NCBI GenBank assembly: GCA_041657425.1
Contig: JBBABY010000005.1
Span: forward strand, 22,834-86,833
Direction of reading: 5' to 3'
Source of the DNA: an archaeon
GTDB lineage: Archaea > Iainarchaeota > Iainarchaeia > Iainarchaeales > CSSED10-239
Length of the DNA stretch: 64,000 nucleotides
In this document: one piece after another, positions 1 through 64,000 of the stretch
How the letters are laid out: each line of letters begins with the position of its first letter
Position numbering within the stretch: position 1 is the stretch's first letter
Position numbers and translations under genes: made by a program
The notes under the pieces: generated by a model
What the model was told of the DNA's origin: nothing
Seen by the model: only the letters and a program-made list of their open reading frames with translations
Database searches by the model: none

Positions 1-128
1 AGTAATTTAATTTTTTTAAAAACAAGCATCTATTTTTAAAGATTTTTCACTACAATATATATATAAATATAATATATATACTATTATATGTTTCGAACAA
101 AATTTAACGATTTTTATAAGTGATAATA

Positions 129-1835
129 ATGGCTGAAAAAGAAGTTACTAAGAAGGATACTAAGGAAGTTGCAAGAAAGGAAATAGGTGCTGACCAATTA
201 TTTACTGAGTTTAAAGAACATTCAGTAGCAGATTTCTTTAAGAAAAACAAGCAGATGCTAGGTCTTTCTGGTAAGCAAAGAACTTTAACTACAATAATAC
301 ACGAGCTTGTGACCAATTCTCTTGATGCTTGTGAAGAAGCAGGCATACTTCCTGAGATTGAGGTACACCTTTCTGAACTCGGTTCTGAATATTATGAAAT
401 TTCAGTAATGGATAATGGTCCAGGAATACCTGAAGACAAATTAGCAAGTGCTATGGGAAAACTTCTAGCAGGAACAAAATTCCATAGACTAGTACAAACA
501 AGAGGTCAACAAGGTATTGGTGTTAGTGGAATCATTCTTTTGTCTCAAATGACAACAGGGAAACCTACAAAAGTAATTTCTGGAACTAATACAGGAAAAA
601 CTGTTTCTATAGAAATTTCAATAGACAGTAAAACAAATACTCCAAAAGTTACAGACAAACATTATCTTGATAATAAACATAAAGGCTTAGCAGTTAAATG
701 TAAATTTAAAGACATAGTCTATAAGAAAGGACAAAACAGCGTTGATGAATATTTAAGAAGAACAGCAATTGCTAATCCTCACTTAACATTAAAGTTTGAA
801 GACCCAAGTGGAGAAATTACAAAGTACACAAGAACAATTAATAAACTTCCAAGTATCCCAACAGCAGTTAAGCCTCATCCAAGAGGAGTAACAGTTGATG
901 AAATGTTAACTTATGCAAGACATTCTCCTGCAAGAAAAGTTAATTCATTTTTAACAACAACATTTGATAGATTTGGACAAACATCAATTGATGGTGTTCA
1001 AGCATTAGCTCATTTTGATTTAAATAAAGATCCAAAGTCATTAACTTGGGAAGAAGCAGAAGATTTAATTAAAGCAATTAAACAAACGAAATTTATTGCG
1101 CCAAGTACAGATAATCTTGTTCCAATTGGAGAAGAGCACATACAGAAATCTCTAAAGGCAATTGTTAATCCTGAATTTTTAGCAGTAGTTACAAGAAAAC
1201 CATCAGTTTACCAAGGTGGTTATGCTTTCCAGATAGAAGCAGGAGTTGCTTATGGTGGTAATGCAGGAAGATTGATTTCTGTAGAAAAAACAAATGGTAA
1301 AGAAGTAGTGACAGAAGAAGTAAGGTCTTCTGAAATTATAAGATATGCAAACAAAGCTCCATTGTTATTTGATGCAGGCGGTTGTGCAATAACAAAAACT
1401 GTTGAATCAGTTGAATGGAAAAGATATGGTGTGAGTAATTTTGATAATAATCCAATCACTGTTTTTATTAATTTAATTTCAGTACACATCCCATACACTT
1501 CTGCAGGAAAGTCTGCAGTTTCTGATGACCCAGACATTGTTTCAGAAATAAAACTTGCATTAATGGAAGTTGCAAGAAAGGTTGGCTTCTACATTATTGA
1601 AAAGAAAAGAGAAGAAGAAAAGAAAGAAAAGAAAAAAGTATTTACAAAATATGCTCCGTATGTTGTAGAGGCATTAATCCACACAACTGGAGAAAAGAAT
1701 AAAGAGTTACTTCTAAAAAATCTAAATAACATGGTTCTTGAAAAACTAAAGATGGAAGAAGCAGGAATTAAAACTCCAGAAGATGAAGTTGTTGACGACG
1801 ACACAGTTGCAGAAGAAGAGGAGTTTGAAGAATAG
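129..1835 (+). CDS. top6B: DNA topoisomerase VI subunit B
   Basis: GHKL ATPase motifs (LVTNSLDA, MDNGPGIP, GQQGIGVSG); immediately followed by Top6A; acidic C-terminal tail; start moved to the ATG at 129 (track ORF begins at 120). Confidence 0.88.
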   Translation: MAEKEVTKKDTKEVARKEIGADQLFTEFKEHSVADFFKKNKQMLGLSGKQRTLTTIIHELVTNSLDACEEAGILPEIEVHLSELGSEYYEISVMDNGPGIPEDKLASAMGKLLAGTKFHRLVQTRGQQGIGVSGIILLSQMTTGKPTKVISGTNTGKTVSIEISIDSKTNTPKVTDKHYLDNKHKGLAVKCKFKDIVYKKGQNSVDEYLRRTAIANPHLTLKFEDPSGEITKYTRTINKLPSIPTAVKPHPRGVTVDEMLTYARHSPARKVNSFLTTTFDRFGQTSIDGVQALAHFDLNKDPKSLTWEEAEDLIKAIKQTKFIAPSTDNLVPIGEEHIQKSLKAIVNPEFLAVVTRKPSVYQGGYAFQIEAGVAYGGNAGRLISVEKTNGKEVVTEEVRSSEIIRYANKAPLLFDAGGCAITKTVESVEWKRYGVSNFDNNPITVFINLISVHIPYTSAGKSAVSDDPDIVSEIKLALMEVARKVGFYIIEKKREEEKKEKKKVFTKYAPYVVEALIHTTGEKNKELLLKNLNNMVLEKLKMEEAGIKTPEDEVVDDDTVAEEEEFEE

Positions 1836-1845
1836 GTGAACAATT

Positions 1846-3006
1846 ATGGTTGCAAAAAAAGAAACTAAATCTGAAAAAAAGCACGTTCATAAGGGTCTTG
1901 ATACTTATGAGACAGAAACAACTAAAGATATAGAACAAAGAACTCTTCAAATTGCTAAAGATATTGTTGATCAAATAAAAGGAAATAGATCTCCAACTTT
2001 TACAACAAAAGTTAGAGGTTTAAGTAATGTTTATTTTGATGATGAGAAACAATATATTCAATTAGGAGATAAAAAAGTTGTTAGACCTTTCTTAAATCTT
2101 GGAGCTGCAAGAAAGTTCATGCAAACAATGTTAATTAATGATAAATGTAATGAATATTTAAAAGAAGGAAAGACAGCATCAATCAGAGAAATTTATTATG
2201 AACTTAAAAGAACAGTAGCTAATACTAAAGAAAATACTTTCGATGGTCAGAATGAATCTGATGAAGTTATTGTTGATGTTGAGCACGCAGCAAGTACTAT
2301 TAGAGAAAAGTTAGGACTTCATGCTGAAGCAAAAGGTTCTCTTTATGGTGACATTACATTAAAAGATTTAAAACACGATGACGATATTTTCAATTGCGGT
2401 TCTCTAGGTAGGGGCGGTTGGAGTATTATGTCAAGAATCGAACCAGAAGAAGTTGAGATTGTTGATGTTAACGCAGATATGGTTTTAGTTATTGAAACAG
2501 CAGCAATGTACAATAGACTAATTGAAGAAAAGTTTGCAAAGCAACACAACGCAATTCTTATTGGAACAGGTGGTCAAGCAGCAAGAGGAGCAAGAAGACT
2601 TGTTCATAGATTAAGATACGAGTATGATCTTCCAGTAATTGTGTTTACTGATGGAGACCCTTACGGTTGGTATATTTATTCAGTTATCAAGAGTGGATCA
2701 ATGGCTCTTGCTGCTCACTCTAAATACATGGCAGTACCTGATGCAAAGTATGTAGGAATGACCATAACGGATGTTGAAACATACGGTCTTTCAAACGTTA
2801 CTGAAAAAATGAAAGACGGGGACATTAAGAGAGCAAAGGAATTAATGAATTATCCTTGGTTTAAGTCAAAAGAATGGCAATCTGAATTAAAAATTGCAAT
2901 TGATAAGAAAATAAGAATTGAACAACAGGCTCTTGCAAACAAGTCACTTGATTTCGTTGCAAGGAAGTATCTTCCAGAAAAGATTGAAAAAGAGATATTT
3001 TTATAA
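1846..3006 (+). CDS. top6A: DNA topoisomerase VI subunit A (Spo11-like)
   Basis: Spo11/TopoVI-A toprim region (VIVFTDGDPYGW); operonic with top6B 10 bp downstream. Confidence 0.88.
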   Translation: MVAKKETKSEKKHVHKGLDTYETETTKDIEQRTLQIAKDIVDQIKGNRSPTFTTKVRGLSNVYFDDEKQYIQLGDKKVVRPFLNLGAARKFMQTMLINDKCNEYLKEGKTASIREIYYELKRTVANTKENTFDGQNESDEVIVDVEHAASTIREKLGLHAEAKGSLYGDITLKDLKHDDDIFNCGSLGRGGWSIMSRIEPEEVEIVDVNADMVLVIETAAMYNRLIEEKFAKQHNAILIGTGGQAARGARRLVHRLRYEYDLPVIVFTDGDPYGWYIYSVIKSGSMALAAHSKYMAVPDAKYVGMTITDVETYGLSNVTEKMKDGDIKRAKELMNYPWFKSKEWQSELKIAIDKKIRIEQQALANKSLDFVARKYLPEKIEKEIFL

Positions 3007-3128
3007 AATTAAAAAGGATATAAAAAAGGTCAATCAAAAAGTCTTACAGTTCCAAGAGAAAATTTTAGAAAAACGAAACATTAATTCAGTATAAAAAAAT
3101 AACTGGTGAAAAAATAGCAGGAAGAGCA

Positions 3129-3344
3129 ATGACTGGGAGAATAAGAATTAAGCAAACGCCTAGAAGAGAACACCAAAAAATAACTGATTTAACAAAAAAA
3201 GCAAAAGTTACAGATTTTAGTCATTTAGAAGATTTGTCTGAAATTGAAATAGAAAATTTAGTAAAAATATTAAAACACAGTAATACAAGACCAAATAGTG
3301 CGACTAAAGTTAGACAAAAAAAAGACGTTACAACAAAAAGATAA
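3129..3344 (+). CDS. small basic hypothetical protein
   Basis: 71-aa ORF, Lys/Arg-rich; no recognisable family. Confidence 0.3.
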   Translation: MTGRIRIKQTPRREHQKITDLTKKAKVTDFSHLEDLSEIEIENLVKILKHSNTRPNSATKVRQKKDVTTKR

Positions 3345-3354
3345 CTGGTAAAAA

Positions 3355-3942
3355 ATGGTTATTAAAAGAGCACTCGATAGAAGAGCCGAATCTGTAAAAA
3401 TAAGAAACACTACTAATTCTAGAAAAAAATTTCAAGTAGGAACTAGATTTGTTTTAGATAAACAATTACTACATTTGAATAATGCGATATTAATTTCACA
3501 AAAAGACGCAGAATCCATCCTAATTAATTTTCTAAAACATAAGAAAACAACAAGATTTAGAGAAGATTTAAAGCTTACAGAAATAGAATTAGAAAATGGA
3601 GATAATTTAATAATTGATGAAAATGTAGAAAAGCAATATCTAAATTTAATTTCAAAAAGATCTGCAATTTTATTATCTCATGGAATAACGCCTTGGGCAC
3701 TTTTAGAAATTCTCCCTAAAGAAAAGCTTTACTATTCAGAAAATACAAAAAAATATTATGATTCATTCTTTAGTAAGTTTTTAAGATTTGAATTTGCAAC
3801 GATAGTATCAAAAAATCCAAAAGCATTTGGTAACATACAACTTAAACAAAAATTAAAGCAAGCATTTAAAGTTAAATTAACAGTTGCATTAAAAAAACTA
3901 GGATTTTCAACAGAATTTATTGATAATTTAGTTTTTGATTAA
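3355..3942 (+). CDS. hypothetical protein
   Basis: 195-aa ORF, no family recognised; follows 3129..3344 closely on the same strand. Confidence 0.4.
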   Translation: MVIKRALDRRAESVKIRNTTNSRKKFQVGTRFVLDKQLLHLNNAILISQKDAESILINFLKHKKTTRFREDLKLTEIELENGDNLIIDENVEKQYLNLISKRSAILLSHGITPWALLEILPKEKLYYSENTKKYYDSFFSKFLRFEFATIVSKNPKAFGNIQLKQKLKQAFKVKLTVALKKLGFSTEFIDNLVFD

Positions 3943-5163
3943 TTATATTGTTCTTAAATCTTTTTCTTTATCAGGAAGTATTTGGTTTAAAGTGATTCCA
4001 ATAACACTAGCTAAAGCAACTCCTCCAAACATAAAATCGCCAAAACTAATCATTGCTCCACCAACGCCAATTGTTAGCATTACCGCAACAATTACCATAT
4101 TTTTTGTGTGATTAAGATTTGTTTTCGATTCAATTAATGTTTTTATTCCAACAATTGTTATCATTCCAAAGAGTAATAACATCATACCGCCTAAGATTGC
4201 TTGAGGAATAGTATATAAAAATCCAGTAATTTTTCCTAAAAATGCAAAACAAATAGCAGTAATTGCTGCAATTCTCAAGATTACGGGATCTTTAAGTTTA
4301 GTTAAGATGATTGCACCAGTAACTTCAGAGTAAGTCGTTGTTGGTGTTCCTCCGACAAGCCCTGAAAAGAAAGTTGCACATCCGTCTCCAAACATAGTTC
4401 TTGAGAGTCCTGGATTTTTAACAAAATTAGTATTTGTGGCTTTACTGATTGCATACATATCTCCAATGTGTTCAATTATTGGGGCAATTGCTACAGGTAT
4501 TAAAAATAAAATTGCATTAATATTAAAGACTGGAGTTGCAAACTGCGGAATGGAAAACCATGGCGCATTTATTAATTTTGTAAAATCTACAAGTCTAAGA
4601 ACTATAGCAGCAATATAACTTACAATTAAACCAATAATTACTGGCAATAACTTAACAGTACCTTTACCAAAAACCACAACAGAAATTGCAGTAATTAAAG
4701 CAATACTTGCAAGTAACCAATTATTATTTGCCATTCCTACTCCTGTACTTGCAAGAGACATACCAATTATCATAATTACTGGCCCAACCACAATTGGAGG
4801 AAATAATTTTGAAAGAAATCCAGCGCCATTTCTTTTAACAATAAAAGACATAATCATATATACAATACCGACAGCCATTAATCCTCCAAGTGCCCCAGGA
4901 TAACCATATAATTCTGTGGCTTTAATAACTGGTGCAATAAAAACAAAAGAACTTCCTAAAAATACAGGCACTTTTCCTTTAGTAATAAAATGAAAAATTA
5001 AAGTTCCACAACCCGCAGTAAAAAGAGCAACAGCAGGATCAATTCCCACAAGAAGAGGAACAAGAACAACAGCACCAAAAGCCACAAAAAGCATTTGCAT
5101 ACCAATTATTATTTTTTTAAATATACTAAGTTTTTCTGTTTCTGTATTATTTTGATATTTCAT
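3943..5163 (-). CDS. nucleobase (uracil/xanthine) permease, NCS2 family
   Basis: Polytopic membrane protein with about 12 TM segments; N-terminal region resembles UraA/NCS2 (FGAVVLVPLLVG). Confidence 0.6.
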   Translation of the reverse strand: MKYQNNTETEKLSIFKKIIIGMQMLFVAFGAVVLVPLLVGIDPAVALFTAGCGTLIFHFITKGKVPVFLGSSFVFIAPVIKATELYGYPGALGGLMAVGIVYMIMSFIVKRNGAGFLSKLFPPIVVGPVIMIIGMSLASTGVGMANNNWLLASIALITAISVVVFGKGTVKLLPVIIGLIVSYIAAIVLRLVDFTKLINAPWFSIPQFATPVFNINAILFLIPVAIAPIIEHIGDMYAISKATNTNFVKNPGLSRTMFGDGCATFFSGLVGGTPTTTYSEVTGAIILTKLKDPVILRIAAITAICFAFLGKITGFLYTIPQAILGGMMLLLFGMITIVGIKTLIESKTNLNHTKNMVIVAVMLTIGVGGAMISFGDFMFGGVALASVIGITLNQILPDKEKDLRTI

Positions 5164-5270
5164 AATAAAAGGAAAATGAAAGAATATTTAAATGTAGTTT
5201 TTTATAGACTATTTATAATTTGTTTGATTCTTAAATTAAATATATAAGCTAATTTTAAAAAATGATAATT

Positions 5271-6461
5271 ATGAACATATTAGTAATTAATGCAGGAAGC
5301 AGTTCCTTAAAGTTTCAATATATTAATCCAGATACAAAAGCTGTATTAATTAAAGGAAATTATGATGGAATAAATAGAAGCGACGGTAACCCTTGTTTGA
5401 AAAAGATTTCAATTTCTGGCCACAGCACAGTTGATAATTTAATTATTGTAAATCACGAGCAAGCAATTGAAGATATGCTTGTAACATTAACTGAAAAAAA
5501 AGTAATTACGAGATTTTCAGAAATAGAATTTATTGGACATAGAGTTGTTCATGGAGCAGAAGAATATTCAAAAACTACAGAAATTACTGATCAAATGTTA
5601 GAGTCTTTAAAGATTGTTTCTTTTTTAGCTCCACTTCATAATCCAATAAATATTAAATGTATAGAAATCTTAAAAGAGAAATTGCCAGAAGCAAAACAAT
5701 ATGCAGTATTTGACACCGCTTTTCATCAAACAATGCCTGATAAGATTTTCTTGTATGCCTTACCAAAAGACTTATATGATAAATTCAAGATTAGAAAATA
5801 TGGCTTTCACGGAATAAGCCATCAATATGTTTCTAAGCAAGTTGCTGAAATTCTAAATAAAGACTATAATAAATTAAATATAATAACTTGTCATTTAGGT
5901 AACGGTCAAAGCATTTGTGCAATCAAACAAGGAAAGAGCTATGACACCTCTATGGGCTTTACTCCTGTTGATGGGCTTCCAATGGGAACAAGAAGTGGAA
6001 GTTTTGATCCCGAAATTATTCTTTTCCTTTTAGAGAAAGGCTACACTAAAGAAGAAATTAAAAATCTAATAAACAAGAAGTCAGGACTTCTAGGAATAAG
6101 TCAAATAAGCAGTGATCACAGGCAAATTGAAGAACTTTCAAAAAAGGGATTTTTGTTTGCAAGACTTGCTAATGATATTCTTAACACAAGAATAATAAAC
6201 ATCATTGGAAGTTATGCCGCAGAAATGAATGGAGTAGACGTTATTGTTTTTACTGGCGGTATTGGAGAAAAATCAGCTTACTTAAGAGAACAAATTCTTG
6301 AAAACTTTACTTATCTTGGTTTAGAGATAGACAAAGCAGCAAATGACGAACACGAATTAATAATCACAAAACCAAACAGCAAAGTAATAGCAATGGTAAT
6401 TCCAACAAATGAAGAATTAGAAATTGCAATAGAAACAAGTGAGAAAATAAGAAAAGGTTAA
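5271..6461 (+). CDS. ackA: acetate kinase
   Basis: Near-canonical acetate kinase signatures: ILVINAGSSSLKFQ, GHRVVHG, FDTAFHQTMP, ITCHLGNG, VFTGGIGE, IPTNEELEIA. Confidence 0.88.
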   Translation: MNILVINAGSSSLKFQYINPDTKAVLIKGNYDGINRSDGNPCLKKISISGHSTVDNLIIVNHEQAIEDMLVTLTEKKVITRFSEIEFIGHRVVHGAEEYSKTTEITDQMLESLKIVSFLAPLHNPINIKCIEILKEKLPEAKQYAVFDTAFHQTMPDKIFLYALPKDLYDKFKIRKYGFHGISHQYVSKQVAEILNKDYNKLNIITCHLGNGQSICAIKQGKSYDTSMGFTPVDGLPMGTRSGSFDPEIILFLLEKGYTKEEIKNLINKKSGLLGISQISSDHRQIEELSKKGFLFARLANDILNTRIINIIGSYAAEMNGVDVIVFTGGIGEKSAYLREQILENFTYLGLEIDKAANDEHELIITKPNSKVIAMVIPTNEELEIAIETSEKIRKG

Positions 6462-8510
6462 TTACTTTTCATTTCCCATTTTTTCTAATTTCAAAAGTTC
6501 ATTCCATCTTCTGTCTATTTCTTCCTGTATTGATTTAAGAACTGCTTTATTCTCTGGTTTTAAAACACTTTTAAATTTAGTTTGTGTTTTTAAGAATTCT
6601 TCAATTGGTAGTTTGTTTGTTGGTTTGTAATTGATAATTACTTTTCCATTAACCACTTCATAAAGAGGCCAAAAGCAAGTTTCAGTTGCAAGTTTACTTA
6701 TCTTAATTGTTTGTGAAGAATCTGCCTTCATGTTTGTTGGGCAAGCTGCAAATGCAATTAGAACTGCAGGGCCAGAAACATCAAATGCTTTCTTTGCTTT
6801 TTCAAATATATCAACTTGGTTAGAAGGATTAATTTGAGCAACATAAGGAATGTTATGAGCTGCTGCAATCTTTGTTAAATCTTTTGAGAACTCTACTTTA
6901 CCATAAGAACACTTCCCTGAAGGAGTTGTTGAGGTTATTGCACCCTTTGGCGTTGCTGAGCTTCTCTGGTTGCCTGTGTTGTGTACTACAACCCCATCAG
7001 CAATGAAATTATGTTCTCCTTCAACTCTTAAATCAAAGGTTTGTTCTTTGCCAACTTCTTTAATATTTTTTATAATTTCAGTATCGAAGTTTTCATTTCC
7101 AATCAAAAAGTTTTGATATTTATATTGTGTAGGATATTTAGTTGTATTCCAATAATCTTTTTTACTAAAACAAATATAGTGATATTCTGAATTTTTCAGT
7201 AATTTCTTTCCAACGACAAGAGTTCCTTTTTCTTTTTTTTGAGTTGTAATTTTACCAACTCTGTAATTAAGTGTCTGTAATAATAATCTTAATCTTAAGA
7301 TTAATTCTTTACTTGCAGACACATATCTACAACTATCTTTTTTCTTTTTATGAATATACCCGTCAGATAACAACAACCCTTCAATAAATGCTTCTTTTTG
7401 CTCATCTGGAATCGTATAAACCCAAGAAGGAATTATTTTATTCTTTGCACCTTTGTTAAATCCAAGGGATTCAATAAATTTAGTTATGTTAACTGAATTC
7501 ATATAGATGTAAGTTTTATCAGTAGTAATTGTCTTAAATCCAAATACTTTTTTACAAGTAGTTATACATTTTTCTCTACCCTCTGTTCCTTCAGGTAAGG
7601 CAAAACCTATTTCTCCTTTATCTCTAATCCAACCATCTCCAAGATAAAGTCCTAAGAATAACATTAAATCTGTTGTTGATTTTTCTGGTATTTTTACATC
7701 ATTAATTACATTTACTTTATAATCGCCTTTCTTTGAAAGTTGTATTTTTTCAAAAGTAAACGGTTTATTTCCTTTTAATTTCTTTAATGTAATTATTTGA
7801 TCTCCTTTTTTTAATTCTTCAAGTGTTTTCCAAATTAAAGTGTTTGGTTTTCCTCTTGGAAGTTTATTAACAACTAAGAATGGGTGATTTCCTGTTGCTT
7901 TGATGTTATGATGAAAAGTTTCAATTTCATAAACTTTCTTAACTCCATTATCAAACACACCACTGCATTTTTTCAGAACCAATTTGTGTGTTTTTTGATC
8001 AAATGCATAAACCATTTCTCCAACTTTAATTTCAGTTATTTTTTTAAGTCCGGTTTCTGTGTAAATTAATGAGTCTTTACTTAAGCAATTCATGTACCCT
8101 TCATTCGAATAACAAAGATAAACAAAATCATGTCCTCTTTCTAGTGCTCCAGATAAACTTTGAAGACCAATATCAAAACTTCCACCATCTCCAGCAATTA
8201 CTAAAAAATTAATGTCTTTTTTTATTTTTCCTTTTTTCTTTTGTGCTCTGTATGCACTTTCAACTCCAGAAATTGTTGCGGCAGAGTTTGCAAAAAGAGA
8301 ATGTATCCAAGGAATATTCCATGCAGTCTGTGGATAAACTGTTGTTGTAACTTCTGCACAAGAAGTTGCGCTGCTTGCAACAACTGGTTTGTCGCTTGCC
8401 GCAATCACAGTCTTACAAATAATTGCAATGGGGCACCCTGCACAAGTTCTGTATCCTGGAACCATTGCTTTACTTTCAGCTAATTTAATAGCAAGTTCTT
8501 TTGAGTTCAT
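6462..8510 (-). CDS. porB: pyruvate/2-oxoacid:ferredoxin oxidoreductase beta subunit (TPP-binding), intein-containing
   Basis: Exteins match PorB (IAGDGG, YLCYSNEGYMN|TGNQRS); a 370-aa insertion begins with Cys and ends in HN followed by Thr. Confidence 0.85.
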   Translation of the reverse strand: MNSKELAIKLAESKAMVPGYRTCAGCPIAIICKTVIAASDKPVVASSATSCAEVTTTVYPQTAWNIPWIHSLFANSAATISGVESAYRAQKKKGKIKKDINFLVIAGDGGSFDIGLQSLSGALERGHDFVYLCYSNEGYMNCLSKDSLIYTETGLKKITEIKVGEMVYAFDQKTHKLVLKKCSGVFDNGVKKVYEIETFHHNIKATGNHPFLVVNKLPRGKPNTLIWKTLEELKKGDQIITLKKLKGNKPFTFEKIQLSKKGDYKVNVINDVKIPEKSTTDLMLFLGLYLGDGWIRDKGEIGFALPEGTEGREKCITTCKKVFGFKTITTDKTYIYMNSVNITKFIESLGFNKGAKNKIIPSWVYTIPDEQKEAFIEGLLLSDGYIHKKKKDSCRYVSASKELILRLRLLLQTLNYRVGKITTQKKEKGTLVVGKKLLKNSEYHYICFSKKDYWNTTKYPTQYKYQNFLIGNENFDTEIIKNIKEVGKEQTFDLRVEGEHNFIADGVVVHNTGNQRSSATPKGAITSTTPSGKCSYGKVEFSKDLTKIAAAHNIPYVAQINPSNQVDIFEKAKKAFDVSGPAVLIAFAACPTNMKADSSQTIKISKLATETCFWPLYEVVNGKVIINYKPTNKLPIEEFLKTQTKFKSVLKPENKAVLKSIQEEIDRRWNELLKLEKMGNEK
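6978..8087 (-). other. intein with LAGLIDADG homing-endonuclease domain inside porB
   Basis: Starts CLSKDSLIY, ends VVHN with +1 Thr; LAGLIDADG-type blocks LFLGLYLGDGW and IEGLLLSDGY; interrupts the conserved PorB motif YMN-TG. Confidence 0.75.
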
Positions 8511-8513
8511 GTT

Positions 8514-9674
8514 TTATTCCTTTTCTTTTTCAAATCTGTGTTTTTTATAATTATCAACCATCGCTAAAATTAAATCTCTAAATGCTGGATTTTTTATAAC
8601 ATCGTTATTATTAGGATATGCAGATTCTTTCTGTCTGCCTTTAGAGGGGTTAAATAAAATTGCATCAATTTTATTTTCCCCGTCTAATTTTAATGTGCTA
8701 GGTAATTGCTTTGTTCCATCACGCATGCTCCAATCATAACCTATAAGTTTTGAATTTATGTTACTATCAGATAATACTCGACGAATCGGATATTGCATAT
8801 ATGTCCAATCATCGGATCTTGCAGCTGAAGAATATCCAACAAATGATGCTGGCATTTTCTTACTATCACTAGCATCTACAAATATAAAAACTGGATCTTT
8901 ATATTCTTGTTTATAATTATTGATAAATTTCATAAACGTATTAACAATTATTCTTGTTTTTGTTCCATCTCCAACTTCTCCATATCTTCGATCAGGATTA
9001 CTTGAAGGATATTTAAATTTATCTACAATTACTTTTTTACCATCTGGTTTAATTGACCAAGTATAAGGCACACCAGTACTTGCAATACCTACCACAACTA
9101 TTGGTCTTTTTGTAAGTTTTGAAATTCTATTTACAAAAAATTCAGTAATTAAAATCTCTTTTCTAAAGGAGTTCATAAATTCAAAATCAGAAAAGTGCAA
9201 TTTATATTTGTAAAACACTTCTTCTATTTCTTTTTCTAGTTCGTAACCATCTTTAATTTTTCCTGCTCTCACTTTTTCAAATAAAATATTAAGATCTTTT
9301 AGTATTGGAGAATTCACTTGATTAATAGAATTTATATTTAAGTCTGAAATCTGGGATAATATTTCATTAAAATATACTTTCTCTCTTAATAATTGTTCTA
9401 TTCCTAACTTTTCTAAACTTGTAAATACTTTGTTTTCCATATCGCTATACTTGGACGACTGCCAATAGTACCGGCTATTTAATATACGTCTAACTTCTTC
9501 TCTAAGGCGATGTATGCCAATTTTGTTATTCCTTATTTTTTCAAACAATTCGTTTAAATCCTTTAATATTGGACGCCCTTTTAGTTCTGCAGGATTTATT
9601 TTTGAATGTGTAATAGATAGTAATAATTCATTAAATTTGTGAGGCCCATCAGGTTTACGATTTAATTTAGGCAT
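8514..9674 (-). CDS. hypothetical protein with internal tandem repeat, embedded in por operon
   Basis: 386-aa ORF between porA and porB (stop 4 nt before porB start); duplicated roughly 30-aa motif (PILKDLNELFEKIRNNKI / PILKDLNILFEKVRAGKI); no family recognised. Confidence 0.5.
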   Translation of the reverse strand: MPKLNRKPDGPHKFNELLLSITHSKINPAELKGRPILKDLNELFEKIRNNKIGIHRLREEVRRILNSRYYWQSSKYSDMENKVFTSLEKLGIEQLLREKVYFNEILSQISDLNINSINQVNSPILKDLNILFEKVRAGKIKDGYELEKEIEEVFYKYKLHFSDFEFMNSFRKEILITEFFVNRISKLTKRPIVVVGIASTGVPYTWSIKPDGKKVIVDKFKYPSSNPDRRYGEVGDGTKTRIIVNTFMKFINNYKQEYKDPVFIFVDASDSKKMPASFVGYSSAARSDDWTYMQYPIRRVLSDSNINSKLIGYDWSMRDGTKQLPSTLKLDGENKIDAILFNPSKGRQKESAYPNNNDVIKNPAFRDLILAMVDNYKKHRFEKEKE

Positions 9675-9695
9675 AAAATTTTCACTTTAATTATT

Positions 9696-10877
9696 TTATT
9701 CCTTAATTCCAATATATCTGCTTTTTAGTTTCTTTCCTGCAATTACAGAAACTAAAAGTTCTTCAATATCTTTTTGATAAATGTCTCTTCCACCAAGTCC
9801 AAAGACTAAGGACATTACTTCTGGTTTATTTGTTGTATTCATTACTGTTAAACAAATATCTTTGTAAAGAGGAGGATAACTTCCTGGCCCTTCAGTTCTT
9901 TCAAGAACAATTATTTTTTTTGCTTTCTTTAAAGCTTTTGAATATTCTTCATAAAGGAATGGTCTGAATAATATTGGTCGCAAAAGACCAACAGATTTTC
10001 CTTCTTTTCTTAATTTATCAATAACATCTTTTGAGCTTTCTGCTGTTGAACTTAATACAATAAGAACTGTTTCTGAAGAACTTGCAAAATAATCTTCATA
10101 AAAATTAATTTCTTTTCCAAAATTATTTTTAAATTCTTTAGAAATTTTTGAATAGTTGTCTTTAACTTCCAAAAAAGCATCAAACATTTGTTTTCTTATT
10201 TCCATGTAACTGTCAGGTAAAGCAAGAGCACCAATAGTTATTGGGTGATCAGTGTCAAGAAGATTATATTTAGGTTTAAATTCTCCTACAAATTTTTTAA
10301 CAGTTAAATCATCATAAACATTAATAACTTCCATATTGTGGCTTGTGTAAAATCCATCAATACAAACCATGATCGGAAGAGATACTGATTCTGCAAGTTT
10401 TAATCCAAATAATGTCATCTCATAAGCTTCCTCGGCATTCTCACAATACACTTGCATCCAACCTTGGTCAATAGCAGACATTGAGTCACTGTGATCACAA
10501 TGAATGTTAATCGGCGCAGAGATTGCTCTATTAGCCACAGGCATAACTATTGGAAGTCTTAAACCACTAGCGACACTAAGTGCTTCATACATGTAAAGTA
10601 AACCTTGAGAAGCAGTAGCTGTAACTGCTCTAACACCTGCAGCACTTGCACCAATGGTTGCTGAAAGAGCAGAGTGTTCAGATTCTGTTCTAATTAATTC
10701 AGTGTCAACAAGCCCATTAGCAGAATACTTAGCATAACTTTCAATGATTGGTGTTTGAGGAGTAATTGGATACATTGCAAATACTTCTGGGTTAATTTGC
10801 TTTAATGCATAAGCAATTGCTTCTCCACCACTTAAACCTAATTTTGTTGTTTTCATTCCTTCACCATCTTTATACAT
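9696..10877 (-). CDS. porA: pyruvate:ferredoxin oxidoreductase alpha subunit
   Basis: POR N-terminal and domain II signatures (GGEAIAYA, YPITPQT, SEHSA). Confidence 0.85.
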   Translation of the reverse strand: MYKDGEGMKTTKLGLSGGEAIAYALKQINPEVFAMYPITPQTPIIESYAKYSANGLVDTELIRTESEHSALSATIGASAAGVRAVTATASQGLLYMYEALSVASGLRLPIVMPVANRAISAPINIHCDHSDSMSAIDQGWMQVYCENAEEAYEMTLFGLKLAESVSLPIMVCIDGFYTSHNMEVINVYDDLTVKKFVGEFKPKYNLLDTDHPITIGALALPDSYMEIRKQMFDAFLEVKDNYSKISKEFKNNFGKEINFYEDYFASSSETVLIVLSSTAESSKDVIDKLRKEGKSVGLLRPILFRPFLYEEYSKALKKAKKIIVLERTEGPGSYPPLYKDICLTVMNTTNKPEVMSLVFGLGGRDIYQKDIEELLVSVIAGKKLKSRYIGIKE

Positions 10878-11140
10878 TTAACTGGACAGATTTCAGCACA
10901 GATTCCACAGCCTTTACAATAATCCATATTTGTTTCTCCTCTTTTAATGCCAGTTTTATCTTTTTTGGTTAAGATACAATGTTCAGGGCAAGCATTAAAG
11001 CAAAGCATACAGTGTATGCATTTTTTTGAGTCCCACACTGGCTTAACACTTCTCCAAGATCCAGTTTTGTTAACAAGGGCAGTTCCTCCAGGAAGCACCC
11101 CACCAAGATTGTGTTTTTGTTTTTCTGTCATAAATATCAC
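10853..11140 (-). CDS. porD: pyruvate:ferredoxin oxidoreductase delta subunit (2x[4Fe-4S] ferredoxin)
   Basis: Two CxxCxxCxxxCP clusters (CIHCMLCFNACP, CKGCGICAEICP); overlaps porA start. Confidence 0.8.
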   Translation of the reverse strand: MIFMTEKQKHNLGGVLPGGTALVNKTGSWRSVKPVWDSKKCIHCMLCFNACPEHCILTKKDKTGIKRGETNMDYCKGCGICAEICPVKCIKMVKE

Positions 11141-11220
11141 TTATACCTAAATACTATATAGTATATAAAATACAAGTCTTTTTATAATTATTTAATTTAA
11201 AATATATAAGTGATTTAATA

Positions 11221-12048
11221 ATGCCAGAACTAAGAACCTATAAACGAGGAAAAACAGAAGTTGTTGTTAATGGGCATAAGCATGAATTACTAGATAAAAA
11301 AATATTTGAAGAAATTAAAAGACAAGCAAATTTTGTGAGATTACCAAATTCAACAGGCCAGTTTTCTCAAATTTTAGAAAAAGAGATCTTTATTAAAAAG
11401 GCAATTGATCCAGAAACAGACATAGATCAAATGAAGGATTACTTAAAACAATCACAAGTAGTAGATAATATTCCAGAGATTTATGGTTATATTAAACTAA
11501 ATGATAAGTTATATATTATTCAAAAACTAATTTTAGACTCGATGGTATTAAGTGATTATTTAAAAAAAGCAGATAAAAAAGAAATATTAAGAATAAAAGA
11601 GCAACTAAGAAAACAAGGAGAAATACTTTTACAAAATAACCTTTTACCTTGGGATTTTAAAATAAAGAATTTAATTTATTCTAAGAAAGATAATAAAGTT
11701 TATATTTGTGACAATGAGATATCCCACATACACCCCGAACTATTATATTCTTTAATTAAAAGAGCAAATTTACAACCCTCTAGAAAATTAAAATTATTAA
11801 GAGATTTGTCAAAAATAAAAAGAAAAGTTGTTTTAATAAAACAAAAATTGCTTAATTTAAATAAAAAAACAAGCAATGCAGAAACTGTATTGCAATCTAA
11901 TAAAGAAATGAAATCTTCTAAATTAAAAAGATTAATTCATTCAGAAACTAAAAAGATATATTCTAATTTATCAAGTCAAGAAATTAAAAAAATACAACAA
12001 ATTACTTTTGAAGAGTTTTTGGCAGATCTTGATTCTTATTTAAAATAA
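11221..12048 (+). CDS. hypothetical protein, possibly atypical kinase-like fold
   Basis: 275 aa; weak resemblance to protein-kinase-like catalytic region (LLPWDFKIKNLIY ... VYICDNE); opposite strand, splitting porG from porDAB. Confidence 0.35.
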   Translation: MPELRTYKRGKTEVVVNGHKHELLDKKIFEEIKRQANFVRLPNSTGQFSQILEKEIFIKKAIDPETDIDQMKDYLKQSQVVDNIPEIYGYIKLNDKLYIIQKLILDSMVLSDYLKKADKKEILRIKEQLRKQGEILLQNNLLPWDFKIKNLIYSKKDNKVYICDNEISHIHPELLYSLIKRANLQPSRKLKLLRDLSKIKRKVVLIKQKLLNLNKKTSNAETVLQSNKEMKSSKLKRLIHSETKKIYSNLSSQEIKKIQQITFEEFLADLDSYLK

Positions 12049-12593
12049 TCAAATCCTTTTTTAAGACATAAAAGATTTGGTTGAATAATATCTTTCTTTC
12101 CTTTCTTTTCAAATTCTGTAGTTATTGATGTTTCAACTGAAGAATATTTGATAACTCCAAATAATTTAACAAAGGCACCAATAAGAACTGCATTTGGATT
12201 ATTTAATTTTAATAATTCCATAGAAATTGAACTTCCATCAATTACGTTTGTTTTTTCTTCTTCTTTTATGTATTTTTTAAAGTCTGCTTTCTTTTTATTT
12301 GTATTAATTATATAATCACAAGTAAACTTTGAAAGATCAGGGATTGCTGTAAACAAAGTATCGTCAATAACAATAACTAAATCTGGATTAGTTATTGGTT
12401 CATGCACTCTTATTTGTTTGTCAGAAAGTCTAACAAATGATCTTACTGGCGCTCCTCTTCTTTCAGGGCCATACTCAGGAAATGCTTGAACCACTTTTCC
12501 ATCGATTAGCCCAGAATCTGCAATCAATTGTGCACAGGTTTTGGCACCAAGTCCTGCTCTACCATAAATTATTATTTCAAAGTTTGTTTTCAT
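12036..12593 (-). CDS. porG: pyruvate:ferredoxin oxidoreductase gamma subunit
   Basis: POR gamma domain (IYGRAGLGAKTCAQLIA, PERRGAPV). Confidence 0.8.
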   Translation of the reverse strand: MKTNFEIIIYGRAGLGAKTCAQLIADSGLIDGKVVQAFPEYGPERRGAPVRSFVRLSDKQIRVHEPITNPDLVIVIDDTLFTAIPDLSKFTCDYIINTNKKKADFKKYIKEEEKTNVIDGSSISMELLKLNNPNAVLIGAFVKLFGVIKYSSVETSITTEFEKKGKKDIIQPNLLCLKKGFDYFK

Positions 12594-12605
12594 ATTTTCT
12601 CAAAT

Positions 12606-12908
12606 TTATTTTTTAGTTGCAATTCTGGTTATCCAAAAGAAGGTTTCATAATTCTGGTCTTTATCAATTAATTCTGAAATAGTTAAATCTCCACAATTTT
12701 CAAAAAATTCTTTTAATCTGGGTTCTTTAGCAACACATCCATAAAACATCTTTACTTTTAAATGTCCAATCTTAGTTTTTATTAAGTCAGGTCTAGTATT
12801 TACATTAAAAAATTTTTTTAATTTCTCAGGAGTTGAACGAAAGGTAAAGTTATTTATTCTTTCTTTTATTTTTGTTCTAATTTCTCTAATTTTTGCTTTC
12901 ATTGCCAT
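12606..12908 (-). CDS. hypothetical protein
   Basis: 100-aa ORF upstream of and co-oriented with porG; no family recognised. Confidence 0.3.
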   Translation of the reverse strand: MAMKAKIREIRTKIKERINNFTFRSTPEKLKKFFNVNTRPDLIKTKIGHLKVKMFYGCVAKEPRLKEFFENCGDLTISELIDKDQNYETFFWITRIATKK

Positions 12909-13006
12909 TTATAATCACCATAACTATCAATACATAAGAAAGAAATGATTATATATATATTTATAGTATTTATAATATATCTATTTACAAACAAACGTGA
13001 TAATTC

Positions 13007-14353
13007 TTGAAAACACTAGAAAAATACTTTAAACCACATACAATTGCAATAATTGGGGCCTCTGATAAGCAGGCAAGTATAGGTAATACCCTCGCTAAGA
13101 ACGTAAGCAACTATAAAAGAAAAGTATTTTTTGTAAATCCTAGATTGTCAGGAAAGAAAATATTAAATAAACAAGTTTTTGCAAGTATTCTAGAAATCAA
13201 AGAAACAATAGATTTAGCAGTTATTGCAGTTCCTGCAGTTGCTGTGATTTCTGTTATTGAAGAAATTGCAAAAACTAAATGTAAGAACATATTAATGGTG
13301 ACTTCTGGTTTTTCAGAGATTGGAAGAATCGACATTACTGAGAATATAAAAAAATTAATAACAAAACACAAAATAAATCTAGTGGGTCCAAATTGTTTAG
13401 GTTTATTAAATCTAGAAAATAATTTAGATATTACATTTAATGACAGAAATAAATATGATTTGCCAAAAGTAGGAAGAACATCAATAATTTCTCAGTCAGG
13501 CGCTCTTGGTCTTGCACTTTTAGATCTCTCAAGTAAAGAGCAATTAGAAATTAATAAGTTTATTTCATATGGTAATGCATTAGATGTTGATGAAAGTGAT
13601 TTATTAGAGTATTTTTATACTGACAAAAGCACAGACCTAATTCTTTGTTACATTGAAGGAGTGCAAAACGGGAAGAAGTTCTTTGAAACATTAAAGAAGG
13701 TTACAAAGAAAAAGAAAGTTATAATTTTAAAAGGCGGAATCTCAGAGAAAGGAACAACAGCAGTTAAGAGTCACACCGCAGCAATTGCCGGTTCTTCAAA
13801 AGTTTTTTCTACAGCAGTTAAGCAAGCAGGAGCAAAAGAAGTAGATAATATTAGAGATTTATTTAATCTTGCAAAGTTTTATTCTTGGTACAAAACAAAT
13901 AAGATGGAAAATATTCAGATAATAACTAATGGTGGGGGGTTTGGCGTAATTACAACAGACCAATTAGATTTACAAAAAATAAAGTTGGCAGAAACTACAA
14001 AAGAAACAAAAGAAAAAATAAAAAAGATTGTTCCAATCTATGCGACAACCACAAACCCAATTGATTTAACAGGGGATGCCGATAATGCCAGATTCTGTAA
14101 AGTTATTGATATTTGTTTAAAAGACAAAAATGTTTCAGCAATTGCAGTATTAATGCTTTTGCAACTACCGAGTATTTCTTCTTCAATTGTTAATGAGATT
14201 GCAAGCAGAAAATCAAAAACACACAAATCAATATTTTTAGTATCAGTTGGTGGAAGTAAAACCGATAAGCAATTAGCAGATTTTGAAAAACAAAAAGTAC
14301 TATGTTTTAAAGACCCAAAAGATCTTTCAAGGATTTTAAAACAAATTATTTAA
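13007..14353 (+). CDS. acetyl-CoA synthetase (ADP-forming) alpha subunit / CoA-binding ligase domain protein
   Basis: N-terminal CoA-binding Rossmann motif (IAIIGASDKQASIGN, LVGPNCLGL) and succinyl-CoA-ligase-like domain; TTG start. Confidence 0.7.
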   Translation: MKTLEKYFKPHTIAIIGASDKQASIGNTLAKNVSNYKRKVFFVNPRLSGKKILNKQVFASILEIKETIDLAVIAVPAVAVISVIEEIAKTKCKNILMVTSGFSEIGRIDITENIKKLITKHKINLVGPNCLGLLNLENNLDITFNDRNKYDLPKVGRTSIISQSGALGLALLDLSSKEQLEINKFISYGNALDVDESDLLEYFYTDKSTDLILCYIEGVQNGKKFFETLKKVTKKKKVIILKGGISEKGTTAVKSHTAAIAGSSKVFSTAVKQAGAKEVDNIRDLFNLAKFYSWYKTNKMENIQIITNGGGFGVITTDQLDLQKIKLAETTKETKEKIKKIVPIYATTTNPIDLTGDADNARFCKVIDICLKDKNVSAIAVLMLLQLPSISSSIVNEIASRKSKTHKSIFLVSVGGSKTDKQLADFEKQKVLCFKDPKDLSRILKQII

Positions 14354-14598
14354 ATTGCTTTTACTTTTCTTTTTGGACTTTCAGCTTTATCTTTGTGTTT
14401 TAATAGTTGGTTAATTTCCAGAAGCAGTTCTTTTTTCTTTAGTCCATACATTTCACAGACATCGCCAATTTCTAAATTGTCAATTTCTATTTTTGCCATT
14501 GGACAACTTACGCAAGGGACTTTGTGTTTAACTAGTACTTTTTCCATTCCCTTAAGTTTCATTATCTTTTCTAATTTTGTATGTTCGTCTACTTTCAT
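14350..14598 (-). CDS. DUF1858-type small redox-disulfide protein
   Basis: VPCVSCPMAKIEIDNLEIGDVCEMYGL matches the DUF1858 CxxCP motif; sits immediately downstream of iscU. Confidence 0.55.
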   Translation of the reverse strand: MKVDEHTKLEKIMKLKGMEKVLVKHKVPCVSCPMAKIEIDNLEIGDVCEMYGLKKKELLLEINQLLKHKDKAESPKRKVKAI

Positions 14599-14612
14599 AT
14601 TTTGCCTCCGAT

Positions 14613-16208
14613 TTATTTTTTACAATTTTTTTCTTTATGACAACAGGAGCAGTTATCATTATGTGTTATTTCTAATATTTTTCTTCCTTGTTTGGAATAA
14701 TAATCATTAATTGCTGCTTGAAGTGCATCTGCTGCTAAGTTAGAACAGTGCATTTTAATTGGTGGCAAGCCGTCAAGAGATTTTGCAACATCTCCTCTAG
14801 TTATTTTAAAAGCATCATCTAGAGTTTTACCTTTAGCAAGTTCAGTAACCATAGATGAGGTTGCAATTGCTGCTGCACAGCCAAGTGTCTTAAACTTAAT
14901 ATCTTGAATAATTTCTTTTCCGTCTTTGTTTTTTGAAACAGTAATGTATAACCACATTATATCTCCACAATTATGAACAGTAAAAGCATTTGTGTTGTAA
15001 GAATGCGAAGTATCTATTTCTAAATTATACACTTTGCCGGAATAGTTTTCTGTTTTTTTAAAAGTAATGGGGGTATATAAAATGTTTTTATCTATCCAAG
15101 AGTTTATTGCTTCTGGTCTTAGATTATAAAAAGTAACTTCAATAATTTTAGCAAGTTTTGTTGTAGATTCTTTATCGCCCACGTGTATTCTATAACATTC
15201 TTGATGTTTTTGCTCTTTTTTATCTGTTTTTTCTTTTTCTGTATATATTGATGGAATAATTCCTTGTCTTAATAATAATATTTTAAGTTTATGGACTAAT
15301 TCCTTAGATATAGTAGAATATCCCCCCCTTGGTATTTTTGTATTAAAGAAACCATCCCCTTTCCAAATACCATAAATTAAAGATTTTTGTTTTTCTGGAG
15401 GCAATGTCATAAACATATCTGGTATATCTTTATTTTTAGCACCAGATTTAAATAACTCTTTAAATAATTTAACTATAAAAACGCTATTTATATAAACTAC
15501 TTGAGAATGTTGAGTTTCATTTTTTTTAATAATTGGGGTTATTCCAAAAATTTTTTCTGAAATTCTAACCACGTCTTGTGCAAGATTATTTTCTTTTAAA
15601 TTAAAACAAAATGCTATATGCACATTATTTGTTTTATCAAAATAATATCCTTCTGAAAGATAATATCCTGCTAATCTTAAAAAATCTGAATCTAATTTTA
15701 TTTTTGAAGGTATTGATTTACTATTGTGATCAAATTTCTTTTTTTTGGTATTTACTTCTAAGTAATCAACATCTTTTGTATCAGATAGTATTGCATATAA
15801 AATTAAGTCGCCTTTATCTAGTTGTTCTGCGTGATACCAGGCCGGAATTAATGTTTTTTTATTTTTCGTTCTTAAAAATTTATCTCCTTTAGGGATTTTT
15901 ATTGCATAAACAAGATGTTCTTTAGTTAATTTTATTTCTCCTAGTCTGTTTTTTAGAACAATAATTGGTTCAGAAATAACTCTTTTGTAAGTTTCAGTAA
16001 CTGAATGATACTTCCCATCATGACTTATAATAAAATCATTTTTTTTTATATCTTTAATTTTTTTTAGTTTTAAATTAGTGTGTATATTTGTATCTTTAAA
16101 CAAGCATTTAGGATTTCCTACCTTTCCAACTCCGTCAGCATTTTCAATCTCTCCAAGGTTTTGTGGTTTTAAGAAATTTTCCATAACTTTTTTTGAATAG
16201 TTTTCCAT
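14613..16208 (-). CDS. iscU: Fe-S cluster scaffold IscU/NifU-like, intein-containing
   Basis: Exteins MENYSK...GNPK | CGDIMWLYI ... GCAAAIATSS ... HCSNLAADAL are IscU; a 379-aa insertion sits between them. Confidence 0.85.
   Translation of the reverse strand: MENYSKKVMENFLKPQNLGEIENADGVGKVGNPKCLFKDTNIHTNLKLKKIKDIKKNDFIISHDGKYHSVTETYKRVISEPIIVLKNRLGEIKLTKEHLVYAIKIPKGDKFLRTKNKKTLIPAWYHAEQLDKGDLILYAILSDTKDVDYLEVNTKKKKFDHNSKSIPSKIKLDSDFLRLAGYYLSEGYYFDKTNNVHIAFCFNLKENNLAQDVVRISEKIFGITPIIKKNETQHSQVVYINSVFIVKLFKELFKSGAKNKDIPDMFMTLPPEKQKSLIYGIWKGDGFFNTKIPRGGYSTISKELVHKLKILLLRQGIIPSIYTEKEKTDKKEQKHQECYRIHVGDKESTTKLAKIIEVTFYNLRPEAINSWIDKNILYTPITFKKTENYSGKVYNLEIDTSHSYNTNAFTVHNCGDIMWLYITVSKNKDGKEIIQDIKFKTLGCAAAIATSSMVTELAKGKTLDDAFKITRGDVAKSLDGLPPIKMHCSNLAADALQAAINDYYSKQGRKILEITHNDNCSCCHKEKNCKK
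14970..16106 (-). other. intein with LAGLIDADG homing-endonuclease domain inside iscU
   Basis: Begins CLFKDT, ends FTVHN with +1 Cys, which is the first Cys of the IscU CGD motif; LAGLIDADG blocks LRLAGYYLSEGY and IYGIWKGDGF. Confidence 0.75.
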
Positions 16209-16219
16209 AATCTTTTCAC

Positions 16220-17362
16220 CTAATATTTATAAGGACACATTTCTCTTAATTTTTTAATTGTGTCTTTAACAGTGTCAACAGTATATTTAATTTCTTCTTT
16301 AGTATTATCAATTCCTACAGAGAATCTAACAGTTCCATGAGTTTGTTCTTGTTTTAATCCTATTGCTCTTAAAACATGACTTGGTTCAAGAGTATTAGAT
16401 GAACAAGCAGAACCAGTTGAAACTGAAATTCCTGCAGCATCAAGATACAAAAGTATTGCTTCTCCTTCTGCATACATGAAACTCAAATTAGCATTATTAC
16501 ATAGCCTTTTATCTTTTGAACCATTCAACCAAGACTCTTCAACATCTGATAATCCTTTAATCAATTGATTTCTAAGATTAGTCATATGTTCAATTTCTTT
16601 TTCTCCAATGATGTCGGTTGCTTTAGAAAAACCAATTATTCCAGGAACATTAACAGTTCCGCTTCTTAAATTATATTCGTGTCCTCCACCATGAAGAAGC
16701 GGTTCTAATTTTATTCCTTCTTTAATAAATAATCCTCCAACACCTTTAGGTCCATAAATCTTATGAGCATTAATTGTTAAAAGATCAATATTGTCTTTCT
16801 CAAGGTTAATTGGAGCTTTTGTAAAACTTTGACAAGCATCTGAATGGAAAAGAGTTTCTTTTTCATGGCAAATTTTTCCAATCTCTCTTAAGTCTTGAAT
16901 AGTTCCAATCTCGTTATTTCCATGAATTACAGAAACTACAAGTGTGTCTTTTTTAATTGCCTTTTCAAGTTGGGAAAGATTAACAAAACCTTCTTTATCA
17001 ACATCAAGATATGTTACAGAATATCCTTTTCTTTCAAGAAACTTATAAACATTAAGAATACTATCGTGTTCAATCTTTGTTGTAATAATGTGTTTCTTAT
17101 TTTTGTTATTTTCTGCTAGCCCCTTAATTGCAAAATTATTACTTTCTGTTCCTCCAGAAGTAAAGATTAGTTTGTGATTTTTGCTATTGGCCTTCTTTGA
17201 AATGTGCTCTCTTGCTTTATCTAGTTCTGCTTTAGCTTCGCGACCAATTGTGTGAAGACTAGAGGAATTTCCGAAGTATTTTTCTTCTGCGTCAGTTATT
17301 GCTTTCATAACAGATGAATGCATCTTTGTTGTTGCTGCATTATCTAAATAAATTGATTTCAT
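16220..17362 (-). CDS. iscS: cysteine desulfurase
   Basis: Class V aminotransferase/NifS signatures (YLDNAATT, SSLH, SGGTESNN, active-site region SACSS). Confidence 0.9.
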   Translation of the reverse strand: MKSIYLDNAATTKMHSSVMKAITDAEEKYFGNSSSLHTIGREAKAELDKAREHISKKANSKNHKLIFTSGGTESNNFAIKGLAENNKNKKHIITTKIEHDSILNVYKFLERKGYSVTYLDVDKEGFVNLSQLEKAIKKDTLVVSVIHGNNEIGTIQDLREIGKICHEKETLFHSDACQSFTKAPINLEKDNIDLLTINAHKIYGPKGVGGLFIKEGIKLEPLLHGGGHEYNLRSGTVNVPGIIGFSKATDIIGEKEIEHMTNLRNQLIKGLSDVEESWLNGSKDKRLCNNANLSFMYAEGEAILLYLDAAGISVSTGSACSSNTLEPSHVLRAIGLKQEQTHGTVRFSVGIDNTKEEIKYTVDTVKDTIKKLREMCPYKY

Positions 17363-17667
17363 TTCTTTTCCTCTTTTTTACAGCATTTATTTTTACAAAA
17401 ATCTTTTGTGTGTTGATTAACGATCTTAACAAGTGGTTTAATTGTTTTCTTGTTTAAGGAATAAATAATGTTCTTTCCTTGTCTTTTAGAAAAAACAATA
17501 TTGCAATTAAGAAGTTGTTTTAAACTATGGCTAACCTTTGATTGTTCTTCTCCAGTAATTGTACTTATTTCAGAAACTGTTTTTTCAGACTTATAAAGTA
17601 GCTTAATTATTTTCCATCTCGTCTTGTTGGAAATAACTCCAAAGAAATTATATGATAAACATTTCAT
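17359..17667 (-). CDS. ArsR/SmtB-family HTH transcriptional regulator
   Basis: wHTH region KTRWKIIKLL...TVSEIS; first gene of the ArsR-iscS-iscU cluster. Confidence 0.65.
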   Translation of the reverse strand: MKCLSYNFFGVISNKTRWKIIKLLYKSEKTVSEISTITGEEQSKVSHSLKQLLNCNIVFSKRQGKNIIYSLNKKTIKPLVKIVNQHTKDFCKNKCCKKEEKK

Positions 17668-17707
17668 ATGTATATTATGTCAGAAGTAGTATATATATAT
17701 TTTGTTT

Positions 17708-18904
17708 TTAATATTTTAGAATATCTTTAGCTTTTTCAACATCTCCGTTATTTAGAAGATCATAGATTCTCTTATAATCAAAGTCTTTGGAGATTTTAGT
17801 TTGCTCAATTTGCTCAGAGAAGATTTCTTTTGCAAGTTCTTGTATGTTTTTATTTTCGGTTTGTAATTTCTTAAGTTGATCAATGCTTTCTTTTAGTCTT
17901 TTTTCTTCAATATCGTTCTTGATTGAAATATAAAAATAATCAGAATATTCTTTTTTAATCTCATTTAAATTTAGATTCTTAAGAGATTCTCCGCTTTCAA
18001 GTTCCCCTTTAATTCTAATTCTTACAATTGCTTTTTTTTCAGGAGTCTTTGTAAGTTTTTCAAGTTCAGTTTTGATTTGTTGCAAGATTTCAAAAACGGT
18101 TTTTTTAGAAAACTTAATATCTATATAATGTGTTTGTCTAATGTTTTTTATTTCAAAGAAGTTTGTTTCTTTAGTTTCAGTATCAATAATAAAATAACCT
18201 TTTGGTTTTTCAGTTTCTTTTTTTTTAATCTGTGTTGTTACTGTGGAACCAGGAAGTAAGAACTTAACTCCTGAAGGAAGATCAATAACGCTTGACCAAT
18301 GAAGATGGCCATTAACAATAACATCAAATCCACTTGGAAGGTCACTTAAGGAAATTGTGGCGATCATCTCGTCTTCAAAAGGCAGATATTCCAAAATTGA
18401 CTGATGTATCATTAAAAGGTTGTATTCTCCCTTTACTGGTTGTGGAGAAAACTTTTCAAGAAGATAGTCCTTAGCATATTTTTCTGGAACTCCAGTCATT
18501 CCAAAGATATTTATTTTTTCATTTATAAACGAAAATTTGTCTGCTTTTAAAAGTTTAAGAAAACCCATAGATTCTAAAAGTTCAACAGTAGTGATATAGT
18601 CTTTTCCACGATATTCGTGGTTACCAATAATTGCAATCATTGGTATTTTTGTTTTTAATTCTTCTAATTTATTTGGAATATTAATGTCGCTTAAAAGATT
18701 AATTGTTTCAAACAAAACTTCTGGAGAGGGAATAGAAATATCAAAGAGGTCTCCAGGAACCAATACTAGATTAATATTTTGTTCTTCAAGTTGCTTGAAG
18801 GCAGTATAAAGATTATTAAAAGAGTCTTTTCCAAGTTCAGTGTCATAGCTAACTCCAAGGTGCCAATCGCTAATAATTGCAATTTTCATAAATAAGATAT
18901 ACAC
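17708..18904 (-). CDS. mre11: Mre11/SbcD-family DNA repair nuclease
   Basis: Calcineurin-like phosphoesterase motifs (ISDWHLG, GDLFD, GNHE, GHLH); no adjacent rad50. Confidence 0.7.
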   Translation of the reverse strand: MYILFMKIAIISDWHLGVSYDTELGKDSFNNLYTAFKQLEEQNINLVLVPGDLFDISIPSPEVLFETINLLSDINIPNKLEELKTKIPMIAIIGNHEYRGKDYITTVELLESMGFLKLLKADKFSFINEKINIFGMTGVPEKYAKDYLLEKFSPQPVKGEYNLLMIHQSILEYLPFEDEMIATISLSDLPSGFDVIVNGHLHWSSVIDLPSGVKFLLPGSTVTTQIKKKETEKPKGYFIIDTETKETNFFEIKNIRQTHYIDIKFSKKTVFEILQQIKTELEKLTKTPEKKAIVRIRIKGELESGESLKNLNLNEIKKEYSDYFYISIKNDIEEKRLKESIDQLKKLQTENKNIQELAKEIFSEQIEQTKISKDFDYKRIYDLLNNGDVEKAKDILKY

Positions 18905-18967
18905 ATAACTTTTTTTAATACCTTTTAAAAATATATTTATTCATAAATATATATCTAGTTTTCTAGT

Positions 18968-19038
18968 GCCTTGGTAGCAAAACGGTCATGCGTTCGCCTG
19001 CAGAGCGAAATAACGGAGTTCGACTCTCTGCCAAGGCT
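18968..19038 (+). tRNA. tRNA-Cys (GCA)
   Basis: Cloverleaf with acceptor GCCTTGG/CCAAGGC, anticodon stem TTCGC/GCGAA, loop CTGCAGA, T-loop TTCGACT. Confidence 0.85.
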
Positions 19039-19042
19039 TAAT

Positions 19043-19456
19043 TTACATATTCTTTAAGATCTCTGCAATGTATTTTTGTGCATCGTTTAATTCAGATATT
19101 TCTCTTGTTAATTTTGCAGAGTATTTTTTTGCTCCAAGTTCTTGAAATTCGTGAATGTCAAAGTCTTCAACTGTAGAAAATAAAACTTTTGGATCTGTCC
19201 CATTAATAATCTCATTTAATAATTTAGTTGTATTTTTTTGTTTTCTATAAAAAAAAGAATTAGAAAATGCAAGTCTTTTTTTCTTTGCATCTTTTGTTTT
19301 GGTTAAAGAAAGAAATGTGTTAATGTGTTTTTTGTGAGAGTTAGTTGTGGTTGTATCTAATACCAGTTTTGGTTTTTTTAAATGATTTGGAAGGCCAACC
19401 TTTACTTGCTTTTTTGCAAGTTTTGCTTTTCCCATTTTTTTAAAATCACCAAACAC
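19043..19456 (-). CDS. hypothetical basic protein
   Basis: 137 aa, Lys-rich; overlaps the stop of the upstream PEP-utilising-enzyme gene by 1 nt, so operonic. Confidence 0.4.
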   Translation of the reverse strand: MFGDFKKMGKAKLAKKQVKVGLPNHLKKPKLVLDTTTTNSHKKHINTFLSLTKTKDAKKKRLAFSNSFFYRKQKNTTKLLNEIINGTDPKVLFSTVEDFDIHEFQELGAKKYSAKLTREISELNDAQKYIAEILKNM

Positions 19457-21249
19457 TACATATCTTTTACTTCTTTTAAGATCTTTTTAATTTTCTCTTT
19501 AGCAATCATACAAACTGAACCAGGATATTCTGCTCTTAATCTTGAAATTTCAGAAGCAGTAAATATTTGTTCAATTGGTATAACTATTTGCTTAACCTTA
19601 TCAACATCTATGTGATTTAGATCTTTAATATTTAAAGTTCCTTTTGCATCAACATATGTTTTTACGTTTTGATTAGCCGTTGGTTTTTCTTCAATTTCTT
19701 CTTCTCTTGGCTTATTAAAGATTATATGTTCTGGAGCAGTGTTTGTTTTTTTAATTTCTTTTTTATTAATTATAACAGCACCTTTTTCTCTAAGTTCTCT
19801 TTGTTCTTGCCATAATTGTTTTGTTCTTTGTTGTCTTTCATCCAAAAAATCATCTTCTTCTGGATGTATATCAACAATATCAAGAGAAGCAATAGAATGA
19901 ACTTCACCAGTCTGTCCGTTTATTTGAACTTTATCTCCATCAAGTAATTGTTCTGTTCCAAATCTAGTTCCAACAATACATGGTTTATCAAGATCTTTAG
20001 TTATTACTGCTGCATGACATAATGAACTCCCAGCATTAGTAATTACTCCTCTAGCAATTCTCATTGCTCCAACCATGTCTTGATCAGTCATTGCAGTAAC
20101 AATAATTGATTCTGAATTAACTTTTTCAAGATCATTGTAATTCATAATGTTAACAACAATTCCATTAACTGTTCCGTTAGTTACTCCAACACCTTTAATT
20201 AATAATTCACTTTTAAAAGTATTAATTTTTTGTTGTCCACACTTTTTTGTTTTCTCTGCAGTATTTGGATTAACTGCTTCTGAGCCGATAATATAAACAT
20301 CAGCTTTATCAATAGCCCATTCAATTATCTGCGGTGTTCCAAAATATTCTTCTAGTTTTACTGCAGTGTTAGTTAAATCTTTAAGAACGTGAGTATTAAT
20401 TTTAGGTTTTTCTCTTTCGGATTCTTGAACTGCTTCTTTAGCCGTTGCACCTTTCATTCTTTTAAGTTCCCAGTCTTGTCTTGAAACTGTTTTACCAAGA
20501 GTCAAGTATGGTTTCTTTTGTGTTTCGTAATGATCAGGAGTAATTTCTTTAATAACATGAGCTGCTCCAAAACCATAGACTGCTTCAATAACAACAGTGT
20601 TTGGGTCAGTTGCACTTTTACTTGAAATTATTATTCCTGAAGACTTTGCATTAATCATATTTTGAATAATTATTCCAATTCCGAGTCTTTCAATATTAAT
20701 TTCTTTCTTGTGAGCATATTCTAAAACATCAGGACTATAAAGAACACCCCATGTTTCTTTAACTGCTTTAATCATTTCTGGCTTTCCTTTAATGTTTAAA
20801 GATCCGCCTTCTTCTTCAATAAATTTAGTATCACAAACTTCTCCGTCGTCACAAACAACAGAACATCTTATTGCAATATAAGCATCAGCACTGCTTGGAA
20901 GCCAACCACCAGTTGCATCTCCAAGTTTGCCATAATATTTATATAATTCAATTTCTGTTTCTTGATTTAATTTTCCTTTAACAATTAATTGTTTGATTTC
21001 GCTTGATTTAGTTTCAATATCTTCTCTATCACTATAATTTATACTTCTTAAAATTTCAACAATCTTTGGTTTTAAATTATTCATTTGTACAAAATTGAAA
21101 AATTCAGTAGCAGTAACAACAAAACCTCTAGGAACCGTTATCCCTGTGATTGCAAGTTGAGCAAGTCTAGCTGCTTTTCTCCCAATTGTTCTAGAATCAG
21201 TTGAACCAAGTTCTTTAAGCCATCGTATGTTTTCGTAATCCATTCCCAT
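19456..21249 (-). CDS. PEP synthase/pyruvate phosphate dikinase-like protein (ATP-grasp N-domain plus phosphohistidine swivel domain, lacking the PEP/pyruvate TIM-barrel domain)
   Basis: PPDK_N-like N-terminus (TIGRKAARLAQL, GITVPRGFVVT) and mobile-domain motif NAGSSLCHAAVITKDLDKPCIVG; C-terminal 150 aa unrelated. Confidence 0.65.
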   Translation of the reverse strand: MGMDYENIRWLKELGSTDSRTIGRKAARLAQLAITGITVPRGFVVTATEFFNFVQMNNLKPKIVEILRSINYSDREDIETKSSEIKQLIVKGKLNQETEIELYKYYGKLGDATGGWLPSSADAYIAIRCSVVCDDGEVCDTKFIEEEGGSLNIKGKPEMIKAVKETWGVLYSPDVLEYAHKKEINIERLGIGIIIQNMINAKSSGIIISSKSATDPNTVVIEAVYGFGAAHVIKEITPDHYETQKKPYLTLGKTVSRQDWELKRMKGATAKEAVQESEREKPKINTHVLKDLTNTAVKLEEYFGTPQIIEWAIDKADVYIIGSEAVNPNTAEKTKKCGQQKINTFKSELLIKGVGVTNGTVNGIVVNIMNYNDLEKVNSESIIVTAMTDQDMVGAMRIARGVITNAGSSLCHAAVITKDLDKPCIVGTRFGTEQLLDGDKVQINGQTGEVHSIASLDIVDIHPEEDDFLDERQQRTKQLWQEQRELREKGAVIINKKEIKKTNTAPEHIIFNKPREEEIEEKPTANQNVKTYVDAKGTLNIKDLNHIDVDKVKQIVIPIEQIFTASEISRLRAEYPGSVCMIAKEKIKKILKEVKDM

Positions 21250-21334
21250 AATAATTCACATATTTTTAATTTAATCCCAATAATATAATATATATTCTTT
21301 TTAAATCCTTTTTGGTTAAGAAAATGAAATTCCG

Positions 21335-21359
21335 CACTGGACAGCTACCCCCCCGAAAA
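21335..21359 (+). promoter_or_regulatory. GC-rich motif CACTGGACAGCTACCCCC(CC)GAAAA upstream of radA (copy 1)
   Basis: 18-nt core identical to 61187..61204; GC-rich in an AT-rich intergenic region about 80 bp upstream of radA. Confidence 0.4.
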
Positions 21360-21436
21360 TACCCCCCTTTTGAAAAACAATAGTATTATTACCCAAAATA
21401 AAAGGGTTTAAAAGAATAAAAGGAGAGTAGATATTT

Positions 21437-22456
21437 ATGAAGAAGGTAAAGAAGGAAGATAATATGGATGAAGAATTTACTAATGAAGAAGTTTCTGAAA
21501 ATACAGTTGTAGAACCAGGAAAGAATATGTCAATAACTGATTTGCCAGGTATTGGTCCAGCTTCTGCTGAAAAACTTTTAGCTGGGGGTTATGATTCTTT
21601 AGAAGCTATAGCTGTAGCTTCACCTAGTGAACTTGTTGCAGTTGCTGGTATTGGAGAAGGAACTGCAATTAAAGCAATTAAGGCAGCAAGGGATTCATTA
21701 GAAATGGGTTACGAAACTGCAGAAAAGATACTTGACAGAAGAAAATTAATAGCAAGAGTTTCAACTGGTTCAAAGGAGCTTGATGAATTGTTAGGTGGAG
21801 GAATAGAAAGTCAATCAATCACAGAAGTCTATGGAATGTATGCTTCTGGAAAATCACAATGGTGTTTTCAATTATGTGTAATTGCGCAAATGCCTACAGA
21901 GAAGGGTGGGTTAAATGGAGGAGTTCTTTACATTGATACAGAAAACTCATTTAGACCTGAAAGAGTAGCGCAGATTGCAAAGTACAGAGGGCTTGATCCT
22001 GAAGAAGTTATGAAAAATATTTTTGTAGCAAGAGCGTTTAATAGTAATCATCAAATGCTTTTAGCAGATAAGGCGCAAGAACTAATTAAAGAAAAAAATA
22101 TTAAACTTGTAATTGTTGATTCCTTAACAAGTCAATTTCGTTCAGAATTTGTTGGTAGAGGTCAGTTATCAGACAGACAACAAAAACTAAATACTCATAT
22201 GAGATTACTTCAAAAGCTTGCAGAGCTTTATAATGTTGTTGTGTTTGTAACAAACCAAGTAATGTCAAGACCTGATGTTTTGTTTGGAGATCCAACAGAT
22301 GCTATTGGTGGTAACATCGTTAAGCACGCTTCAAAAACAAGAATCTATTTAAGAAAGAGTTCAGGGTCTAAAAGAATTGCAAAGCTAGTAGATTCTCCAA
22401 GCTTACCAGATGGCGAAGCAGTATATCAAGTTACAGAAAATGGAATCACAGATTAG
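21437..22456 (+). CDS. radA: DNA repair and recombination protein RadA
   Basis: N-terminal HhH ([13 protein letters not shown]), Walker A region [14 protein letters not shown], RecA-fold core. Confidence 0.9.
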
Positions 22457-22535
22457 ATTCCTTTTTCGTTTTCTATTTTTTATTTGACTTAATATGTATG
22501 CATTATAATTCGATATTGATTGGAATAAGTATTTT

Positions 22536-22757
22536 TTGGCATTACCTGAAGACATTAAAATTCGTGTCTTAAAAAAGATAGATAATATTCTCCAAGAACC
22601 TCATAAAAGACACCTAGAAGGTTCTACTAAATATTTTGTAGCAGAAGTTAGTCAATATAGATTAACATATTTCGTATATGAAAATATTTTATTAGTTAAA
22701 TTTTATTTTGTAGGAAAACATAAAGAATATGAAAAATGGTATAAATCATTTTTTTGA
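22536..22757 (+). CDS. RelE/ParE-family toxin (orphan)
   Basis: C-terminal region YRLTYFVYENILLVKFYFVGKHKEY matches the RelE/ParE fold pattern; TTG start; no co-oriented antitoxin. Confidence 0.5.
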   Translation: MALPEDIKIRVLKKIDNILQEPHKRHLEGSTKYFVAEVSQYRLTYFVYENILLVKFYFVGKHKEYEKWYKSFF

Positions 22758-23021
22758 TTTTGTATTCCTGTAAGGATAAGTAATATATTTAGCATAATCT
22801 CCTAGTGCTTCTTCAGGAGTCAAAGTCTTTCTTTTCCCTAGTTTCACTTGCTCCTCTATATATGCAATTTTTCTATTTACCATCTCAATTTCAATGTCTT
22901 GTTTGCTTTTACCAAAAGAGATTATTGCAAGTCTTATTGCTTCTGATTTAGTTGAGGCATAACCTTCTTCAATCATTTTATTTAAGATTTTTTCAGTAAT
23001 TCCAGTTATTGTTACATTCAT
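22746..23021 (-). CDS. ribbon-helix-helix (CopG/VapB-like) DNA-binding protein
   Basis: N-terminal MNVTITGITEKILNKMIEEGYASTKSEAIRLAI is a typical RHH; convergent with the RelE-like ORF and overlaps its 3' end. Confidence 0.5.
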   Translation of the reverse strand: MNVTITGITEKILNKMIEEGYASTKSEAIRLAIISFGKSKQDIEIEMVNRKIAYIEEQVKLGKRKTLTPEEALGDYAKYITYPYRNTKSKK

Positions 23022-23084
23022 ATTATCACAATATAATATAGAATAAAAATATATTTAAATGATTCGTTTTGAATCAAAAATGAA

Positions 23085-23966
23085 TCACGGTGTTTTTCTT
23101 TTAATATCTAATCCAAATGCATGTACAAATTTACCGTAGTTATTTTCTGGTTCAAATTCTTTTGCTTTATCTTTGTATTCAAATATCTTTTCTTTTCTTT
23201 TTTCTAAATTATCATTGCAAATAATTCCTGGGCCACCAATACATCCGCCCTTACAAAAAAGAATATCTACAAATCTTATTTTTTTATTTTGTTTAAGATT
23301 AGTCATTGCTTTTGCTATGCAATCAGGGCCATCACAAACAATCACTTCGTCAAGATTAAGAATGTCTTTAGTAATCATGGAACTTGCAACTCCTCCGCCA
23401 AGAGGATAAATCTTAGTTACATCATTATAGAATTTATCAAACTCATTATTTTCTTTTGTATCAGATATTTTTTTTAATTTCCCAAGTTCTTCAAGATAAT
23501 CATAAATTTCAACAAGTTCTTTAAAAGTTAAAGCAAAATCTATGCAATCTGGGTTTTCTTTAGCTTCATTTTTTTTTGCAAAACACGGGCCAACAAAGAT
23601 TGTTTTATATTCTTCTCCAAATTCTCGCTTAACAAATCTAGCCATCACAACCATTGGTGAAGCAACATCAAGCAATTTATCTTTGTGTTCTGGATATTGG
23701 TTTTCCACAAGTTTAATTATGGTTGGGCAGTTCCCACAAATGTATTGTTTTTCAGGATTATCATTAATTACATCAATGTAACGATAATTAATAAGTTTAG
23801 CTGCATAAGTAAGTTCCATAATTTTTGAGAAACCCATAGTTCTTAAATCTGAGATGATATTTGGGAATTCAAAATCCACAGGAAAGCTTGGCGCCAAAAG
23901 GCAAATTGTTTTCTGTGTGTTTAAGACTTCTGCAACTTCTTTTAATTCTTCGTTCATTTGTTTCAC
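23085..23966 (-). CDS. minimal [FeFe]-hydrogenase H-domain homolog (Fe_hyd_lg_C-like)
   Basis: H-cluster motifs present: LAPS (APAVR-like), L1 ICGNCP...ENQYPE, SP motif, L2 GPCFAKKNE, L3 FCKGGCIGGPG; Asn occupies the proton-relay Cys position; no F-cluster domain. Confidence 0.65.
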   Translation of the reverse strand: MKQMNEELKEVAEVLNTQKTICLLAPSFPVDFEFPNIISDLRTMGFSKIMELTYAAKLINYRYIDVINDNPEKQYICGNCPTIIKLVENQYPEHKDKLLDVASPMVVMARFVKREFGEEYKTIFVGPCFAKKNEAKENPDCIDFALTFKELVEIYDYLEELGKLKKISDTKENNEFDKFYNDVTKIYPLGGGVASSMITKDILNLDEVIVCDGPDCIAKAMTNLKQNKKIRFVDILFCKGGCIGGPGIICNDNLEKRKEKIFEYKDKAKEFEPENNYGKFVHAFGLDIKRKTP

Positions 23967-24955
23967 TTCTTTTCAATTATAAAATTATCTACTTTTGAAT
24001 TTTTGTTTTTTAAAAGAATGATTCTTGATGGTTTACAGCTATCAGAGATTTTAAAATCCTTTGAAACTTTTTCTAATTCTTTTGCATAATTCATACATTC
24101 ATCAAAGCTTGGCATGTTTTCAATGGCCATGGTTTTTCTAGAATATCCTAAAAACATGTAAGATTTAATTTCAATAAAATCTGTTTTTGATTTTTCAAAA
24201 ATTTTTATAAATTCTGGAAGGTATTTTAGGTCATCGTTAAGTCCCTTAATCAACGTAAATCTAATGACTTTTCTACATTTTAGTTTTGGAAAAATATCAA
24301 TTGTTTTCATTAATCTTTCCCAAGAGTCTTTGATTTTTGGTCTATTGATTTTTAAATGTAATTCTTTATTAGGAGCTACAAAAGAAAGATATAGTTGAGT
24401 AGGAAGTGCTTTATTTTTATTAAGTTTTTCGAGATTTTCTGGTTCTAGTCCATTAGTCACAACAAAAATAGTTTTAATTTCTTTTCGGGATTTCAGTTCA
24501 AGAATCATTTTGTCAAGATCCTTGTATATTGTTGGTTCTCCAGAAAGAGATATTGCAACATGACTTGGAATCTCTGCTTCTTTTAGTTTTTTTTTATCCA
24601 CTTTTTTAAATCCACCAAAGCCAGACAATAATTTTTTTCTTTCTGCAAATAATCCATCAATAATTTCTTTAGGATCATCATAGTCGCTTTCTGAAAATTT
24701 ATCTACAGTCATATATTCTGCAGGCCTCCAACAAAATATACAATTATTATGGCACCAAAGAACTGTTGGAGTAATTTGTGCACATCTGTGGCATTCAACA
24801 TTATAGAAATGTTCTTTATAGCAAACCCCTTCTCCTCTAATTGCTTTTTTATTCCATTCACATATTTCAACTGCGGAGTGTTTGCCAAAAATCCCATAAT
24901 GTTTATGTTTTAGATCATCAATAATTTCTTTTTTAATTAATTCTTTAGTTACCAT
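23963..24955 (-). CDS. taw1: tRNA wyosine biosynthesis radical-SAM enzyme TYW1/Taw1
   Basis: Radical-SAM CHNNCIFCWRP (CxxxCxxC) plus N-terminal Cys cluster (CYKEHFYNVECHRC); overlaps the hydrogenase-like gene by 4 nt. Confidence 0.75.
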   Translation of the reverse strand: MVTKELIKKEIIDDLKHKHYGIFGKHSAVEICEWNKKAIRGEGVCYKEHFYNVECHRCAQITPTVLWCHNNCIFCWRPAEYMTVDKFSESDYDDPKEIIDGLFAERKKLLSGFGGFKKVDKKKLKEAEIPSHVAISLSGEPTIYKDLDKMILELKSRKEIKTIFVVTNGLEPENLEKLNKNKALPTQLYLSFVAPNKELHLKINRPKIKDSWERLMKTIDIFPKLKCRKVIRFTLIKGLNDDLKYLPEFIKIFEKSKTDFIEIKSYMFLGYSRKTMAIENMPSFDECMNYAKELEKVSKDFKISDSCKPSRIILLKNKNSKVDNFIIEKK

Positions 24956-25054
24956 ATAAAAAACACTTATTTTTAATTGTTATTATTCTATATATAGTAT
25001 AAATATACAATTTTTATAGTTAAGCTTATAGGCATAAAACAAAAAGGTGAAAGA

Positions 25055-26149
25055 ATGAAAAAGCATGAAGAGCATAAACCAGTTCATAAAGCAATAGTTC
25101 ATAAAGAACTAGCACATAAAGAACACGCAGTGCATCACACACACGACAAAAAGAAAAAATTTCTAATGGTGGGGATTGCAGTTTTAATAGTTTTAATTAT
25201 TGGAATTATTGTTGCAACAATAGTGTTAACAAAAACTACAAAAGTAACAGATACACAAGATTTAGTTGTACCAGTTACTCCAGTAGTTGATACTACCACA
25301 ATTGTAACCCCTCCAATAACAGGCGCAAATTTAACATTAGATGATTTTAAAGTAAGATATGAATCATTAATGTTAAAAAATAATGAATTAAATGCAAAGA
25401 TTCAACCCGAATTTTTAATTGAATTAGATATTGCTCAAAAACCAGTTTTTGATGCAATCACTACAAAATTAAATTTAAATAAATCACAAATGGATAGTTG
25501 TCTTGCAAGCAATAATCAATTAAGTGAAATATTCAATCCAGAAACCGCAGATATATTAAAGAAAATATATTTAGATACTCAATTTGGGCAATCAATTGGA
25601 GTAAGTGGAACACCAGCAATATTAGTTAACGGACAATTAGTTGGCGGATATGTCGCATATACAGATCTTAAGAAAGCAATTGATGATGCAATAGACGGTA
25701 ACGTTGTTATAGACGAGCTATATGATGCAAACGATACTTACTTTGGTGTAAAAAACGCAAAAGTAGTTGTTTATTTATTCTCAGACTATTACTGTAGCTA
25801 TTGTAAGAAACTTGCAGAAGAATCAATTACTCTTTTAAAAACAGAATATATTAATACAAACAAAATTAAGTTCGTACCAAAGGATTTTATTAGAGTAGAA
25901 CCATCTGCAGCAATATATGCTAGATGTGCACAAGAACAAAATAAATACTTTGAAGCAGAAGCAGAATTGTTTAGTAATTCTGAAACACTTTCAAGTAATT
26001 TAGACGCAGCACAAACAAAAATAACAGACAAATATTCTACAGAAATAAACGAATTTGAAGCAGAAGTTGCAATTCTTCAAAAATGGAGTGAAGAGAATCC
26101 AGAAGAATTTAAACTATTTCAAGAGTCATTAAACGCACAAGCACAATAA
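25055..26149 (+). CDS. membrane-anchored DsbA/thioredoxin-like protein with His-rich N-terminus
   Basis: N-terminal His/Lys-rich stretch, one TM segment, then thioredoxin-like halves (GVSGTPAILVNGQLVGG; CxxC motif YCSYCKKL). Confidence 0.55.
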   Translation: MKKHEEHKPVHKAIVHKELAHKEHAVHHTHDKKKKFLMVGIAVLIVLIIGIIVATIVLTKTTKVTDTQDLVVPVTPVVDTTTIVTPPITGANLTLDDFKVRYESLMLKNNELNAKIQPEFLIELDIAQKPVFDAITTKLNLNKSQMDSCLASNNQLSEIFNPETADILKKIYLDTQFGQSIGVSGTPAILVNGQLVGGYVAYTDLKKAIDDAIDGNVVIDELYDANDTYFGVKNAKVVVYLFSDYYCSYCKKLAEESITLLKTEYINTNKIKFVPKDFIRVEPSAAIYARCAQEQNKYFEAEAELFSNSETLSSNLDAAQTKITDKYSTEINEFEAEVAILQKWSEENPEEFKLFQESLNAQAQ

Positions 26150-26220
26150 TTTGTGCTTTCTGTTCTCTTTTTATTTATTTTCTTTTCTAATTCTATTATA
26201 TAACCACATAAATATATTGT

Positions 26221-26293
26221 GGGCCCGTGGCCTAGTGGATAGGGCAACAGCCTTCTAAGCTGTGGGTCGAGGGTTCAAATCCCTCCGGGCTCG
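26221..26293 (+). tRNA. tRNA-Arg (TCT)
   Basis: Acceptor GGGCCCG/CGGGCTC (one GU), anticodon stem ACAGC/GCTGT, loop CTTCTAA, T-loop TTCAAAT. Confidence 0.85.
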
Positions 26294-26311
26294 CTTTAAA
26301 GGTAATGAACT

Positions 26312-28015
26312 ATGATAAACTTTAAAGAGCAGTTTGCAATTAATATTTCAAAGATATTAAATAAAGATAAAGACGAAATATTTAAATTTATAGAACAACC
26401 GCCTGATTTTTCTTTAGGAGACTTGTCTTTTCCGTGTTTTTCTTTATCAAAGGAGTTAAAGAAATCTCCACAAGACATTGCAAAAGAATTAACTGAGAAA
26501 TTACAAAAAGAAAAGCAAGACACATTTGAATACTTCTCAGTCAATGGTTATATTAATCTTAGAATTTCTCATAACCAACTTTACAAAGAAACTATAACTG
26601 AAGTTTTAAAAGAAAAAGAAAATTATGGTAAACCTAAAATAATTACAAAAGAACAATATGTTATTGATACATTTAATGCAAATCCATTTAAGACTCTTCA
26701 CGTGGGTCACTTAAGAATGATTGTTGGTGGAGATTCTATTTCTCGTTTATTAGCATTTAGTGGTTATGATCCTAAACCAGTTTATTATGGTGGAGATGTA
26801 GGAACTCATGTTGCTAAATGGTATTGGTATTATACAAAATATTTAACAGATAAACAAAGAGAAATTCCAAAAACAAATGTAGCAAAATGGTTTGGAGAAA
26901 TTTATCTTAAAGCTGGAGAAAAAGCAAAATCAGAAAGTAATTCAACTGAAGAGATAGACGAACTTCAAAAAGAAATACTAACTAATAGAGATTTACAAAT
27001 AACTATTGCAAAATTAAGAGATAGTTGTTTTCAAGCATATATGCAAGTCAAAGATGAATTAAAAGTAACTCTTATAGATAAGATATTTGAAAGTGAAAGT
27101 GAAAAAAAGTTTTTAGAAATAAAAGATGATTTAATTAAAAAACACAAGGACGTAATTACAGAAAGTCAAGACGCAGTAATTGCTGATTTAAAAGACCAGA
27201 AATTAGATGTAATTGTTTTGATTAAAAAGAATGGAGCACCACTTTACGGTGCAAAAGATATCGCATTAGTTCAAGTAAAGCAACAAAAATTTCCAAAATG
27301 TAATCATTTTATTTACGTGGTTGGAGCAGAACAAGATTTTTACTTTAAGCAATTATTTGCTTTATTTTCAGACATCTATCCAAACACAACTCATGAACAT
27401 ATTTCTTTAGGCATGGTTAATCTTTCAACAGGGAAGATGGCTTCTCGTGCTGGTGGCATGATACTTTATGAGGACTTAAGAGATATGTTAAAAGAAAAAG
27501 CAAAAGAAATATTAATTGAAAACAATTTAGAGATTGATAATGAGATAATAAACAAGATAGTATTTGGAACAATTAAGTTTGAAATGTTAAAGATTGGTTT
27601 TAATAAAACATTTGTGTTTGATATAAACTCAGCCCTTGATCTTCAAGGGGATTCTTCAGTGTATGTACAATACAGTGGAGTAAGAGCAAAAAGCATTTTA
27701 AGAAAAGTTAGTGCAATTTCAGACACCACAGAAATAAAGCCTATACAGTTAGAAGACGACGAGCATAAATTACTAAACTTAATTTATCAATTTTCAAATA
27801 AAGTAGAATATGCAACCAAAGAAAGAAAACCAAACATCATCGCAAGTTATTGTTTAGATCTTTCTCATACTTTTAATAAATTTTACACTAACTGTCAAGT
27901 AATTAATGAAGCCAAAAATATTAAAAATCAAAGGCTGTTATTGATTAAAGCATATTTGCAATGTTTAGAAAATGCTTTAGATTTATTAGGAATAGAAATT
28001 CCGGAGAAAATGTAG
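26312..28015 (+). CDS. argS: arginyl-tRNA synthetase
   Basis: Class I HIGH motif (HVGHLR), N-terminal Arg_tRNA_synt_N-like region, C-terminal DALR anticodon-binding domain. Confidence 0.88.
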   Translation: MINFKEQFAINISKILNKDKDEIFKFIEQPPDFSLGDLSFPCFSLSKELKKSPQDIAKELTEKLQKEKQDTFEYFSVNGYINLRISHNQLYKETITEVLKEKENYGKPKIITKEQYVIDTFNANPFKTLHVGHLRMIVGGDSISRLLAFSGYDPKPVYYGGDVGTHVAKWYWYYTKYLTDKQREIPKTNVAKWFGEIYLKAGEKAKSESNSTEEIDELQKEILTNRDLQITIAKLRDSCFQAYMQVKDELKVTLIDKIFESESEKKFLEIKDDLIKKHKDVITESQDAVIADLKDQKLDVIVLIKKNGAPLYGAKDIALVQVKQQKFPKCNHFIYVVGAEQDFYFKQLFALFSDIYPNTTHEHISLGMVNLSTGKMASRAGGMILYEDLRDMLKEKAKEILIENNLEIDNEIINKIVFGTIKFEMLKIGFNKTFVFDINSALDLQGDSSVYVQYSGVRAKSILRKVSAISDTTEIKPIQLEDDEHKLLNLIYQFSNKVEYATKERKPNIIASYCLDLSHTFNKFYTNCQVINEAKNIKNQRLLLIKAYLQCLENALDLLGIEIPEKM

Positions 28016-28609
28016 ATGAAAGATAAATATACAGATGTTGTTTCAATTGATTTGTTTAAGACAAGCGGCGTTCCAGAAATCCTTGCACAATTAGATCTAG
28101 AAACAATATATGTTTTAAAGAATGTAAAAAAAAAAGAAGACGTTGATTTCCCATTACCTTCCAGAAAGCAATTCAAAAAAGCACTTTTGTTTTCAGATCT
28201 TGCCTTACTTAATACATGTAAATCAATTATTCCAAAAAACACATTAATTCTTGGACAAGGTGGCTCGCTTCAATCCAATATAAATATATTATCAAACAAA
28301 TCTCCAATCCATCTTTTCGACCCAATAGGTCAAGAGACCTGTATTGACGAAGGCCAATGTAGGATTGCACATCAAAACAAGAAAATTGTATTTTTCAATT
28401 TAGACCAGATAAGAAACAATCAATACAAGGCAATAAAGCAAATGTCTTTTGCCATAGGGTTATTAAAAAAGCACAATGTAGAAATGAGGTTTATGACTTT
28501 AGCGAAAAGACCAGAAGATCTAGTTGATCCAATAATTCTTCAAAACTTTCTAAAAAATTTTAATTTAGAAAAATCATTTACAAAAAGAATATTACAAGAA
28601 AAAATATGA
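28016..28609 (+). CDS. rnp3: RNase P protein subunit Rpp30 (Rnp3)
   Basis: Size and C-terminal motif FMTLAKRPEDL resemble the Rpp30 SSA...RxPxDL; position upstream of pop5/psmA as in the archaeal superoperon. Confidence 0.55.
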   Translation: MKDKYTDVVSIDLFKTSGVPEILAQLDLETIYVLKNVKKKEDVDFPLPSRKQFKKALLFSDLALLNTCKSIIPKNTLILGQGGSLQSNINILSNKSPIHLFDPIGQETCIDEGQCRIAHQNKKIVFFNLDQIRNNQYKAIKQMSFAIGLLKKHNVEMRFMTLAKRPEDLVDPIILQNFLKNFNLEKSFTKRILQEKI

Positions 28610-28935
28610 AAAAAACAAAACTTGCAGTAATTAGGCCAAATTTGAGGCATAAGAAGAGATATGTGCAATTACAATTACTAACTTATAATCAATCAATCGA
28701 TCAAAAGATAATTCATACAACTCTTTGTAGAGCTCTTCAAAAGCAAAGTGGAATTTTTGCACAAATCGAAAGCAACATTACAATTTTAGAAACAAATCCA
28801 AAAACCAAAGAATTAATAATAAGAATTAATAAAGAATATTTAGATGAGTTCATTGGCTCATTATTTTTCGCACAAAGTGATTTAGGTTTAATTAAAATAA
28901 AAGATATAAAAAGTACAATAAAAAAGGTGAAATAA
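28606..28935 (+). CDS. rnp2: RNase P protein subunit Pop5 (Rnp2)
   Basis: About 110 aa with N-terminal KKRYVQLQL; overlaps the rnp3 stop; canonical rnp3-rnp2 pairing. Confidence 0.55.
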   Translation: MKKTKLAVIRPNLRHKKRYVQLQLLTYNQSIDQKIIHTTLCRALQKQSGIFAQIESNITILETNPKTKELIIRINKEYLDEFIGSLFFAQSDLGLIKIKDIKSTIKKVK

Positions 28936-28939
28936 AAAA

Positions 28940-29443
28940 ATGGTGGCTAAAAAGAAAGTTGTAAAAAAAATAAAAACTTTGCCAAAAGCAAAGCCGAAAA
29001 TAGTTAAAAAAGAAGAACCAAAGAAGGAAAGGCCATTAGGCATTAAAATAATTTCAACATATTACATAATTGTCTCGGTTCTAAGTTTTATTGTTGGAAT
29101 ACTTGTAACTTTATTTCCAGAAAAGATTTCAGAGTATACAATTAATTCCATACAAGCAACACAATCAAGTTATTCTGCAGCAATGTTTACTCCCACAGTA
29201 ATTTTGATAATGGGGTCAATAATGGTTGTAGTTGGAATAATTGGATTCGTTTTGGGTCTAGGGCTATGGAATATGAAAAAATGGGCAAGAATGCTATTAA
29301 TAGTTTTTGCAGTATTTGGTTTTTTCATGGCATTAATGGGACTAACAACAGGAGAATTTTCAAATATAGTAGGGTTGTTAATCAACGGATTTATCGCAGG
29401 ATATTTGATATTTTGTAAAGACGTAAAGGCAGTATTTAAATAA
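28940..29443 (+). CDS. membrane protein, Lys-rich N-terminus
   Basis: 167 aa with 4 predicted TM helices after a KKKVVKKIK region; no family recognised. Confidence 0.4.
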   Translation: MVAKKKVVKKIKTLPKAKPKIVKKEEPKKERPLGIKIISTYYIIVSVLSFIVGILVTLFPEKISEYTINSIQATQSSYSAAMFTPTVILIMGSIMVVVGIIGFVLGLGLWNMKKWARMLLIVFAVFGFFMALMGLTTGEFSNIVGLLINGFIAGYLIFCKDVKAVFK

Positions 29444-29452
29444 AAGAGTTTA

Positions 29453-29878
29453 TTGGTTATGAAAATAAACACAAAAATCCTTTTAATTTCTATTTTTTAT
29501 TTTTTATTTGCATTATATAATTTAGCAATGTTTGTGCGTTTATTATTACCAGATTCTGGAATGGGTGCGCTTTTGGCACCTGCGTTTTTCTTTTTATTTG
29601 TAATTTTTTTATTGATTGGGGTAGGTATTTTAATAAAATCCAATTTTGCAAGATGGTGTGCAATAGTTATTTCTATAATTAGTATATTGACTTTTAGTAA
29701 TATTAATTTTGATGCATTTAATTCTTATTCCCAAATAATTTTACTTTCAAACACATTAAAAAGTTTAAATTTTGGTTTAAATCTTTTAATCGCTATAATT
29801 AATGTATTAATTGTAATTTTTTGGTTTTCTAAAGATTCTAAAAATTATTTTAAAAAAGATAAAAAACAAGCAAAATAG
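29453..29878 (+). CDS. membrane protein
   Basis: 141 aa with 4 TM helices; no family recognised. Confidence 0.4.
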   Translation: MVMKINTKILLISIFYFLFALYNLAMFVRLLLPDSGMGALLAPAFFFLFVIFLLIGVGILIKSNFARWCAIVISIISILTFSNINFDAFNSYSQIILLSNTLKSLNFGLNLLIAIINVLIVIFWFSKDSKNYFKKDKKQAK

Positions 29879-30017
29879 TATATTTAAAGCAAATAGTGTT
29901 TTTCTGTCTAAAATAAGCTTTTTAAATGCTTCTTATATATAATATATATAAGATATATTTCTGTTTTATACATTTATCTTTATAGTAAAAAAATAATAAA
30001 AACGGTGAAAAATTTTG

Positions 30018-30740
30018 ATGCCAAATTCTCTAGGTGCTGCAGCAGCAGGTTATGATAGATCAACAACAATGTTTAGTCCTGAAGGACATTTATACCAAGT
30101 AGATTATACTTCAAAGATAATCGAAAAAGGAAGTCCAGCAGTAGCAATCATATACAAGCAAGGAATAGTAATTATTGCAGACAAGAAGATTCATTCAAGT
30201 CTTGTAATCCCTGACTCCGTAGAAAAGGTATTCAAGATTGACGGCCACATCTGGACAGCTTGTGCAGGATTAATTGGAGACGGAAGAAGATTAGTGGATT
30301 TTGCAAGACAAATGTCTCAGGAAAACAGAACATATTACGATCAAGCAATAGAAGTAGAAACTTTAGTTAAGAAGATTGCTTCAGTAATCCAATACTACAC
30401 TCAATACGGCGGCGGAAGACCATTTGGAGTATCATTAATTATCGCAGGCTATGATTCTTTAGGAAAGCACATTTTCGAAGCAGAACCAAGTGGAGCAATA
30501 ACTGCTTATAAGGCAGTTGCAATTGGTCAAAATAGAGCAAAGTTAATGGAATACTTAGAAAAGAATTACAAAGAAAATCTTTCTTTTGAAGATGCAATGG
30601 AAATAGGAATAAAAGCAATAGCATTAAACTTAGAACCAAAACACAAATTAAATCCACAGAGTATAGAGGTAATAAATATTTCCGAGAATGGAAATAACGG
30701 AACAGTGGTTCCATTAGAGAAATATTCTAAATTATTATAA
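30018..30740 (+). CDS. psmA: proteasome alpha subunit
   Basis: YDRSTTMFSPEGHLYQVDY N-terminal signature of 20S alpha subunits. Confidence 0.9.
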   Translation: MPNSLGAAAAGYDRSTTMFSPEGHLYQVDYTSKIIEKGSPAVAIIYKQGIVIIADKKIHSSLVIPDSVEKVFKIDGHIWTACAGLIGDGRRLVDFARQMSQENRTYYDQAIEVETLVKKIASVIQYYTQYGGGRPFGVSLIIAGYDSLGKHIFEAEPSGAITAYKAVAIGQNRAKLMEYLEKNYKENLSFEDAMEIGIKAIALNLEPKHKLNPQSIEVINISENGNNGTVVPLEKYSKLL

Positions 30741-30756
30741 AAGGTGAAACAAAAAT

Positions 30757-31455
30757 ATGGTAAAATTAGAAGACGCAGTAATTGCAAGGTATAGTAGAAA
30801 CACACATCATTTTGAAATATTGGTTGAACCATACTTAGCTTGGGATTATAAACACGGAAAAACCGAAATAAGTTTTGATAATCTGTTTGCAATGGAAGAA
30901 ATCTATTCTGATTCTGCAAAAGGAAAATTAGCTTCTGAGGATGTAATTAAAGAAGTATTTCAAACCACAGACTTCCAAACAATTGCAAAGAAAATAATTA
31001 TTGATGGAGAAGTTCAATTAACAACAAATCAAAGAAATGAAATGTTAAAGAAAAGAGAAAATGAAATAATTGATTTCATAGCAAAGAATGCGCACGATCC
31101 AAAGGAAATGACTCCAATCCCTCCACAAAGAATAATCAATGCATTAGAATCAGGCAAATTTAAATTTAATCTTTCAAGAAAGAAAGAAGATGAAATAAAT
31201 GAAGTAATGTTAATTCTAAAAAGAGCAATGCCAATTTCTTTAGAGAAAATAACTGTGACAATTGAAGTAACTGCACAGTTCTCAGGAAAGATTACTCCAA
31301 TACTTCACAAGTACGATATAGTTGAAGAAAAATGGTTACCAAGTGGCGGGTTATTTGCAAAGTTAACTTTACCAGTTGGTCTTAAAACAAAATTAATAAA
31401 CGATTTAAATAACGTAACACACGGTTCAGTAATCGTTAATGTTGAAAAACAATAA
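30757..31455 (+). CDS. sdo1: ribosome maturation protein Sdo1 (SBDS)
   Basis: SBDS N-terminal FYSH domain pattern (ARYSRNTHHFEILVEP); superoperon position. Confidence 0.8.
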   Translation: MVKLEDAVIARYSRNTHHFEILVEPYLAWDYKHGKTEISFDNLFAMEEIYSDSAKGKLASEDVIKEVFQTTDFQTIAKKIIIDGEVQLTTNQRNEMLKKRENEIIDFIAKNAHDPKEMTPIPPQRIINALESGKFKFNLSRKKEDEINEVMLILKRAMPISLEKITVTIEVTAQFSGKITPILHKYDIVEEKWLPSGGLFAKLTLPVGLKTKLINDLNNVTHGSVIVNVEKQ

Positions 31456-31471
31456 AAGAGAAGTGAAAATT

Positions 31472-32080
31472 ATGAAAAGAATAGTTGTTCCAGGAGAACT
31501 AATAACAGATAAGAAAAAGAAGTTAGGGGAAAATATTTTTATCAAAGATGATAAAATATATAGTTCAGTTCTTGGTATATTAAACGAAACTGATGATTTC
31601 GTTTCTATAGTTCCATTAAATGGTCCATACATTCCTCAAGAAAATGACCCAGTAGTTTGCGTAGTAAGAAACATAACTGCAAATGGATATATAATTGATG
31701 TTAATTCTCATAGCGATTGTTTCTTTCCAAAATCACAAATCACAAGAGAATTAAAGATTGGCCAAACTCTTTTTGCAAGAGTGAAAGGAGTAGATGGTGT
31801 AGAGATTTCAGAATTAGATAATATAAATATTCTTCCAGAAGGGCAAGTTATTTCAATATCTTCAGTAAAGGTTCCAAGAATAATAGGAAAGAATGATTCT
31901 ATGGTAAATTTACTTAAGAAATATACGCAAGCAAATATCTTGGTTGGAAGAAATGGGTGGATTTGGTATGTTTCTAAAAATTCATACTTATTAGAAAAAA
32001 CAATAAAATTAATTTCTAAAAATTCACAAAAATCAAACTTAACAAATACAATAGAAGAATACTTAAAAAATAATCAATAA
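31472..32080 (+). CDS. rrp4: exosome RNA-binding subunit Rrp4
   Basis: N-terminal domain (VVPGELI), S1 domain, KH domain (IIGKNDSMVNLL...ILVGRNGWIW). Confidence 0.8.
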   Translation: MKRIVVPGELITDKKKKLGENIFIKDDKIYSSVLGILNETDDFVSIVPLNGPYIPQENDPVVCVVRNITANGYIIDVNSHSDCFFPKSQITRELKIGQTLFARVKGVDGVEISELDNINILPEGQVISISSVKVPRIIGKNDSMVNLLKKYTQANILVGRNGWIWYVSKNSYLLEKTIKLISKNSQKSNLTNTIEEYLKNNQ

Positions 32081-32093
32081 AGGAGAGAAATAT

Positions 32094-32801
32094 ATGACGA
32101 CAGCAAAAAGGCAAGATGGAAGAGCCTTAGATGAATTGCGACCAATAAAAATTCAACTTGGTTTAGCAAAGAACGCAGATGGTTCATGTTATTTAGAATG
32201 GGGTAAAAATATAGTTATAGCAACAGTTAATGGCCCTAAGCCAGTTTTACCAAAACATTTAGCAGATCCAACAAAAGCATTAATCAATTATAAATACAGA
32301 ATGGCTTGCTTTTCAGTGACTGAAAGAAAATCACCAGTACCAGGAAAAAGAGATAAAGAAATTTCTTTAGTTTCAGGCCAGGCTTTAGAAGCAGCAGTAA
32401 TGGTTGATCAATTTCCAAACACAATGATTGATGTTAATGTTTTAATATTATCAGCAGATGCAGGAACAAGAGCAGCAGCATTAACAGCAGCTAGTCTTGC
32501 AGCAGCAGATGCGGGTCTTCCAATGAGAGGCATGATAAGTGCAGTAGCTGCAGGCAGAGCAAATAAACAATTAGTTCTTGATCTTGATAAAGAGGATGAA
32601 GACACAGAAGATGCAGTTGATATGGCTTGTGCATTTTTAATGCCACAACAAGAATTAGCTCTTCTTCAAATGGATGGTTTTGTAGACAAGAAAGATTGTA
32701 CAAAGATCTTAGAAGTTGCTTTAAAAGGTGCAGAGAAGATTTATGAAATCCAAAAGAAAGCACTTGTTGAAAAATATCCAATGGAAGGTGACGTACAATG
32801 A
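32094..32801 (+). CDS. rrp41: exosome RNase PH subunit Rrp41
   Basis: RNase PH domain (DGRALDELRPIKIQLG...ADGSCYLEWGKN). Confidence 0.85.
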   Translation: MTTAKRQDGRALDELRPIKIQLGLAKNADGSCYLEWGKNIVIATVNGPKPVLPKHLADPTKALINYKYRMACFSVTERKSPVPGKRDKEISLVSGQALEAAVMVDQFPNTMIDVNVLILSADAGTRAAALTAASLAAADAGLPMRGMISAVAAGRANKQLVLDLDKEDEDTEDAVDMACAFLMPQQELALLQMDGFVDKKDCTKILEVALKGAEKIYEIQKKALVEKYPMEGDVQ

Positions 32802-33607
32802 GTGATATAGATATTTTAAAAGTAATCAAGTCTGATAAAGCAAAAAAATTATTAGTTGAAGATAAAAGATTTGATAATAGAGAAATGTTAGAATACAGAC
32901 AAATCGAAATCAAAAGAGGAGTAATGAAATCCGCTGATGGTTCAGCATGGGTAAAACTAGGAGATACAGAAATAATTGCAGGAGTTAAGTTTGCAGTTGG
33001 TACTCCTTATGTTGATTCTCCTGATGAAGGATCAATGGTTCTTAATCTTGAGATGTCAGGAATTGCTTCAGCAGACATAGACACAGGTCCACCAAGCATT
33101 GATGCAATGGAATATGGAAGAGTAGTGGACAGAGTTATAAGATCTTCAGAATGTGTAAATTTCAAAGATTTAAGTATTGTAAGTGGAGAAAAATCATTTA
33201 TTGTTTATGTTGATTGTTATGCAATTAATGCAGATGGTAACTTGATAGATGCAGCACAGTATGCAGCAATGGCAGCATTACTTGATTGTAAAATCCCTAA
33301 GTTAAATGAGAAGAACGCAATAATCCTTAAGGAATACACAGACAAAGGATTAACTATAGATAAAAACAAAATTGCAATCTCTTTTACTTTCTCAAAATCT
33401 AAAAACAAATTAATTGCAGACGCAACAGAAGTTGAAGATTTAGCAAGTGATTGTAGATTCTCTCTTGGAGTTTGTGGAAACAACGTTGTTTCTTATCATA
33501 AAGGAGGAGGCAATGGAACTTTTAAGACTGAGGAAATAAATACAATGATGGATATAGCATCTAAGAAATATTTAGAAATAAAAACAAAAATATGTGATGA
33601 ACAATGA
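32798..33607 (+). CDS. rrp42: exosome RNase PH-like subunit Rrp42
   Basis: Second RNase PH-like paralog overlapping the rrp41 stop; canonical gene order. Confidence 0.85.
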   Translation: MSDIDILKVIKSDKAKKLLVEDKRFDNREMLEYRQIEIKRGVMKSADGSAWVKLGDTEIIAGVKFAVGTPYVDSPDEGSMVLNLEMSGIASADIDTGPPSIDAMEYGRVVDRVIRSSECVNFKDLSIVSGEKSFIVYVDCYAINADGNLIDAAQYAAMAALLDCKIPKLNEKNAIILKEYTDKGLTIDKNKIAISFTFSKSKNKLIADATEVEDLASDCRFSLGVCGNNVVSYHKGGGNGTFKTEEINTMMDIASKKYLEIKTKICDEQ

Positions 33608-33828
33608 GTACAAAAAAAGTAGGCGTAACCGGTAAACATGGAGTAAGAGGCGGAGTCGGTATTAGAAAGAAATATCTTTTAGCAGTAACCGACAAAAACA
33701 AAAAAGTTTGTCCAAAATGCGGGACAGCAGATAAAATAAAAAGAATAGCTACAGGAATTTTCCAATGTCAAAAATGTATGACTAAGATTTCTGGCGCAGC
33801 TTATAAATTTAAGAGCACAGGAAAATAA
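33604..33828 (+). CDS. rpl37ae: ribosomal protein L37Ae
   Basis: TKKVGVTGKHG...CPKCG...CQKC C4 zinc ribbon. Confidence 0.85.
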   Translation: MSTKKVGVTGKHGVRGGVGIRKKYLLAVTDKNKKVCPKCGTADKIKRIATGIFQCQKCMTKISGAAYKFKSTGK

Positions 33829-33840
33829 AGGTGAATATAA

Positions 33841-33969
33841 ATGTACTACTGTGGAAAATGTAATGAAGTGTATAACGATTTACCAGAAAGTAAAAAATGT
33901 AAAAACTGTTCAGGAAGAGTATTTTACAAGAAGAGAATGCCAATAGTAAAGAAGGTTAAAGCTGACTAG
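33841..33969 (+). CDS. rpoP: RNA polymerase subunit P (Rpo12/RpoP)
   Basis: 42-aa ORF MYYCGKCNEVY...CKNCSGRVFYKK (CxxC-x15-CxxC zinc ribbon) with an AGGTGA RBS; not in the ORF track because it is below the size cutoff. Confidence 0.7.
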   Translation: MYYCGKCNEVYNDLPESKKCKNCSGRVFYKKRMPIVKKVKAD

Positions 33970-33970
33970 G

Positions 33971-34420
33971 ATGATAATAACAACGTCAAGAAATACAACT
34001 GCTTTAGCAAAAAAGTTTTGTAAGTATTTGGCAATATTTCTTTATGGAGTTAAGCACATCCCAAGAGGGCAGACTAATCTTTCTAAGATTTTTGAGAAAT
34101 CCAGTTATCTTGGTTATAACCATTTGCTATTGGTTTCAAAAGTTAAAGAAGGACTTTCATTAACAGTTTATCTGCGAACAGATAAGGAATATCTTCCAGT
34201 TTCTGAGCACATAATTACAAACATTAACTTTCAAACAACTGTTCCTTTATCTCAAATAAAGAAAATCAAACAACAGGAAGTAAATACAGATGTGTTTTTC
34301 TTAGATAAAGAATATTTAAAAGAAACAAAAGATTCAGAAATAACATTAAAACAAAAAGACAATCACTTTTCTTTTTTTCTTGAAAAAAAAGAACTTGGTT
34401 TTTCTTTTGATTTAAAGTGA
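33971..34420 (+). CDS. Brix-domain (Imp4-like) ribosome biogenesis protein
   Basis: MIITTSRNTTALAKKF N-terminus typical of archaeal Brix proteins. Confidence 0.75.
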   Translation: MIITTSRNTTALAKKFCKYLAIFLYGVKHIPRGQTNLSKIFEKSSYLGYNHLLLVSKVKEGLSLTVYLRTDKEYLPVSEHIITNINFQTTVPLSQIKKIKQQEVNTDVFFLDKEYLKETKDSEITLKQKDNHFSFFLEKKELGFSFDLK

Positions 34421-34427
34421 GATAAAA

Positions 34428-34673
34428 ATGATAGGAACAATAATTTCAAGTAATCTAGTAATCAAGACAAAAGACGCAAAGAAATTAAAGCAATTACTAG
34501 AGTTAGAGATAAACAGAAAATCCTATGATCGTTCAGAATCAAAGATGACAATCAAGGGAAAAGACTTAATTATTGATATCTATTGTAAAGACGTAACAGC
34601 TTACAAAGCAACAATTAATCATTATATTAATCTATTAGAATTGATTAAAAAAACTTATGAGGTGGAATTATGA
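34428..34673 (+). CDS. pcc1: KEOPS subunit Pcc1-like protein
   Basis: 81 aa; C-terminal DVTAYKATINHYINLLELI resembles the Pcc1 motif; position between brix and pfdB. Confidence 0.45.
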   Translation: MIGTIISSNLVIKTKDAKKLKQLLELEINRKSYDRSESKMTIKGKDLIIDIYCKDVTAYKATINHYINLLELIKKTYEVEL

Positions 34674-35008
34674 GTGAAAATGTAAATATGTATAGACAAC
34701 AATTAATGTTTTTAACACAACAAAAACAACAAATTCAATTTCAGTTAAATGTTTTAGACAACACAATCAAAGAACTAGAGAAAACAAAAGAAAAGAAAGT
34801 CTACAAAGGCATTGGTAATGTTTTTATTTATGCAGATAAAGACGAAGTTATCAAGGAAACAAAAGACTTAAAGGACACGCTTGACTTAAGACAAAAGACC
34901 GTTCAAAAGCAAGAAGACGCAATCCTAAAGAAGATTAACAGCGCAACAAGACCAGAAGACAAGGGCAAGTCCGATCAAGACATGGACGACATAGAAGGAA
35001 TAGAATAA
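34670..35008 (+). CDS. pfdB: prefoldin beta subunit
   Basis: Two coiled-coil arms flanking a beta-hairpin region (VYKGIGNVFIYADKDE). Confidence 0.75.
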   Translation: MSENVNMYRQQLMFLTQQKQQIQFQLNVLDNTIKELEKTKEKKVYKGIGNVFIYADKDEVIKETKDLKDTLDLRQKTVQKQEDAILKKINSATRPEDKGKSDQDMDDIEGIE

Positions 35009-35129
35009 AGTTCTATTCTCTTTTCTTTTCTATAAAGGCCTTTTCCTAAGTAAATAGATAGACATATACGCTTTTATTCTAATTAATTATATTATACCAT
35101 TAAACAACTAATTTTTGGAGGAACAATAA

Positions 35130-36089
35130 ATGAAAAATAATAATTACAAATTAATTACTTTTGCAATAGCGGCATTAGTAATTGGAGCAATACTTAGTAC
35201 ATTACTGATTAGTACAGTAAGTGCAGAAAAGACAGACCTTACAAATATAGATGCTCTTGAAATCACAGATCCAGAATCAAGAACAAATTTAATATTAAAT
35301 TTATTAAAAGTAAATAGAATACAAAATAGAAATAATAATCCATTATTTATTGATTCTAGTAATCAATTATCTATCAATGGAGATACTTATGTAAGTATTT
35401 CATCTCCAAACACTGCAAAATTAGGATCAGGAAATGCAGTAGTTAAAGCATTTGCTAATGGTCAAGAACAACAAGCCGGTTCAAAAGTAGAAATTAATGC
35501 AAATAATTTCTTTGTAGGACATGGTGGACAATCAGTATTTAAAATAATAGGCGGAGCTAACGAATACGGTGCACAATATTCTCAAGTAATAATAGAAACA
35601 GGAGTTCAAATGAACCATTATTTACAAGTTAATAATGGGCTTTATGCAGATGGCGCAAACATAGGCGAACATCATAATCAACCAGCATTACAAATTGTAA
35701 GAAATGGTCAATCCGGCAATTACACTTCAGAAATTACAATTAATGCTCCTACCAGATTTCCTAATCTTTCAGAAGGCGCCACCAATACTGGCGCAATATA
35801 TCATTTAGGAGATACTTTTCTTATAGAAAATTATACTGTAGAAGTTATGAATATTTGGGACGCAAATAACGCAGTTGAAATGCAATTAAGAAATGACGTT
35901 AATGGCATAATTGCAGAAGAAGTCTATAGTGAAGGAGATGCAATCTTTGAAGATTATCTTACCACAACTCTTATAGTAGATGGGATAGACTCAGATAGTG
36001 TAAGTATAGTTATACCATCAGGAAATACATACTATGCCTGTTTAACAGAAGACGGAACACTATTTAGAAGCAATGATCCTTGTAACTAA
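35130..36089 (+). CDS. secreted/surface protein, paralog family member A
   Basis: N-terminal TM/signal; shares module ESRTNLILNLLKVNRIQNR and about 95-aa C-terminal domain (GDTFLIEN...GNTYYAC...DGTLFRSNDPCN) with 37792..38628. Confidence 0.6.
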   Translation: MKNNNYKLITFAIAALVIGAILSTLLISTVSAEKTDLTNIDALEITDPESRTNLILNLLKVNRIQNRNNNPLFIDSSNQLSINGDTYVSISSPNTAKLGSGNAVVKAFANGQEQQAGSKVEINANNFFVGHGGQSVFKIIGGANEYGAQYSQVIIETGVQMNHYLQVNNGLYADGANIGEHHNQPALQIVRNGQSGNYTSEITINAPTRFPNLSEGATNTGAIYHLGDTFLIENYTVEVMNIWDANNAVEMQLRNDVNGIIAEEVYSEGDAIFEDYLTTTLIVDGIDSDSVSIVIPSGNTYYACLTEDGTLFRSNDPCN

Positions 36090-36125
36090 GCAAATTAACC
36101 AATAAGATTATTCTAGAAAAATAAT
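36090..36125 (+). terminator. hairpin plus T-tract after surface protein gene A
   Basis: Inverted repeat AAGATTATT-ctagaaaa-AATAATCTT followed by TTTTTTCTTTTT. Confidence 0.4.
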
Positions 36126-36269
36126 CTTATTTTTTCTTTTTATTCTATTTTTAAAAATCAGACAATTTGCAGAAAAAACTTGGCAGAAAGTTAGACAATT
36201 TGATTAAAAAAGTAAGCAATTTATCTAAAATTAGAGATATATTTAAAAACCTTTCGTTATATTATATAT

Positions 36270-37538
36270 TTGATAAATATGTTTGAAATATACAAAATTC
36301 AAAATCAACATTGGGAAAACAAATTATACGATTTACCAATAAAAAGAAAAATTTTAGAAACTTTAAAAAAAGAACTATTAAATCACAAATTAATTATTTC
36401 TATAGAGGGGCCAAGAAGAGTAGGGAAATCTGTTTTAATGAAACAATTGATTAATTATCTTATAGAAAATAAAGTGCCTTCAAAAAACCTATTTTATTTT
36501 TCTTTTGATAAACTTGATAAAAAGATATTAGATACATTAAAGGACTATGAGGAATTGTCCGGAATATCATTAAGAGAAGAAAAAACTTATTTATTTTTTG
36601 ACGAAATTCAAAAGATTAAAGATTGGCAATCAGATATTAAGATAATTTATGATAATTATCCAAATTTAAAAATAATAGTAAGTGGATCTACATTAAGAGT
36701 TAGTAAAAAAGAAAGCCTTGCAGGAAGGATTGTTGATTTTTTTATTAATCCTTTATCTTTCGAAGAATATCTTATATTTTCAGGTAAAGAAAAATTATTA
36801 GATTCAGAAATAGATTATATTTTTGAAAAAGAGTATAATAATTATTTATTTAGGCAATATCCAGATATTGTTTTAAATAAAGAAATAGATTCCACGCAAT
36901 ATATTTCATTAATTCTACAAAAAGTGATTTTTGAAGATTCGGAAAAGTATATTAGAAATGTGGATAAAGATATTTTATACAAAATTTGTATGATTATACT
37001 TAGAGATCCTGGGCAGATTATTAATTATTCTGACTTATCGAAAGATTTAGGTGTGAAAAGAGAAGTTGTTTCAAAATATATTGATTTTTTAGTTAATTCT
37101 GGAGTTGTAAAAAAAGTTTATAATTTTTCAAATAATTCTCGAAAATTAGAGATTAAATCTAAAAAGTTTTATCCGTATTGTACATCACTAACAAGAGCAG
37201 TAACTGATAATCCAGATATGGGTAAGATTATAGAGACTGATGTTTGTTTTCAATTAGATGCAAAATACTTTTTAAATAACAAAGGTAAAGAAGAAATAGA
37301 TTTTCTACTTATAGACCCGATAACTTCTAAAAAGATAGGGGTAGAAGTAAAATATAGAAATTTAATAACAAATAAAGACGTAAGTGCATTTAGATCAGCG
37401 ATAGTTAAAAAGTTAAATTTGGATAAAAGAATAATAATTGTAAAAGCAGAATCAAAATTAGATTTTAATACAAAAGAAATAGTTCCTGTCATGTATTTTA
37501 CAATCTTTAAACACCAATCAGAATTCAAATTTAAATAA
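36270..37538 (+). CDS. AAA+ superfamily ATPase (COG1373-like, AAA_14 plus DUF4143)
   Basis: Walker A GPRRVGKS, Walker B LFFDEIQ; architecture typical of archaeal COG1373 ATPases. Confidence 0.65.
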   Translation: MINMFEIYKIQNQHWENKLYDLPIKRKILETLKKELLNHKLIISIEGPRRVGKSVLMKQLINYLIENKVPSKNLFYFSFDKLDKKILDTLKDYEELSGISLREEKTYLFFDEIQKIKDWQSDIKIIYDNYPNLKIIVSGSTLRVSKKESLAGRIVDFFINPLSFEEYLIFSGKEKLLDSEIDYIFEKEYNNYLFRQYPDIVLNKEIDSTQYISLILQKVIFEDSEKYIRNVDKDILYKICMIILRDPGQIINYSDLSKDLGVKREVVSKYIDFLVNSGVVKKVYNFSNNSRKLEIKSKKFYPYCTSLTRAVTDNPDMGKIIETDVCFQLDAKYFLNNKGKEEIDFLLIDPITSKKIGVEVKYRNLITNKDVSAFRSAIVKKLNLDKRIIIVKAESKLDFNTKEIVPVMYFTIFKHQSEFKFK

Positions 37539-37722
37539 ATAATTCTGGGAAAATATGAACTCGCAAAAAAAGAAAAAAACAAAGAAGTTCTTTGCAGAAT
37601 TAAATAAAAGAAGCATAGAAGCAAAAGATAAATCTAATTTTATTTCTTTAAGGTATTTATAAACACAGTAAAGGCACTCTAATTCTTCCAAACACTTGGA
37701 AAAAACCATATATTTATAAATT

Positions 37723-37736
37723 CCCCCCCCCCCCCC
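37723..37736 (+). repeat. homopolymeric poly-C tract (C14) in promoter region of surface protein gene B
   Basis: 14 consecutive C between TTTATAAA and ATAGATAATATAG, 55 bp upstream of the ATG at 37792; unique in the window. Confidence 0.9.
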
Positions 37737-37791
37737 ATAGATAATATAGTATTAAAAAATTAATTAAAACAAAATTACGGAGGAAATTAAA

Positions 37792-38628
37792 ATGGCAAAA
37801 GAAAATAATAAAAAGCTAATCATTTGGGCGTTAGTCGCTTTAGTGGTTGGTGTAGTAATAGGTCTACTATTAACAAGTATAGTAACAACAGGAAATGCAG
37901 CAACCGCATTAGGTGAAAAATCAGCAACACTTGATACGAAAACCACAGAAGATAATGTAGTTGAATCAAGAACAAACTTAGTATTAAACTTATTAAAAGT
38001 AAATAGAATTGAAAATAGAGACGAAGATTTATTAATTCATGCAAATAGTGGAACTGAACGTCTTATGTTATGGGGAGACACAATGACAAATATTTGGGCT
38101 CCAAGCATAGATATTTCTGGATCTACAGCGGTCGCAATTTCTACACCTGTAAATTTTATAGGATTAGGAACAGATGGTATAAATATTTTTGCTCATAATT
38201 TTATGATTGCTAATTCAGAACAAACTCAAACAAATCCAATAATTTCACTTGATTTAGAAAATTCTGAATTAGTCATAAATGCATCCACTACAAAATTTAT
38301 AAATGTCGTATCTGTAAGTCCAATCATTTCAGAATATAGTGTAGGAGACACATTTACTATAGAAAATAATACTATAGAAGTTGCTGCCATTTGGGATGCA
38401 AATGGAGTAGTTGAAATGCATTTGTTCGATGCAAATATGATAAATCCAATTGTTGAATTTTACGGAGAAGGAGATATAATCTTTAATCAATATTTAACTG
38501 CAAGTTTAAAAGTAGAAAATATTTCTCAAAATGTAGTAGGCATTGTGGTTTTACCAACAGGCAACTCATATTATGCATGTATAGGATCTGATGGAACTTT
38601 GTTTAAAAGTAATTATCCATGTAACTAA
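37792..38628 (+). CDS. secreted/surface protein, paralog family member B
   Basis: N-terminus MAKENNKKLIIWALVALV shared with 50212 and 51300; ESRTNLVLNLLKVNRIENR and YYAC/PCN C-terminal domain shared with 35130. Confidence 0.6.
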   Translation: MAKENNKKLIIWALVALVVGVVIGLLLTSIVTTGNAATALGEKSATLDTKTTEDNVVESRTNLVLNLLKVNRIENRDEDLLIHANSGTERLMLWGDTMTNIWAPSIDISGSTAVAISTPVNFIGLGTDGINIFAHNFMIANSEQTQTNPIISLDLENSELVINASTTKFINVVSVSPIISEYSVGDTFTIENNTIEVAAIWDANGVVEMHLFDANMINPIVEFYGEGDIIFNQYLTASLKVENISQNVVGIVVLPTGNSYYACIGSDGTLFKSNYPCN

Positions 38629-38651
38629 ATAGAAATAAAAAATAAAATCAT

Positions 38652-39071
38652 TTATTTAAGATAGATGATTTTATTTCCATCTTTTATTTTTCTCCTTTTT
38701 GAATACTTGATTAAATAGTGTATCTTGCTTTTTGGAATGCCTAGTTTCTTTTCAAGGTCTCTGTAACTGTAGTCTTTGTATGTTTGTAAGATTTTTTGTA
38801 GTTTTTCTATCTTAATGTCAATTGGTCTTCCTTGTTCTTTTCTTATTGCAATTGTAATTTCTTTCTTTTTTATAAATTCCTTAATTGCTTTACTCAGTCT
38901 TTCATTAGTTGAATTAGAGATAGTTATCATCTTTAGTCTTTTACATCGGCTGAGTATTTTGTTAAGAACTGCTTTAGAGAAAGCCCTAGTGATATGTAGC
39001 TCTTCGCAGTTAGTATTAACTTGTCCTGCTTTTGTAAAGTCTGAAAGTGTATCTTTTACAGTGTAGTTCAT
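38652..39071 (-). CDS. hypothetical protein with C-terminal HTH
   Basis: 139 aa; C-terminal YRDLEKKLGIPKSKIHYLIK resembles a resolvase-type HTH; no catalytic domain recognised. Confidence 0.35.
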   Translation of the reverse strand: MNYTVKDTLSDFTKAGQVNTNCEELHITRAFSKAVLNKILSRCKRLKMITISNSTNERLSKAIKEFIKKKEITIAIRKEQGRPIDIKIEKLQKILQTYKDYSYRDLEKKLGIPKSKIHYLIKYSKRRKIKDGNKIIYLK

Positions 39072-39131
39072 ATTTGTCCAAGATTTAATAATTCAATATT
39101 TATATCTGGTAGATTAGATTTATAAATAAAT

Positions 39132-40841
39132 CTATGTGTTTAGAAATTCAAAGGTACTGGTTGTTCCTTTTTTAAATTTGTGATTTTTTAAGAAATCTAT
39201 GTGGTCAAATCTTTCTCTTGTAATTTTTTCTTTATCTGTGTCTTGTAGTTGTATAAAATTATTAATATCATAAGAACACAAAAATTCAGGCATAATCACA
39301 TAGTCTGCTCCAGCATGATATAATTCTAAAGCCACATCTATGTGATCATTAACTACAATAAATAAGATATTTTTGTTTTTAGATTTAATCTTAGATATTA
39401 AAAAGTGATTAATGGAATAAGAATTAATTGTTGATATAATTACTTTTATTTTAGAGAGATTTAGTTCTTCTGTTAATTCAACATTTCCTGCATCTCCATA
39501 AATATGATTAATTCTATTTTTTGTAAGTATTTTATCGATTTCGGGATTATGGTCAATTACCAAAAATTTTTTATTTTTCGTTTTAAGATATTCTCCAACA
39601 CCCATTCCTACTTTATTATATCCAAAGATGATATAATTATAATCTTCTATAATTTGCACTTCGTCTCTTGCATTTTTCTTTTCAAAGATATTTAGATATT
39701 TTCCGATTTTATCAAATATCCAATCAGAATATATTATCATGTAAGAAGAGCAAGTAATTGTTATTAGCCCTACAAAGGTAACAAATGAAAGAACCTCTGT
39801 TGTTAAATGTCCCGCAGTAATTCCTAAAGCGATAAGGATTAAAGAAAATTCAGAAATTTGAGCAACAGTAAGTCCTGCCATAAATCCTACTTTTTTTTTG
39901 TAACCCGATAGTCCCATAATAATCATAACAATTAAAGGATTACCTATTAAAATAAATAATGACAAAATTATTATTGGAATAATGTGTGCGGAAAAACTTC
40001 CAAAAGTCATTTGTAATCCTAATAATACAAAAAATAAAATCAAAAAGAAATCTCTTAGTGGTTTAAGCTTAAGGTTTATCTCAAATCTGTACGTTGAAAA
40101 AGACAAGAAAAATCCTGCAAGAAGCGCCCCGATTTCAATAGAGAAACCAAAGTAAAAAAACAATGCTGCAAGTATTAAACACCAACCAATTGAAAATAAT
40201 AATAAAAATTCTTGCGATTTTGCTACAAATTTAAGAAATTTAGGCAACAAATATATTGAAAATAATAACAATCCAATTACTAATCCAATGCCAATAAATA
40301 TATTAGTTAACATTGATGATTTGTTTTGTCCACTAAGAGAAGAAATAACAATTAAAACAACTATTGCAACAAGATCTTGAACAACTAAAAAACCAATAGA
40401 TATTTTTCCATAAAGAGAATTGACTGCCCCCTTATCTGTAAGCAACTTCATTATAATAATGGTACTACTAAATGCAAGAGCTAAAGACACATAAAGAGAA
40501 GTAACCCAATTAAATCCTATAAGTAAACAAATAAGATATCCTATACCAGTAGTAAAAACAATTTGACCAATACCTGTAAATAAGGAAACCTTGCCCACTT
40601 CTTTTAAGACTTTAGGATTAAGATTTATCCCTACCATAAATAACAATAAAGAAACGCCTATATGTGAAAATACCGTAATTGACGAGGTGTCTTTAATAAT
40701 ATTTAGAACATATGGACTAACTACAATTCCTGTAAGTATATATCCAATAATTAGTGGTTGCTTTAATAATCTAATAATTGTAGTTATGATAATAGCTATG
40801 AATATAATAATACAGATTTCAATAAAAAAATTATTAATCAT
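39132..40841 (-). CDS. CPA2-family K+/H+ antiporter (Kef-type) with TrkA-N domain
   Basis: Na_H_exchanger membrane domain followed by a Rossmann TrkA-N (IIFGYNKVGMGVGEYL). Confidence 0.7.
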   Translation of the reverse strand: MINNFFIEICIIIFIAIIITTIIRLLKQPLIIGYILTGIVVSPYVLNIIKDTSSITVFSHIGVSLLLFMVGINLNPKVLKEVGKVSLFTGIGQIVFTTGIGYLICLLIGFNWVTSLYVSLALAFSSTIIIMKLLTDKGAVNSLYGKISIGFLVVQDLVAIVVLIVISSLSGQNKSSMLTNIFIGIGLVIGLLLFSIYLLPKFLKFVAKSQEFLLLFSIGWCLILAALFFYFGFSIEIGALLAGFFLSFSTYRFEINLKLKPLRDFFLILFFVLLGLQMTFGSFSAHIIPIIILSLFILIGNPLIVMIIMGLSGYKKKVGFMAGLTVAQISEFSLILIALGITAGHLTTEVLSFVTFVGLITITCSSYMIIYSDWIFDKIGKYLNIFEKKNARDEVQIIEDYNYIIFGYNKVGMGVGEYLKTKNKKFLVIDHNPEIDKILTKNRINHIYGDAGNVELTEELNLSKIKVIISTINSYSINHFLISKIKSKNKNILFIVVNDHIDVALELYHAGADYVIMPEFLCSYDINNFIQLQDTDKEKITRERFDHIDFLKNHKFKKGTTSTFEFLNT

Positions 40842-40926
40842 ATAATATTTAAGAAATATATATTTATAAATACAACTCTAGTACATAATAACTAAGGACA
40901 ATATAAAAATTAAAATACGAAAAAAA

Positions 40927-42615
40927 ATGACACATTTACTATTATTGAATATTGCAATTATCATAATTTGTGCAACAGTAATGACATTTATTTTTACTAA
41001 ACTTAAACAACCATCTGTTCTCGCATTTATAGTAACTGGTATTTTAATAGGTCCGTTAGTTCTTGGTTGGGTTAATAATTCTGAAGAAATAATGTTAATT
41101 TCTGAAATTGGAATTGCCTTTCTTTTATTTAGTGTAGGAATTGGAACGGATTTAAAAGAATTAAAAAGTTTAAAATTATCGATTATTCTTTTGCCATTAA
41201 TAAATATAGTTCTTATGTTTATATTTTTATTTGTATTTAGTAAAGTTATTAATCTCACATTAATTCAATCATTATATTTTTCTGTCATATTGTCATTCAG
41301 TTCCACAATGTTAGTTGCTAAGATTTATTTAGATAATTTTATGATTGATTCTTTGCATGGGCGGATTGCGATCGGAATACTTCTTGTTGAAGATCTTATA
41401 GCCATTCTTGCAATTCCAATTTTAAAAAATTTCAGCGAATTTACATTTTTGATGTTTTTAATAATTCTTGCAAAGACTGCGGTATTTGTTCTTTTTGCTC
41501 TTTTTTTAAATAAAATTGTGTATCCTTATATTATAAAACAAGCATACAAATCTGAGCAAAGTTTCTTCTTATTATCAATTGCAAGTTGTTTTATATTTAT
41601 TATGTTATCTTATCTTCTTGATTTTCCAATGGCCGTTGGTGCATTTTTTGGGGGGGTTGCAATTTCTATTTATCCGTATAGTTACGAAATCTCTAATAAA
41701 ATCTCAAGTATAAGAGATCTTTTAGCAACTATTGTTTTTGTATCTTTAGGTATGCAGTTATCTTTAAATATTTCTAACGATATTTTCTTTATAATAGTAA
41801 TATTTATACTTGCATTTATAATAAAACCAATAATTCATTTCTTTATGATTTTATTTGCAGGATATGGTACAAAAATTTCTTTAAGAGTATCTGGAGATTT
41901 AAACCAGATTTCTGAATTTTCGTTAATAATAGCAATGCAAGGAATCGCTTTGGGGCAAATTACAAGTTCACAATATGCAATAGTGATTATAATTACTTCT
42001 CTATCAATGTTAACAACACCTTATGTAATGCTTAATAGTGAAAAGATATATACTTTCTTTAAACCAATAATGGATAGATTTAAGGAAGAATTTTGGCACA
42101 GGCAAATAAATTCATTGTCTACCATTTCAAAAGATATTAAAGATCACATAGTAGTAATTGGTTCAGATGTAATGACTGAAGGTTTCATAAAAGTAGTTTC
42201 AAGAGATGTAGATCAACCAATTATCTTAGTGGATTATAATCCAGAAAAGTTATTAGCTTTTCAAAACAAAAGAATAAAATATGTTTGTGGAGACATCAAC
42301 TATAAAGAAGTAATGAATGCAGTAAATTTAAAAGAAGCAAAACTTGCAATATTGACTGCTCCAAAGTTTGATACAACAATAAGATTTCTAAAAACTGCAA
42401 AAACAATTAACCCTCGGCTTCCAATTTATGTTAGAGCAAAAACTAAAAAAGAAGCATTACAATTATATGAGCTTGGTGCAGATTTAGTGATCTTACCACA
42501 TGTTTTAGAATCAAATTATCTTCTTCAAAAAGTTTATTCTTTTGTTAAAGATGGTCCCGAAAGAAACAAGGCTCTAAGATCTGAATATTTAAGTTATTTA
42601 AAAAAAGAAAATTAG
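40927..42615 (+). CDS. CPA2-family K+/H+ antiporter (Kef-type) with TrkA-N domain, paralog
   Basis: Same architecture as 39132..40841 (membrane domain plus VVIGSDVMTEGFIKVV Rossmann); divergently arranged. Confidence 0.7.
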   Translation: MTHLLLLNIAIIIICATVMTFIFTKLKQPSVLAFIVTGILIGPLVLGWVNNSEEIMLISEIGIAFLLFSVGIGTDLKELKSLKLSIILLPLINIVLMFIFLFVFSKVINLTLIQSLYFSVILSFSSTMLVAKIYLDNFMIDSLHGRIAIGILLVEDLIAILAIPILKNFSEFTFLMFLIILAKTAVFVLFALFLNKIVYPYIIKQAYKSEQSFFLLSIASCFIFIMLSYLLDFPMAVGAFFGGVAISIYPYSYEISNKISSIRDLLATIVFVSLGMQLSLNISNDIFFIIVIFILAFIIKPIIHFFMILFAGYGTKISLRVSGDLNQISEFSLIIAMQGIALGQITSSQYAIVIIITSLSMLTTPYVMLNSEKIYTFFKPIMDRFKEEFWHRQINSLSTISKDIKDHIVVIGSDVMTEGFIKVVSRDVDQPIILVDYNPEKLLAFQNKRIKYVCGDINYKEVMNAVNLKEAKLAILTAPKFDTTIRFLKTAKTINPRLPIYVRAKTKKEALQLYELGADLVILPHVLESNYLLQKVYSFVKDGPERNKALRSEYLSYLKKEN

Positions 42616-43670
42616 ATATTTTTAAATTGTTTAACTAATTCTTCAATCTTCTCATCTACTCTCTTTAAAAATAATTTTGAATCTTGGTATTTATGATTTT
42701 TAAGTTTTTGTTTATATTTTGGGATATTTATTAAAAATTGTTTAAGACTTTTCTCATCAATTTTTGTGTGTGATTCTCCATATCCTAAAATATCAAGATA
42801 GTGTGCATTTGTTAATTGTTCAAATTGATGTTTCATAGGAATGGAGTAGATTGGTTTTTTGAAATATAACGCTTCAGTAATTAATGTGTGCCCGCCATTA
42901 GTAATTATAGCTTTACATTCAGAAATATATTTAAACAGATTTGGTTCATTTTTTTTAAATGTAATATTTCCATCAATTTTATCTTGATTATATCCAAATA
43001 CAATGAATTTTTCAGTTTTAATTTTCTTAAGAACCGGGGTCACATTTGTTTTCTCCATAAATCTGTTATACACAAGAATATACCCTTTGTCTTTAGATTT
43101 AAACTTTTTAATTTCGTCCATAAAAATAGGATCAAAGACTTCTGTATTCTTCTTAACAATGTTTGTTCTATAGAAACATAATCCAAAATAATAATTTGCA
43201 AAAGGATAAACTAATTTTGAAACTGCTTTTGCTTGAAAGAAATCTCCACTGTCCTTTGCTTTAAATTCAACATCTCCTCTAAAGATAGTTGCATGATTAT
43301 CAATTTCAATAGTTGGGATCTCAAGCATCTTTCCTGCCCAAAGAGTATATCTCTCAAGATCTGAAATAATTATATCTGGTTTATAATTATAAATGATTTT
43401 AGTTGTTTGTGTTAAGTTCTTTGCATTCTTTGCATTAAACCACCCAAAAAAACTTTTAGCAAGCTTTACTCCTTCTTTACTATAAACAAAAACTGGTTGT
43501 TTAACAACATCAATTTTAATGTTAGGATATTTTTTTTCTAAGAAGTTAGCAACACTTTCATCTGTAATAATTTGAATTTTGTGTCCTTTCTTAAGCAAGT
43601 GATCAATGATTGGAATACTTCTAGTGACATGTCCAAACCCATCTGAATTAAGTGCATATATAATCTTCAT
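42612..43670 (-). CDS. GT-B fold glycosyltransferase (MurG/GT28-like)
   Basis: N-terminal SDGFGHVTRSI and C-terminal NGGHTLITEAL motifs resemble GT28/MJ1255-like transferases. Confidence 0.45.
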   Translation of the reverse strand: MKIIYALNSDGFGHVTRSIPIIDHLLKKGHKIQIITDESVANFLEKKYPNIKIDVVKQPVFVYSKEGVKLAKSFFGWFNAKNAKNLTQTTKIIYNYKPDIIISDLERYTLWAGKMLEIPTIEIDNHATIFRGDVEFKAKDSGDFFQAKAVSKLVYPFANYYFGLCFYRTNIVKKNTEVFDPIFMDEIKKFKSKDKGYILVYNRFMEKTNVTPVLKKIKTEKFIVFGYNQDKIDGNITFKKNEPNLFKYISECKAIITNGGHTLITEALYFKKPIYSIPMKHQFEQLTNAHYLDILGYGESHTKIDEKSLKQFLINIPKYKQKLKNHKYQDSKLFLKRVDEKIEELVKQFKNI

Positions 43671-43740
43671 AATAATATTATAAAATAAAGCAATTTTTAA
43701 ATGTTTTTAAATACTCATTTTTATTAAAAGGAGCAAACAA

Positions 43741-44322
43741 ATGATAATCTTAATATGTGGTTTTTCTGCATCAGGTAAAAGCTATCTAGTTAATTCTGTG
43801 GCAGATAAACTAAACTATAAGCACGTTCATACTTCAGATATTCTTAATCAAATTGCGTGCGGGGTTTCTGAAAAGAAAGTAAATTGTAATAATACAAAAA
43901 TGAACACCGGTTGGTACGAGTTTTCAGGACTTGATGAAAAGCGAAAGAAAACAAATAATATAGATAAGAAATTGGATAAATATCTTCTAAACTTAGTAAA
44001 AACAAAAAACAATATTGTTCTTGATTCTTGGACACTACCATATTTAGTAAAAGATAATAAAAAAGTAATTAAGATTTGGTTAGATGCAACAGAAAAAATA
44101 AGATCACAAAGGCTTGCATTAAGAGACAAGATAACATACACAGAAGCACATAAGCTACTAAAAAGCAAAGATTCTTTTTCTAAGGAACATTTCCAAGAAC
44201 TCTATGGTTTTACGTTAGGGAAAGACAAACAAGTTTTTGATTTAGTAATTAATACAAATACTTTAAGTATAAAACAAGTAGAACAGAAAACTCTTGATTT
44301 TTTAAAAAAGAAAATTAAGTAG
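43741..44322 (+). CDS. P-loop nucleotide kinase, likely archaeal-type cytidylate kinase
   Basis: Walker A GFSASGKS; LID/C-terminal region IWLDATEKIRSQRLALRD matches the archaeal CMK pattern. Confidence 0.5.
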   Translation: MIILICGFSASGKSYLVNSVADKLNYKHVHTSDILNQIACGVSEKKVNCNNTKMNTGWYEFSGLDEKRKKTNNIDKKLDKYLLNLVKTKNNIVLDSWTLPYLVKDNKKVIKIWLDATEKIRSQRLALRDKITYTEAHKLLKSKDSFSKEHFQELYGFTLGKDKQVFDLVINTNTLSIKQVEQKTLDFLKKKIK

Positions 44323-45153
44323 TTATTTTTCTATTTTTTTTCTTAGTCTTTCAATAACAGAATAATCTACATTATATTTTCCAAGTTCATTTTCTGGAAA
44401 AAAAGTGCTTCCGTGAAAATCAGAGCCACCACTTTCAATTAAGCATAATTTTTTTGCAATTTCTTTTGATTCCACGATAAACGCATCATATTCACTTCCA
44501 TGTGGTCCAGTAGTTTCAATTCCTGAAAGTCCATAAGAAATAAGTTTAGATGAATAATATTCAAAGTCATTTCTAAGAGATAACGGGAGATACCAAGGGT
44601 GAGGAAGCACAGCAACTCCTCCTGCATTTTTTATTTCAGCAATTACTTTTTTAGCACTATATCTTTTTGGTTTATAGTCAATACTTATCTTCTTAATAAT
44701 TCCAACAAATGCTTCTTGTAAGTTTTGAACATAGCCGTTCTTTCTAAGTTCCAAAGCCAGGTGTGTAGCCATAACTTTTTGTGTTGGTCCTGCAAACTTA
44801 AAGATTGATTCCATTTCAACATTGTAGCCATTATCTTGTAACCAATAAATCTTTTGAGTAACGACGTCACTAATGGATTTTGAGTTTTCTTCTAAAATCT
44901 TAAGTAATGGTTCATAATTAGGATCAAAGAAATAACCAAGAATTTCTGTAGACTCACAATTAATTTCAACACCTGTAATTAATTCGATTTTTTCTTTTTT
45001 TGCAAATTTAGAAGCATCAGCCAAAGCATCAACGCCATTATGATCAGTAATTGCTAAAGCTTTAAGTTTCTTAGAAGAAGCAATTTTTATTAAATATTCA
45101 GGAGAATGAAAACCATCTGAATAGTAAGTGTGAGTGTGTAAATCACAGTTCAT
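44323..45153 (-). CDS. PHP-domain metal-dependent phosphoesterase
   Basis: CDLHTHTYYSDG...ALAITDHN PHP motifs. Confidence 0.7.
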   Translation of the reverse strand: MNCDLHTHTYYSDGFHSPEYLIKIASSKKLKALAITDHNGVDALADASKFAKKEKIELITGVEINCESTEILGYFFDPNYEPLLKILEENSKSISDVVTQKIYWLQDNGYNVEMESIFKFAGPTQKVMATHLALELRKNGYVQNLQEAFVGIIKKISIDYKPKRYSAKKVIAEIKNAGGVAVLPHPWYLPLSLRNDFEYYSSKLISYGLSGIETTGPHGSEYDAFIVESKEIAKKLCLIESGGSDFHGSTFFPENELGKYNVDYSVIERLRKKIEK

Positions 45154-45169
45154 TTGTTTTCTTCCCGCT

Positions 45170-45379
45170 TTATTGCATAGTCTTGGTTGCTAGTTTTATA
45201 TCTTCGCCAGTAACTGTTTTTCTTTTTGCGTGCTTTGCAAGTTCAATTGCTTGTTTTGAGATGTCCATAGCTACTTCAGAAAGAATCTTACTTAGTTCTT
45301 CTGCTGCGTCTTCTGACACTCTTTCTGCTCCTGCCTTTCTAATAAGTCTATCGATTGCTGCAACTGGTAAATCAGTCAT
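45170..45379 (-). CDS. archaeal histone (HMf-like)
   Basis: 69 aa; histone fold [22 protein letters not shown]...[17 protein letters not shown]; GGGGGT RBS. Confidence 0.88.
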
Positions 45380-45480
45380 AAAATAACCCCCATATTTAAT
45401 TTAAATAAATTATAACGCTTTTCGTTTATAAGATGGTACTTCAAAAGCTTTTTAAATAAAACCTCTAAAAGATATATACT

Positions 45481-46374
45481 ATGACGCTATTAGATTCCAT
45501 TCTTTTGCAGATTAATCAAAAGAAAACAAGCTTTAATGAGCTATTAACAAGAATCATACCTAATTATTCAAGTACAGAATCAGCAAGAGCTGCTCTTTTT
45601 CGTGTTATTAAAAACCTGGTGTCGTTTGGTTATATTCAAAAAACTGAAGATTTTTACGAGATAACTGAGAAAGGAAAAAAGATGGTGGAGTCAAAGCTTC
45701 AAGATAAGATGCTAAATAATATAAATAGCATAAATGATCTTCTTCAAAAATCTCAACCTGCAAAATCTCTACAATATCTTGATGACATGGTTAGAAATTT
45801 ACAAATATTTTTAGAAAGATCAAAAGAAGACCAAACTCTTTTAAAGATAGGTAAAACAAGTGTTACTTTTTATGTTTCAGATTTAGAAGATATAAAAACA
45901 AATGTCGCAAGTAGATTAACAAAATTTGAACAATCTTTTGATAGGCAGATACAGTCTTTAAAGGATTTAAATTTTGAAGATCAGTTTGTTATTAATCTTG
46001 ACAATAACGCTTTTGAGTTGATTAAAGAATTATCCACTAGTAACAACGTTTCAGAACTAATAATTGATTGTGATAAGACAGATATCAATTCAGGGATGCT
46101 TTTTGAAACACATGCAGAGTTTGCAAAAAAGCCAGATAATGTTTTTATTCTTAAGCAAGCAGACATAGATGTTTTAAAGAAATTATTATTATCAAGACTT
46201 GACATAATAATGCAGACTAGATTTAAGACCTACATTAAAGAAATTGTAATTTATTTAAAGGTTGGAAAGCTTTACTTCACAGGCCCTTACAATCAGATAG
46301 TTACAATTAAAGAAAGCTATTCTAAACTAACAGAACCAGAAAAGAAAGAAGTTAAAGAAAAAATAATATCTTAA
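45481..46374 (+). CDS. hypothetical protein, possible N-terminal winged-helix
   Basis: 297 aa; N-terminal region resembles wHTH; remainder unknown. Confidence 0.4.
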   Translation: MTLLDSILLQINQKKTSFNELLTRIIPNYSSTESARAALFRVIKNLVSFGYIQKTEDFYEITEKGKKMVESKLQDKMLNNINSINDLLQKSQPAKSLQYLDDMVRNLQIFLERSKEDQTLLKIGKTSVTFYVSDLEDIKTNVASRLTKFEQSFDRQIQSLKDLNFEDQFVINLDNNAFELIKELSTSNNVSELIIDCDKTDINSGMLFETHAEFAKKPDNVFILKQADIDVLKKLLLSRLDIIMQTRFKTYIKEIVIYLKVGKLYFTGPYNQIVTIKESYSKLTEPEKKEVKEKIIS

Positions 46375-46375
46375 A

Positions 46376-46446
46376 GCAACTATAGTCTAGTGGTAGGATG
46401 CAAGCTTCCCAAGCTTGCGACTCGGGTTCGAATCCCGGTAGTTGCA
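46376..46446 (+). tRNA. tRNA-Gly (CCC)
   Basis: Acceptor GCAACTA/TAGTTGC, anticodon stem CAAGC/GCTTG, loop TTCCCAA, T-loop TTCGAAT. Confidence 0.8.
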
Positions 46447-46451
46447 CTGCC

Positions 46452-46478
46452 TTTTCTTTTCTTGTAAGAAAAGAAAAT
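46452..46478 (+). terminator. perfect 12-bp inverted repeat hairpin downstream of tRNA-Gly
   Basis: TTTTCTTTTCTT-gta-AAGAAAAGAAAA immediately 3' of the tRNA. Confidence 0.4.
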
Positions 46479-46573
46479 GTAAGCTGCCAAAAGAAAAGAA
46501 CTATAAGGTGCCAAAAACGGCAGGTGTCGAAAGAAAACACGAACGATTAAAAAAATAATTAAACGGCAAAATT

Positions 46574-47155
46574 ATGTCAACTGTTAAAATACTTGTAGAA
46601 GGTTATGCTCACGAAGGAAAAGATTGTTATGAAGCAACTTGTTCGACAGTTTTAATTGAGGATTCCGGAAAAAGAATAATTGTTGATCCAGGTTGTAACG
46701 AGAAACTACTTCTTAATGCATTAAAGAAAGAAAAATTAACCCCAAAAGATATTGATTTAATTTTCTTAACACATTATCATATTGATCACTTATTAAATAT
46801 AAGATTATTTCCTGGAATTGATATCTTAGATGGAGACATAATTTATCGTGGAGATAAAGAATTTTCTTTTAAAAAGAAAATACCTGGCACAAATATTGAA
46901 GTAATAGAAACTCCAGGCCACGCACACGAACAAGTAACTCTTTTAGTAAAAACTGAAAAAGGCATCATTGCAATTGCGGAAGACTTATGGTGGTGGGAAG
47001 ATGGAAAACAAAAAACAGATAAGAAATCATTATTATCTTTAAAAGATCCATTTGTAAAAAATAAGCAAGCATTATTGAAAAGCAGGAAATTAATATTACA
47101 AAAAGCAGACTATATAATTCCAGGACACGGAAAAATGTTTAAAGTAGAAAAGTGA
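46574..47155 (+). CDS. metallo-beta-lactamase fold hydrolase
   Basis: HxHxDH motif (THYHIDHL) and downstream His/Asp ligands. Confidence 0.65.
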   Translation: MSTVKILVEGYAHEGKDCYEATCSTVLIEDSGKRIIVDPGCNEKLLLNALKKEKLTPKDIDLIFLTHYHIDHLLNIRLFPGIDILDGDIIYRGDKEFSFKKKIPGTNIEVIETPGHAHEQVTLLVKTEKGIIAIAEDLWWWEDGKQKTDKKSLLSLKDPFVKNKQALLKSRKLILQKADYIIPGHGKMFKVEK

Positions 47156-47160
47156 GTGTT

Positions 47161-47355
47161 ATGAAACTAGGAAAATATAAACACTACAAGGGGAAGATTG
47201 TAGAAGTTATTAGTGTTGGTAAGCACACAGAGACAAATGAAGATTTAGTAATCTATAAAGAAGGAAAAAACTTTTGGGTAAGACCAGAAAAAATCTTTAA
47301 AGAGAAAGTAATTGTAAATGGAAAATCAGTTTCAAGATTTAAATATATAAAATAA
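47161..47355 (+). CDS. DUF1653-like small protein
   Basis: GKYKHYKGKIVEV...YKEGKNFWVRPEKIF pattern. Confidence 0.45.
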   Translation: MKLGKYKHYKGKIVEVISVGKHTETNEDLVIYKEGKNFWVRPEKIFKEKVIVNGKSVSRFKYIK

Positions 47356-47374
47356 AAAGGAAGTGAAAAATAGT

Positions 47375-48715
47375 ATGAAAACAAGATTTTATGAAAATGC
47401 AGGACTTTCTAGTCCAAAGGTATTATTACCAAAAAAAGAAATAGATTATACTAAATGGTCAGTTGTTGCTTGTGACCAGTATACCTCTGAACCAGAATAT
47501 TGGAATTCTGTTAAAGAGATTGTAGGAAACAATCCCTCAACATTAAAAATAACATTCCCTGAAATTTATCTTGAAGATTCAGACAAAGAAGAAAGAATTT
47601 CAAATATTGTAACAACAATGAAAGAATATATTTCAAAAAAAATGTTTGATGAACATATGGGGTTCATTTATGTTGAAAGACAAATAAAAGACAAAATAAG
47701 AAAAGGATTAGTAGTTGCTTTAGATTTAGAAAAATATGATTATAATAAAGGTTCAACAACACTTGTCAGAGCAACAGAAGGAACAATTTTAGAAAGACTT
47801 CCACCAAGGATTGAAATACGTAAAGATGCACCTTTAGAATTGCCACACATAATGGTATTAATTGATGATCCTAAAGGGAAAGTTATTGAAAAGATTAGCG
47901 AGAATAAAAAAGATTTTGAAAAAGTATATGATTTTAATCTTATGAAAAAAGGTGGGCATATTGAAGGTTATCTAGTAAATAAAAGATTTGAAAAGAAAGC
48001 AGCTAAAGAATTAGAAAGACTTGCTAGTCCAGAAAAATTTAAAAAGAAATATAAGTTAGATAAAGATTATCCTGTTCTTTTGTATGCTGTTGGAGATGGC
48101 AATCATTCTCTAGCAACAGCTAAAGCAGTTTGGGAGAATCTAAAGAACACTGCAGAAAACAAAGTTGAAATAATGAACCATCCTGCAAGATTTGCTTTAA
48201 TTGAACTTGTTAATCTTCATGACGAGTCTTTAGAGTTTGAAGCAATTCACAGAGTATTATTTAATCTAAAGAAAGACATTGTTAAAGAAATGAAAAATCA
48301 TTTTGGAGATTGTTTTAGTTTTTCTAAAAAATCAAAAGAAGAAGTTATTGAAATAATAAAAACAAAGAAAAGCAAAGATAAACATTTTATTGGTTTAATT
48401 ACAGAGAATCCTAAAACAACTGGAATCATAAAAGTGGCTAGTCCGAAATCAAACTTGCCAGTTGGGACAATACAGGATTTCTTGGACAGTTTTGGTAAAT
48501 CAGGTGGCTTTGAAAAGATAGACTATGTCCATGGCGAGGATGTGGTGTGCTCTCTTGGTCAAAAACCAAACAACGCAGGAATCTATCTTCCAACAATTCA
48601 AAAGAAACAATTCTACAAAACTGTAATTGTTGATGGCGCTTTACCAAGAAAGACATTTTCAATGGGAGAAGCACACGAGAAAAGATATTATTTAGAGACA
48701 AGAAAGATTAGGTAA
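47375..48715 (+). CDS. DUF1015 family protein
   Basis: Length and N-terminal pattern consistent with COG4198/DUF1015; function unknown. Confidence 0.45.
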   Translation: MKTRFYENAGLSSPKVLLPKKEIDYTKWSVVACDQYTSEPEYWNSVKEIVGNNPSTLKITFPEIYLEDSDKEERISNIVTTMKEYISKKMFDEHMGFIYVERQIKDKIRKGLVVALDLEKYDYNKGSTTLVRATEGTILERLPPRIEIRKDAPLELPHIMVLIDDPKGKVIEKISENKKDFEKVYDFNLMKKGGHIEGYLVNKRFEKKAAKELERLASPEKFKKKYKLDKDYPVLLYAVGDGNHSLATAKAVWENLKNTAENKVEIMNHPARFALIELVNLHDESLEFEAIHRVLFNLKKDIVKEMKNHFGDCFSFSKKSKEEVIEIIKTKKSKDKHFIGLITENPKTTGIIKVASPKSNLPVGTIQDFLDSFGKSGGFEKIDYVHGEDVVCSLGQKPNNAGIYLPTIQKKQFYKTVIVDGALPRKTFSMGEAHEKRYYLETRKIR

Positions 48716-48788
48716 AAACCTAATCTAAAAATATAGTATTTAAACACAAGTAAACAGTATATATATTACCATTAAGGAGGAAACAATT

Positions 48789-49670
48789 ATGAGTTTAAAA
48801 GAACAATTTGAAAAATTAAAAGAAAATTGGTTATTAATTCTTTTAGTAGTATTAGTTTTAGGAACGATGATTTACTTACCAAACATAAGTGTTGGTTCAA
48901 GTTATAATTATGCTTCTGATTCTGCACTAGGAGGATATGCTCCCGCTTATGCAAAAGAAAGCTATCTAAATTATCAAAATCAAAATTTCTCTCCAGAAGT
49001 ATTGAACCGTAAAATCGTTAAAACTTCAAATTTAGGAATTGAAACAAAGATAGGTAAATTTAAAGAAACAGATTCTCAAGTAAGAGAGGTAGTTAAAGGA
49101 ACCGAATCAATAATTATAACTGAAAACATTTATTCAAATAAATTTGATTCAAAGGAAATATTTACAGGCAACTACACAATTAAAGTAAAAACAGATAAAC
49201 TAGATTTAGTAACAAATCAACTTAAGACTTTAGGAAAAGTAACAAGTTTTAATCAAGGAGCTGATGACGTTACTGGAGAATACACAAATGTAAACATAGA
49301 ATTACAAGTTGAAAAAGAAAGACTTGAAAGATTTCAAGAAATGTATGCAGAAGCTGAAGAAATTAAAGATAAAATAGAATTAAACGACAGAATCTTTAAT
49401 CAAGAAAGAACAATTAAATATCTAGAAGATTCAATAAAAGATGTTGATCAAAGAATTGACTATTCAACAATCTATTTAACAATAAACGAAAGGTCAGACT
49501 ATCTAGGTATTGCTTTTGTTAAGTTATCAGATCTTTTAAGATCATTTATGAGCAGTTTAAATTCCTTAGTAAGACTAATAGTAGTAGTTCTTCCTTGGGT
49601 ATTGATTGCAGGATTTATTTACGCAGTAAGTAAGTTAACCAAAAAGCAAGAAATCAAGAAGAAAAGATAA
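48789..49670 (+). CDS. membrane-anchored protein (DUF4349-like: N-terminal TM, coiled coil, C-terminal TM)
   Basis: Hydrophobic N- and C-terminal segments with an extracytoplasmic coiled-coil middle. Confidence 0.4.
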   Translation: MSLKEQFEKLKENWLLILLVVLVLGTMIYLPNISVGSSYNYASDSALGGYAPAYAKESYLNYQNQNFSPEVLNRKIVKTSNLGIETKIGKFKETDSQVREVVKGTESIIITENIYSNKFDSKEIFTGNYTIKVKTDKLDLVTNQLKTLGKVTSFNQGADDVTGEYTNVNIELQVEKERLERFQEMYAEAEEIKDKIELNDRIFNQERTIKYLEDSIKDVDQRIDYSTIYLTINERSDYLGIAFVKLSDLLRSFMSSLNSLVRLIVVVLPWVLIAGFIYAVSKLTKKQEIKKKR

Positions 49671-49718
49671 TTTTTCTTTTCTTTTCTATTTTTATTATTT
49701 TCTAATCTAATATTATTT

Positions 49719-50135
49719 ATGTTAAAAATATACTTTGCAGGATCAATTAGTGGTGGAAGAGATGACCAAGAAATCTATTTTGAATTAATAAATTATCTTA
49801 AGACTAAGGGACAAGTTCTAACAGAGCATATTTCAGATAAAAATTTAAGTTCTTATGGCGAGAGCAATAAATTAACTTCTGAGCAAATCTTTACAAGAGA
49901 TGTAAACTGGTTAAAAGAATCAGATATTGTTGTTGCAGAAGTTACTCAAGTTTCTTTAAGTGTTGGTTATGAATTAGGGCTTTCTGAAAGTTTAAATAAA
50001 AAAGTAATTTGCCTATATCGTCAAAAAGAAGGAAAAAGACTTTCAGCAATGATTTCTGGTAACCACAACTTCTTAGTTAAAGAATATCAAACAATAGAAG
50101 AAGCAAAAAGGATTATTGATGAGATTTTCAAATGA
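49719..50135 (+). CDS. 2'-deoxynucleoside 5'-phosphate N-hydrolase (DNPH1/Rcl-like; nucleoside 2-deoxyribosyltransferase fold)
   Basis: IYFAGSISGGRDDQ...VLTEH...DVNWLKESDIVVAEVTQVSLSVGYELG...RLSAMISG closely matches DNPH1/Rcl motifs. Confidence 0.65.
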   Translation: MLKIYFAGSISGGRDDQEIYFELINYLKTKGQVLTEHISDKNLSSYGESNKLTSEQIFTRDVNWLKESDIVVAEVTQVSLSVGYELGLSESLNKKVICLYRQKEGKRLSAMISGNHNFLVKEYQTIEEAKRIIDEIFK

Positions 50136-50138
50136 ACA

Positions 50139-50152
50139 ATATATATATATAT
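50139..50152 (+). repeat. (AT)7 dinucleotide repeat in promoter of surface protein gene C
   Basis: ATATATATATATAT; the paralogous position upstream of gene D has (AT)6. Confidence 0.85.
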
Positions 50153-50211
50153 TTCGTTCATTCATTCTATTAAATTACAATTAAATAATTAAAAAATTGG
50201 AGGAAACCAAA

Positions 50212-51162
50212 ATGGCAAAAGAAAATAATAAAAAGCTAATCATTTGGGCATTAGTAGCTTTAGTGATTGGTGTAATAATAGGGTTAGTAATAACAAACCT
50301 GACAACAACAGGAAAAGGGGGTTATATCTCTGAAATTCACCAGATTCGTCCAAAAACACAGGTTGGGATAACTATGCCTATTCCAATTTATTTGGAGTTA
50401 GTTCAAGAAATAGATAGTGTTAATGGTGGAACAGGTACTATTAATAAGTATGCGTTTATTGAAAACGAAGAATTTCACTCTAATTTACCCGGGAAAGTTA
50501 GAAAAAATACCACCGTCAACTTTTCTGATGGCACAGTATTATCTGACGATTATACTTCAGAATTAGAGTATTCTGCATATTATTCAGAATATATTGCAGG
50601 AACCTTTTTTGGTCCATTTACTTCAATAGAGGCTACTATATATGATATGAAAGTAACTTCTATAATTGATGCACACTTTAAAATAGGTTCTAAAATAATA
50701 CCTAAATCATTAACAACTGTATTTAATCCGAATGAAGATTTATTTGCAGTAGTTAATAGTCTTGATTTAGATTGTAGTGGTCAATATAATCTAACACATT
50801 CAGAAGTAGGAGATATTGATGAAATATCTGGGAATTTATATATTTCTCAATATAATCAAGGCACCGGTTGGACTAATGTTTTACAGGATTACCCTTTAGA
50901 TTTAACCTCGTCAGCAGATAATACCTATACAGGATATATTCCAGCATCTGCAATAACTCAGTTAAACAATGGAAGTCAGTACATTAGAGTGTCGATTAAT
51001 AGTCACATTATTACTGCAACAGGATTACAAACAAGTGCAGAAATGCACAAATATCTAAATTGTCAAACCAATAAATCTGAATCATTAACTCCTGAAGAAA
51101 TAAAGGACGTGAGAAAGATAACAGGCTATAAATCAATAGATGAAAGAGCAAAAATAAAATAA
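50212..51162 (+). CDS. secreted/surface protein, paralog family member C
   Basis: N-terminus MAKENNKKLIIWALVALVIGV shared with genes B and D; C-terminal YLNCQ motif shared with D; start moved to the ATG at 50212 after the GGAGG RBS (track ORF begins at 50197). Confidence 0.6.
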   Translation: MAKENNKKLIIWALVALVIGVIIGLVITNLTTTGKGGYISEIHQIRPKTQVGITMPIPIYLELVQEIDSVNGGTGTINKYAFIENEEFHSNLPGKVRKNTTVNFSDGTVLSDDYTSELEYSAYYSEYIAGTFFGPFTSIEATIYDMKVTSIIDAHFKIGSKIIPKSLTTVFNPNEDLFAVVNSLDLDCSGQYNLTHSEVGDIDEISGNLYISQYNQGTGWTNVLQDYPLDLTSSADNTYTGYIPASAITQLNNGSQYIRVSINSHIITATGLQTSAEMHKYLNCQTNKSESLTPEEIKDVRKITGYKSIDERAKIK

Positions 51163-51230
51163 GTTCTAACTACACAAAATGAGATTATTTAATTAATCTT
51201 ATTTTTCTTTTTCTTTTTTCTTAAGCGGCA

Positions 51231-51242
51231 ATATATATATAT
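51231..51242 (+). repeat. (AT)6 dinucleotide repeat in promoter of surface protein gene D
   Basis: ATATATATATAT inside a ~175-bp block near-identical to 50139..50317. Confidence 0.85.
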
Positions 51243-51299
51243 CGTTCATTCATTCTATTAAATTACAATTAAATAATTAAAAAATTGGAGGAAACCAAA

Positions 51300-52247
51300 A
51301 TGGCAAAAGAAAATAAAAAATCATTAATCATTTGGGCATTAGTAGCTTTAGTGATTGGTGTAATATTAGGATTAGTAATAACAAATTTATCAACAACAGG
51401 ACAAGCAAAATCTATAACAGAGGTTGCGCCAAGAACATTAATTGGCACGGGATATAATTTTGTATTATATCAAAATATGAGTTTTGAAAATCCAAATGGA
51501 GAATATCTTTTATGGACGCAAGAAAACTTACAATCTAATGTTCCTGCAAGAATTAAAAAAGAATCTTCAATGTCATATAATTTAGACGATTTCAGACCAT
51601 ACTTTCTTAATTCTTCTATAACTAATACAGAAAGAGCAGAAAATAGCAATTTAGGTTATGCTGCATATCCAGAAACTGTTTTATGGTTTCCAAACACAAC
51701 AAACACCCCCACCGTGTCCTATTCTTATTTTACAGAATGGACTTTTGGTAATGGAGTGACTAAAACAGAAGGTACTGGTTATTCAGTAAATGAAAATTAT
51801 AATTCATTTATAGAAGCAAGTTCTTTAAATGTAAATTGTTCTAATTATGAACTTGTTCATTCTACCCCTACGGGAATTAATTATCTTGGATATCAATTCT
51901 ATATATATGATACAACTTACAATTATGATCAAGTTTATTACGGGTCTTGGATAGAAGCAAGAATAAATCCTAACGGTATTCAACAAGGAAATTTGCCACA
52001 AGAGGCAATAGATATATTGCAAAATAATAATGGATATGAGGGAGTATTGATTGCACATATATCTACTACCGAGAATATGTATACTGTGGTTTACAGTGCT
52101 AATACTTATTTAAATTGTCAAAATGGCGCAATTACTAAATTAAATTCTGATGGTTTACAAAAATTACAACAAAAAACAGGAACTCCAATAGACGTAATAA
52201 AAAAATTACATGAAGAAGGTAAGATGCCTTTTACAGTACAAAAATAA
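51300..52247 (+). CDS. secreted/surface protein, paralog family member D
   Basis: Same 5' block as gene C (signal/anchor region identical at the DNA level), divergent body, YLNCQ C-terminal motif; start moved to the ATG at 51300 after the GGAGG RBS (track ORF begins at 51285). Confidence 0.6.
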   Translation: MAKENKKSLIIWALVALVIGVILGLVITNLSTTGQAKSITEVAPRTLIGTGYNFVLYQNMSFENPNGEYLLWTQENLQSNVPARIKKESSMSYNLDDFRPYFLNSSITNTERAENSNLGYAAYPETVLWFPNTTNTPTVSYSYFTEWTFGNGVTKTEGTGYSVNENYNSFIEASSLNVNCSNYELVHSTPTGINYLGYQFYIYDTTYNYDQVYYGSWIEARINPNGIQQGNLPQEAIDILQNNNGYEGVLIAHISTTENMYTVVYSANTYLNCQNGAITKLNSDGLQKLQQKTGTPIDVIKKLHEEGKMPFTVQK

Positions 52248-52260
52248 AATCAACTAGATT

Positions 52261-53928
52261 TTATTTTTCTTTTTCTTTTTTTTCTTTAGCTTTTTTTACA
52301 AATTCTACAAACAACGGGTGTGGAGTAAGTAGCTTTGATTTAAGTTCAGGGTGTGCTTGTGTTCCAATAAAGAAAGGATGTTTCTTAATTTCAATAAATT
52401 CAAGAAGTTCTCCAGTTGGGTCCATTCCACAAAGCACAAGTCCTTTTTCTTTCAAGATTGAATGATACTTTGGATTAACTTCATATCTATGTCTGTGTCT
52501 TTCAGTAATTTTGTTTTTACCATATATTTTTGCAACCTGTGATCCATCTTGTAATTCAGCAACACAAGACCCAAGCCTCATGCTTCCACCAATCTTTTTA
52601 TTTTCTTGACCAGGAAGGATAGTAACAATTGGTTCTTTACAATCTTTGTCAATTTCTGTTGTGTGTGCCTCAGGCAGTCCACAAACATTTCTTGCATACT
52701 CAATAACAGCAAGTTGCATTCCGTAGCAAAGTCCTAAGTAAGGAACATTATTTTCTCTAGCATATCTAATAATATTTAATTTTCCATTAATTCCTCTAGC
52801 TCCAAAACCACCAGGAACAATAATTCCATCAAGTTCTTTAATTTCTGGAGAGTTGGAAACGCCATCTTCTTCATATTTCTCAGTATCAATAAGTCTAATT
52901 TCTAAAGATTCAGATACTGTGGTTTTAGCATGATGTAAGGCTTCAATAACTGAAGCATAAGAGTCGTCAATACCGGTGTATTTTCCACATATGCCAATAA
53001 CAATTTTTTCTTTAGTTCCAGTTTCTATCTTTTTAACTGCTTCAATAAATTTATCGAATTCTAAATTAGTATTTATTTTTAATTTCTTAGAAATGAGTTT
53101 ATCTAGTTTTTGATTTTTAAAATTAATCGGTATTTCGTAAATATTTTTAACATCACAACCAGAGATTAATTGTTCAGGTAGTAGTGCACAATTTTCAGTA
53201 AGTTTCTCAATAGCCTTCTTATCAAGCATCCGCTTTGCTCTACAGATGACTGCGTCAGGAATAATTCCTCTTTTAAGTAATTCAGCAATACTATTTTGTG
53301 CAGGTTTAGTTTTCTGTTCATCGCTTGGTGCAATTTCAGGAACATAAGCGAGATGTACAAAAAAAACATTTTCTTTTCCAAGTTTTCTTCTAATTCCTTT
53401 ACAAGCAGTAATGTACAATTCATTTTCTAAATCTCCAACAGTTCCTCCAATTTCAAGAAGTACAATGTTTGCATCATTATCAAGTGCAGTTTTAATAACT
53501 CTATATTCTATGTAATTAGTAACTTCTGGTATTAACTTTACAGTTTTTCCTAAAAAAGCTCCGCTTCTCTCTAAGTCAATTATTTCTTTGTAGATTTTTC
53601 CCATTGTTAGGTTCTGAGATCCATTACAAGAAATATCTAAATATCTTTCATAATGTCCAAAATCCATATCCACTTCTGTTCCATCATCAAGAACAAAAAC
53701 TTCTCCGTGTTCCACAGGGTTCATAGTCCCTGGATCAAAATTAAGATAACCATCACATTTGATTGGTATTTTCTTAAGATCATTATCTAAAAGAAGAGCA
53801 ATACTAGAAGCAGAAACTCCTTTACCAATCCCAGAAAGCACTCCGCCAGTAATTATTACAAATTTTAGTTTCTTGTCAATTGCTTGACTATAAATATCAT
53901 TAGTTTCTTTATAATCCATAAATCTCAT
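52261..53928 (-). CDS. pyrG: CTP synthase
   Basis: N-terminal synthetase domain (ITGGVLSGIGKG) and C-terminal class I glutamine amidotransferase (GLCYGMQ, HRHRYEVN). Confidence 0.9.
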   Translation of the reverse strand: MRFMDYKETNDIYSQAIDKKLKFVIITGGVLSGIGKGVSASSIALLLDNDLKKIPIKCDGYLNFDPGTMNPVEHGEVFVLDDGTEVDMDFGHYERYLDISCNGSQNLTMGKIYKEIIDLERSGAFLGKTVKLIPEVTNYIEYRVIKTALDNDANIVLLEIGGTVGDLENELYITACKGIRRKLGKENVFFVHLAYVPEIAPSDEQKTKPAQNSIAELLKRGIIPDAVICRAKRMLDKKAIEKLTENCALLPEQLISGCDVKNIYEIPINFKNQKLDKLISKKLKINTNLEFDKFIEAVKKIETGTKEKIVIGICGKYTGIDDSYASVIEALHHAKTTVSESLEIRLIDTEKYEEDGVSNSPEIKELDGIIVPGGFGARGINGKLNIIRYARENNVPYLGLCYGMQLAVIEYARNVCGLPEAHTTEIDKDCKEPIVTILPGQENKKIGGSMRLGSCVAELQDGSQVAKIYGKNKITERHRHRYEVNPKYHSILKEKGLVLCGMDPTGELLEFIEIKKHPFFIGTQAHPELKSKLLTPHPLFVEFVKKAKEKKEKEK

Positions 53929-54107
53929 CTTTACAATTAGTTTAGAAAATTATGTAATAAACAGTTTATAATCTTTATTGTTAATTTTGGCAATCGCCAG
54001 ATTTATATACATTTTTGCTCATAAAATATATATTTGCGGCCAATTTGTAAGGTTATTGTGTGGAAATAGTAAACTATTGCGCGCTAACCTCAAAAAAAAT
54101 ACACGGT

Positions 54108-54129
54108 ATTTTTTAGGATCCTAAAAAAT
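54108..54129 (+). promoter_or_regulatory. 22-bp perfect palindrome ATTTTTTAGGATCCTAAAAAAT in divergent pyrG / tRNA-Ser intergenic region
   Basis: Perfect dyad symmetry centred on GGATCC. Confidence 0.35.
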
Positions 54130-54205
54130 CAGTGATTTTTTATGAGAGCGCAACCGGTTTAGTTAACTAGAGAAGAAACGCCTATGAACTGGGCGAACAG
54201 TTAAA

Positions 54206-54288
54206 GCAGAGATGGCGGAGTGGCCAAACGCGCCAGCCTTGAGAGCTGGAGTCGAAAGACTACGCGAGTTCGAATCTCGTTCTCTGCG
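54206..54288 (+). tRNA. tRNA-Ser (TGA)
   Basis: Acceptor GCAGAGA/TCTCTGC, anticodon stem CCAGC/GCTGG with loop CTTGAGA, long variable arm, T-arm GCGAG-TTCGAAT-CTCGT. Confidence 0.85.
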
Positions 54289-54312
54289 CTTAAAATTGTT
54301 AAAAGATCATTT

Positions 54313-54651
54313 ATGTCAGAAGAAAAACCAATCATTACTTTTGATGATTTCATAAAATTAGACATAAGAATAGGAACAGTTATAGAAGCAGAAAAAGTAC
54401 CAAACAGTTCAAAGCTTCTAAAGCTAATAATTGACTTTGGAGATTTTAAAAGACAAATACTTGCAGGAATTGGTACCAAGTATTCTCCTGAAGACTTACA
54501 AGGTAAACAAATACCAGTAATAGTTAATCTTGCACCAAGAAAGATGGCGGGGTTAGTTAGTCAAGGAATGATTATGGCTGTAGGGGATAATGATGTGGAA
54601 GCTCTTTTGTTTCCAACAGAAGCCGTAAAATCAGGAAGTTCAGTTCACTAA
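54313..54651 (+). CDS. tRNA-binding protein (Trbp111/CsaA, EMAP-like OB fold)
   Basis: FIKLDIRIGTVIEAEKVPNSSKLLKLIIDFGD...QILAGI...GKQIPVIVNLAPRKMAGLVSQGMIMA matches the Trbp111/CsaA pattern; real start at the ATG at 54313 (the track ORF extends into the tRNA). Confidence 0.75.
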   Translation: MSEEKPIITFDDFIKLDIRIGTVIEAEKVPNSSKLLKLIIDFGDFKRQILAGIGTKYSPEDLQGKQIPVIVNLAPRKMAGLVSQGMIMAVGDNDVEALLFPTEAVKSGSSVH

Positions 54652-54666
54652 AAGGAAGGGTAAATT

Positions 54667-54936
54667 ATGGATAAAATTAAAATAAATTATTTTATTGATG
54701 TTCTATTAATAATATCATTTATTGTAGTAGCAATAACAAGCCTTGTAATATTTTTCTTTCTTCCAAGTGGAGTAAGACAAGCAGGTTATCAAACATTTTT
54801 AGGATTAACAAAACATTCATGGGGTAATATTCATACAATCTCAGGATTTGCAATGATAATTCTGTCATTGATACATTTGATATTACATTTCAAATGGTTA
54901 ACAACAATGTCAAAAACAATATTTAAGAAAAAATAA
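54667..54936 (+). CDS. small membrane protein (DUF4405-like)
   Basis: 89 aa with 2 TM helices and conserved His residues (HSWGNIHTISG...HLILHFKW). Confidence 0.4.
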   Translation: MDKIKINYFIDVLLIISFIVVAITSLVIFFFLPSGVRQAGYQTFLGLTKHSWGNIHTISGFAMIILSLIHLILHFKWLTTMSKTIFKKK

Positions 54937-55070
54937 TTTAGTTGTGTGTCGATAAGCAACCAGTTAGTGCCATACAAATTCTGGCTGGGCGCCAACTCAG
55001 GAAAACAAAAGTTTTCAGGATGCCAAGAAATCGCAGCGACGATTTGTTGTGCACGACCGCAACCGGTTGT

Positions 55071-55153
55071 GCAGAGGTGGTGGAGTGGTCAAACGCACTA
55101 GCCTGGAAAGCTAGAGTCGAAAGACTACGCGAGTTCGAATCTCGTCCTCTGCG
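55071..55153 (+). tRNA. tRNA-Ser (GGA)
   Basis: Acceptor GCAGAGG/CCTCTGC, anticodon stem CTAGC/GCTAG with loop CTGGAAA, long variable arm, same T-arm as tRNA-Ser(TGA). Confidence 0.85.
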
Positions 55154-55369
55154 ATTAAATTTAGATCAACAGTTTGCTGTAAGTGAGCTTGTAGACTGGA
55201 TTAAAGGCAAGAAGCTCGCCCACGACTACGAAACAGGACTAATTTCTAAAATCCCGCTAATCTTCGAAGATACTCAAAAACATACGTACGTTTCTGAAAA
55301 GTGTTCTCAACAAAATCTTTTTAAATACAATATACAATAACTATTTATAGAAATAAAGTGTGATAAAAA

Positions 55370-56047
55370 ATGGTTGTAAGAAAATTAACAAAAGGCAGTT
55401 TCCCAAATGCAAAAAATATTAAGAGCATTAAAATAGGAGGTCGTAAATTCGTTGCAGAAAAGAAACAGACAGCAGACATAAAACTAGAAATAAATAAAGA
55501 AAAAATTAAAATAATCAGTTCTTTAAAAAAACGTCTAGAGAGAGGAGAATTAAAATTAACCAGTGCCGATTTAATGAAATTAAAGGCACAGGGAATTAGC
55601 CTGATTGAATTAAGAAAAGTAATAGCTCCAGAATATTTGTTAAAAACTTTGAGTTTAAAAGCATTTGTAAAAATATATGGTCAAGAAGATGTAGTTAAGG
55701 CTTTTAATGGTATTTCCCGATTAATATTTGATGCTGGTTTGAGGGAGACAGTTTATGCTATTGATCCAAAATATTTTAAAAATGAATTTTCATTAAAAGA
55801 AATTGTGAATAAGCTTTTTAAATACGGCTACAAGGATGTGTCACAGTATAGGGCCCCAGATATGCAAAGCTATATGTCACAAAATGGACGTTATGAAGTA
55901 GCAAAGGCTTGGGGGCTTAAGAATATAATAGAAACATTTGGGATTAAAGAGACTATGGTGGCTATGGGTAGATCAGAATCTGAACTTAGATCTTTATTAA
56001 ATGCATCAGATTACGATTTAGGGAAAGCTTTTCCTCGCGAATATTAG
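55370..56047 (+). CDS. hypothetical protein (islet segment 1)
   Basis: 225 aa, no family recognised; its TAG stop is formed by the first bases of the att-like repeat. Confidence 0.4.
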   Translation: MVVRKLTKGSFPNAKNIKSIKIGGRKFVAEKKQTADIKLEINKEKIKIISSLKKRLERGELKLTSADLMKLKAQGISLIELRKVIAPEYLLKTLSLKAFVKIYGQEDVVKAFNGISRLIFDAGLRETVYAIDPKYFKNEFSLKEIVNKLFKYGYKDVSQYRAPDMQSYMSQNGRYEVAKAWGLKNIIETFGIKETMVAMGRSESELRSLLNASDYDLGKAFPREY

Positions 56048-56090
56048 AGTCTCACGACTACGCGAGTTCGAATCTCGTCCTCTGCGATTT
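56047..56090 (+). repeat. direct repeat of tRNA-Ser(GGA) 3' end (att-like, copy 1)
   Basis: GACTACGCGAGTTCGAATCTCGTCCTCTGCGATT is identical to 55120..55153 plus 2 nt. Confidence 0.85.
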
Positions 56091-56111
56091 TTTATTTTGT
56101 GTTTAAATTGC

Positions 56112-57509
56112 TTATTTCAAAAACACACACTCTTCATTTTTTATTCGCGGATATTTTTTGTTTGACCAAGCAATTGTTCCACCAGAAATGTGAATAGCAT
56201 TATATCCTTCAATAATTAAATTTTTTGCAGCTTTAAAGGACTTTTCTCCAGTTTCACAAATAAGATAGATGTTGTTTTCTTTTTTTATTTTTTGTTTATA
56301 GTTTTTTATAAAAGCATCCATCGGTATGTTTGTAAATCCAGGAATGTGATAATCCCCAAATTTATTTTCAATTCTTAGGTCTATAAAAATATTGTTTGGA
56401 TTTCTTTTAATGTCTGTATTTAATTTTTCAGAATAGGTTTCTTTAAGTATTTTATAAAGTTTAGTTACAGTTATAGAATCTACTTTATCTTTTGTATGTT
56501 TAGTTGTAATTTCATAAGGAAGTAATTCTTTGTTAATTACTTTTGGAAAATCAGACGTTGGAAGATATGAAAAATATTCATCTAGATATGGTAATGGCGT
56601 GTCGTAACAAATAAATACGCAAGTTTTATTCTTAAGTTTATTTCTCTTAATATATTCTAATAACCCTGCAAGAGCAAACCCAGAACTTGGGCCAACTAAT
56701 AATCCGCTTCTAATTAATTTTAAGCTTTGGGTATAAGATTCAACACTTCCAATCTCGATAATATCATCTGCATTATTCTTCCAATCAAAAGCAATCATTT
56801 TCAAAAGATTTTTTGTTCTAACGCCTGGTACTAAGTTATTTGGTTTTCTTATTACCCCTATTGCCTTGAGGTTATCGTTTTTCTTCTTTAAGTAATTACT
56901 AGTTCCAAGAAAGGTTCCAGTTGTTCCAAGTCCTGAACAAAAGATATCAATCTTTCCATTTGTTTGAATCCAAATTTGTTTTCCTGTTATCAAACTATGC
57001 GAATTAGGATTATTTAAATTATCATATTGTCCAAAGTTAATATATTTCTCAGATTTAGCCATTTGTTTAGCCTTATAGATCCCGCTATTTTCATCATCTG
57101 GATCTGGACAAATTGGTTCATTATTAATAATCGGAGTAATCCCAAATAACCTTAGCATATTTAATTTATTTTTTGTAACTTCATTTGAAACAAATGCTTT
57201 CATTGAATTTAATCCATAATGCCTGCCAATTATTCCTAAAGAATAAGCAGTATTCCCTGAAGAATTTTCTATGATTGTAGGTTTATTTTGTAATTTCTTT
57301 TGAATATGTGCTGAATTAATCATCTCATATGCAGGAATAGATTTAATATTAAGTAAAGGCAAAGTGTTTTGTAATTTTGCAAATATTCTAATCCCATTTT
57401 TTCTAAAAGGATTACATTTATCATCAAGCTCTACAAGAGGAGTCATATGATTATGAGGATTGATATAATCCTTTATTGCATTCTTTCCAGAATAAACATT
57501 ATTTTTCAT
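56112..57509 (-). CDS. PLP-dependent cysteine synthase/CBS-family enzyme fused to C-terminal rhodanese domain
   Basis: PALP motifs (TPLVEL, SSGNTAYSLG, GLGTTGT) followed by a rhodanese module with active-site loop YLICETGEKS. Confidence 0.65.
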   Translation of the reverse strand: MKNNVYSGKNAIKDYINPHNHMTPLVELDDKCNPFRKNGIRIFAKLQNTLPLLNIKSIPAYEMINSAHIQKKLQNKPTIIENSSGNTAYSLGIIGRHYGLNSMKAFVSNEVTKNKLNMLRLFGITPIINNEPICPDPDDENSGIYKAKQMAKSEKYINFGQYDNLNNPNSHSLITGKQIWIQTNGKIDIFCSGLGTTGTFLGTSNYLKKKNDNLKAIGVIRKPNNLVPGVRTKNLLKMIAFDWKNNADDIIEIGSVESYTQSLKLIRSGLLVGPSSGFALAGLLEYIKRNKLKNKTCVFICYDTPLPYLDEYFSYLPTSDFPKVINKELLPYEITTKHTKDKVDSITVTKLYKILKETYSEKLNTDIKRNPNNIFIDLRIENKFGDYHIPGFTNIPMDAFIKNYKQKIKKENNIYLICETGEKSFKAAKNLIIEGYNAIHISGGTIAWSNKKYPRIKNEECVFLK

Positions 57510-57515
57510 AATCTT

Positions 57516-58460
57516 TCATTTAAATTTAAAATTAAGATCGATCTGAGAACTTAGATCTCCAAATCTGTCTTTAATGCTTGGTTGAGAAACATATTTCGTG
57601 TGTAATAATTGAAGTCTAGACAATCTTTTGTTTGGGTCAGGAGTAATTTTATTAATCTCTAAATATAGTTTTTCTAATACTTCTAAATTGTTAGTTTCAA
57701 ATTTATCTAAAGTAACTGCCCCACCGTACTTATCAAGTAATTGTAGATATTTAGAATCTCTAATAAATCCAATTATTTTTTCTGCACCAACATTGTCTAT
57801 TAAAAATTTTAAATCATCTTCATTTTTTATTTTATTTCCAAGAATAAAGAAATTATCAACATTGTTTTTGCTTAAGTTTTCAAACATTTTAAACAATTCT
57901 ACACTTTTTTTTGTAGGCTCTACAATTAGTACAATTGCATCAAACTGCAAATGCATTGAAGATGCAAATAAATCTGTTCCTGCAACCATGTCAGAAACTA
58001 TATATTCATTTTTATCGTATGTGTGACTAAGAATAATTTCTAAAATTTCAAGATTGTTATGATAACAACTAGTTCCTACACCGTGGACTTCATAAGTTCC
58101 AACAACTGCTAAGTATGCATTATCTGAAATCTCTTTACAGAAATTAGAAATAAAATAATCTTCTTTAGTAATTGTTATTAATTTAGAATTAACAGAAGGA
58201 GGAGTAGTCTTTCTAAATTCGTCATTATTTTTTATAAGATCGTTTGTTCCTTTTAAGTAGTTTTTAATTTTTAATTTTAGATTATTATTTGAAATATATT
58301 CTTCAGAAGACACTGTACAATTAAATAACTCAGGAAGATGCACATTTATGTCTGCATCAATCACAAGTACAGGTTTTCCTTTAGAAATAATTAATTTACT
58401 AAATAATGCAGAAAGGGTAGTTTTACCAACGCCGCCTTTCCCAACAAATGCTATTCTCAT
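57516..58460 (-). CDS. CooC/MinD-like P-loop ATPase
   Basis: Deviant Walker A AFVGKGGVGKTT, DADIN motif, CooC-like Cys region HGVGTSCYHN; start moved to the internal Met at 58460 because the upstream 17 codons lie in AT-rich promoter-like DNA. Confidence 0.6.
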   Translation of the reverse strand: MRIAFVGKGGVGKTTLSALFSKLIISKGKPVLVIDADINVHLPELFNCTVSSEEYISNNNLKLKIKNYLKGTNDLIKNNDEFRKTTPPSVNSKLITITKEDYFISNFCKEISDNAYLAVVGTYEVHGVGTSCYHNNLEILEIILSHTYDKNEYIVSDMVAGTDLFASSMHLQFDAIVLIVEPTKKSVELFKMFENLSKNNVDNFFILGNKIKNEDDLKFLIDNVGAEKIIGFIRDSKYLQLLDKYGGAVTLDKFETNNLEVLEKLYLEINKITPDPNKRLSRLQLLHTKYVSQPSIKDRFGDLSSQIDLNFKFK

Positions 58461-58491
58461 ACATATATATATTTTTCTTCCTTTATATATA

Positions 58492-58510
58492 TTAATGATA
58501 ACCATTATCA
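58492..58510 (+). promoter_or_regulatory. Fur-box-like operator TTAATGATAACCATTATCA
   Basis: 16/18 match to the classical Fur box core ATAATGATAATCATTATC; inverted repeat TGATAA-N3-TTATCA; sits between divergent fur and the ATPase/Cys-synthase-rhodanese operon, 14 bp before the fur ATG. Confidence 0.6.
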
Positions 58511-58523
58511 ATAAGGATAAAAT

Positions 58524-58883
58524 ATGTCTAAATCAAGAAGAACTATACAAAAAGAACTAATTTTAAAAGAAATAGAAAACATGAAAGTTTTCTTCTCTGC
58601 AGCAGAACTTTATAGTAGAATTAATTCTAAACACAAAATTGGTATTGCAACAATATATAGAATTCTTAATCAGCTAACTAAAGATTATATTATTTATTCA
58701 TTTGTTTGCGATAAACGAAACATTTATTCAAAACACGGAAGAAACCACTGCCATTTCGTTTGTGAAGATACTGGCGAAATTATTCATTTTAATATAGATT
58801 CTTTAGATTTCTTAAAAGATAAACTTCCTGGAAAAATTATTTCTTTTCAAATAGAAATAAAAGGTATTAAAAATAAGAAATAA
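58524..58883 (+). CDS. fur: Fur-family metalloregulator
   Basis: N-terminal wHTH (SAAELYSRI...IGIATIYRILNQL) and metal-site region HGRNHCHFVCEDTGEIIHF. Confidence 0.75.
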   Translation: MSKSRRTIQKELILKEIENMKVFFSAAELYSRINSKHKIGIATIYRILNQLTKDYIIYSFVCDKRNIYSKHGRNHCHFVCEDTGEIIHFNIDSLDFLKDKLPGKIISFQIEIKGIKNKK

Positions 58884-58983
58884 TGATATATTTAGTTTTA
58901 TAAATTAAATATAAATTTTTTTATAGAAAACCACTTTTTATAAATTATTTCTTTCTATTGTTGTTTAAGGGGGGAGACAAAAT

Positions 58984-59292
58984 ATGACAAATGTATTTAA
59001 AGAATTTAAAGAGTTTTTACAAGAGTATAAAGTAATTGGCTTAGCAATTGCTTTTATTATTGGTGCGGCAATTACAACACTAGTAAAGTCTTTAGTTGAT
59101 AATATCATCATGCCAATAATCACACCATTCATTCCTGGTGGGCAATGGCAAACTGCAACATTAAAGCTTGGTCCAATAGTTCTAAACTGGGGCGCATTTG
59201 CTGGGGCATTACTTAATTTCATAATTATTGCTTTTGTAGTATTTATGATTGCAAAATATATGTTTAAAGAAGAAACAGTTACAAAAAAGTAA
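58984..59292 (+). CDS. mscL: large-conductance mechanosensitive channel
   Basis: FKEFKEF...GLAIAFIIGAAI...NIIMPIITPFI...IIIAFVVFMIAK are hallmark MscL segments. Confidence 0.8.
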   Translation: MTNVFKEFKEFLQEYKVIGLAIAFIIGAAITTLVKSLVDNIIMPIITPFIPGGQWQTATLKLGPIVLNWGAFAGALLNFIIIAFVVFMIAKYMFKEETVTKK

Positions 59293-59372
59293 GTAACTTT
59301 CTTTTTTATTTTTTTAGTAAGCGGCTAGTGAAAGAATGTGACTTGCAAAAAAGTATCGGTACTAGAATGCGA

Positions 59373-59415
59373 GAGTCTCACGACTACTCGATTTCGAATC
59401 TAGTCTTATGCAATT
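59373..59415 (+). repeat. degenerate direct repeat of tRNA-Ser 3' end (att-like, copy 2)
   Basis: GAGTCTCACGACTACTCGATTTCGAATCTAGTCTTATGCAATT; 6 mismatches over the 34-nt tRNA-derived part. Confidence 0.7.
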
Positions 59416-59538
59416 CAATTCTAAGTAAGCATTTTGCGGCAAGTTGATTTGTATCGCGTGCATTGACTAAATTGTTTTAGATATATTTTTAAATTAGTTC
59501 TTATTAGTATATTTAGATTTTTATAAAGGAGGAATAAT

Positions 59539-60003
59539 ATGTTAAAAGAATTATCTATGAGCGAATATATTACAAAGTACACATCTATTTTACATTTAGG
59601 TGCTGGAATTTTATATATACTATACGGAATTGGATTATTAGTCCTTAAAAATTTCGCATCAAATCTTACTTCAATGTCAGGATTATTTGGCAGTGCATTT
59701 TTAAAAAATATGACTATTGGTCTTGCAATAATATTATTTATTGCAGGAATTTACACTTTATTAACAGCATATGGCCTTTGGGGGTATAAAAATTTTGGAA
59801 GAATAATGTTGTTAATAGAAATGTATGCTTTGGCTGCATTAATTGCAATAATGTTAATTATTTCAATATTTTCAATAATTACATTTTGGCAAGTTGGATT
59901 AATCTATTTCCTTGCAATGATGTATTTGGGATTGATTATCTTTTTAAGCATATATCTATTCCAAGCACATCCAGAAATGGTTGCCCTTTTCAATAAAATG
60001 TAA
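59539..60003 (+). CDS. membrane protein (islet segment 3)
   Basis: 154 aa, 4 TM helices; AGGAGG RBS. Confidence 0.4.
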   Translation: MLKELSMSEYITKYTSILHLGAGILYILYGIGLLVLKNFASNLTSMSGLFGSAFLKNMTIGLAIILFIAGIYTLLTAYGLWGYKNFGRIMLLIEMYALAALIAIMLIISIFSIITFWQVGLIYFLAMMYLGLIIFLSIYLFQAHPEMVALFNKM

Positions 60004-60073
60004 AACACATTTTTGCCCAATTCTTTGGGCACATTTATTTTATTAGATAGTAATAGATAAATTAGGGAATATC

Positions 60074-60724
60074 ATGAATAATGAGCCAGTAACTAATACA
60101 AATAAAGAATATCCTAAAAAAAAAGGGATATCTGTCAAATTTTTAATATCTCTTGGTATAATTTTAATAATTATAATTTTGGCAGTTATTTTGGTTTCCA
60201 AAGCAATATATAATAGAGATATTAGTACAAATATAAATAATTTTGATGAATGTATTGAGGCAGGAAATCCCGTAGTTGCGGGGACTTATCCTATACAATG
60301 TAAAACACTAGACGGAAAACTATTTATTTCTACTTCAGATAATATTGAGAATAAACCTAAGCATGTTGATGATTTAATATTTGTAGAAAGACAAGCAACT
60401 AATTTTGAGGAATGTTTAAACTGGGGTTTCGTTTCCCAAGGTTATCCTGAATATTGTACAGATGGGAATTCTACATTTATTAATCCTAAACATACAAGTG
60501 CTCCAACACTAGCAGAACAACAGATTTGTAATACTGATAGCGAATGTACAGGACTGCCAAATCCTTGTCATAGAACAAGGGTATGTATTAATAAAAAGTG
60601 GGTGTCTTTTTACAAAATTAAGCCAGCAGCGTGTACTTTAGAAATAGATCTTTTAGCAGTGTCTCCTGGAGATTGTGTTTGTCTAAATACAGTCTGTACA
60701 AATAAGAAGTTAATTCAAAGTTAG
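60074..60724 (+). CDS. secreted Cys-rich protein with internal duplication
   Basis: N-terminal TM anchor; duplicated module FDECIEAGNP...YPIQCKT / FEECLNWGF...YPEYCTDG; 14 Cys; its TAG stop is supplied by the att-like repeat. Confidence 0.45.
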   Translation: MNNEPVTNTNKEYPKKKGISVKFLISLGIILIIIILAVILVSKAIYNRDISTNINNFDECIEAGNPVVAGTYPIQCKTLDGKLFISTSDNIENKPKHVDDLIFVERQATNFEECLNWGFVSQGYPEYCTDGNSTFINPKHTSAPTLAEQQICNTDSECTGLPNPCHRTRVCINKKWVSFYKIKPAACTLEIDLLAVSPGDCVCLNTVCTNKKLIQS

Positions 60725-60767
60725 AGTCTCATGACTACGCAAGTTCGAATCTCGCCATCTGCGAATT
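60723..60767 (+). repeat. direct repeat of tRNA-Ser 3' end (att-like, copy 3)
   Basis: AGAGTCTCATGACTACGCAAGTTCGAATCTCGCCATCTGCGAATT; 4 mismatches over the tRNA-derived part. Confidence 0.75.
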
Positions 60768-60798
60768 ATTATTTAATAAACTATTTTGTGAAAAAAAC

Positions 60799-61125
60799 AT
60801 GACTAGAAAAAAAGACGCAGGAGAATTGTTACATTATTTTTATAAATCGTCTATAGTTGATCACTCCATTTCTGCAGAAGATTTACTAAAAGAAATAAGA
60901 TGGGGAAGTTGGAGATTAGAAAAAGCAATTAAATATCTAAGAGATGTTGATGCGATTGAAATTACTCTATTTAAAGAAAAGATTGAAAGATTACAAAAGT
61001 TTGTAATAGTGGGCCTAACAAAAACAGGTATCCAAATAATAGAAGATAAATCCAAATTTAAAACCACTTTCGGATTTGAAATAAACTTAGAGAGCACAAA
61101 GTGGAGTTGGAATACTAAACGATAA
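60799..61125 (+). CDS. hypothetical protein
   Basis: 108 aa, no family recognised. Confidence 0.35.
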   Translation: MTRKKDAGELLHYFYKSSIVDHSISAEDLLKEIRWGSWRLEKAIKYLRDVDAIEITLFKEKIERLQKFVIVGLTKTGIQIIEDKSKFKTTFGFEINLESTKWSWNTKR

Positions 61126-61186
61126 ATATTGCGCGCGAGCTGAACGCTGTCGTTTTTGGGATGAAGCACTTTTTCTAAAAGGGCTC

Positions 61187-61209
61187 CACTGGACAGCTAC
61201 CCCCGAAAA
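61187..61209 (+). promoter_or_regulatory. GC-rich motif CACTGGACAGCTACCCCCGAAAA upstream of DEDD exonuclease gene (copy 2)
   Basis: 18-nt core identical to 21335..21352 upstream of radA; 31 bp before the ATG at 61240. Confidence 0.4.
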
Positions 61210-61239
61210 CTTTAAACACTATTTCTTTCATAGTTATTT

Positions 61240-61824
61240 ATGAATTACTTATATGTAGATATCGAAACTGTTCCTGTGGATAAGGAAAAACATTTATCTC
61301 TAGATGAAGAGGAAAGAAAGAAACTCTTAAATCCAATTGATTCAAAAATTATTGCAATCGGTCTAAAGTCAACTAAAGATAATAAGCTAGTCATTCTTCA
61401 ATCTGATAATGAAAAGGAAATGTTAACTGAATTTTGGAAGATTTACGACAATTTTAGAGCAAATAGTTCTTTAACAAACAAGATTGTGGGCTTTAACATT
61501 AAGCAGTTTGATATTTCTTTTTTAGTGACTAGAAGCTTTGTTAATGGAGTTACAGTTGTTCCTTTCGTCTTAAAAGAGATAATCGACATTAGAGACCTAT
61601 TAACTTGCTTTAAAAGAGGGCCAACAAGAGGCACTTTAAAGGAATTTGGAGAGATTATTGGCGTGGTCTTAGTAGAAGACATGGACGGCTCAAAAGTGGC
61701 TGAAACTTACTGGTCAGGAAATATTGATTTAATCAAGACTTACTTAGCAAAAGACATAGAATTAACTGAAAAGATTCACAACAAGGTAATGGAACTAGGA
61801 CTAGACAAAATAAGAGAATGGTGA
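61240..61824 (+). CDS. DEDD-type 3'-5' exonuclease (PolB-exo-like, RNase H fold)
   Basis: Exo I YVDIETVP (D-x-E), Exo II VGFNIKQFDISFL, C-terminal Y-x3-D region (YLAKDIELT). Confidence 0.6.
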   Translation: MNYLYVDIETVPVDKEKHLSLDEEERKKLLNPIDSKIIAIGLKSTKDNKLVILQSDNEKEMLTEFWKIYDNFRANSSLTNKIVGFNIKQFDISFLVTRSFVNGVTVVPFVLKEIIDIRDLLTCFKRGPTRGTLKEFGEIIGVVLVEDMDGSKVAETYWSGNIDLIKTYLAKDIELTEKIHNKVMELGLDKIREW

Positions 61825-61895
61825 AATATCTATTTAAATATTTAATGTTCATATATATTACTACAAGACTATAATATTTGGAGAAATGATAAAAC

Positions 61896-62126
61896 ATGGA
61901 AAGACAACCAGTAGATGACAATAACCATAAAATGATTGGAAATATAGTTTCAATTGGATATGATCCAGAATTAGAAGTTCTAGAAGTAGAATATCAATTA
62001 GGCTATTTATACCAATATCTTAAGGTTCCTAAAGAAACTTACGACAAATTAATGAACGAAAGAAACAAAATTACATTCGTTCAAGAAAGAATCGCAAAAG
62101 TTTATAAAAATCAAAGAATCAAATAA
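61896..62126 (+). CDS. KTSC-domain protein
   Basis: IVSIGYDPELEVLEVEYQLGYLYQYLKVPKETYDKL matches the KTSC domain pattern. Confidence 0.5.
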   Translation: MERQPVDDNNHKMIGNIVSIGYDPELEVLEVEYQLGYLYQYLKVPKETYDKLMNERNKITFVQERIAKVYKNQRIK

Positions 62127-62184
62127 GATTCTTTATTTTTAATTTTTAAATAAGTTTAAATAATCTCTTTTTCTATAGTTATTT

Positions 62185-62913
62185 ATGATAAGTAAAAATT
62201 CTGAACAAAGTTATAGAGAAATTATTTTACTTATACACCCATTATTCAATTTATTTCTAGATAAAATTAGTAGAATAAATTTCAATAATAAGGAAGAGCT
62301 ATTAAAATATTTAGTTGGAAGAGAACCATTATTGATTAATTTAAAAGAAACAGTTAAAGATTATGCAAAAATTATTCTAAAATATAAAAATAAAAAAGGC
62401 GCATTATTTGTTTTAATTAATCCGGCAGCAAATAGTTCTCTTTCTTTTAATGTAGATGGCAAGAAAGTAAATTGGAAAAATTTGCCAGAATGTCAAGCAC
62501 TATTTTCTATAGTAAATATCATAAGTGCTTTTGGAAGAAAAGAGTTAGGTGAAAGATTTGTAATAACTAATTTTAGTCCGGAAGACGGTTACACAAAATT
62601 ATTTTCTGAGAAAATCTATAATAAATTAGATAAATATCTAGAAATAAGAGCTTTTGGAGAATACACTGATGGTTGTGTTTATGATATTTCAAATAGAGTT
62701 GTTGAAGAATTACAAAACAGAGAATTTAGAATAATGGACTTAGAGACTTTAAGAGATCATTGTATATCACTAAACGAGATAGAAACGAAACTAGATAAGC
62801 TATTAGAAGAAAAAAGGAAAGTATCAAAAATTAAAGAAAATCAACAAAAGAAAGAACAAATTCAAAAAGTAGTTTCTATGTTAAATAATTATAAGAAATC
62901 CAAAGCAAAATAA
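62185..62913 (+). CDS. hypothetical protein
   Basis: 242 aa; no family recognised; Lys-rich coiled-coil C-terminus. Confidence 0.4.
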   Translation: MISKNSEQSYREIILLIHPLFNLFLDKISRINFNNKEELLKYLVGREPLLINLKETVKDYAKIILKYKNKKGALFVLINPAANSSLSFNVDGKKVNWKNLPECQALFSIVNIISAFGRKELGERFVITNFSPEDGYTKLFSEKIYNKLDKYLEIRAFGEYTDGCVYDISNRVVEELQNREFRIMDLETLRDHCISLNEIETKLDKLLEEKRKVSKIKENQQKKEQIQKVVSMLNNYKKSKAK

Positions 62914-62998
62914 ATTATAGTTTTTAGCATACAAATCTTTAAAAACCCTAAGATATTATATTAATTTAGATATACTTAAATTATTACATTGAATATTT

Positions 62999-64000
62999 AT
63001 GGCTATAGAAAAATATAAAGCAGATAAAGAAGAGAAAGATTTCTTTGAAAAAATAGAAGATGAACCAGCAGAAGAAGAGTTAATTGATACCGTTAAAGAA
63101 AAAAAAGAAAAGATAAAAGAAATATCTCCAAAGCTTGAATTTTTAACAGATCCAAAGGATCCAGAAATGGTCTATATTGGAAGAAAAAAAAGCGTTCTAA
63201 AGGATCATGGTTCTAAGTCTTGTGCATTCTTAGGAAAGGTTTATGAGGATGATTGTAGAGATAAAAAGGTACATCTTGATGGATTAAACCCTCATGTTGT
63301 GTTTATAGATGGTTCAAGAGGATCAGGTAAGAGTTATGGCCTTGGGGTAATTGCTGAAGAGTTATCTGCAAATAATCCATATATTGGACAGATTGTTGTT
63401 GATCCAGTAGGTGTCTTTTGGTCCATGAAATATCCAAATCAAGAAAAGAAAGAACTAGAGGAATTAATTGCTTGGGGATTATCTCCAAAAGGTTGTAATA
63501 ATTTAAAAGTTTTTGTTCCAGAAGGAGTAGTAAGTAAAGTTTCAAAAGAAACATATGATGAAACTTTTTCAATGTATCCATCTTTACTTTTAGCAGAGGA
63601 TTGGTGTCTAACTTTTGGAATTGATAGATTTAATCCAACAGGTTTACTTCTTGAAAAAACACTATCTTTCGTAAAAACGGGTTATAAAGCAGGAGATCCA
63701 AGTAAAGATGATGTTCCTGAGCAGGACATTCCTTCTAAAGGAAATCTTTACACATTAGAAGACATAATTTTTTGTTTACAAAACGCAATGGAGTTTAAGT
63801 CTTCTTCAACAGGTTATAAGCAAGATTCAATAAGAGCATTAGTTTCAAGATTTGAAGCAGCAAAGGCTTGGGGAATATTTAGTGATCACGGTACACCACT
63901 TTCAAAGCTTTCAAAGGAAAGACAATTGACAATTCTTGATACTAGTTTTTTAGATGACAATATCACAGCACTAGTTATTGGAATATTAGCAAGAAGAATA
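62999..64000 (+). CDS. HerA/FtsK-like DUF87 P-loop ATPase (partial; runs off window end)
   Basis: Walker A VVFIDGSRGSGKSYGLGVIAEEL, Walker B-like LTILDTSFLDD; open to the end of the window. Confidence 0.55.
   Translation, partial: MAIEKYKADKEEKDFFEKIEDEPAEEELIDTVKEKKEKIKEISPKLEFLTDPKDPEMVYIGRKKSVLKDHGSKSCAFLGKVYEDDCRDKKVHLDGLNPHVVFIDGSRGSGKSYGLGVIAEELSANNPYIGQIVVDPVGVFWSMKYPNQEKKELEELIAWGLSPKGCNNLKVFVPEGVVSKVSKETYDETFSMYPSLLLAEDWCLTFGIDRFNPTGLLLEKTLSFVKTGYKAGDPSKDDVPEQDIPSKGNLYTLEDIIFCLQNAMEFKSSSTGYKQDSIRALVSRFEAAKAWGIFSDHGTPLSKLSKERQLTILDTSFLDDNITALVIGILARRI

Follow-up and report, generated by a model that had tools for sequence, protein, structure and literature searches.

Catalogued inteins lie mostly in proteins of replication and repair and in a small number of metabolic proteins. 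To our knowledge, mycobacterial SufB is the one studied case of an intein in Fe–S cluster biogenesis, and SufB belongs to the SUF machinery of actinobacteria. The Mycobacterium tuberculosis SufB intein reportedly senses oxidative and nitrosative stress (Topilina et al. 2015, PMC4547236; in PMC4760082), and it is also discussed in PMC6034842. An IscU/NifU intein does not appear in the main text of the main intein survey (PMC4760082), and a full-text search found no paper describing one, although the allele may still be listed, for example in InBase. That search likewise found no describing paper for an intein at a second IscU site (site b), for mini-inteins at the site studied here (site a), or for an intein in OFOR-beta, the beta/TPP subunit of 2-oxoacid:ferredoxin oxidoreductase. 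The sequence-only reading of this locus had held that IscU inteins are not a classic allele; this agrees with the literature searched, yet the allele proves very common in metagenomes.

Here, we analyze an iscU gene from a low-GC archaeon, contained in a 64-kb stretch of DNA that we refer to as the window. With a probability of roughly 85%, we interpret the element interrupting this gene as a genuine, mobile class-1 intein that carries a nested LAGLIDADG endonuclease and separates Lys34 from the CGD Cys. IscU/NifU, the other major Fe–S scaffold, emerges as a frequent intein host in uncultivated lineages, with two insertion sites that each fall exactly on a cluster-ligand Cys and with signs of ongoing mobility.

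Boundaries and conserved motifs of the IscU intein

The precursor is a single open reading frame with the layout MENYSKKVMENFLKPQNLGEIENADGVGKVGNPK / CLFKDTNIH...NAFTVHN / CGDIMWLYITV..., where slashes mark the extein–intein junctions. Its features are as follows.

14613..16208, (-) strand: iscU/NifU-type Fe–S scaffold precursor gene with intein, 531 aa, 60.8 kDa, stop codon included
16107..16208, (-) strand: N-extein, precursor residues 1–34, C-terminal ...VGNPK; aligns with the N terminus of intein-free P0121 and of PDB 7c8m
14970..16106, (-) strand: intein, precursor residues 35–413 (379 aa, 44.1 kDa, pI 9.5), HINT domain with nested LAGLIDADG endonuclease
16074..16106, (-) strand: block A; intein Cys1 is precursor Cys35, the first nucleophile, present in 121 of 121 sequences
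15903..15941, (-) strand: block B, LTKEH; Thr95 and His98 of the precursor (intein T61 and H64), columns invariant (A1, A2)
15642..15683, (-) strand: first LAGLIDADG motif, FLRLAGYYLSEGYY; acidic residue intein E152 (precursor E186)
15345..15386, (-) strand: second LAGLIDADG motif, KSLIYGIWKGDGFF; acidic residue intein D251 (precursor D285)
14988..15038, (-) strand: block F, GKVYNLEIDTSHSYNTN; Asn where many inteins carry Asp
14967..14987, (-) strand: block G, AFTVHN, and the +1 Cys (His412, Asn413 / Cys414)
14613..14969, (-) strand: C-extein, precursor residues 414–531, starting CGD and ending in the stop codon
14862..14888, (-) strand: second ligand of the C-extein, LGCAAAIA
14733..14756, (-) strand: His-Cys of the C-extein, KMHCSNLA
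14622..14651, (-) strand: Cys-rich tail of the C-extein, CSCCHKEKNC

The sequence-only reading had split the exteins after GNPK and run the intein from C-L-F to H-N, with the Cys of CGD as the +1 residue, and these boundaries hold. Along its entire length, the spliced sequence is 94% identical to the intein-free orthologue P0121, in which ...GNPRCGDILW... runs on with no gap between GNPR and CGD; this fixes the insertion point to the residue. When a profile HMM is built from IscU sequences lacking the intein, its match to each of the 120 intein-bearing homologues breaks at position 35/36 (Cys36), and the E-values for these homologous precursors (1e-158 to 0) rule out chance. All 121 aligned sequences carry HN/CGD at the downstream junction.

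Pfam finds NifU_N in two separate stretches of the full precursor, together with LAGLIDADG_3 (E=1e-13, above cutoff) and Intein_splicing, the last at 32.2 bits and under its cutoff of 35.8. When the intein is removed in silico, the 152-residue product matches NifU_N (PF01592) as one stretch covering 2–125 of 127 positions (E=9e-45; 152.4 bits against a gathering cutoff of 22). This spliced protein is 60–70% alignable across its full length with the solved archaeal IscU structures 7c8m (E=1.5e-51) and 4eb5, and its CGD, GC, and HC motifs align with theirs. Its score against the NCBIfam equivalog TIGR03419 (NifU_clost), 185.8 bits, falls marginally under the cutoff of 187.9, so we class it as IscU/NifU-like in general and not as that equivalog. 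Ligand roles in IscU belong to D39, H105, and three Cys residues (PMC13423590). Cys414, whose codon occupies 14967..14969, aligns to the CGD of 7c8m and 4eb5 and is at once the C-extein nucleophile and the first Fe–S ligand. The description of this residue as the catalytic Cys of IscU was thus right in position but not in function, as it is the first of three cluster-ligand Cys residues.

Splicing blocks A, B, F, and G are all present and conserved across the 121 sequences. The element has Cys1, the Thr-x-x-His of block B, His-Asn followed by a +1 Cys, a host that is contiguous once the intein is removed, and a HINT fold. An Asp at position 4 of block F, common but not universal in class 1, is replaced in the window intein by Asn (VYNLEI); site-a mini-inteins show VYDLEV or VYNLEV, and across the family G357 and V359 are invariant and N361 is found in at least 90%. 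The block F Asp is dispensable in some class-1 inteins. Because it is not universally required, we regard the Asn as a variant that does not exclude the element from class 1.

Both LAGLIDADG blocks noted in the initial reading were recovered by Pfam LAGLIDADG_3 and by alignment, as two helices that each end in an acidic residue followed by Gly. In the 121-sequence alignment, G147 and G153 of the first motif (LAGYYLSEG) are invariant and E152 is present in at least 90%, whereas W248, G250, D251, and G252 of the second (YGIWKGDG) are all invariant. An AF2 model of the intein (pLDDT 92.3, pTM 0.91) places a helix at residues 140–152 over the first motif, and the second is likewise helical. The top Foldseek matches to this model are all inteins, TliVMA being the best (E=1.4e-24, TM 0.72); the best PDB folds, TliVMA, PhoVMA, PI-SceI, PI-PkoII, and PI-PfuI, all bear endonucleases. 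A profile search with the intein also reaches PI-PkoII (E=2.5e-18).

Distribution and probable mobility of the site-a intein

Uncultivated archaea and bacteria commonly carry the site-a intein. We count at least 120 protein clusters and about 55 species genomes with it, and use of the second LAGLIDADG motif as a search pattern recovered 71 genome loci. Carriers include DPANN, Asgard archaea (among them the complete chromosomes CP147779 and CP147780), Methanomassiliicoccales, CPR bacteria, and Omnitrophota. Taxon counts are approximate because some MAG labels are unreliable: the "Falkowbacteria" label of locus L016 is doubtful given its NurA and archaeal-type exteins, as is the "Methanosarcinales" label of L015, which shares about 90% identity with Woesearchaeote L005. 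At site a the intein life cycle is represented in full, by empty sites, full-length inteins, and mini-inteins of 144–159 residues. Two candidate degenerate copies were set aside. The intein frameshift in L014 is probably a sequencing error, since its contig has only ~6x coverage, and L048 diverges 145 nt before its contig end, where an assembly error is more likely.

To the window allele there are empty orthologues with 94%, 90%, and 86% identity that share the same ArsR-IscS-IscU-orf82 synteny and show R(-1)/IL variants around the insertion site. Intein-less iscU sites include L072, L075, and P0123. Our DNA-level comparison covers three close relatives that carry the intein and two alleles without it. 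Between the window and L073, synonymous divergence (dS) is 0.26 for the intein (bootstrap 0.19–0.35) against 1.07 (0.86–1.37) and 1.45 for flanking genes; between the window and L074 it is 0.61 (0.48–0.79) against 1.07–1.34, dS values near or above 1 being imprecise. The intein thus shows an excess of synonymous similarity, its dS lying up to ~4x below that of flanking genes with non-overlapping bootstrap intervals, although composition could account for part of this (intein 25% GC, exteins 32%). Comparing intein, exteins, and window (29% GC), we found no foreign-DNA signal in base composition. The endonuclease domain is under purifying selection (dN/dS 0.12–0.19 in five comparisons among four sequences), which marks it as useful in some way but is no proof of DNA cutting.

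Intein and extein trees disagree. Intein identities correlate weakly with extein identities (r=0.40), and in the sister Asgard (Atabeyarchaeia) loci L036 and L067 the exteins are 95% identical and the inteins 66%. As homing would predict, empty and occupied orthologous alleles coexist and the history of the intein is decoupled from that of its host gene, albeit in a small sample. The low intein dS, the empty alleles in 86–94% identical orthologues, and the 95%/66% split between exteins and inteins argue for recent movement, and we consider it highly probable that the intein is, or recently was, mobile. The retained acidic residues, the dN/dS and dS values, the empty alleles, and the discordant trees also lend weight to the initial suggestion that the endonuclease is probably still active in homing. 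A further candidate for transfer of the intein by itself, between CPR bacterium L004 and Woesearchaeote L005 (73% intein identity), was rejected because their exteins (74%) and IscS (68%) match to the same degree, which means that they have the iscSU cluster as a whole in common. The two contexts are genuinely bacterial (GpsA and MnmA in L004) and archaeal (fibrillarin and Nop5 in L005).

Judged from these sequence patterns, the free intein would act as a site-specific endonuclease, cutting intein-less iscU at the codons for GNPx/CGD, and recombinational repair would then copy the intein and short flanking stretches of extein into the cut allele. The candidate target consensus is AAtCCnGTn/TGCGGnGAT, and the corresponding sites, with the insertion point at the slash, are the following.

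Candidate empty iscU target site: GGAAATCCTAAA/TGTGGAGATATAATGTGG
Candidate iscU target, synthetic form: GTAGGAAATCCTAAA/TGTGGAGATATAATGTGG
OFOR-beta site, candidate for cross-cleavage: TGGTGTCCAGGn/TGTGGTGAC

IscU inteins constitute a family of compact putative endonucleases with a defined candidate target.

The intein might instead splice while its endonuclease is inactive, being passed on vertically as a fixed passenger that retains the endonuclease domain only for the sake of folding and splicing. The allele is indeed old and widespread, the site-a mini-inteins show that the endonuclease can be lost, and constraints on precursor folding could explain the purifying selection. A pure scaffold role, however, needs neither of the conserved acidic residues, and the depressed intein dS, the empty sites in close orthologues, and the discordance between the two Atabeyarchaeia loci all speak against strictly vertical descent. 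We therefore regard an inactive passenger as unlikely.

Proposed splicing and maturation of the scaffold

The iscU gene lies in a cluster whose other members are encoded on the same strand.

17359..17667, (-) strand: ArsR/SmtB-family metalloregulator, first in the cluster (HTH_5 E=6e-13; NF033788 67.6 bits, cutoff 55)
16220..17362, (-) strand: class-V aminotransferase, an IscS/NifS-type cysteine desulfurase (Aminotran_5 E=2e-83)
14350..14598, (-) strand: 82-residue CxxC protein (orf82) immediately downstream of iscU; weak TIGR03980 redox-disulfide domain, E=3.8e-6, below cutoff

The iscS-type gene precedes iscU by 11 nt and reads in the same direction, an arrangement kept in L074, L075, L004, L005, and L013, so that the scaffold has the genomic partnership with a cysteine desulfurase expected of IscU. 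The orf82 product is fused in frame with IscU in homologue P0006, and its position is kept in L073, L074, and L075. A RadA gene is also present in the window, and scanning the window with Rfam and for tRNA genes gave only five tRNAs, none relevant to the intein.

The conserved residues, together with established intein chemistry, suggest how the scaffold would mature. Expression of the ArsR-iscS-iscU-orf82 cluster and translation of iscU would yield the 60.8-kDa precursor. Cys1 (Cys35) would form a thioester with Lys34 by an N–S acyl shift assisted by Thr95 and His98 of block B, and Cys414, the future cluster ligand, would attack this thioester to give a branched intermediate. Cyclization of Asn413, helped by His412, would release the 44-kDa intein, and an S–N shift would restore the peptide bond, leaving an IscU of 16.7 kDa whose GNPK-CGD ligand loop is intact. 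We infer that splicing takes place from the conservation of these residues and from purifying selection on the exteins of occupied alleles. Because the first ligand Cys would sit in the intein active site before splicing, the unspliced scaffold would be unable to bind a cluster in the normal way. It is a reasonable inference that splicing is obligatory for Fe–S assembly by this scaffold protein, as distinct from the cell as a whole. Scanning the 20 largest ORFs of the window, itself part of a larger genome, revealed no SufBC, and in L005 SufC and SufB/D directly adjoin the intein-bearing iscU.

A regulatory role for the intein, in which a Cys1–Cys+1 disulfide or Fe/Zn bound at the junction delays splicing and tunes the amount of active IscU, appears improbable to us. 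In other inteins, Cys1 and Cys+1 are known to form redox traps, and the window intein has both residues at its junctions, where Cys+1 and Asp+3 also belong to the metal ligands of the scaffold. Both IscU sites have a cluster ligand at +1, a metalloregulator heads the gene cluster and a redox-disulfide-like CxxC protein follows iscU, and an AF2 model of the precursor retains the IscU-like extein fold around the intein. The M. tuberculosis SufB intein, reported to sense stress (Topilina et al. 2015, in PMC4760082), supplies an analogy. On the other hand, close relatives thrive without the intein, which turns over instead of being stably inherited, and inteins favor conserved active-site motifs for selfish reasons. 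Such targets are conserved and hard to mutate, so the position of the intein is explained without a regulatory role. There is a small chance that inteins at sites a and b make maturation of the Fe–S scaffold depend on redox state or on iron or zinc availability. If so, they would form a self-contained post-translational checkpoint on Fe–S biogenesis in many reduced-genome DPANN, CPR, and Omnitrophota organisms. A switch is compatible with mobility, and both could hold. The IscU inteins offer a natural Cys1/Cys+1 set in a metal-binding context, suited to tests of conditional splicing.

Far less probable is a dead copy, in which a non-splicing insertion inactivates iscU and another system such as SufBC assembles Fe–S clusters. 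The Suf genes beside iscU in L005 indicate that a second system can coexist, and the L014 frameshift would fit such decay were it not a probable sequencing error. The 531-residue frame of the window is open, however, exteins evolve under the same constraint in occupied alleles (dN/dS 0.09–0.18) as in empty ones (0.05–0.13), and the catalytic splice residues are all invariant across more than 120 diverged sequences.

The GenBank annotation of the locus, a lone 139-residue fragment starting inside block F, might suggest separate genes, but an artefact of assembly (a chimeric contig) or of gene calling (two genes merged into one) is an almost negligible prospect, given that IMG and ENA annotate the identical 531-residue protein and that the same architecture recurs in independent clusters and genomes from various studies and assemblers, including the complete Asgard chromosomes. 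Annotation is affected elsewhere as well: homology of the intein has earned one relative the name "2-oxoglutarate ferredoxin oxidoreductase", and IscU can be miscounted when Fe–S pathways of DPANN and CPR genomes are surveyed by domain.

Comparison with known inteins

The window intein shares its HINT domain and nested double-LAGLIDADG endonuclease with the solved archaeal and yeast inteins TliVMA/PhoVMA (7qss/7qsu/7qst), PI-SceI (1vde, 1lws), PI-PkoII (2cw7), and PI-PfuI (1dq3). Cys1, TxxH, His-Asn, and the +1 nucleophile are common to all, and Foldseek aligns them at E=1e-24 to 1e-16 and TM 0.6–0.73. Identity is only 12–21%, and the hosts of the solved inteins are V-ATPase, DNA polymerase, and RNR in place of an Fe–S scaffold; in block F, the IscU intein carries Asn where Asp is common.

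Like the SufB intein, which has been proposed to act as a redox-sensitive switch, the IscU intein lies in an essential component of Fe–S assembly, so splicing precedes function; the two differ in host protein and lineage. Within IscU itself, the site-b intein interrupts the second ligand Cys (FKTFG/C...HN/CGAAIA; 243 matches), is common in Omnitrophota and Caldiserica, and is often accompanied by a site-a mini-intein. It shares with the site-a intein the host protein, a cluster-ligand Cys at +1, full length, LAGLIDADG motifs, and a wide distribution, but lies 30 residues downstream, shares only ~27% identity with the window intein, and falls into a clade of its own.

Outside IscU, the nearest relative by sequence is the OFOR-beta intein, inserted at WCPG/CGD (loci L057–L071) in ARMAN-4/5 Parvarchaeota, hot-spring Nanoarchaeota, Thermoplasmata, and Nitrosocaldus. 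It is 32–41% identical to the IscU intein and groups with the site-a inteins in a neighbor-joining tree. The two share the +1 tripeptide CGD and a similar target DNA, T-CC-n-G-n-n/TG-y-GG-n-GA-y, yet their hosts are non-homologous, with an N-extein context of CPG in OFOR-beta and NPx in IscU, and the Nitrosocaldus inteins end in Ser-Asn instead of His-Asn. A jump between these non-homologous genes by way of the shared x/CGD target is likely on these sequence grounds. Related inteins that share a conserved motif across non-homologous hosts are described for the P-loop inteins (Novikova et al. 2016, PMC4760082); there the target is an ATP-binding loop, whereas in IscU and OFOR-beta it is the metal- or cluster-binding x/CGD.

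Precursor gene and intein boundaries

The Fe-S scaffold IscU is encoded here as a precursor, in a single open frame of 531 codons plus stop that reads, in order, MENYSKKVMENFLKPQNLGEIENADGVGKVGNPK, CLFKDTNIH...NAFTVHN and CGDIMWLYITV.... Pfam recognizes NifU_N in it as two separate pieces, along with LAGLIDADG_3 (E=1e-13), Intein_splicing and Hom_end. In silico excision of residues 35-413 leaves 152 residues in which NifU_N forms one stretch (2-125 of 127 positions, E=9e-45) and which fall about 2 bits short of the NCBIfam NifU_clost equivalog cutoff. The spliced sequence aligns over its full length with the archaeal IscU structures from Methanothrix (7c8m, E=1.5e-51) and Archaeoglobus (4eb5), including the ligand motifs CGD, G-C and H-C, whose residues have the roles described in a review (PMC13423590). 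Because the spliced product is one NifU_N stretch that aligns with solved IscU, the intein corresponds to precursor residues 35-413, and the position and ends proposed in the sequence-only reading are correct to the residue. The features of this locus are as follows.

14613..16208, minus strand: IscU precursor gene
14970..16106, minus strand: intein, precursor residues 35-413
14967..14969, minus strand: codon of the +1 Cys
14622..14651, minus strand: Cys cluster CSCCHKEKNC in the IscU C-terminal tail
14350..14598, minus strand: 82-residue CxxC protein, directly 3' of iscU

Searching with the spliced sequence, we found three intein-free homologues (P0121, P0122 and P0123; 94%, 90% and 86% identical over the whole length) that read gaplessly through GNPR-CGD or GNPK-CGD, and a profile of intein-free IscU, aligned to each of the 120 intein-bearing homologues examined, always breaks at its first Cys (position 35/36). 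The Cys cluster of the tail is kept as C..CC....C in close relatives, intein-bearing or intein-free, and is missing from the solved IscU structures; residues 517-531 fall below pLDDT 50 in the AlphaFold2 model, leaving this Cys-rich tail at low confidence.

The intein is, by kind, an ordinary PI-type element. In the alignment of the window protein with its 120 best homologues (48-92% identical), Cys1, the terminal His-Asn and the +1 Cys-Gly-Asp are kept in 121 of 121 sequences; further invariant residues are Thr and His of block B (in the window, LTKEH) and Gly and Val of block F. Both LAGLIDADG blocks that had been read from the sequence are present and conserved in the family, with invariant Gly residues and Glu in at least 90% in LRLAGYYLSEG and invariant W-G-D-G in YGIWKGDG. 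Block F deviates: it is VYNLE, its Asn nearly invariant in the aligned family, whose insertion point is the first ligand Cys (site a), at a position where many class-1 inteins have Asp. An AlphaFold2 model from an 18-sequence intein alignment (pLDDT 92.3, pTM 0.91) matched only endonuclease-bearing inteins at the top of a Foldseek search of the PDB, with TliVMA first (E=1.4e-24, TM 0.72), then PhoVMA, PI-SceI, PI-PkoII and PI-PfuI, followed by free-standing LAGLIDADG enzymes such as I-DmoI; a sequence-profile search was concordant (PI-PkoII, E=2.5e-18). When the precursor is modelled whole (pLDDT 87.3), the exteins retain IscU-like secondary structure around the intein; this goes no further than a predicted compatibility of the two folds.

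The window is archaeal in content (Topo VI A and B, RadA, a Tyw1-type radical SAM protein, POR subunits), with a GC content of ~29%. Its iscU is the third gene of a cluster that runs ArsR-type regulator, cysteine desulfurase, iscU, 82-residue CxxC protein. The last matches TIGR03980, "hybrid cluster protein-associated redox disulfide domain", weakly (E=3.8e-6, below cutoff); its position 3' of iscU, kept in relatives, and an in-frame fusion to IscU in P0006 (591 residues) suggest that it is a functional partner of the scaffold. In GenBank the gene is called as MFA5745906.1 (14613..15029), a protein of 139 residues that starts MYNLEIDTSH at a Met in block F and lacks the N-extein and 90% of the intein. 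In IMG, where it is named "NifU-like", and in ENA the protein has its full 531 residues. Other intein-bearing iscU genes are likely also mis-called.

Probable mobility of the intein

Four lines of evidence, all from sequence comparison, say that the intein is alive as a mobile element, or at least was until recently, as the sequence-only reading had supposed in calling it probably still an active homing endonuclease. Purifying selection evidently acts on the endonuclease domain, whose dN/dS of 0.12-0.19 (five comparisons among four sequences) resembles that of the splicing domain and is near the 0.09-0.18 of the exteins. Synonymous divergence (dS) is far smaller in the intein than in the genes around it. 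Between the window and locus L073, dS is 0.26 for the intein (bootstrap 0.19-0.35), 0.45 for the exteins, 1.45 for the downstream ORF and 1.07 (0.86-1.37) for an acetyl-CoA-synthetase-like gene; against L074 it is 0.61 (0.48-0.79) for the intein, 1.07 (0.81-1.54) for iscS and 1.34 for arsR, with the caveats that close pairs are few, values near 1 are imprecise and the intein is more AT-rich (25% GC vs 32% in the exteins). That the extein value lies between those of intein and flanks fits co-conversion at homing.

Empty alleles are present in very close relatives of the window iscU (P0121-P0123). The intein-free P0122 (locus L075) and the intein-bearing P0002 (locus L074) both show the window's gene order from ArsR to the 82-residue ORF, and with the window they represent a single orthologous locus in its occupied and empty forms. 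Over 54 sequences (53 genome loci and the window), the similarity of the inteins follows that of the exteins only poorly (r=0.40). The complete chromosomes of two Atabeyarchaeia, of the Asgard group (CP147779, L036; CP147780, L067; intein match at 6001..7140 in each), carry exteins that are 95% identical and site-a inteins that are 66% identical, which implies that the intein independently invaded or was replaced.

The target itself varies (a slash marks the insertion point). At -1 and +4/+5, respectively, the two closest empty alleles, L072 and L075, read Arg and Ile-Leu (CGC/TGTGGnGAyATnCTCTGG), and the four occupied alleles Lys or Thr and Ile-Met (...AAA/TGTGGAGATATAATGTGG; window DNA 16095..16106 and 14952..14969). 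The pattern is not strict, the third empty allele, P0123, having occupied-type residues; either resistance of the site to cleavage or co-conversion tracts may lie behind it. Two candidates for decaying inteins are probably assembly errors instead: L014 (1103..2238), with a 1-nt frameshift within the intein on a contig of ~6x coverage, and L048 (6001..6978), which departs from the family 145 nt short of the contig end.

Distribution and related inteins

As judged from homology searches, the site-a IscU intein is very common and unannotated. A protein search found the same architecture in at least 120 clusters, and a scan with a single intein motif, one genome per species, found 71 loci, ~55 of them with the intein exactly at GNxx/C...HN/CGD of IscU. 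Labelled hosts include DPANN (Woese-, Pace-, Nano-, Micr-, Iain-, Aenigm-, Undin- and Altiarchaeota), Asgard (Borr-, Sif- and Atabeyarchaeia), Methanomassiliicoccales, several CPR/Patescibacteria lineages, Omnitrophota, Elusimicrobia and Planctomycetia. Of three loci examined for host context, L013 and L004 are bacterial (bacterial-type GpsA and MnmA) and L005, from a Woesearchaeote, is archaeal (fibrillarin and Nop5); the label of L016, Falkowbacteria, is doubtful given NurA and archaeal-type exteins, as is that of L015. L004 and L005 are about equally similar in intein (73%), exteins (74%) and IscS (68%); the whole iscSU cluster is therefore shared across domains, and sharing of the intein alone is ruled out.

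The intein belongs to a large superfamily: among 1.84 billion cluster representatives, 5659 match at E<=1e-3, 132 of them at E<=1e-30. Its nearest non-IscU hosts are the TPP-binding beta subunit of 2-oxoacid:ferredoxin oxidoreductase (OFOR-beta), UDP-glucose dehydrogenase, a methyltransferase, a pyridine-nucleotide-disulphide oxidoreductase and an MptE-like kinase. An OFOR-beta intein, 32-41% identical, is present at ...NDWCPG/C...HN/CGD in eleven of the 71 loci (L057, L058, L060-L066, L068 and L071), which come from ARMAN-4/5, hot-spring Nanoarchaeota, Thermoplasmata and Nitrosocaldus, the last with terminal Ser-Asn instead of His-Asn. These inteins cluster with those of IscU site a in a neighbor-joining tree (no support values), and the target DNAs are alike (AAtCCnGTn/TGCGGnGAT in IscU vs TGtCCaGGn/TGtGGnGAC in OFOR-beta), with +1 CGD common to both. 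This points to an ectopic jump from one gene to another that is not homologous to it but has an x/CGD site in common. The sister intein in OFOR-beta also accounts for the name that a Parcubacteria IscU precursor bears in nr, "2-oxoglutarate ferredoxin oxidoreductase subunit beta".

A second IscU insertion, site b, lies at the second ligand Cys (FKTFG/C...HN/CGAAIA). Site-b inteins are widespread (243 matches, P0391-P0510 among them; many are in Omnitrophota) and form a separate clade only ~27% identical to the site-a family. A Caldiserica IscU (L070; QMOP01000186, 20..1966) has full-length inteins at both sites. About a dozen site-b proteins of ~640 residues (P0399, P0405, P0444, P0465, P0474, P0478, P0480, P0482, P0484, P0486, P0489 and P0496) combine a full-length site-b intein with an endonuclease-less site-a mini-intein of 144-159 residues, in which block F reads VYDLEV or VYNLEV, that is, Asp or Asn. 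With empty alleles, full-length inteins and mini-inteins, site a is thus documented in all three states.

The window holds a second intein, in the gene for the TPP-binding beta subunit of pyruvate/2-oxoacid:ferredoxin oxidoreductase (POR).

6462..8510, minus strand: POR beta gene, 682 residues, with the intein at about 6978..8087
8514..9674, minus strand: ORF of 386 residues, between POR beta and POR alpha (9696..10877)

This 370-residue LAGLIDADG intein, with +1 Thr, splits the protein as ...CYSNEGYMN / CLSKDSLIY...GVVVHN / TGNQRSSATP, which is not the ARMAN-type CPG/CGD site; it matches the IscU-intein HMM at E=1.4e-23, yet is only ~25% identical. In the place of the 386-residue ORF, which has no match in Pfam or NCBIfam, one would expect a gene for a POR subunit.

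Splicing, Fe-S assembly and known systems

By the standard class-1 route, Cys35 would form a thioester, Cys414 would attack it to give a branched intermediate, Asn413 would cyclize with the aid of His412, and an S-N shift would restore the peptide bond, releasing IscU (16.7 kDa) and the endonuclease (44 kDa). The freed endonuclease would cleave empty iscU alleles, and recombinational repair would then copy the intein in. Cys414 serves as nucleophile and as cluster ligand, and for that reason the scaffold stays incomplete until splicing has taken place. The earlier claim that splicing is obligatory for Fe-S assembly can be upheld for this scaffold protein, but for the cell it is a conjecture: in the relative L005 (7600..9283), SufC-like and SufB/D-like genes directly follow the intein-bearing iscU, so that ISC-type and minimal SUF components sit in one cluster. 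None of the 20 largest ORFs of the 64-kb window is SufBC.

We found no description of IscU/NifU as an intein host in the searchable literature, in line with the earlier remark that this is not a classic allele. New relative to the literature searched are the host, the two insertion sites, each on a ligand cysteine, the breadth over DPANN, Asgard, CPR and Omnitrophota, and the OFOR-beta sister element. These findings are of use to work on inteins, on how reduced genomes carry out Fe-S biogenesis, and on annotation. They involve no new principle unless the cell uses IscU splicing as a redox or metal checkpoint, an idea that we consider unlikely and that has its published analogue in the M. tuberculosis SufB intein.

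Follow-up and report, generated by a model that had tools for sequence, protein, structure and literature searches.

An 18-mer that occurs twice in the archaeal DNA analysed here forms, with a probability that we put at about 70%, the 5' portion of a conserved ~55-bp promoter module under which a set of genes is controlled as a regulon in one clade of DPANN archaea (Diapherotrites/Iainarchaeota). The genes sharing the element are probably, as far as can be judged from sequence, co-regulated and related to DNA damage, and as a set they appear to be previously undescribed. The initial annotation had proposed a DNA-repair regulon site shared by radA and an exonuclease gene, and this proposal is supported by the placement of the element, by the bias in the functions of the genes behind it and by its conservation across lineages. 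As a cis-regulatory element it is new but belongs to a familiar kind, the unusual features being a near-invariance over ~25 bp and a C-rich octamer at the position of the TATA box. A literature search returned no paper describing this motif, and no DPANN regulon was described in the literature searched.

Within the window, i.e. the whole stretch of 64 kb that was analysed, CACTGGACAGCTACCCCC is located at 21335-21352 and at 61187-61204, both on the plus strand and with zero mismatches. The G+C content of the window is 29.3%, in line with the low background of ~30% given before. The count of two copies was confirmed: no third match to CACTGGACAGCTACCCCC was found in the window at up to three mismatches, searches of the window with the 13-nt core (two mismatches allowed) and with an nhmmer profile recovered only the same two copies, and 100 dinucleotide-preserving shuffles of the window contained zero matches, so that no copies are expected by chance. 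The 18-mer had been described as being followed by GAAAA, which is correct for copy 2, where GAAAA (61205-61209) comes directly after a run of five C; in copy 1, two extra C extend the run to seven before GAAAA is reached (21355-21359). Copy 1 is situated between two divergent genes, one for a PEP-utilising/PPDK-like protein (19456-21249, minus strand) and radA (21437-22456, plus strand), the ATG of the latter (21437) lying 77 nt past GAAAA. Copy 2 precedes a gene on the plus strand (61240-61824) for a PolB-exonuclease-like DEDD 3'-5' exonuclease of 194 aa, whose ATG at 61240 lies 30 nt past GAAAA; the distances of about 80 and 31 bp reported earlier agree with these measurements. Both gene identities hold, the radA product matching RadA-named proteins at 100% and the Pfam Rad51/RecA family, and the exonuclease being an RNase-H-fold protein of the PolB-exo type (PF10108, E 7e-13; PF13482, E 2e-7). 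On its 5' side, copy 2 is adjoined by a 108-aa ORF (60799-61125) without a Pfam match, a homologue of which (41% over 51 aa) is located directly 3' of an element copy in locus L029.

Copies of the element are found in a restricted group of genomes. When genomes representing one species each were scanned for exact matches, the 18-mer was present at 16 loci of five low-G+C archaeal metagenome-assembled genomes (MAGs), one of which accounts for eight of the 16 loci, and five bacterial matches in the species-representative scan are read as chance. A related 21-mer was detected in 59 metagenome contigs, chiefly from anaerobic digesters and activated sludge, and in none of the IMG/VR viral contigs. 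The nhmmer profile yielded 93 hits, 73 of them unique by sequence; after one copy on a G+C-rich contig (L023) had been set aside, 72 unique copies served as the working set. The source databases name the hosts Candidatus Diapherotrites and Candidatus Iainarchaeum (DPANN archaea), and the loci nearest to those of the window in the searched DNA collections are ~80-84% identical. On large contigs about one copy is found every 80-100 kb, and by extrapolation a whole genome would contain some 10-15 of them. Copies also cluster in accessory-gene islands, with two to three per 8 kb in L004/L064, L006, L042, L049 and L054. The L064 island (14.4 kb, on the same contig as L004) carries three copies together with genes for a YgjP-like metallopeptidase, an AAA_14/DUF4143 ATPase, Fic, UvrC, and HD and NUDIX proteins, a mix typical for accessory/defence islands. 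In several assemblies the element coincides with a break point or with a scaffold gap of 100 N; two copies are abutted by 100-N runs, for which deliberate masking was considered, but the gap in L008 has duplicated flanks, so that all three such runs are probably scaffold gaps, i.e. assembly breaks at the repeat.

In the numbering used here, the C of CACTGG is +1. Conservation sets in sharply at -3, and over positions +1 to +25 it is nearly complete (CACTGGACANCTACCCCCCCGAAAA). The core CACTGGACANCTA (+1 to +13) is invariant or nearly so in the 72 copies, with an information content of 1.2-2.8 bits per position, and position 10 (G/C/T/A) is the sole core position that varies freely. It is followed by the C-run (+14 to +20), by GAAAA (+21 to +25) at the position of a TFB recognition element (BRE), by a slot for the TATA box (+26 to +33) and by an A/T-rich region (+46 to +55), which is read as a melting region and ends at the proposed transcription start (~+55). 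The A/T fraction from +46 to +55 is 0.88-1.00 in 64 copies, compared with a background of ~0.7. Two forms can be distinguished by the TATA slot. Most copies, including that of radA, belong to a long form with the consensus yrACCCCC at +26 to +33 and a TTTTGAAA-like sequence at +34 to +41, so that the TATA box is replaced by a C-rich octamer, whereas a minority, including copy 2 of the window, belongs to a short form in which C-run and GAAAA are followed by a canonical TATA box. The slot contains one to four A/T positions out of eight in the long form and six to eight in the short form, and BRE plus canonical TATA box are present in the short forms W2, L070, L001, L066b, L045b, L089-93, L086 and L088. 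For such an octamer in place of a TATA box, no citable precedent was found.

In copy 1, the core CACTGGACAGCTA, the putative binding site of a factor, spans 21335-21347 on the plus strand (about -55 to -43 relative to the predicted transcription start), and the run of seven C with GAAAA spans 21348-21359, GAAAA taking the BRE position at about -35 to -31. The C-rich octamer TACCCCCC (21360-21367) occupies the expected TATA position, and TTTTGAAA together with the A/T-rich box ATAGTATTATT (+46 to +56), which may serve as a -10-like melting region, extends over 21368-21390. Copy 2 consists of the same core CACTGGACAGCTA, the run of five C and GAAAA as BRE (61187-61209, plus strand), followed by the canonical TATA box CTTTAAAC (61210-61217), whose TTTAAA begins 29 nt 5' of the ATG. 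The initial annotation had also considered a BRE variant; GAAAA does sit at the BRE position, but the core and the C-run lie 5' of it. The element is asymmetric, without terminal inverted repeats and without a palindrome, and the sequence 5' of it is unrelated between copies. Its near-invariance over ~25 consecutive positions in dozens of copies exceeds that of typical transcription-factor sites, and could have an alternative cause in promoter copying or gene conversion.

G+C-rich hairpin modules are found 5' of about one third of the copies, in several unrelated versions. One of them (ATTGCGCGCGAGC...) fills the interval between the 108-aa gene and copy 2 (61128-61186, plus strand), contains two T5 runs (61153-61157 and 61170-61174) and is outside the conserved element; it is probably a terminator or insulator. 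Modules of this kind (ATTGCGCGCGAGC..., ...CGCAACCGGTTG), in which the 6-bp stems vary and an 8-nt loop, NSCGMAAC, is conserved, recur in the window at 54076-54160 and 55021-55069; they lie directly 5' of copy 2 and of both tRNA-Ser genes. The two tRNA-Ser modules fold well beyond shuffles (z -3.6 and -3.0), and the one at 54076-54160 forms an imperfect palindrome whose ~75 nt have AGGATCCT at their centre. A role as terminator, insulator or leader structure is conceivable for the family. In the same region, the end of tRNA-Ser(GGA) is duplicated: its 3' part at 55112-55156 recurs 933 bp further on at 56045-56089 (93% over 45 nt), and the repeats flank a 225-aa ORF (55370-56047) without a Pfam hit; this arrangement resembles what a small integrated element leaves behind at its att site.

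In public genomes and metagenomes the many copies of the element are placed non-randomly with respect to genes. An ATG-started ORF on the same strand begins at +41 to +135 behind 60 of the 72 unique copies. The remaining 12 comprise five that are truncated by the contig, two that precede GTG or TTG starts, one with an ATG at +176 and four located before a structured non-coding region, and wherever enough sequence is available for a judgement, the copy is directed toward a gene or RNA behind it. Gene functions are strongly biased to DNA metabolism and to nuclease/defence genes. Counted in unique copies, which include orthologous loci of related populations and are not independent events, the families are a conserved 49-aa protein and a lineage-specific 485-aa protein (eight each), ORF6N and RadA proteins (seven each), Bro-N proteins (six), DinD-like Bro-N proteins (five), YhcG/DUF1016 PDDEXK nucleases (four), a VapB-like antitoxin followed by MazF (three) and Schlafen/AlbA_2 proteins (two), while KilA-N, several winged-helix proteins and the DEDD exonuclease are represented by single copies. 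Many of these genes are of the accessory or defence type rather than repair genes, and the set also holds a tail of unrelated small genes. Both targets had initially been characterised as acting on DNA ends; radA and the exonuclease do belong to a biased set, but the regulon is wider than DNA-end-processing enzymes. Absence of the element from the gene for an Mre11-like calcineurin-type phosphoesterase (17708-18904, minus strand) shows that the regulon does not span all recombination genes. This gene is located 2.4 kb from radA in a synteny that is conserved, also in L086-L088. The upstream region of the UvrC gene in L064 likewise gave no profile hit.

Three of the downstream units deserve separate description. 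Sequence searches of Pfam and PDB with the 485-aa protein gave no match, but its predicted fold (pLDDT 86.6) retrieved family-B DNA polymerases throughout the best 50 Foldseek hits in PDB, with probability 1.0, and it is predicted with high confidence to have the fold of a family-B DNA polymerase, of which it would be a very divergent, small version (mini-PolB). The protein (L007, 4589-6049, plus 34 homologues, P0001-P0035) is restricted to the lineage, absent from the window and ~8-10% identical to known PolBs; its gene always has the element on the 5' side, and of a cluster of cysteine residues C242, C245 and C345 are invariant and C244 is nearly so. The 49-aa protein is a basic, stand-alone protein (MFRxxNKFRENVCVMYKSVDDL...) without a Pfam match, encoded behind a perfect Shine-Dalgarno (SD) sequence in L017, L026, L035, L044, L048, L057, L069 and L078, and ranks among the most constant members of the regulon. 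Its ORF, which starts at +67, is truly coding, with 2, 7 and 10 variable sites at the three codon positions of codons 2-14. Finally, the element in L074 (7915-8045), and likewise in L056, L009 and L031, has behind it a stretch of ~130 nt that is non-coding, conserved and structured (z -2.4), terminates in CTTCCTTCCCCTTTTTGCC and has no match in Rfam; it could represent a small RNA belonging to the regulon.

Further evidence for a regulatory function comes from a comparison of orthologous promoters. Footprinting of the radA promoter revealed the element 5' of the gene in all close relatives, i.e. in at least nine genomes with ~81% coding identity (L010, L014, L027, L030, L036, L040, L058, L072 and L077), and the core stays invariant while the flanks and the coding sequence diverge to ~80%. 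More distant loci carry diverged forms. In one lineage, radA (L086) and the gene for mini-PolB (L081) both have CTCGGCCAGCTACCC on their 5' side, and in L088 radA is preceded by CACTGGTCAAGCACCCCC. In the NPIE01 genome, TGGCCACYTRCTCT, i.e. (C/T)TGGCCAC(C/T)T(G/A)CTCT, is found upstream of the genes for mini-PolB (L083) and the exonuclease (L093), and the exonuclease orthologues L089-92 have ACTGGACAYCTAC, in which ACTGGACA(T/C)CTAC is kept and the C-run is lost, so that diverged forms are present at the exonuclease promoters of L089-L093 as well. A radA relative with 23% G+C (L087) has no recognisable element. Across the clade there are three variants of the motif, CACTGGACA, CTCGGCCA and TGGCCAC, and in different species radA and the mini-PolB gene retain the element as well as their synteny. 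The concerted appearance of a variant at several promoters of one lineage points to co-evolution with a trans-acting reader, which would predict such a pattern.

These data also bear on the alternative that survives best, which we regard as improbable: a reused, 'mobile' constitutive promoter, in which a strong promoter of 55-65 bp with its short leader was copied by recombination in front of various genes, without a regulator or a common signal. Promoter reuse is documented in prokaryotes (PMC3575422), the assemblies break at the element, the copies cluster in accessory-gene islands, and the spacer and the ATATATTATTGGTGAT leader are also ~80% alike before non-homologous genes of the same genome. 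However, copying does not readily account for a core that is invariant while flanks and coding sequences are at ~80%, and the lineage variants shared by radA, mini-PolB and the exonuclease speak for a trans-acting reader rather than for recent copying. Moreover, the conserved core lies 5' of the BRE, where basal factors read no sequence, the TATA box is missing in most copies, which would be odd for a strong constitutive promoter, and the core genes of the regulon are functionally coherent.

The position of the transcription start can be predicted from the start codons. An SD sequence is used in about half of the genes of the clade, and in its SD-less genes, which served to calibrate the TATA position, TATA-like hexamers peak at -30/-29 from the ATG, the canonical leaderless geometry. 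Three classes of start codons are found behind the element. Those at +54 to +58, in five unrelated families and in copy 2 of the window, never have an SD; those at +66 to +69 are preceded by GGTGAT or GGCGA from +56/57 in 19 of 20 copies; and those at about +88 to +117 usually have an SD near the ATG. Since the start-codon and SD positions of all classes agree with one start, we infer a single transcription start at ~+55, which fits all three. The mini-PolB loci (ATG at +88 to +108) share a conserved ATCTGCC block from ~+55. Given this start, the TATA box of the short form lies exactly at -30 to -23, and core plus C-run lie at -55 to -36. For radA, a start at ~21390-21391 with a leader of 46 nt and the SD sequence GGAG at 21422-21425 is predicted, while the exonuclease mRNA is probably leaderless, with the start at 61240; the TATA/ATG geometry of copy 2 is repeated in the exonuclease orthologues L089-L093. 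Other assignments of the TATA box were rejected. The A/T-rich box at +46 to +55 cannot be one, with a start codon at +54 to +69 in 34 copies and a coding 49-aa ORF at +67; with TTTTGAAA (+34 to +41) as TATA box, genes of the +54 to +58 class would begin 5' of their transcript; and a general TATA box 5' of the element is excluded by an A/T content at background level from -20 to -5 and by the G+C-rich modules there in one third of the copies.

A function at the RNA level is very unlikely, be it as a conserved 5' UTR, as a target of a small RNA or as the small structured RNA that the initial annotation had offered as a possibility. TATA-like boxes at -14 to -7 are present in nine of 64 copies and could start transcripts inside the element, which would give a C-rich leader. 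Yet a conserved promoter 5' of the element is missing, the region being G+C-rich in one third of the copies, and at the exonuclease loci the core lies 5' of the TATA box for a leaderless start and would not be transcribed from that promoter. Single-sequence folds of the element did not surpass those of shuffles (z +0.3 to +0.5), RNAalifold on 30 copies gave -0.14 kcal/mol with neither covariation nor a consensus structure, and Rfam returned no hit at gathering or permissive thresholds.

Slighter still is the chance that the element serves a mobile element or an integron-like cassette system for recombination or attachment, or is a MITE-like dispersed repeat: the two window copies are direct repeats ~40 kb apart, and copies cluster with accessory genes and adjoin other repeated G+C-rich modules, but the 40 kb between the window copies contain housekeeping genes and tRNAs, the synteny of radA and mini-PolB is conserved across species, terminal inverted repeats and palindromes are missing, the orientation toward the gene start is fixed, no integrase was found among the Pfam-scanned genes of the one island inspected (L064), and IMG/VR gave 0 hits. 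Specific identities of this type were rejected likewise: attL/attR of a 40-kb island (housekeeping interval, multi-copy promoter element), a MITE or other dispersed repeat (asymmetry, fixed orientation, ~1 copy per 80-100 kb), an integron cassette site (no palindrome, no integrase in the L064 island) and a viral origin (0 IMG/VR hits). A tRNA or split tRNA was discarded too, ARAGORN reporting in the window only five ordinary tRNAs located elsewhere.

For the regulated promoter, which we favour, the following mode of action is conceivable. The core and the C-run would be bound by a putative dedicated, sequence-specific DNA-binding factor; a dedicated factor is assumed because core and C-run are too far 5' for contact with TFB or TBP. 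GAAAA would serve as BRE, and the region from +46 to +55 would melt. The factor may be an activator that recruits TBP and TFB to an intrinsically weak promoter. In the case of Ptr2, Ouhammouch and coworkers reportedly found in 2003 that this regulator activates by helping TBP and TFB to bind. We favour an activator because most copies hold yrACCCCC in place of the TATA box, and judged from its layout the promoter is probably activator-dependent. Alternatively, the factor might be a repressor that occludes BRE and TATA box. The second ACCCCC, in the TATA slot, could form a second half-site. As to the stimulus, DNA damage or foreign-DNA stress is the most likely trigger, since RadA, mini-PolB and the PolB-type exonuclease are coupled with nucleases and with DinD/Bro-N/ORF6N/KilA-N proteins, an argument from gene content only. 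Further reaching, and in our view rather doubtful, is the idea of an SOS-like response to DNA damage or foreign DNA in Iainarchaeota-type DPANN archaea that operates via a TATA-less, activator-dependent promoter class, with a factor reading CACTGGACANCTA and the C-run (perhaps also the second ACCCCC) and co-inducing RadA, the previously unrecognised mini-PolB, the proofreading-type exonuclease and nuclease or 'defence-island' proteins.

Several known systems invite comparison. In the bacterial SOS response, target genes are marked by the LexA box, and dinD is a classical LexA target. The present set resembles it in that one cis element unites the gene of a recombinase with those of a polymerase, of nucleases and of DinD-like (Bro-N) proteins, but the element lacks a palindromic operator of the LexA type and works in the context of the archaeal transcription machinery. 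Mobile promoters (PMC3575422) share with it the near-identical upstream regions before non-homologous genes in one genome, whereas the present element is kept before orthologous core genes across species and shifts in concert. The DNA-damage regulon of Sulfolobales, controlled by Orc1-2 via the DDRE (5'-ANTTTC-3'; PMC6061795), is similar in having a promoter-proximal archaeal element common to a set of stress genes, tens of bp 5' of the start codon, at which a dedicated factor activates or represses. It belongs to another phylum, however, and in Sulfolobus it controls pili, the exchange of DNA and tfb3 instead of radA or genes for polymerases; the 20-bp DDRE consensus AATAGTTTCRGWDTACTCWS has no match in the element, which contains a trivial ATTTTC on the minus strand only. 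Upstream activating sequences abutting the BRE are known in archaea for GvpE (PMC2241852), EarA at the fla promoter (PMC5512572) and Ptr2 (PMC2995911), and Sta1 acts with the damage-inducible radA paralogue sso0777 (PMC2175319). Common to these and the present element are a specific site of ~20 bp directly 5' of the BRE and weak basal elements. Their sites, however, are short, degenerate, often dyad-symmetric and confined to one or a few operons, while the present element is asymmetric, near-invariant over ~25 bp, found at no fewer than 10 promoters per genome and combined with a C-rich octamer for the TATA box. A last comparison concerns the mini-ORB TTCCAGTGGAA with its invariant TTCC and GAA (PMC1904270), since the minus strand of the element, GTCCAGTGcGAA beside a G-run, recalls a mini-ORB with its G-string. 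It has GTCC for TTCC, however, the GAA lies one base off, the G-run is found on the other side, the copies are dispersed at promoters instead of being clustered at an origin, and the likeness is gone in the variant lineages (GGCCGAG). Identity with an ORB/Orc1 site was rejected as a resemblance only, and judged from these sequences the mini-ORB likeness is only a weak lead.

To our knowledge, the regulation of DNA repair in archaea is largely unknown, and the sole worked-out network is that of Orc1-2 and the DDRE in the Sulfolobales, in which repair genes are not induced. The element offers a handle on this control, as it provides a list of co-controlled genes, including those for a divergent PolB-family protein and the 49-aa protein, and a bait for isolating the regulator. 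It may also define an archaeal promoter class with a conserved C-rich sequence for the TATA box, and it links repair genes to genes of the Bro-N, ORF6N, YhcG and Schlafen types, which are usually seen as passengers of defence islands. If the SOS-like reading is true, this would be the first archaeal damage regulon outside the Sulfolobales and the first regulon of any kind in DPANN archaea.

Follow-up and report, generated by a model that had tools for sequence, protein, structure and literature searches.

A single-domain [FeFe]-hydrogenase homologue with asparagine at the proton-relay site, encoded beside a radical-SAM gene in an archaeon of the Iainarchaeota

Group E 'ultraminimal' [FeFe] hydrogenases were defined in DPANN archaea as proteins with a mean length of 286 amino acids whose genomes usually lack HydEFG (Greening et al., Cell 2024, PMC11216029). 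Their hosts are Iainarchaeota, Micrarchaeota or Nanoarchaeota, and the 30 members are viewed as an archaeal monophylum placed beside group C (PMC11216029). The enzyme of Ca. Forterrea multitransposorum (Fm) holds a single [4Fe-4S] cluster, takes up [2Fe]adt, displays the FTIR states of an H-cluster and is biased towards H+ reduction, with in vitro activity seen only after artificial maturation (PMC11216029). HydEFG are missing from most archaeal genomes that encode a hydrogenase of this kind, and active hydrogenases have been reported from maturase-free organisms, at least in the literature as cited there (PMC11216029). With 130 archaeal genomes in nine phyla now known to carry [FeFe] hydrogenases (PMC11216029), the statement in the first-pass annotation of this DNA that such enzymes are rare in archaea is outdated. 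Loss of the proton-relay cysteine is likewise established for groups C and D (PMC10407848).

Here we describe a homologue from the CSSED10-239 lineage (Iainarchaeota), encoded by a gene termed hyd in a window of 64,000 nt, meaning the whole stretch of DNA analysed (assembly GCA_041657425.1, contig JBBABY010000005.1, positions 22,834–86,833 of the forward strand; Table 1). On balance, we assign hyd to an N-subtype of an ultraminimal, H-domain-only clade of DPANN archaea and CPR bacteria that corresponds broadly to group E. An ultraminimal hydrogenase had been among the options first proposed, and length and domain content fit the published group (PMC11216029). Because the protein falls among the ultraminimal hydrogenases of DPANN archaea described in 2024, the gene was to be expected and is one more member of that class, not a new kind; less expected are the subfamily-wide asparagine and the direct adjacency of radical-SAM genes.

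Table 1. Coordinates of the features discussed, numbered from the first letter of the window
Feature	Position	Strand	Description
Acetate kinase	5262..6461	(+)	Pfam
PFOR	6462..12593	(-)	four-subunit pyruvate/2-oxoacid:ferredoxin oxidoreductase; Pfam
PFOR beta	6462..8510	(-)	with intein; Pfam
PFOR alpha	9696..10877	(-)	Pfam
PFOR delta	10853..11140	(-)	2x[4Fe-4S]; Pfam
PFOR gamma	12036..12593	(-)	Pfam
ADP-forming acetyl-CoA synthetase-like gene	13007..14353		Pfam
hyd	23085..23966	(-)	293-aa H-domain-only [FeFe]-hydrogenase homologue, probably of the N-type ultraminimal clade
L3, F237-C238-KGG-C242-IGGPG	23226..23258	(-)	FCKGGCIGGPG vs CpI ACHGGCVNGGG
L2, G126-P-C128-F-A-K131-K-N-E134	23565..23591	(-)	GPCFAKKNE vs CpI MPCTSKKFE
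S103-P104-M105	23652..23660	(-)	CpI S323-P324-Q325; fully or almost fully conserved in every clade
L1, I76-C77-G78-N79-C80-P81	23724..23741	(-)	ICGNCP vs CpI TS(C/D)CP
N79 codon	23730..23732	(-)	CpI C299, proton-relay position
LLAPS, L23-L-A-P-S27	23886..23900	(-)	APAVR/APSVR pocket motif; aligned to MIAPAVR of TmHydA
taw1/hyd overlap, GTGA	23963..23966	(-)	TGA stop of taw1 and GTG start of hyd, read from the sequence
taw1 (TYW1)	23963..24955	(-)	radical-SAM 4-demethylwyosine synthase, 330 aa; directly upstream of hyd

As first proposed, the hyd product consists of an H-domain and carries no F-cluster domains: a Pfam scan returned a full-length match to PF02906 (Fe_hyd_lg_C; residues 19–246, profile positions 2–245 of 245, E=3.7e-39) and no second domain in the 293 residues. 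The AlphaFold2 model, a check that had been suggested, reached a pLDDT of 94.4, and its best Foldseek matches in the PDB were the [FeFe]-hydrogenase H-domains of CbA5H, CpI and HydABC (E ~2e-15, TM ~0.7). A chance ORF or a pseudogene was rejected because 320 homologues of ~290 residues (family range 283–299) are conserved over their full length. The best 120 of these are uniform in length, in having PF02906 as their only domain and in carrying N79, which indicates purifying selection.

The gene caller of a public assembly made identical hyd and taw1 calls with an identical 4-nt overlap. The first-pass annotation had the length of this overlap right, and its tetranucleotide is GTGA rather than ATGA. 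An alternative in-frame ATG at 23957, 9 nt downstream of the GTG at 23966, follows the SD-like GAAGTGA and is just as good a start; with it the two genes are separated by 5 nt and do not overlap. Taw1 itself is well supported by TIGR03972 (359.1 bits vs a cut-off of 317.95), PF04055 (Radical_SAM) and PF08608 (Wyosine_form). Spacers between taw1 and hyd in nine related loci measure 0, 4, 0, 6, 15, 15, 45, 2 and 1 nt; the tight coupling claimed for the pair is therefore real and conserved, with 0–15 nt in eight of the nine. We predict that hyd is co-transcribed with taw1, and translational coupling is probable. A scan for bacterial promoters and terminators around the operon, a method unsuited to archaea, gave nothing above shuffled expectation. 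The window carries archaeal RadA and Taw1 genes, and the block ArgRS-Trx-Taw1-Hyd-RadA is syntenic with metagenome-assembled genomes labelled Ca. Iainarchaeum or Diapherotrites, the lineage being Ca. Iainarchaeota; the synteny points to a DPANN host.

Residue equivalences were taken from a residue-by-residue alignment to CpI chains, with LLAPS aligned to TmHydA, and all the motifs originally listed (LAPS, L1, SP, L2 and L3) align to their counterparts in one or the other. Among the ten cysteines (22, 77, 80, 128, 141, 211, 216, 238, 242 and 250), the four H-cluster ligands reported earlier are all present: C80, C128, C238 and C242 correspond to CpI C300, C355, C499 and C503 and are invariant in 118 homologues. 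These include the cysteine of L3 that bridges to the [2Fe] site (C242), which had been singled out for careful alignment. In L2, K131 and E134 match K358 and E361, while A25, P26 and S27, equivalent to CpI A230-P231-S232, are kept in all clades. Overall, the [2Fe]-pocket residues are as well conserved in the N-type as in the V-type (Forterrea-type) and in long group-C-like proteins, and the P-type keeps them too.

The replacement of the relay cysteine by asparagine also stands, N79 aligning with CpI C299 and being present in 120/120 homologues, together with an N-type-specific cysteine, C77, in 118/120. The weight first placed on asparagine was nevertheless too high, given that the residue at this site differs among the related clades (N, V, P, A/S, T or H). 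Forterrea-genus proteins read SSVCP, with valine at the relay site, and the same residue was assumed for Fm from these proteins at 84–89% identity; since the Forterrea lineage, ~35% identical to hyd, has valine there, a missing relay cysteine is the ordinary condition for this branch of the family. A literature search for asparagine variants of the relay cysteine (C299N, C169N) found nothing relevant. The rest of the group-A proton pathway is missing as well, E279 being deleted and E282, R286 and S319 replaced by R62, V66 and L99.

We placed the family by bootstrapped neighbour joining (NJ, 100 replicates). With 100% bootstrap support, all minimal proteins were set apart from the long sensory types (Fer4-FeS-PAS), in agreement with the published placing of group E beside group C, and the N-type (I-C-x-N-C-P) formed a distinct subclade with 100% bootstrap. 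It was recovered as sister of the Forterrea clade in 0/100 bootstraps. Within the N-type, sequences from Iainarchaeota-like archaea and from code-25 CPR bacteria were interleaved, with only 27–28% bootstrap support for archaeal or CPR monophyly. Members are split almost equally between the archaea and Gracilibacteria/Absconditabacteria, which read UGA as Gly; this sharing points to gene exchange between two ultra-small lineages and conflicts with a purely archaeal group E. A literature search for group E in CPR bacteria found nothing relevant.

The window holds no HydE, HydF or HydG, as had been noted: Taw1 is the only ORF of at least 70 aa with a CxxxCxxC motif, and no P-loop ORF resembles HydF. 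Its only ferredoxin-type motifs belong to the pyruvate/2-oxoacid:ferredoxin oxidoreductase (PFOR), the likely source of low-potential electrons, and acetate kinase and the ADP-forming acetyl-CoA synthetase-like gene indicate acetogenic fermentation. A NifS/NifU pair for Fe-S assembly is found 5.6 kb from hyd. PFOR, acetate kinase and the synthetase-like gene together fit the fermentative model of PMC11216029.

From this context, the most likely role for the hyd product would be ferredoxin-linked H2 evolution. An exposed [4Fe-4S]H cluster would take electrons straight from a reduced ferredoxin-type donor made by PFOR, ~10 kb away, and the enzyme would dispose of them as H2 while acetyl-CoA is converted to acetate and ATP. 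The group-A proton route is closed to it because all five route residues are missing; protons may instead arrive through a short non-canonical route. We suggest that the amide of the invariant N79 holds a water or the azadithiolate amine in place, with C77, two positions earlier, as a candidate relay. Several observations count against hyd as an H2-evolving member of the ultraminimal clade. An asparagine amide alone cannot shuttle protons, and in the docking model for CrHydA1 acidic ferredoxin meets a basic surface, a model that the acidic hyd product (pI 5.6) fits poorly. The conserved neighbours are radical-SAM genes, not ferredoxin or PFOR; the maturases are absent from 64 kb; and the N-type does not group as sister with the Forterrea clade that has been characterised.

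Across three clades, a radical-SAM gene adjoins the minimal H-domain gene in 36/44 loci: 9/9 in archaeal N-type (N_arch), 17/22 in N-type of code-25 CPR (N_cpr25) and 10/13 in Forterrea-type (V) loci. The background rate per gene is 1.3% (8/631 ORFs more than two genes away). The partner families differ, being TYW1 in N_arch, MiaB/RimO and HemW-like proteins in N_cpr25 (TIGR00089, MiaB/RimO, 285 bits vs a cut-off of 251 for the RimO-like neighbour) and a TIGR04084 rSAM/SPASM protein in Forterrea-type loci (294 bits vs 225), which gives three or four independent associations. In place of such a neighbour, P-type CPR (0/17) and other minimal types (0/3) have a ~175-aa membrane protein. The window contains no homologue of the neighbours found in other clades (the 175-aa membrane protein, RimO-like, HemW-like, TIGR04084, U32 and NOP2).

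This pattern bears on an alternative that we consider possible, though rather unlikely: that the hyd product serves as a dedicated redox partner for Fe-S enzymes, those of the radical-SAM type included, and is encoded on the same mRNA as Taw1. The single-cluster H-domain protein would reduce the radical-SAM [4Fe-4S]2+ cluster of Taw1 to the 1+ state, drawing either on H2, in the uptake direction, or on PFOR-derived electrons relayed in the manner of a ferredoxin, and in other clades it would serve RimO-/HemW-like enzymes (code-25 CPR) or a U32 enzyme and rSAM/SPASM (Forterrea-type). Such a role is compatible with a true hydrogenase. The neighbour frequencies speak for it, as does the involvement of a different radical-SAM family in each clade; CPR loci keep the genes linked despite a rearranged order, and independent gene calls agree on the arrangements. 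Archaeal TYW1 also has no flavodoxin domain of the sort by which eukaryotic TYW1 reduces itself (PMC8941971), and the acidic hyd product would suit the basic Taw1 (pI 9.2), a weak point since Taw1 binds tRNA. On the other hand, the P-type and other minimal types show no such neighbour, adjacency within each clade could be inherited synteny (ArgRS-Trx-Taw1-Hyd-RadA in one, RNAP-U32-Hyd-rSAM in Forterrea-type loci), the pattern was spotted post hoc and small genomes are rich in RNA-modification genes. Nor was any H-domain::radical-SAM fusion found in the best 150 of 3392 profile matches from 1.84 billion representatives, where the long proteins were Fer4/FeS/PAS/HisKA types and one 4122-aa eukaryote-like concatenated gene model.

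Extended to the DPANN/CPR ultraminimal proteins as a whole, the same idea would make them partners of radical-SAM/Fe-S enzymes rather than primarily fermentative H2 valves, a proposal we offer tentatively and against the odds. They would act either as a reductive activase, H2-driven or ferredoxin-like (for Taw1, RimO-/HemW-like or rSAM/SPASM enzymes) or, conversely, their neighbours, especially the TIGR04084 rSAM/SPASM protein beside Forterrea-type genes, would be the missing alternative H-cluster maturases. If either were true, the invariant pair C77-x-N79 would give the N-type an interface of its own, for protons or for a partner.

Clients of Nar1/CIAO3 include radical-SAM enzymes such as TYW1, and a Nar1-like Fe-S protein had been listed among the initial options. 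The hyd product would then resemble Nar1/CIAO3 as an H-domain protein with [4Fe-4S] only, its [2Fe] subsite never made in vivo without HydEFG, and would act as an Fe-S cluster carrier, a repair factor or another Fe-S protein, for example for radical-SAM auxiliary clusters. We regard this as improbable, more so than a redox-partner role. It draws on the lack of maturases in the window and in most archaeal genomes with such genes, on the nearby NifS/NifU pair, on neighbours that are multi-cluster Fe-S enzymes and on the dependence of the published Fm activity on artificial maturation (PMC11216029). Against it, residues that touch only [2Fe] or its ligands (K131, A25-P26-S27, S103-P104-M105 and the GGPG loop) are invariant, and active hydrogenases occur in maturase-free organisms according to literature cited by PMC11216029. 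Architecture and relationships do not favour it either: no Cys cluster precedes residue 77, the N-terminal Cys-cluster domain is absent, all named relatives are archaeal or bacterial, and hyd branches by the bacterial, group-C-like sensory type, its nearest relatives being true H-cluster-binding groups.

A stand-alone H2 sensor akin to group C/D HydS, signalling via a separate partner, is very improbable: like groups C and D, the hyd product has lost the relay cysteine, and the closest multidomain relatives are sensory (long homologues L062, L072, L074, L069 and P0316, P0365, with Fer4, H-domain and FeS followed by PAS, HisKA or sigma-54 activator domains), but the sensory option raised earlier finds no output domain in the 293-aa protein (Pfam shows neither a PAS, kinase or DNA-binding domain nor an FeS motif at the C terminus), no regulator gene is conserved beside hyd, and the Forterrea enzyme acts as an H+-reducing catalyst (PMC11216029).

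With hyd read as an ultraminimal hydrogenase, the invariant asparagine of the N-type at the site of contact with the azadithiolate amine, with a cysteine two residues upstream, makes a natural experiment on proton transfer that lacks the canonical cysteine relay. The recurrent operon-like pairing with radical-SAM genes offers a testable handle on two questions posed in the 2024 paper, namely cellular role and H-cluster maturation without HydEFG.

Among described systems, group A (CpI, CrHydA1) shares with hyd the fold (Foldseek E ~1e-14), the four Cys ligands, K358, E361 and the APS and SP motifs. However, identity over the structural alignment is 18–21%, the loops of hyd are condensed and F-clusters are absent; TSCCP has become CGNCP, E279, E282, R286 and S319 have been lost, and G126 and L236 stand in place of M353 and M497. 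Nar1/NARFL (CIAO3), a family of which no PDB chain matched the profile at E<=1, was compared by architecture; it has the H-domain scaffold in common and works without the [2Fe] subsite and HydEFG, but is eukaryotic and bears an extra N-terminal Cys-rich cluster domain, neither of which applies to hyd.

Groups C and D (TmHydS, TamHydS) resemble hyd in the replacement of Cys299 and the absence of most group-A proton-pathway residues (PMC10407848), in the change of M353 to Gly in the GPC motif and in being its closest multidomain relatives in the tree. They differ in having N-terminal 2x[4Fe-4S], a C-terminal FeS motif and PAS/HisKA/sigma-54 modules, all absent from hyd, and in the relay site, where Ala is usual and Ser, Pro or His also occurred here, in place of Asn. 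Fm of group E (PMC11216029) likewise is a protein of ~290 aa made of an H-domain only, with one [4Fe-4S] site and a [2Fe] pocket, a DPANN host of the Iainarchaeota type, no HydEFG nearby, a group-A proton pathway that is not conserved and, apparently, a branch beside sensory group C. In contrast to Forterrea, hyd sits in its own subclade, reads I-C-x-N-C-P instead of S-S-V-C-P in L1 and has taw1 as its neighbour where Forterrea has U32 and rSAM/SPASM; and whereas the published group E is archaeal only (PMC11216029), the N-type is shared with code-25 CPR bacteria.

The hyd product is an H-domain and nothing else, as had been proposed from the sequence: its 293 residues match PF02906 (Fe_hyd_lg_C; E = 3.7e-39) over profile positions 2-245 of 245, and the Pfam scan returned no second domain. 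An AlphaFold2 model built with 118 homologues was confident (pLDDT 94.4, pTM 0.91), and its top matches among solved structures were all [FeFe]-hydrogenase H-domains (CbA5H, CpI and HydABC; E ~2e-15, query TM ~0.7). Searching 5.8 billion proteins at E≤1e-5 recovered 320 relatives, a conservation that rules out a chance open reading frame (ORF); among the best 120, lengths run from 258 to 328 aa (117 at 281-307 aa) and PF02906 is the only domain. Profile matches identify the upstream gene as a genuine taw1 (359 bits against the NCBIfam equivalog TIGR03972, cut-off 318, with Pfam Radical_SAM and Wyosine_form). Where the first-pass annotation had an ATGA overlap between the two genes, the sequence reads GTGA; an in-frame ATG lies at 23957, nine bases downstream of the GTG and after GAAGTGA, and starting there would shorten Hyd to 290 aa and leave the two genes 5 nt apart. 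Homologues use both positions, and a public gene call has the GTG.

Equivalences to CpI, the group-A reference, were taken from HMMER alignments to CpI chains. L1 of Hyd reads I76-C-G-N79-C80-P (CpI F-T-S-(C299)-C300-P), L2 G-P-C128-F-A-K131-K-N-E134 (M-P-C355-T-S-K358-K-F-E361) and L3 F-C238-K-G-G-C242-I-G-G-P-G (A-C499-H-G-G-C503-V-N-G-G-G), and LLAPS is the aligned counterpart of the APAVR/APSVR motif. The four cysteine ligands of the H-cluster, including the bridging one in L3, are kept as claimed, and asparagine (N79) does replace the proton-relay cysteine (C299). Other group-A proton-pathway positions are lost in the same alignment: E279 falls in a deletion, and E282, R286 and S319 become R62, V66 and L99. 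Asparagine takes the place of the relay cysteine in all 120 best homologues, and in 118 of them a cysteine stands two residues upstream (I-C-x-N-C-P).

Scanning a single genome for each GTDB species yielded 80 hyd loci. The nearest are in archaeal metagenome-assembled genomes (MAGs), and several of these bear the label Ca. Iainarchaeum or Diapherotrites; they share with the window the entire block ArgRS-thioredoxin-Taw1-Hyd-RadA-PEP-utilising enzyme, a synteny that assigns the window to an Iainarchaeota-like DPANN archaeon. Next, at ~50% identity, come bacteria with 2-10 in-frame TGA codons in hyd at conserved Gly positions; these are Gracilibacteria/Absconditabacteria, which use code 25 (UGA = Gly). 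Public translations of their hyd genes have W at conserved G positions (CEWWCIGGPW), and the wrong genetic code was therefore used in calling them. By relay motif, the window protein and its close relatives are N-type (Asn), other DPANN archaea including the Forterrea genus are V-type (S-S-V-C-P), and Dojkabacteria, Saccharibacteria and Microgenomates are P-type ((A/T)-S-P-C-P). Long bacterial relatives read F-T-(A/S)-C-P, T-S-P-C-P or T-S-H-C-P and have the sensory group C/D layout of Fer4, H-domain and FeS followed by PAS or a sigma-54 activator.

In a bootstrapped neighbour-joining tree of H-domains, the N-type clade (100%), the Forterrea-containing clade (99%) and the split between minimal and long sensory forms (100%) were recovered; N-type and Forterrea clades were sisters in 0% of replicates, and N-type grouped with Dojkabacteria in 31%. 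This tree places Hyd in an ultraminimal clade adjoining group C, which agrees with the position reported for group E (Greening et al., Cell 2024, PMC11216029), and there in a subclade of its own; membership of the ultraminimal clade is near certain. Archaea and CPR bacteria interleave in the minimal clade, which that paper does not mention, and since Gracilibacteria/Absconditabacteria carry N-type genes, the ultraminimal clade is not purely archaeal. When 1.84 billion representatives clustered at 50% identity were searched with a profile, N-type sequences fell into two full-length clusters among 3392 family matches. One representative, P0250 (4122 aa; seven hydrogenase large-subunit, seven small-subunit, three flavodoxin and one FAD-binding domains), appears to be a family of eukaryote-type hydrogenase-reductase genes that a gene model has joined into one.

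Residues shaping the [2Fe] pocket in Hyd (A25-P26-S27-F28, E51, S103-P104-M105, P127-C128, K131, E134, T147 and C238-x-G-G-C242-x-G-G-P-G) are equally conserved in N-type, V-type and long sensory proteins, and we infer that an H-cluster-like cofactor is still bound at this site. Peculiar to the N-type are the invariant N79 and near-invariant C77. In groups C and D the Cys299 site is mostly Ala and protons take other routes (PMC10407848); in the lineage to which the active Forterrea enzyme belongs it is Val, judging from congeners at 84-89% identity. On this side of the family, absence of Cys299 is the norm. We suggest that N79, through hydrogen bonding, and C77, a candidate relay on the strand face shared with N79, stand in for the canonical proton route.

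With moderate confidence, we consider Hyd best explained as the hydrogenase of the fermentative scheme proposed for group E (PMC11216029), its putative role in vivo. The window's gene set matches that scheme, comprising a four-subunit PFOR, acetate kinase, an ADP-forming acetyl-CoA synthetase-like protein and a NifS/NifU pair; ferredoxin motifs within the 64 kb occur in the PFOR delta subunit only. PFOR would reduce a ferredoxin-type carrier, the hydrogenase would reoxidise it, and ATP would be gained from acetyl-CoA.

Several further features were observed in the window and at related loci. Two Fe-S-related genes contain inteins with LAGLIDADG homing endonucleases; on L081, a related contig, NifU is 155 aa long and intein-free. 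The usual four-gene PFOR cluster has no inserted ORF like that at 8514..9674. A PALP-rhodanese gene and its neighbour may be a further sulfur/Fe-S trafficking pair.

Features of the window and of homologous hyd loci (window positions unless a locus handle is given)
Feature	Position	Strand	Description
hyd	23085..23966	(-)	293 codons, GTG start; PF02906 only
taw1	23963..24955	(-)	directly upstream of hyd; TIGR03972, Radical_SAM, Wyosine_form
small ORF	22536..22757	(+)	73 aa, pI ~9.4, no Pfam match; just downstream of hyd, overlapping and convergent with next
small ORF	22746..23021	(-)	91 aa, pI ~9.4, no Pfam match
PFOR beta	6462..8510	(-)	TPP-binding subunit; intein ~aa 152-511
ORF	8514..9674	(-)	386 aa, between PFOR alpha and beta genes; no Cys, no Pfam match
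NifU_N/IscU scaffold	14613..16208	(-)	intein ~aa 92-413
PALP-rhodanese	56112..57509	(-)	cysteine synthase-like enzyme fused to rhodanese domain
ParA/NUBPL-type	57516..58511	(-)	P-loop NTPase adjoining PALP-rhodanese gene
membrane proteins	35130..36089, 37792..38628, 50197..51162, 51285..52247	(+)	predicted; four paralogues, N-termini near-identical (MAKENNKKLIIWALVALV...); two of four in tandem
code-25 N-type loci	L084 5490..10198 (example)		L007-L029, L039, L056, L083/L084
V-type trio loci	L086 3515..8139 (example)		L038, L040, L041, L045, L046, L049, L052-L054, L057, L086-L088, L090
~175-aa membrane-protein loci			L031-L035, L042, L043, L047, L048, L050, L051, L059-L064, L070, L071, L078

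The adjacency of hyd to taw1 holds beyond the window: taw1 lies immediately 5' in nine of nine archaeal N-type loci (spacers 0, 4, 0, 6, 15, 15, 45, 2 and 1 nt) and likewise on an independently annotated 429-kb contig. Gene content 3' of hyd varies: the window has toxin-antitoxin genes there, L081 an MFS transporter. At the place corresponding to window 22536..23021, L081 has that transporter and a PemK/MazE toxin-antitoxin pair, which makes this a variable spot. When neighbours were clustered over all loci, code-25 CPR hyd had as its neighbours genes for a MiaB/RimO-family radical-SAM methylthiotransferase (TIGR00089, 285 bits, cut-off 251) and a HemW-like radical-SAM protein, sometimes reordered and still together. 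Forterrea-type hyd has a U32-family (TrhP/UbiU-like) gene before it and, after it in the same orientation, a TIGR04084 radical-SAM/SPASM gene (294 bits, cut-off 225), also in independent gene calls; gaps in this conserved, same-strand V-type trio are 0-185 nt, and the opposite strand carries an RsmB/F methyltransferase.

These pairings suggest that Hyd might be a dedicated redox partner of radical-SAM enzymes, which is compatible with hydrogenase activity and which we regard as possible, if unlikely. A radical-SAM gene is the immediate neighbour in 9/9 archaeal N-type, 17/22 code-25 CPR N-type and 10/13 Forterrea-type loci, against 8 of 631 ORFs (1.3%) more than two genes away. Because adjacency may be inherited within each clade, these amount to three or four independent events at ~2.5% each, in a pattern noticed post hoc; so many pairings by chance are unlikely. 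Eukaryotic TYW1 is reduced by a flavodoxin domain that its archaeal counterpart does not have (PMC8941971), which makes a co-translated reductase plausible. However, P-type CPR hyd has a radical-SAM neighbour in 0 of 17 loci, its partner being a ~175-aa membrane protein; a Nanoarchaeota example has a SPOUT methyltransferase as its only neighbour, with an Elp3-like gene three genes off; and the best 150 of the 3392 profile matches include no H-domain::radical-SAM fusion. The membrane protein is uncharacterised and multi-pass (motif IPF..GPQ..G..VN), sits at -1, often overlapping hyd by 4-8 nt, and also precedes some ~350-aa Fer4 + H-domain genes; it has no NCBIfam match and no homologue in the window, and may be the 'hyd6TM' of PMC11216029.

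The missing maturases hint at a Nar1-like protein with a [4Fe-4S] cluster only, and they are indeed absent from the window: Taw1 is the sole ORF with CxxxCxxC, hence no HydE or HydG, and no HydF-like GTPase was found. We consider this reading improbable, as the [2Fe]-pocket residues are invariant and Hyd lacks the N-terminal cluster domain of Nar1. The premise that such absence is unusual is also out of date, since only 5 of 130 genomes have full HydEFG, and an unknown alternative maturation route has been proposed (PMC11216029). The TIGR04084 protein, to which the paper does not refer, is a candidate for that pathway; the word 'radical' is absent from the paper. A stand-alone H2 sensor is very improbable for a protein with no output domain.

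The first-pass interpretation is thus partly supported: the fit to a published class stands, and the premises that such genes are rare in archaea and that a lack of maturases is unusual do not: [FeFe] hydrogenases are reported in 130 archaeal genomes from nine phyla, and group E was defined in Iainarchaeota, Micrarchaeota and Nanoarchaeota (PMC11216029). The gene itself will therefore not surprise a specialist. The radical-SAM pairing and C-x-N motif allow cheap tests and bear on the function and maturation of ultraminimal enzymes. The group E enzyme of Ca. Forterrea multitransposorum binds one [4Fe-4S], accepts synthetic [2Fe]adt, displays H-cluster infrared states and turns over H2 with a bias towards H+ reduction (PMC11216029). 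We assume that some N-type sequences are among the 30 group E members, because that study screened GTDB Iainarchaeota. To this class hyd adds a member, in an uncharacterised Asn-bearing subclade shared with CPR bacteria.
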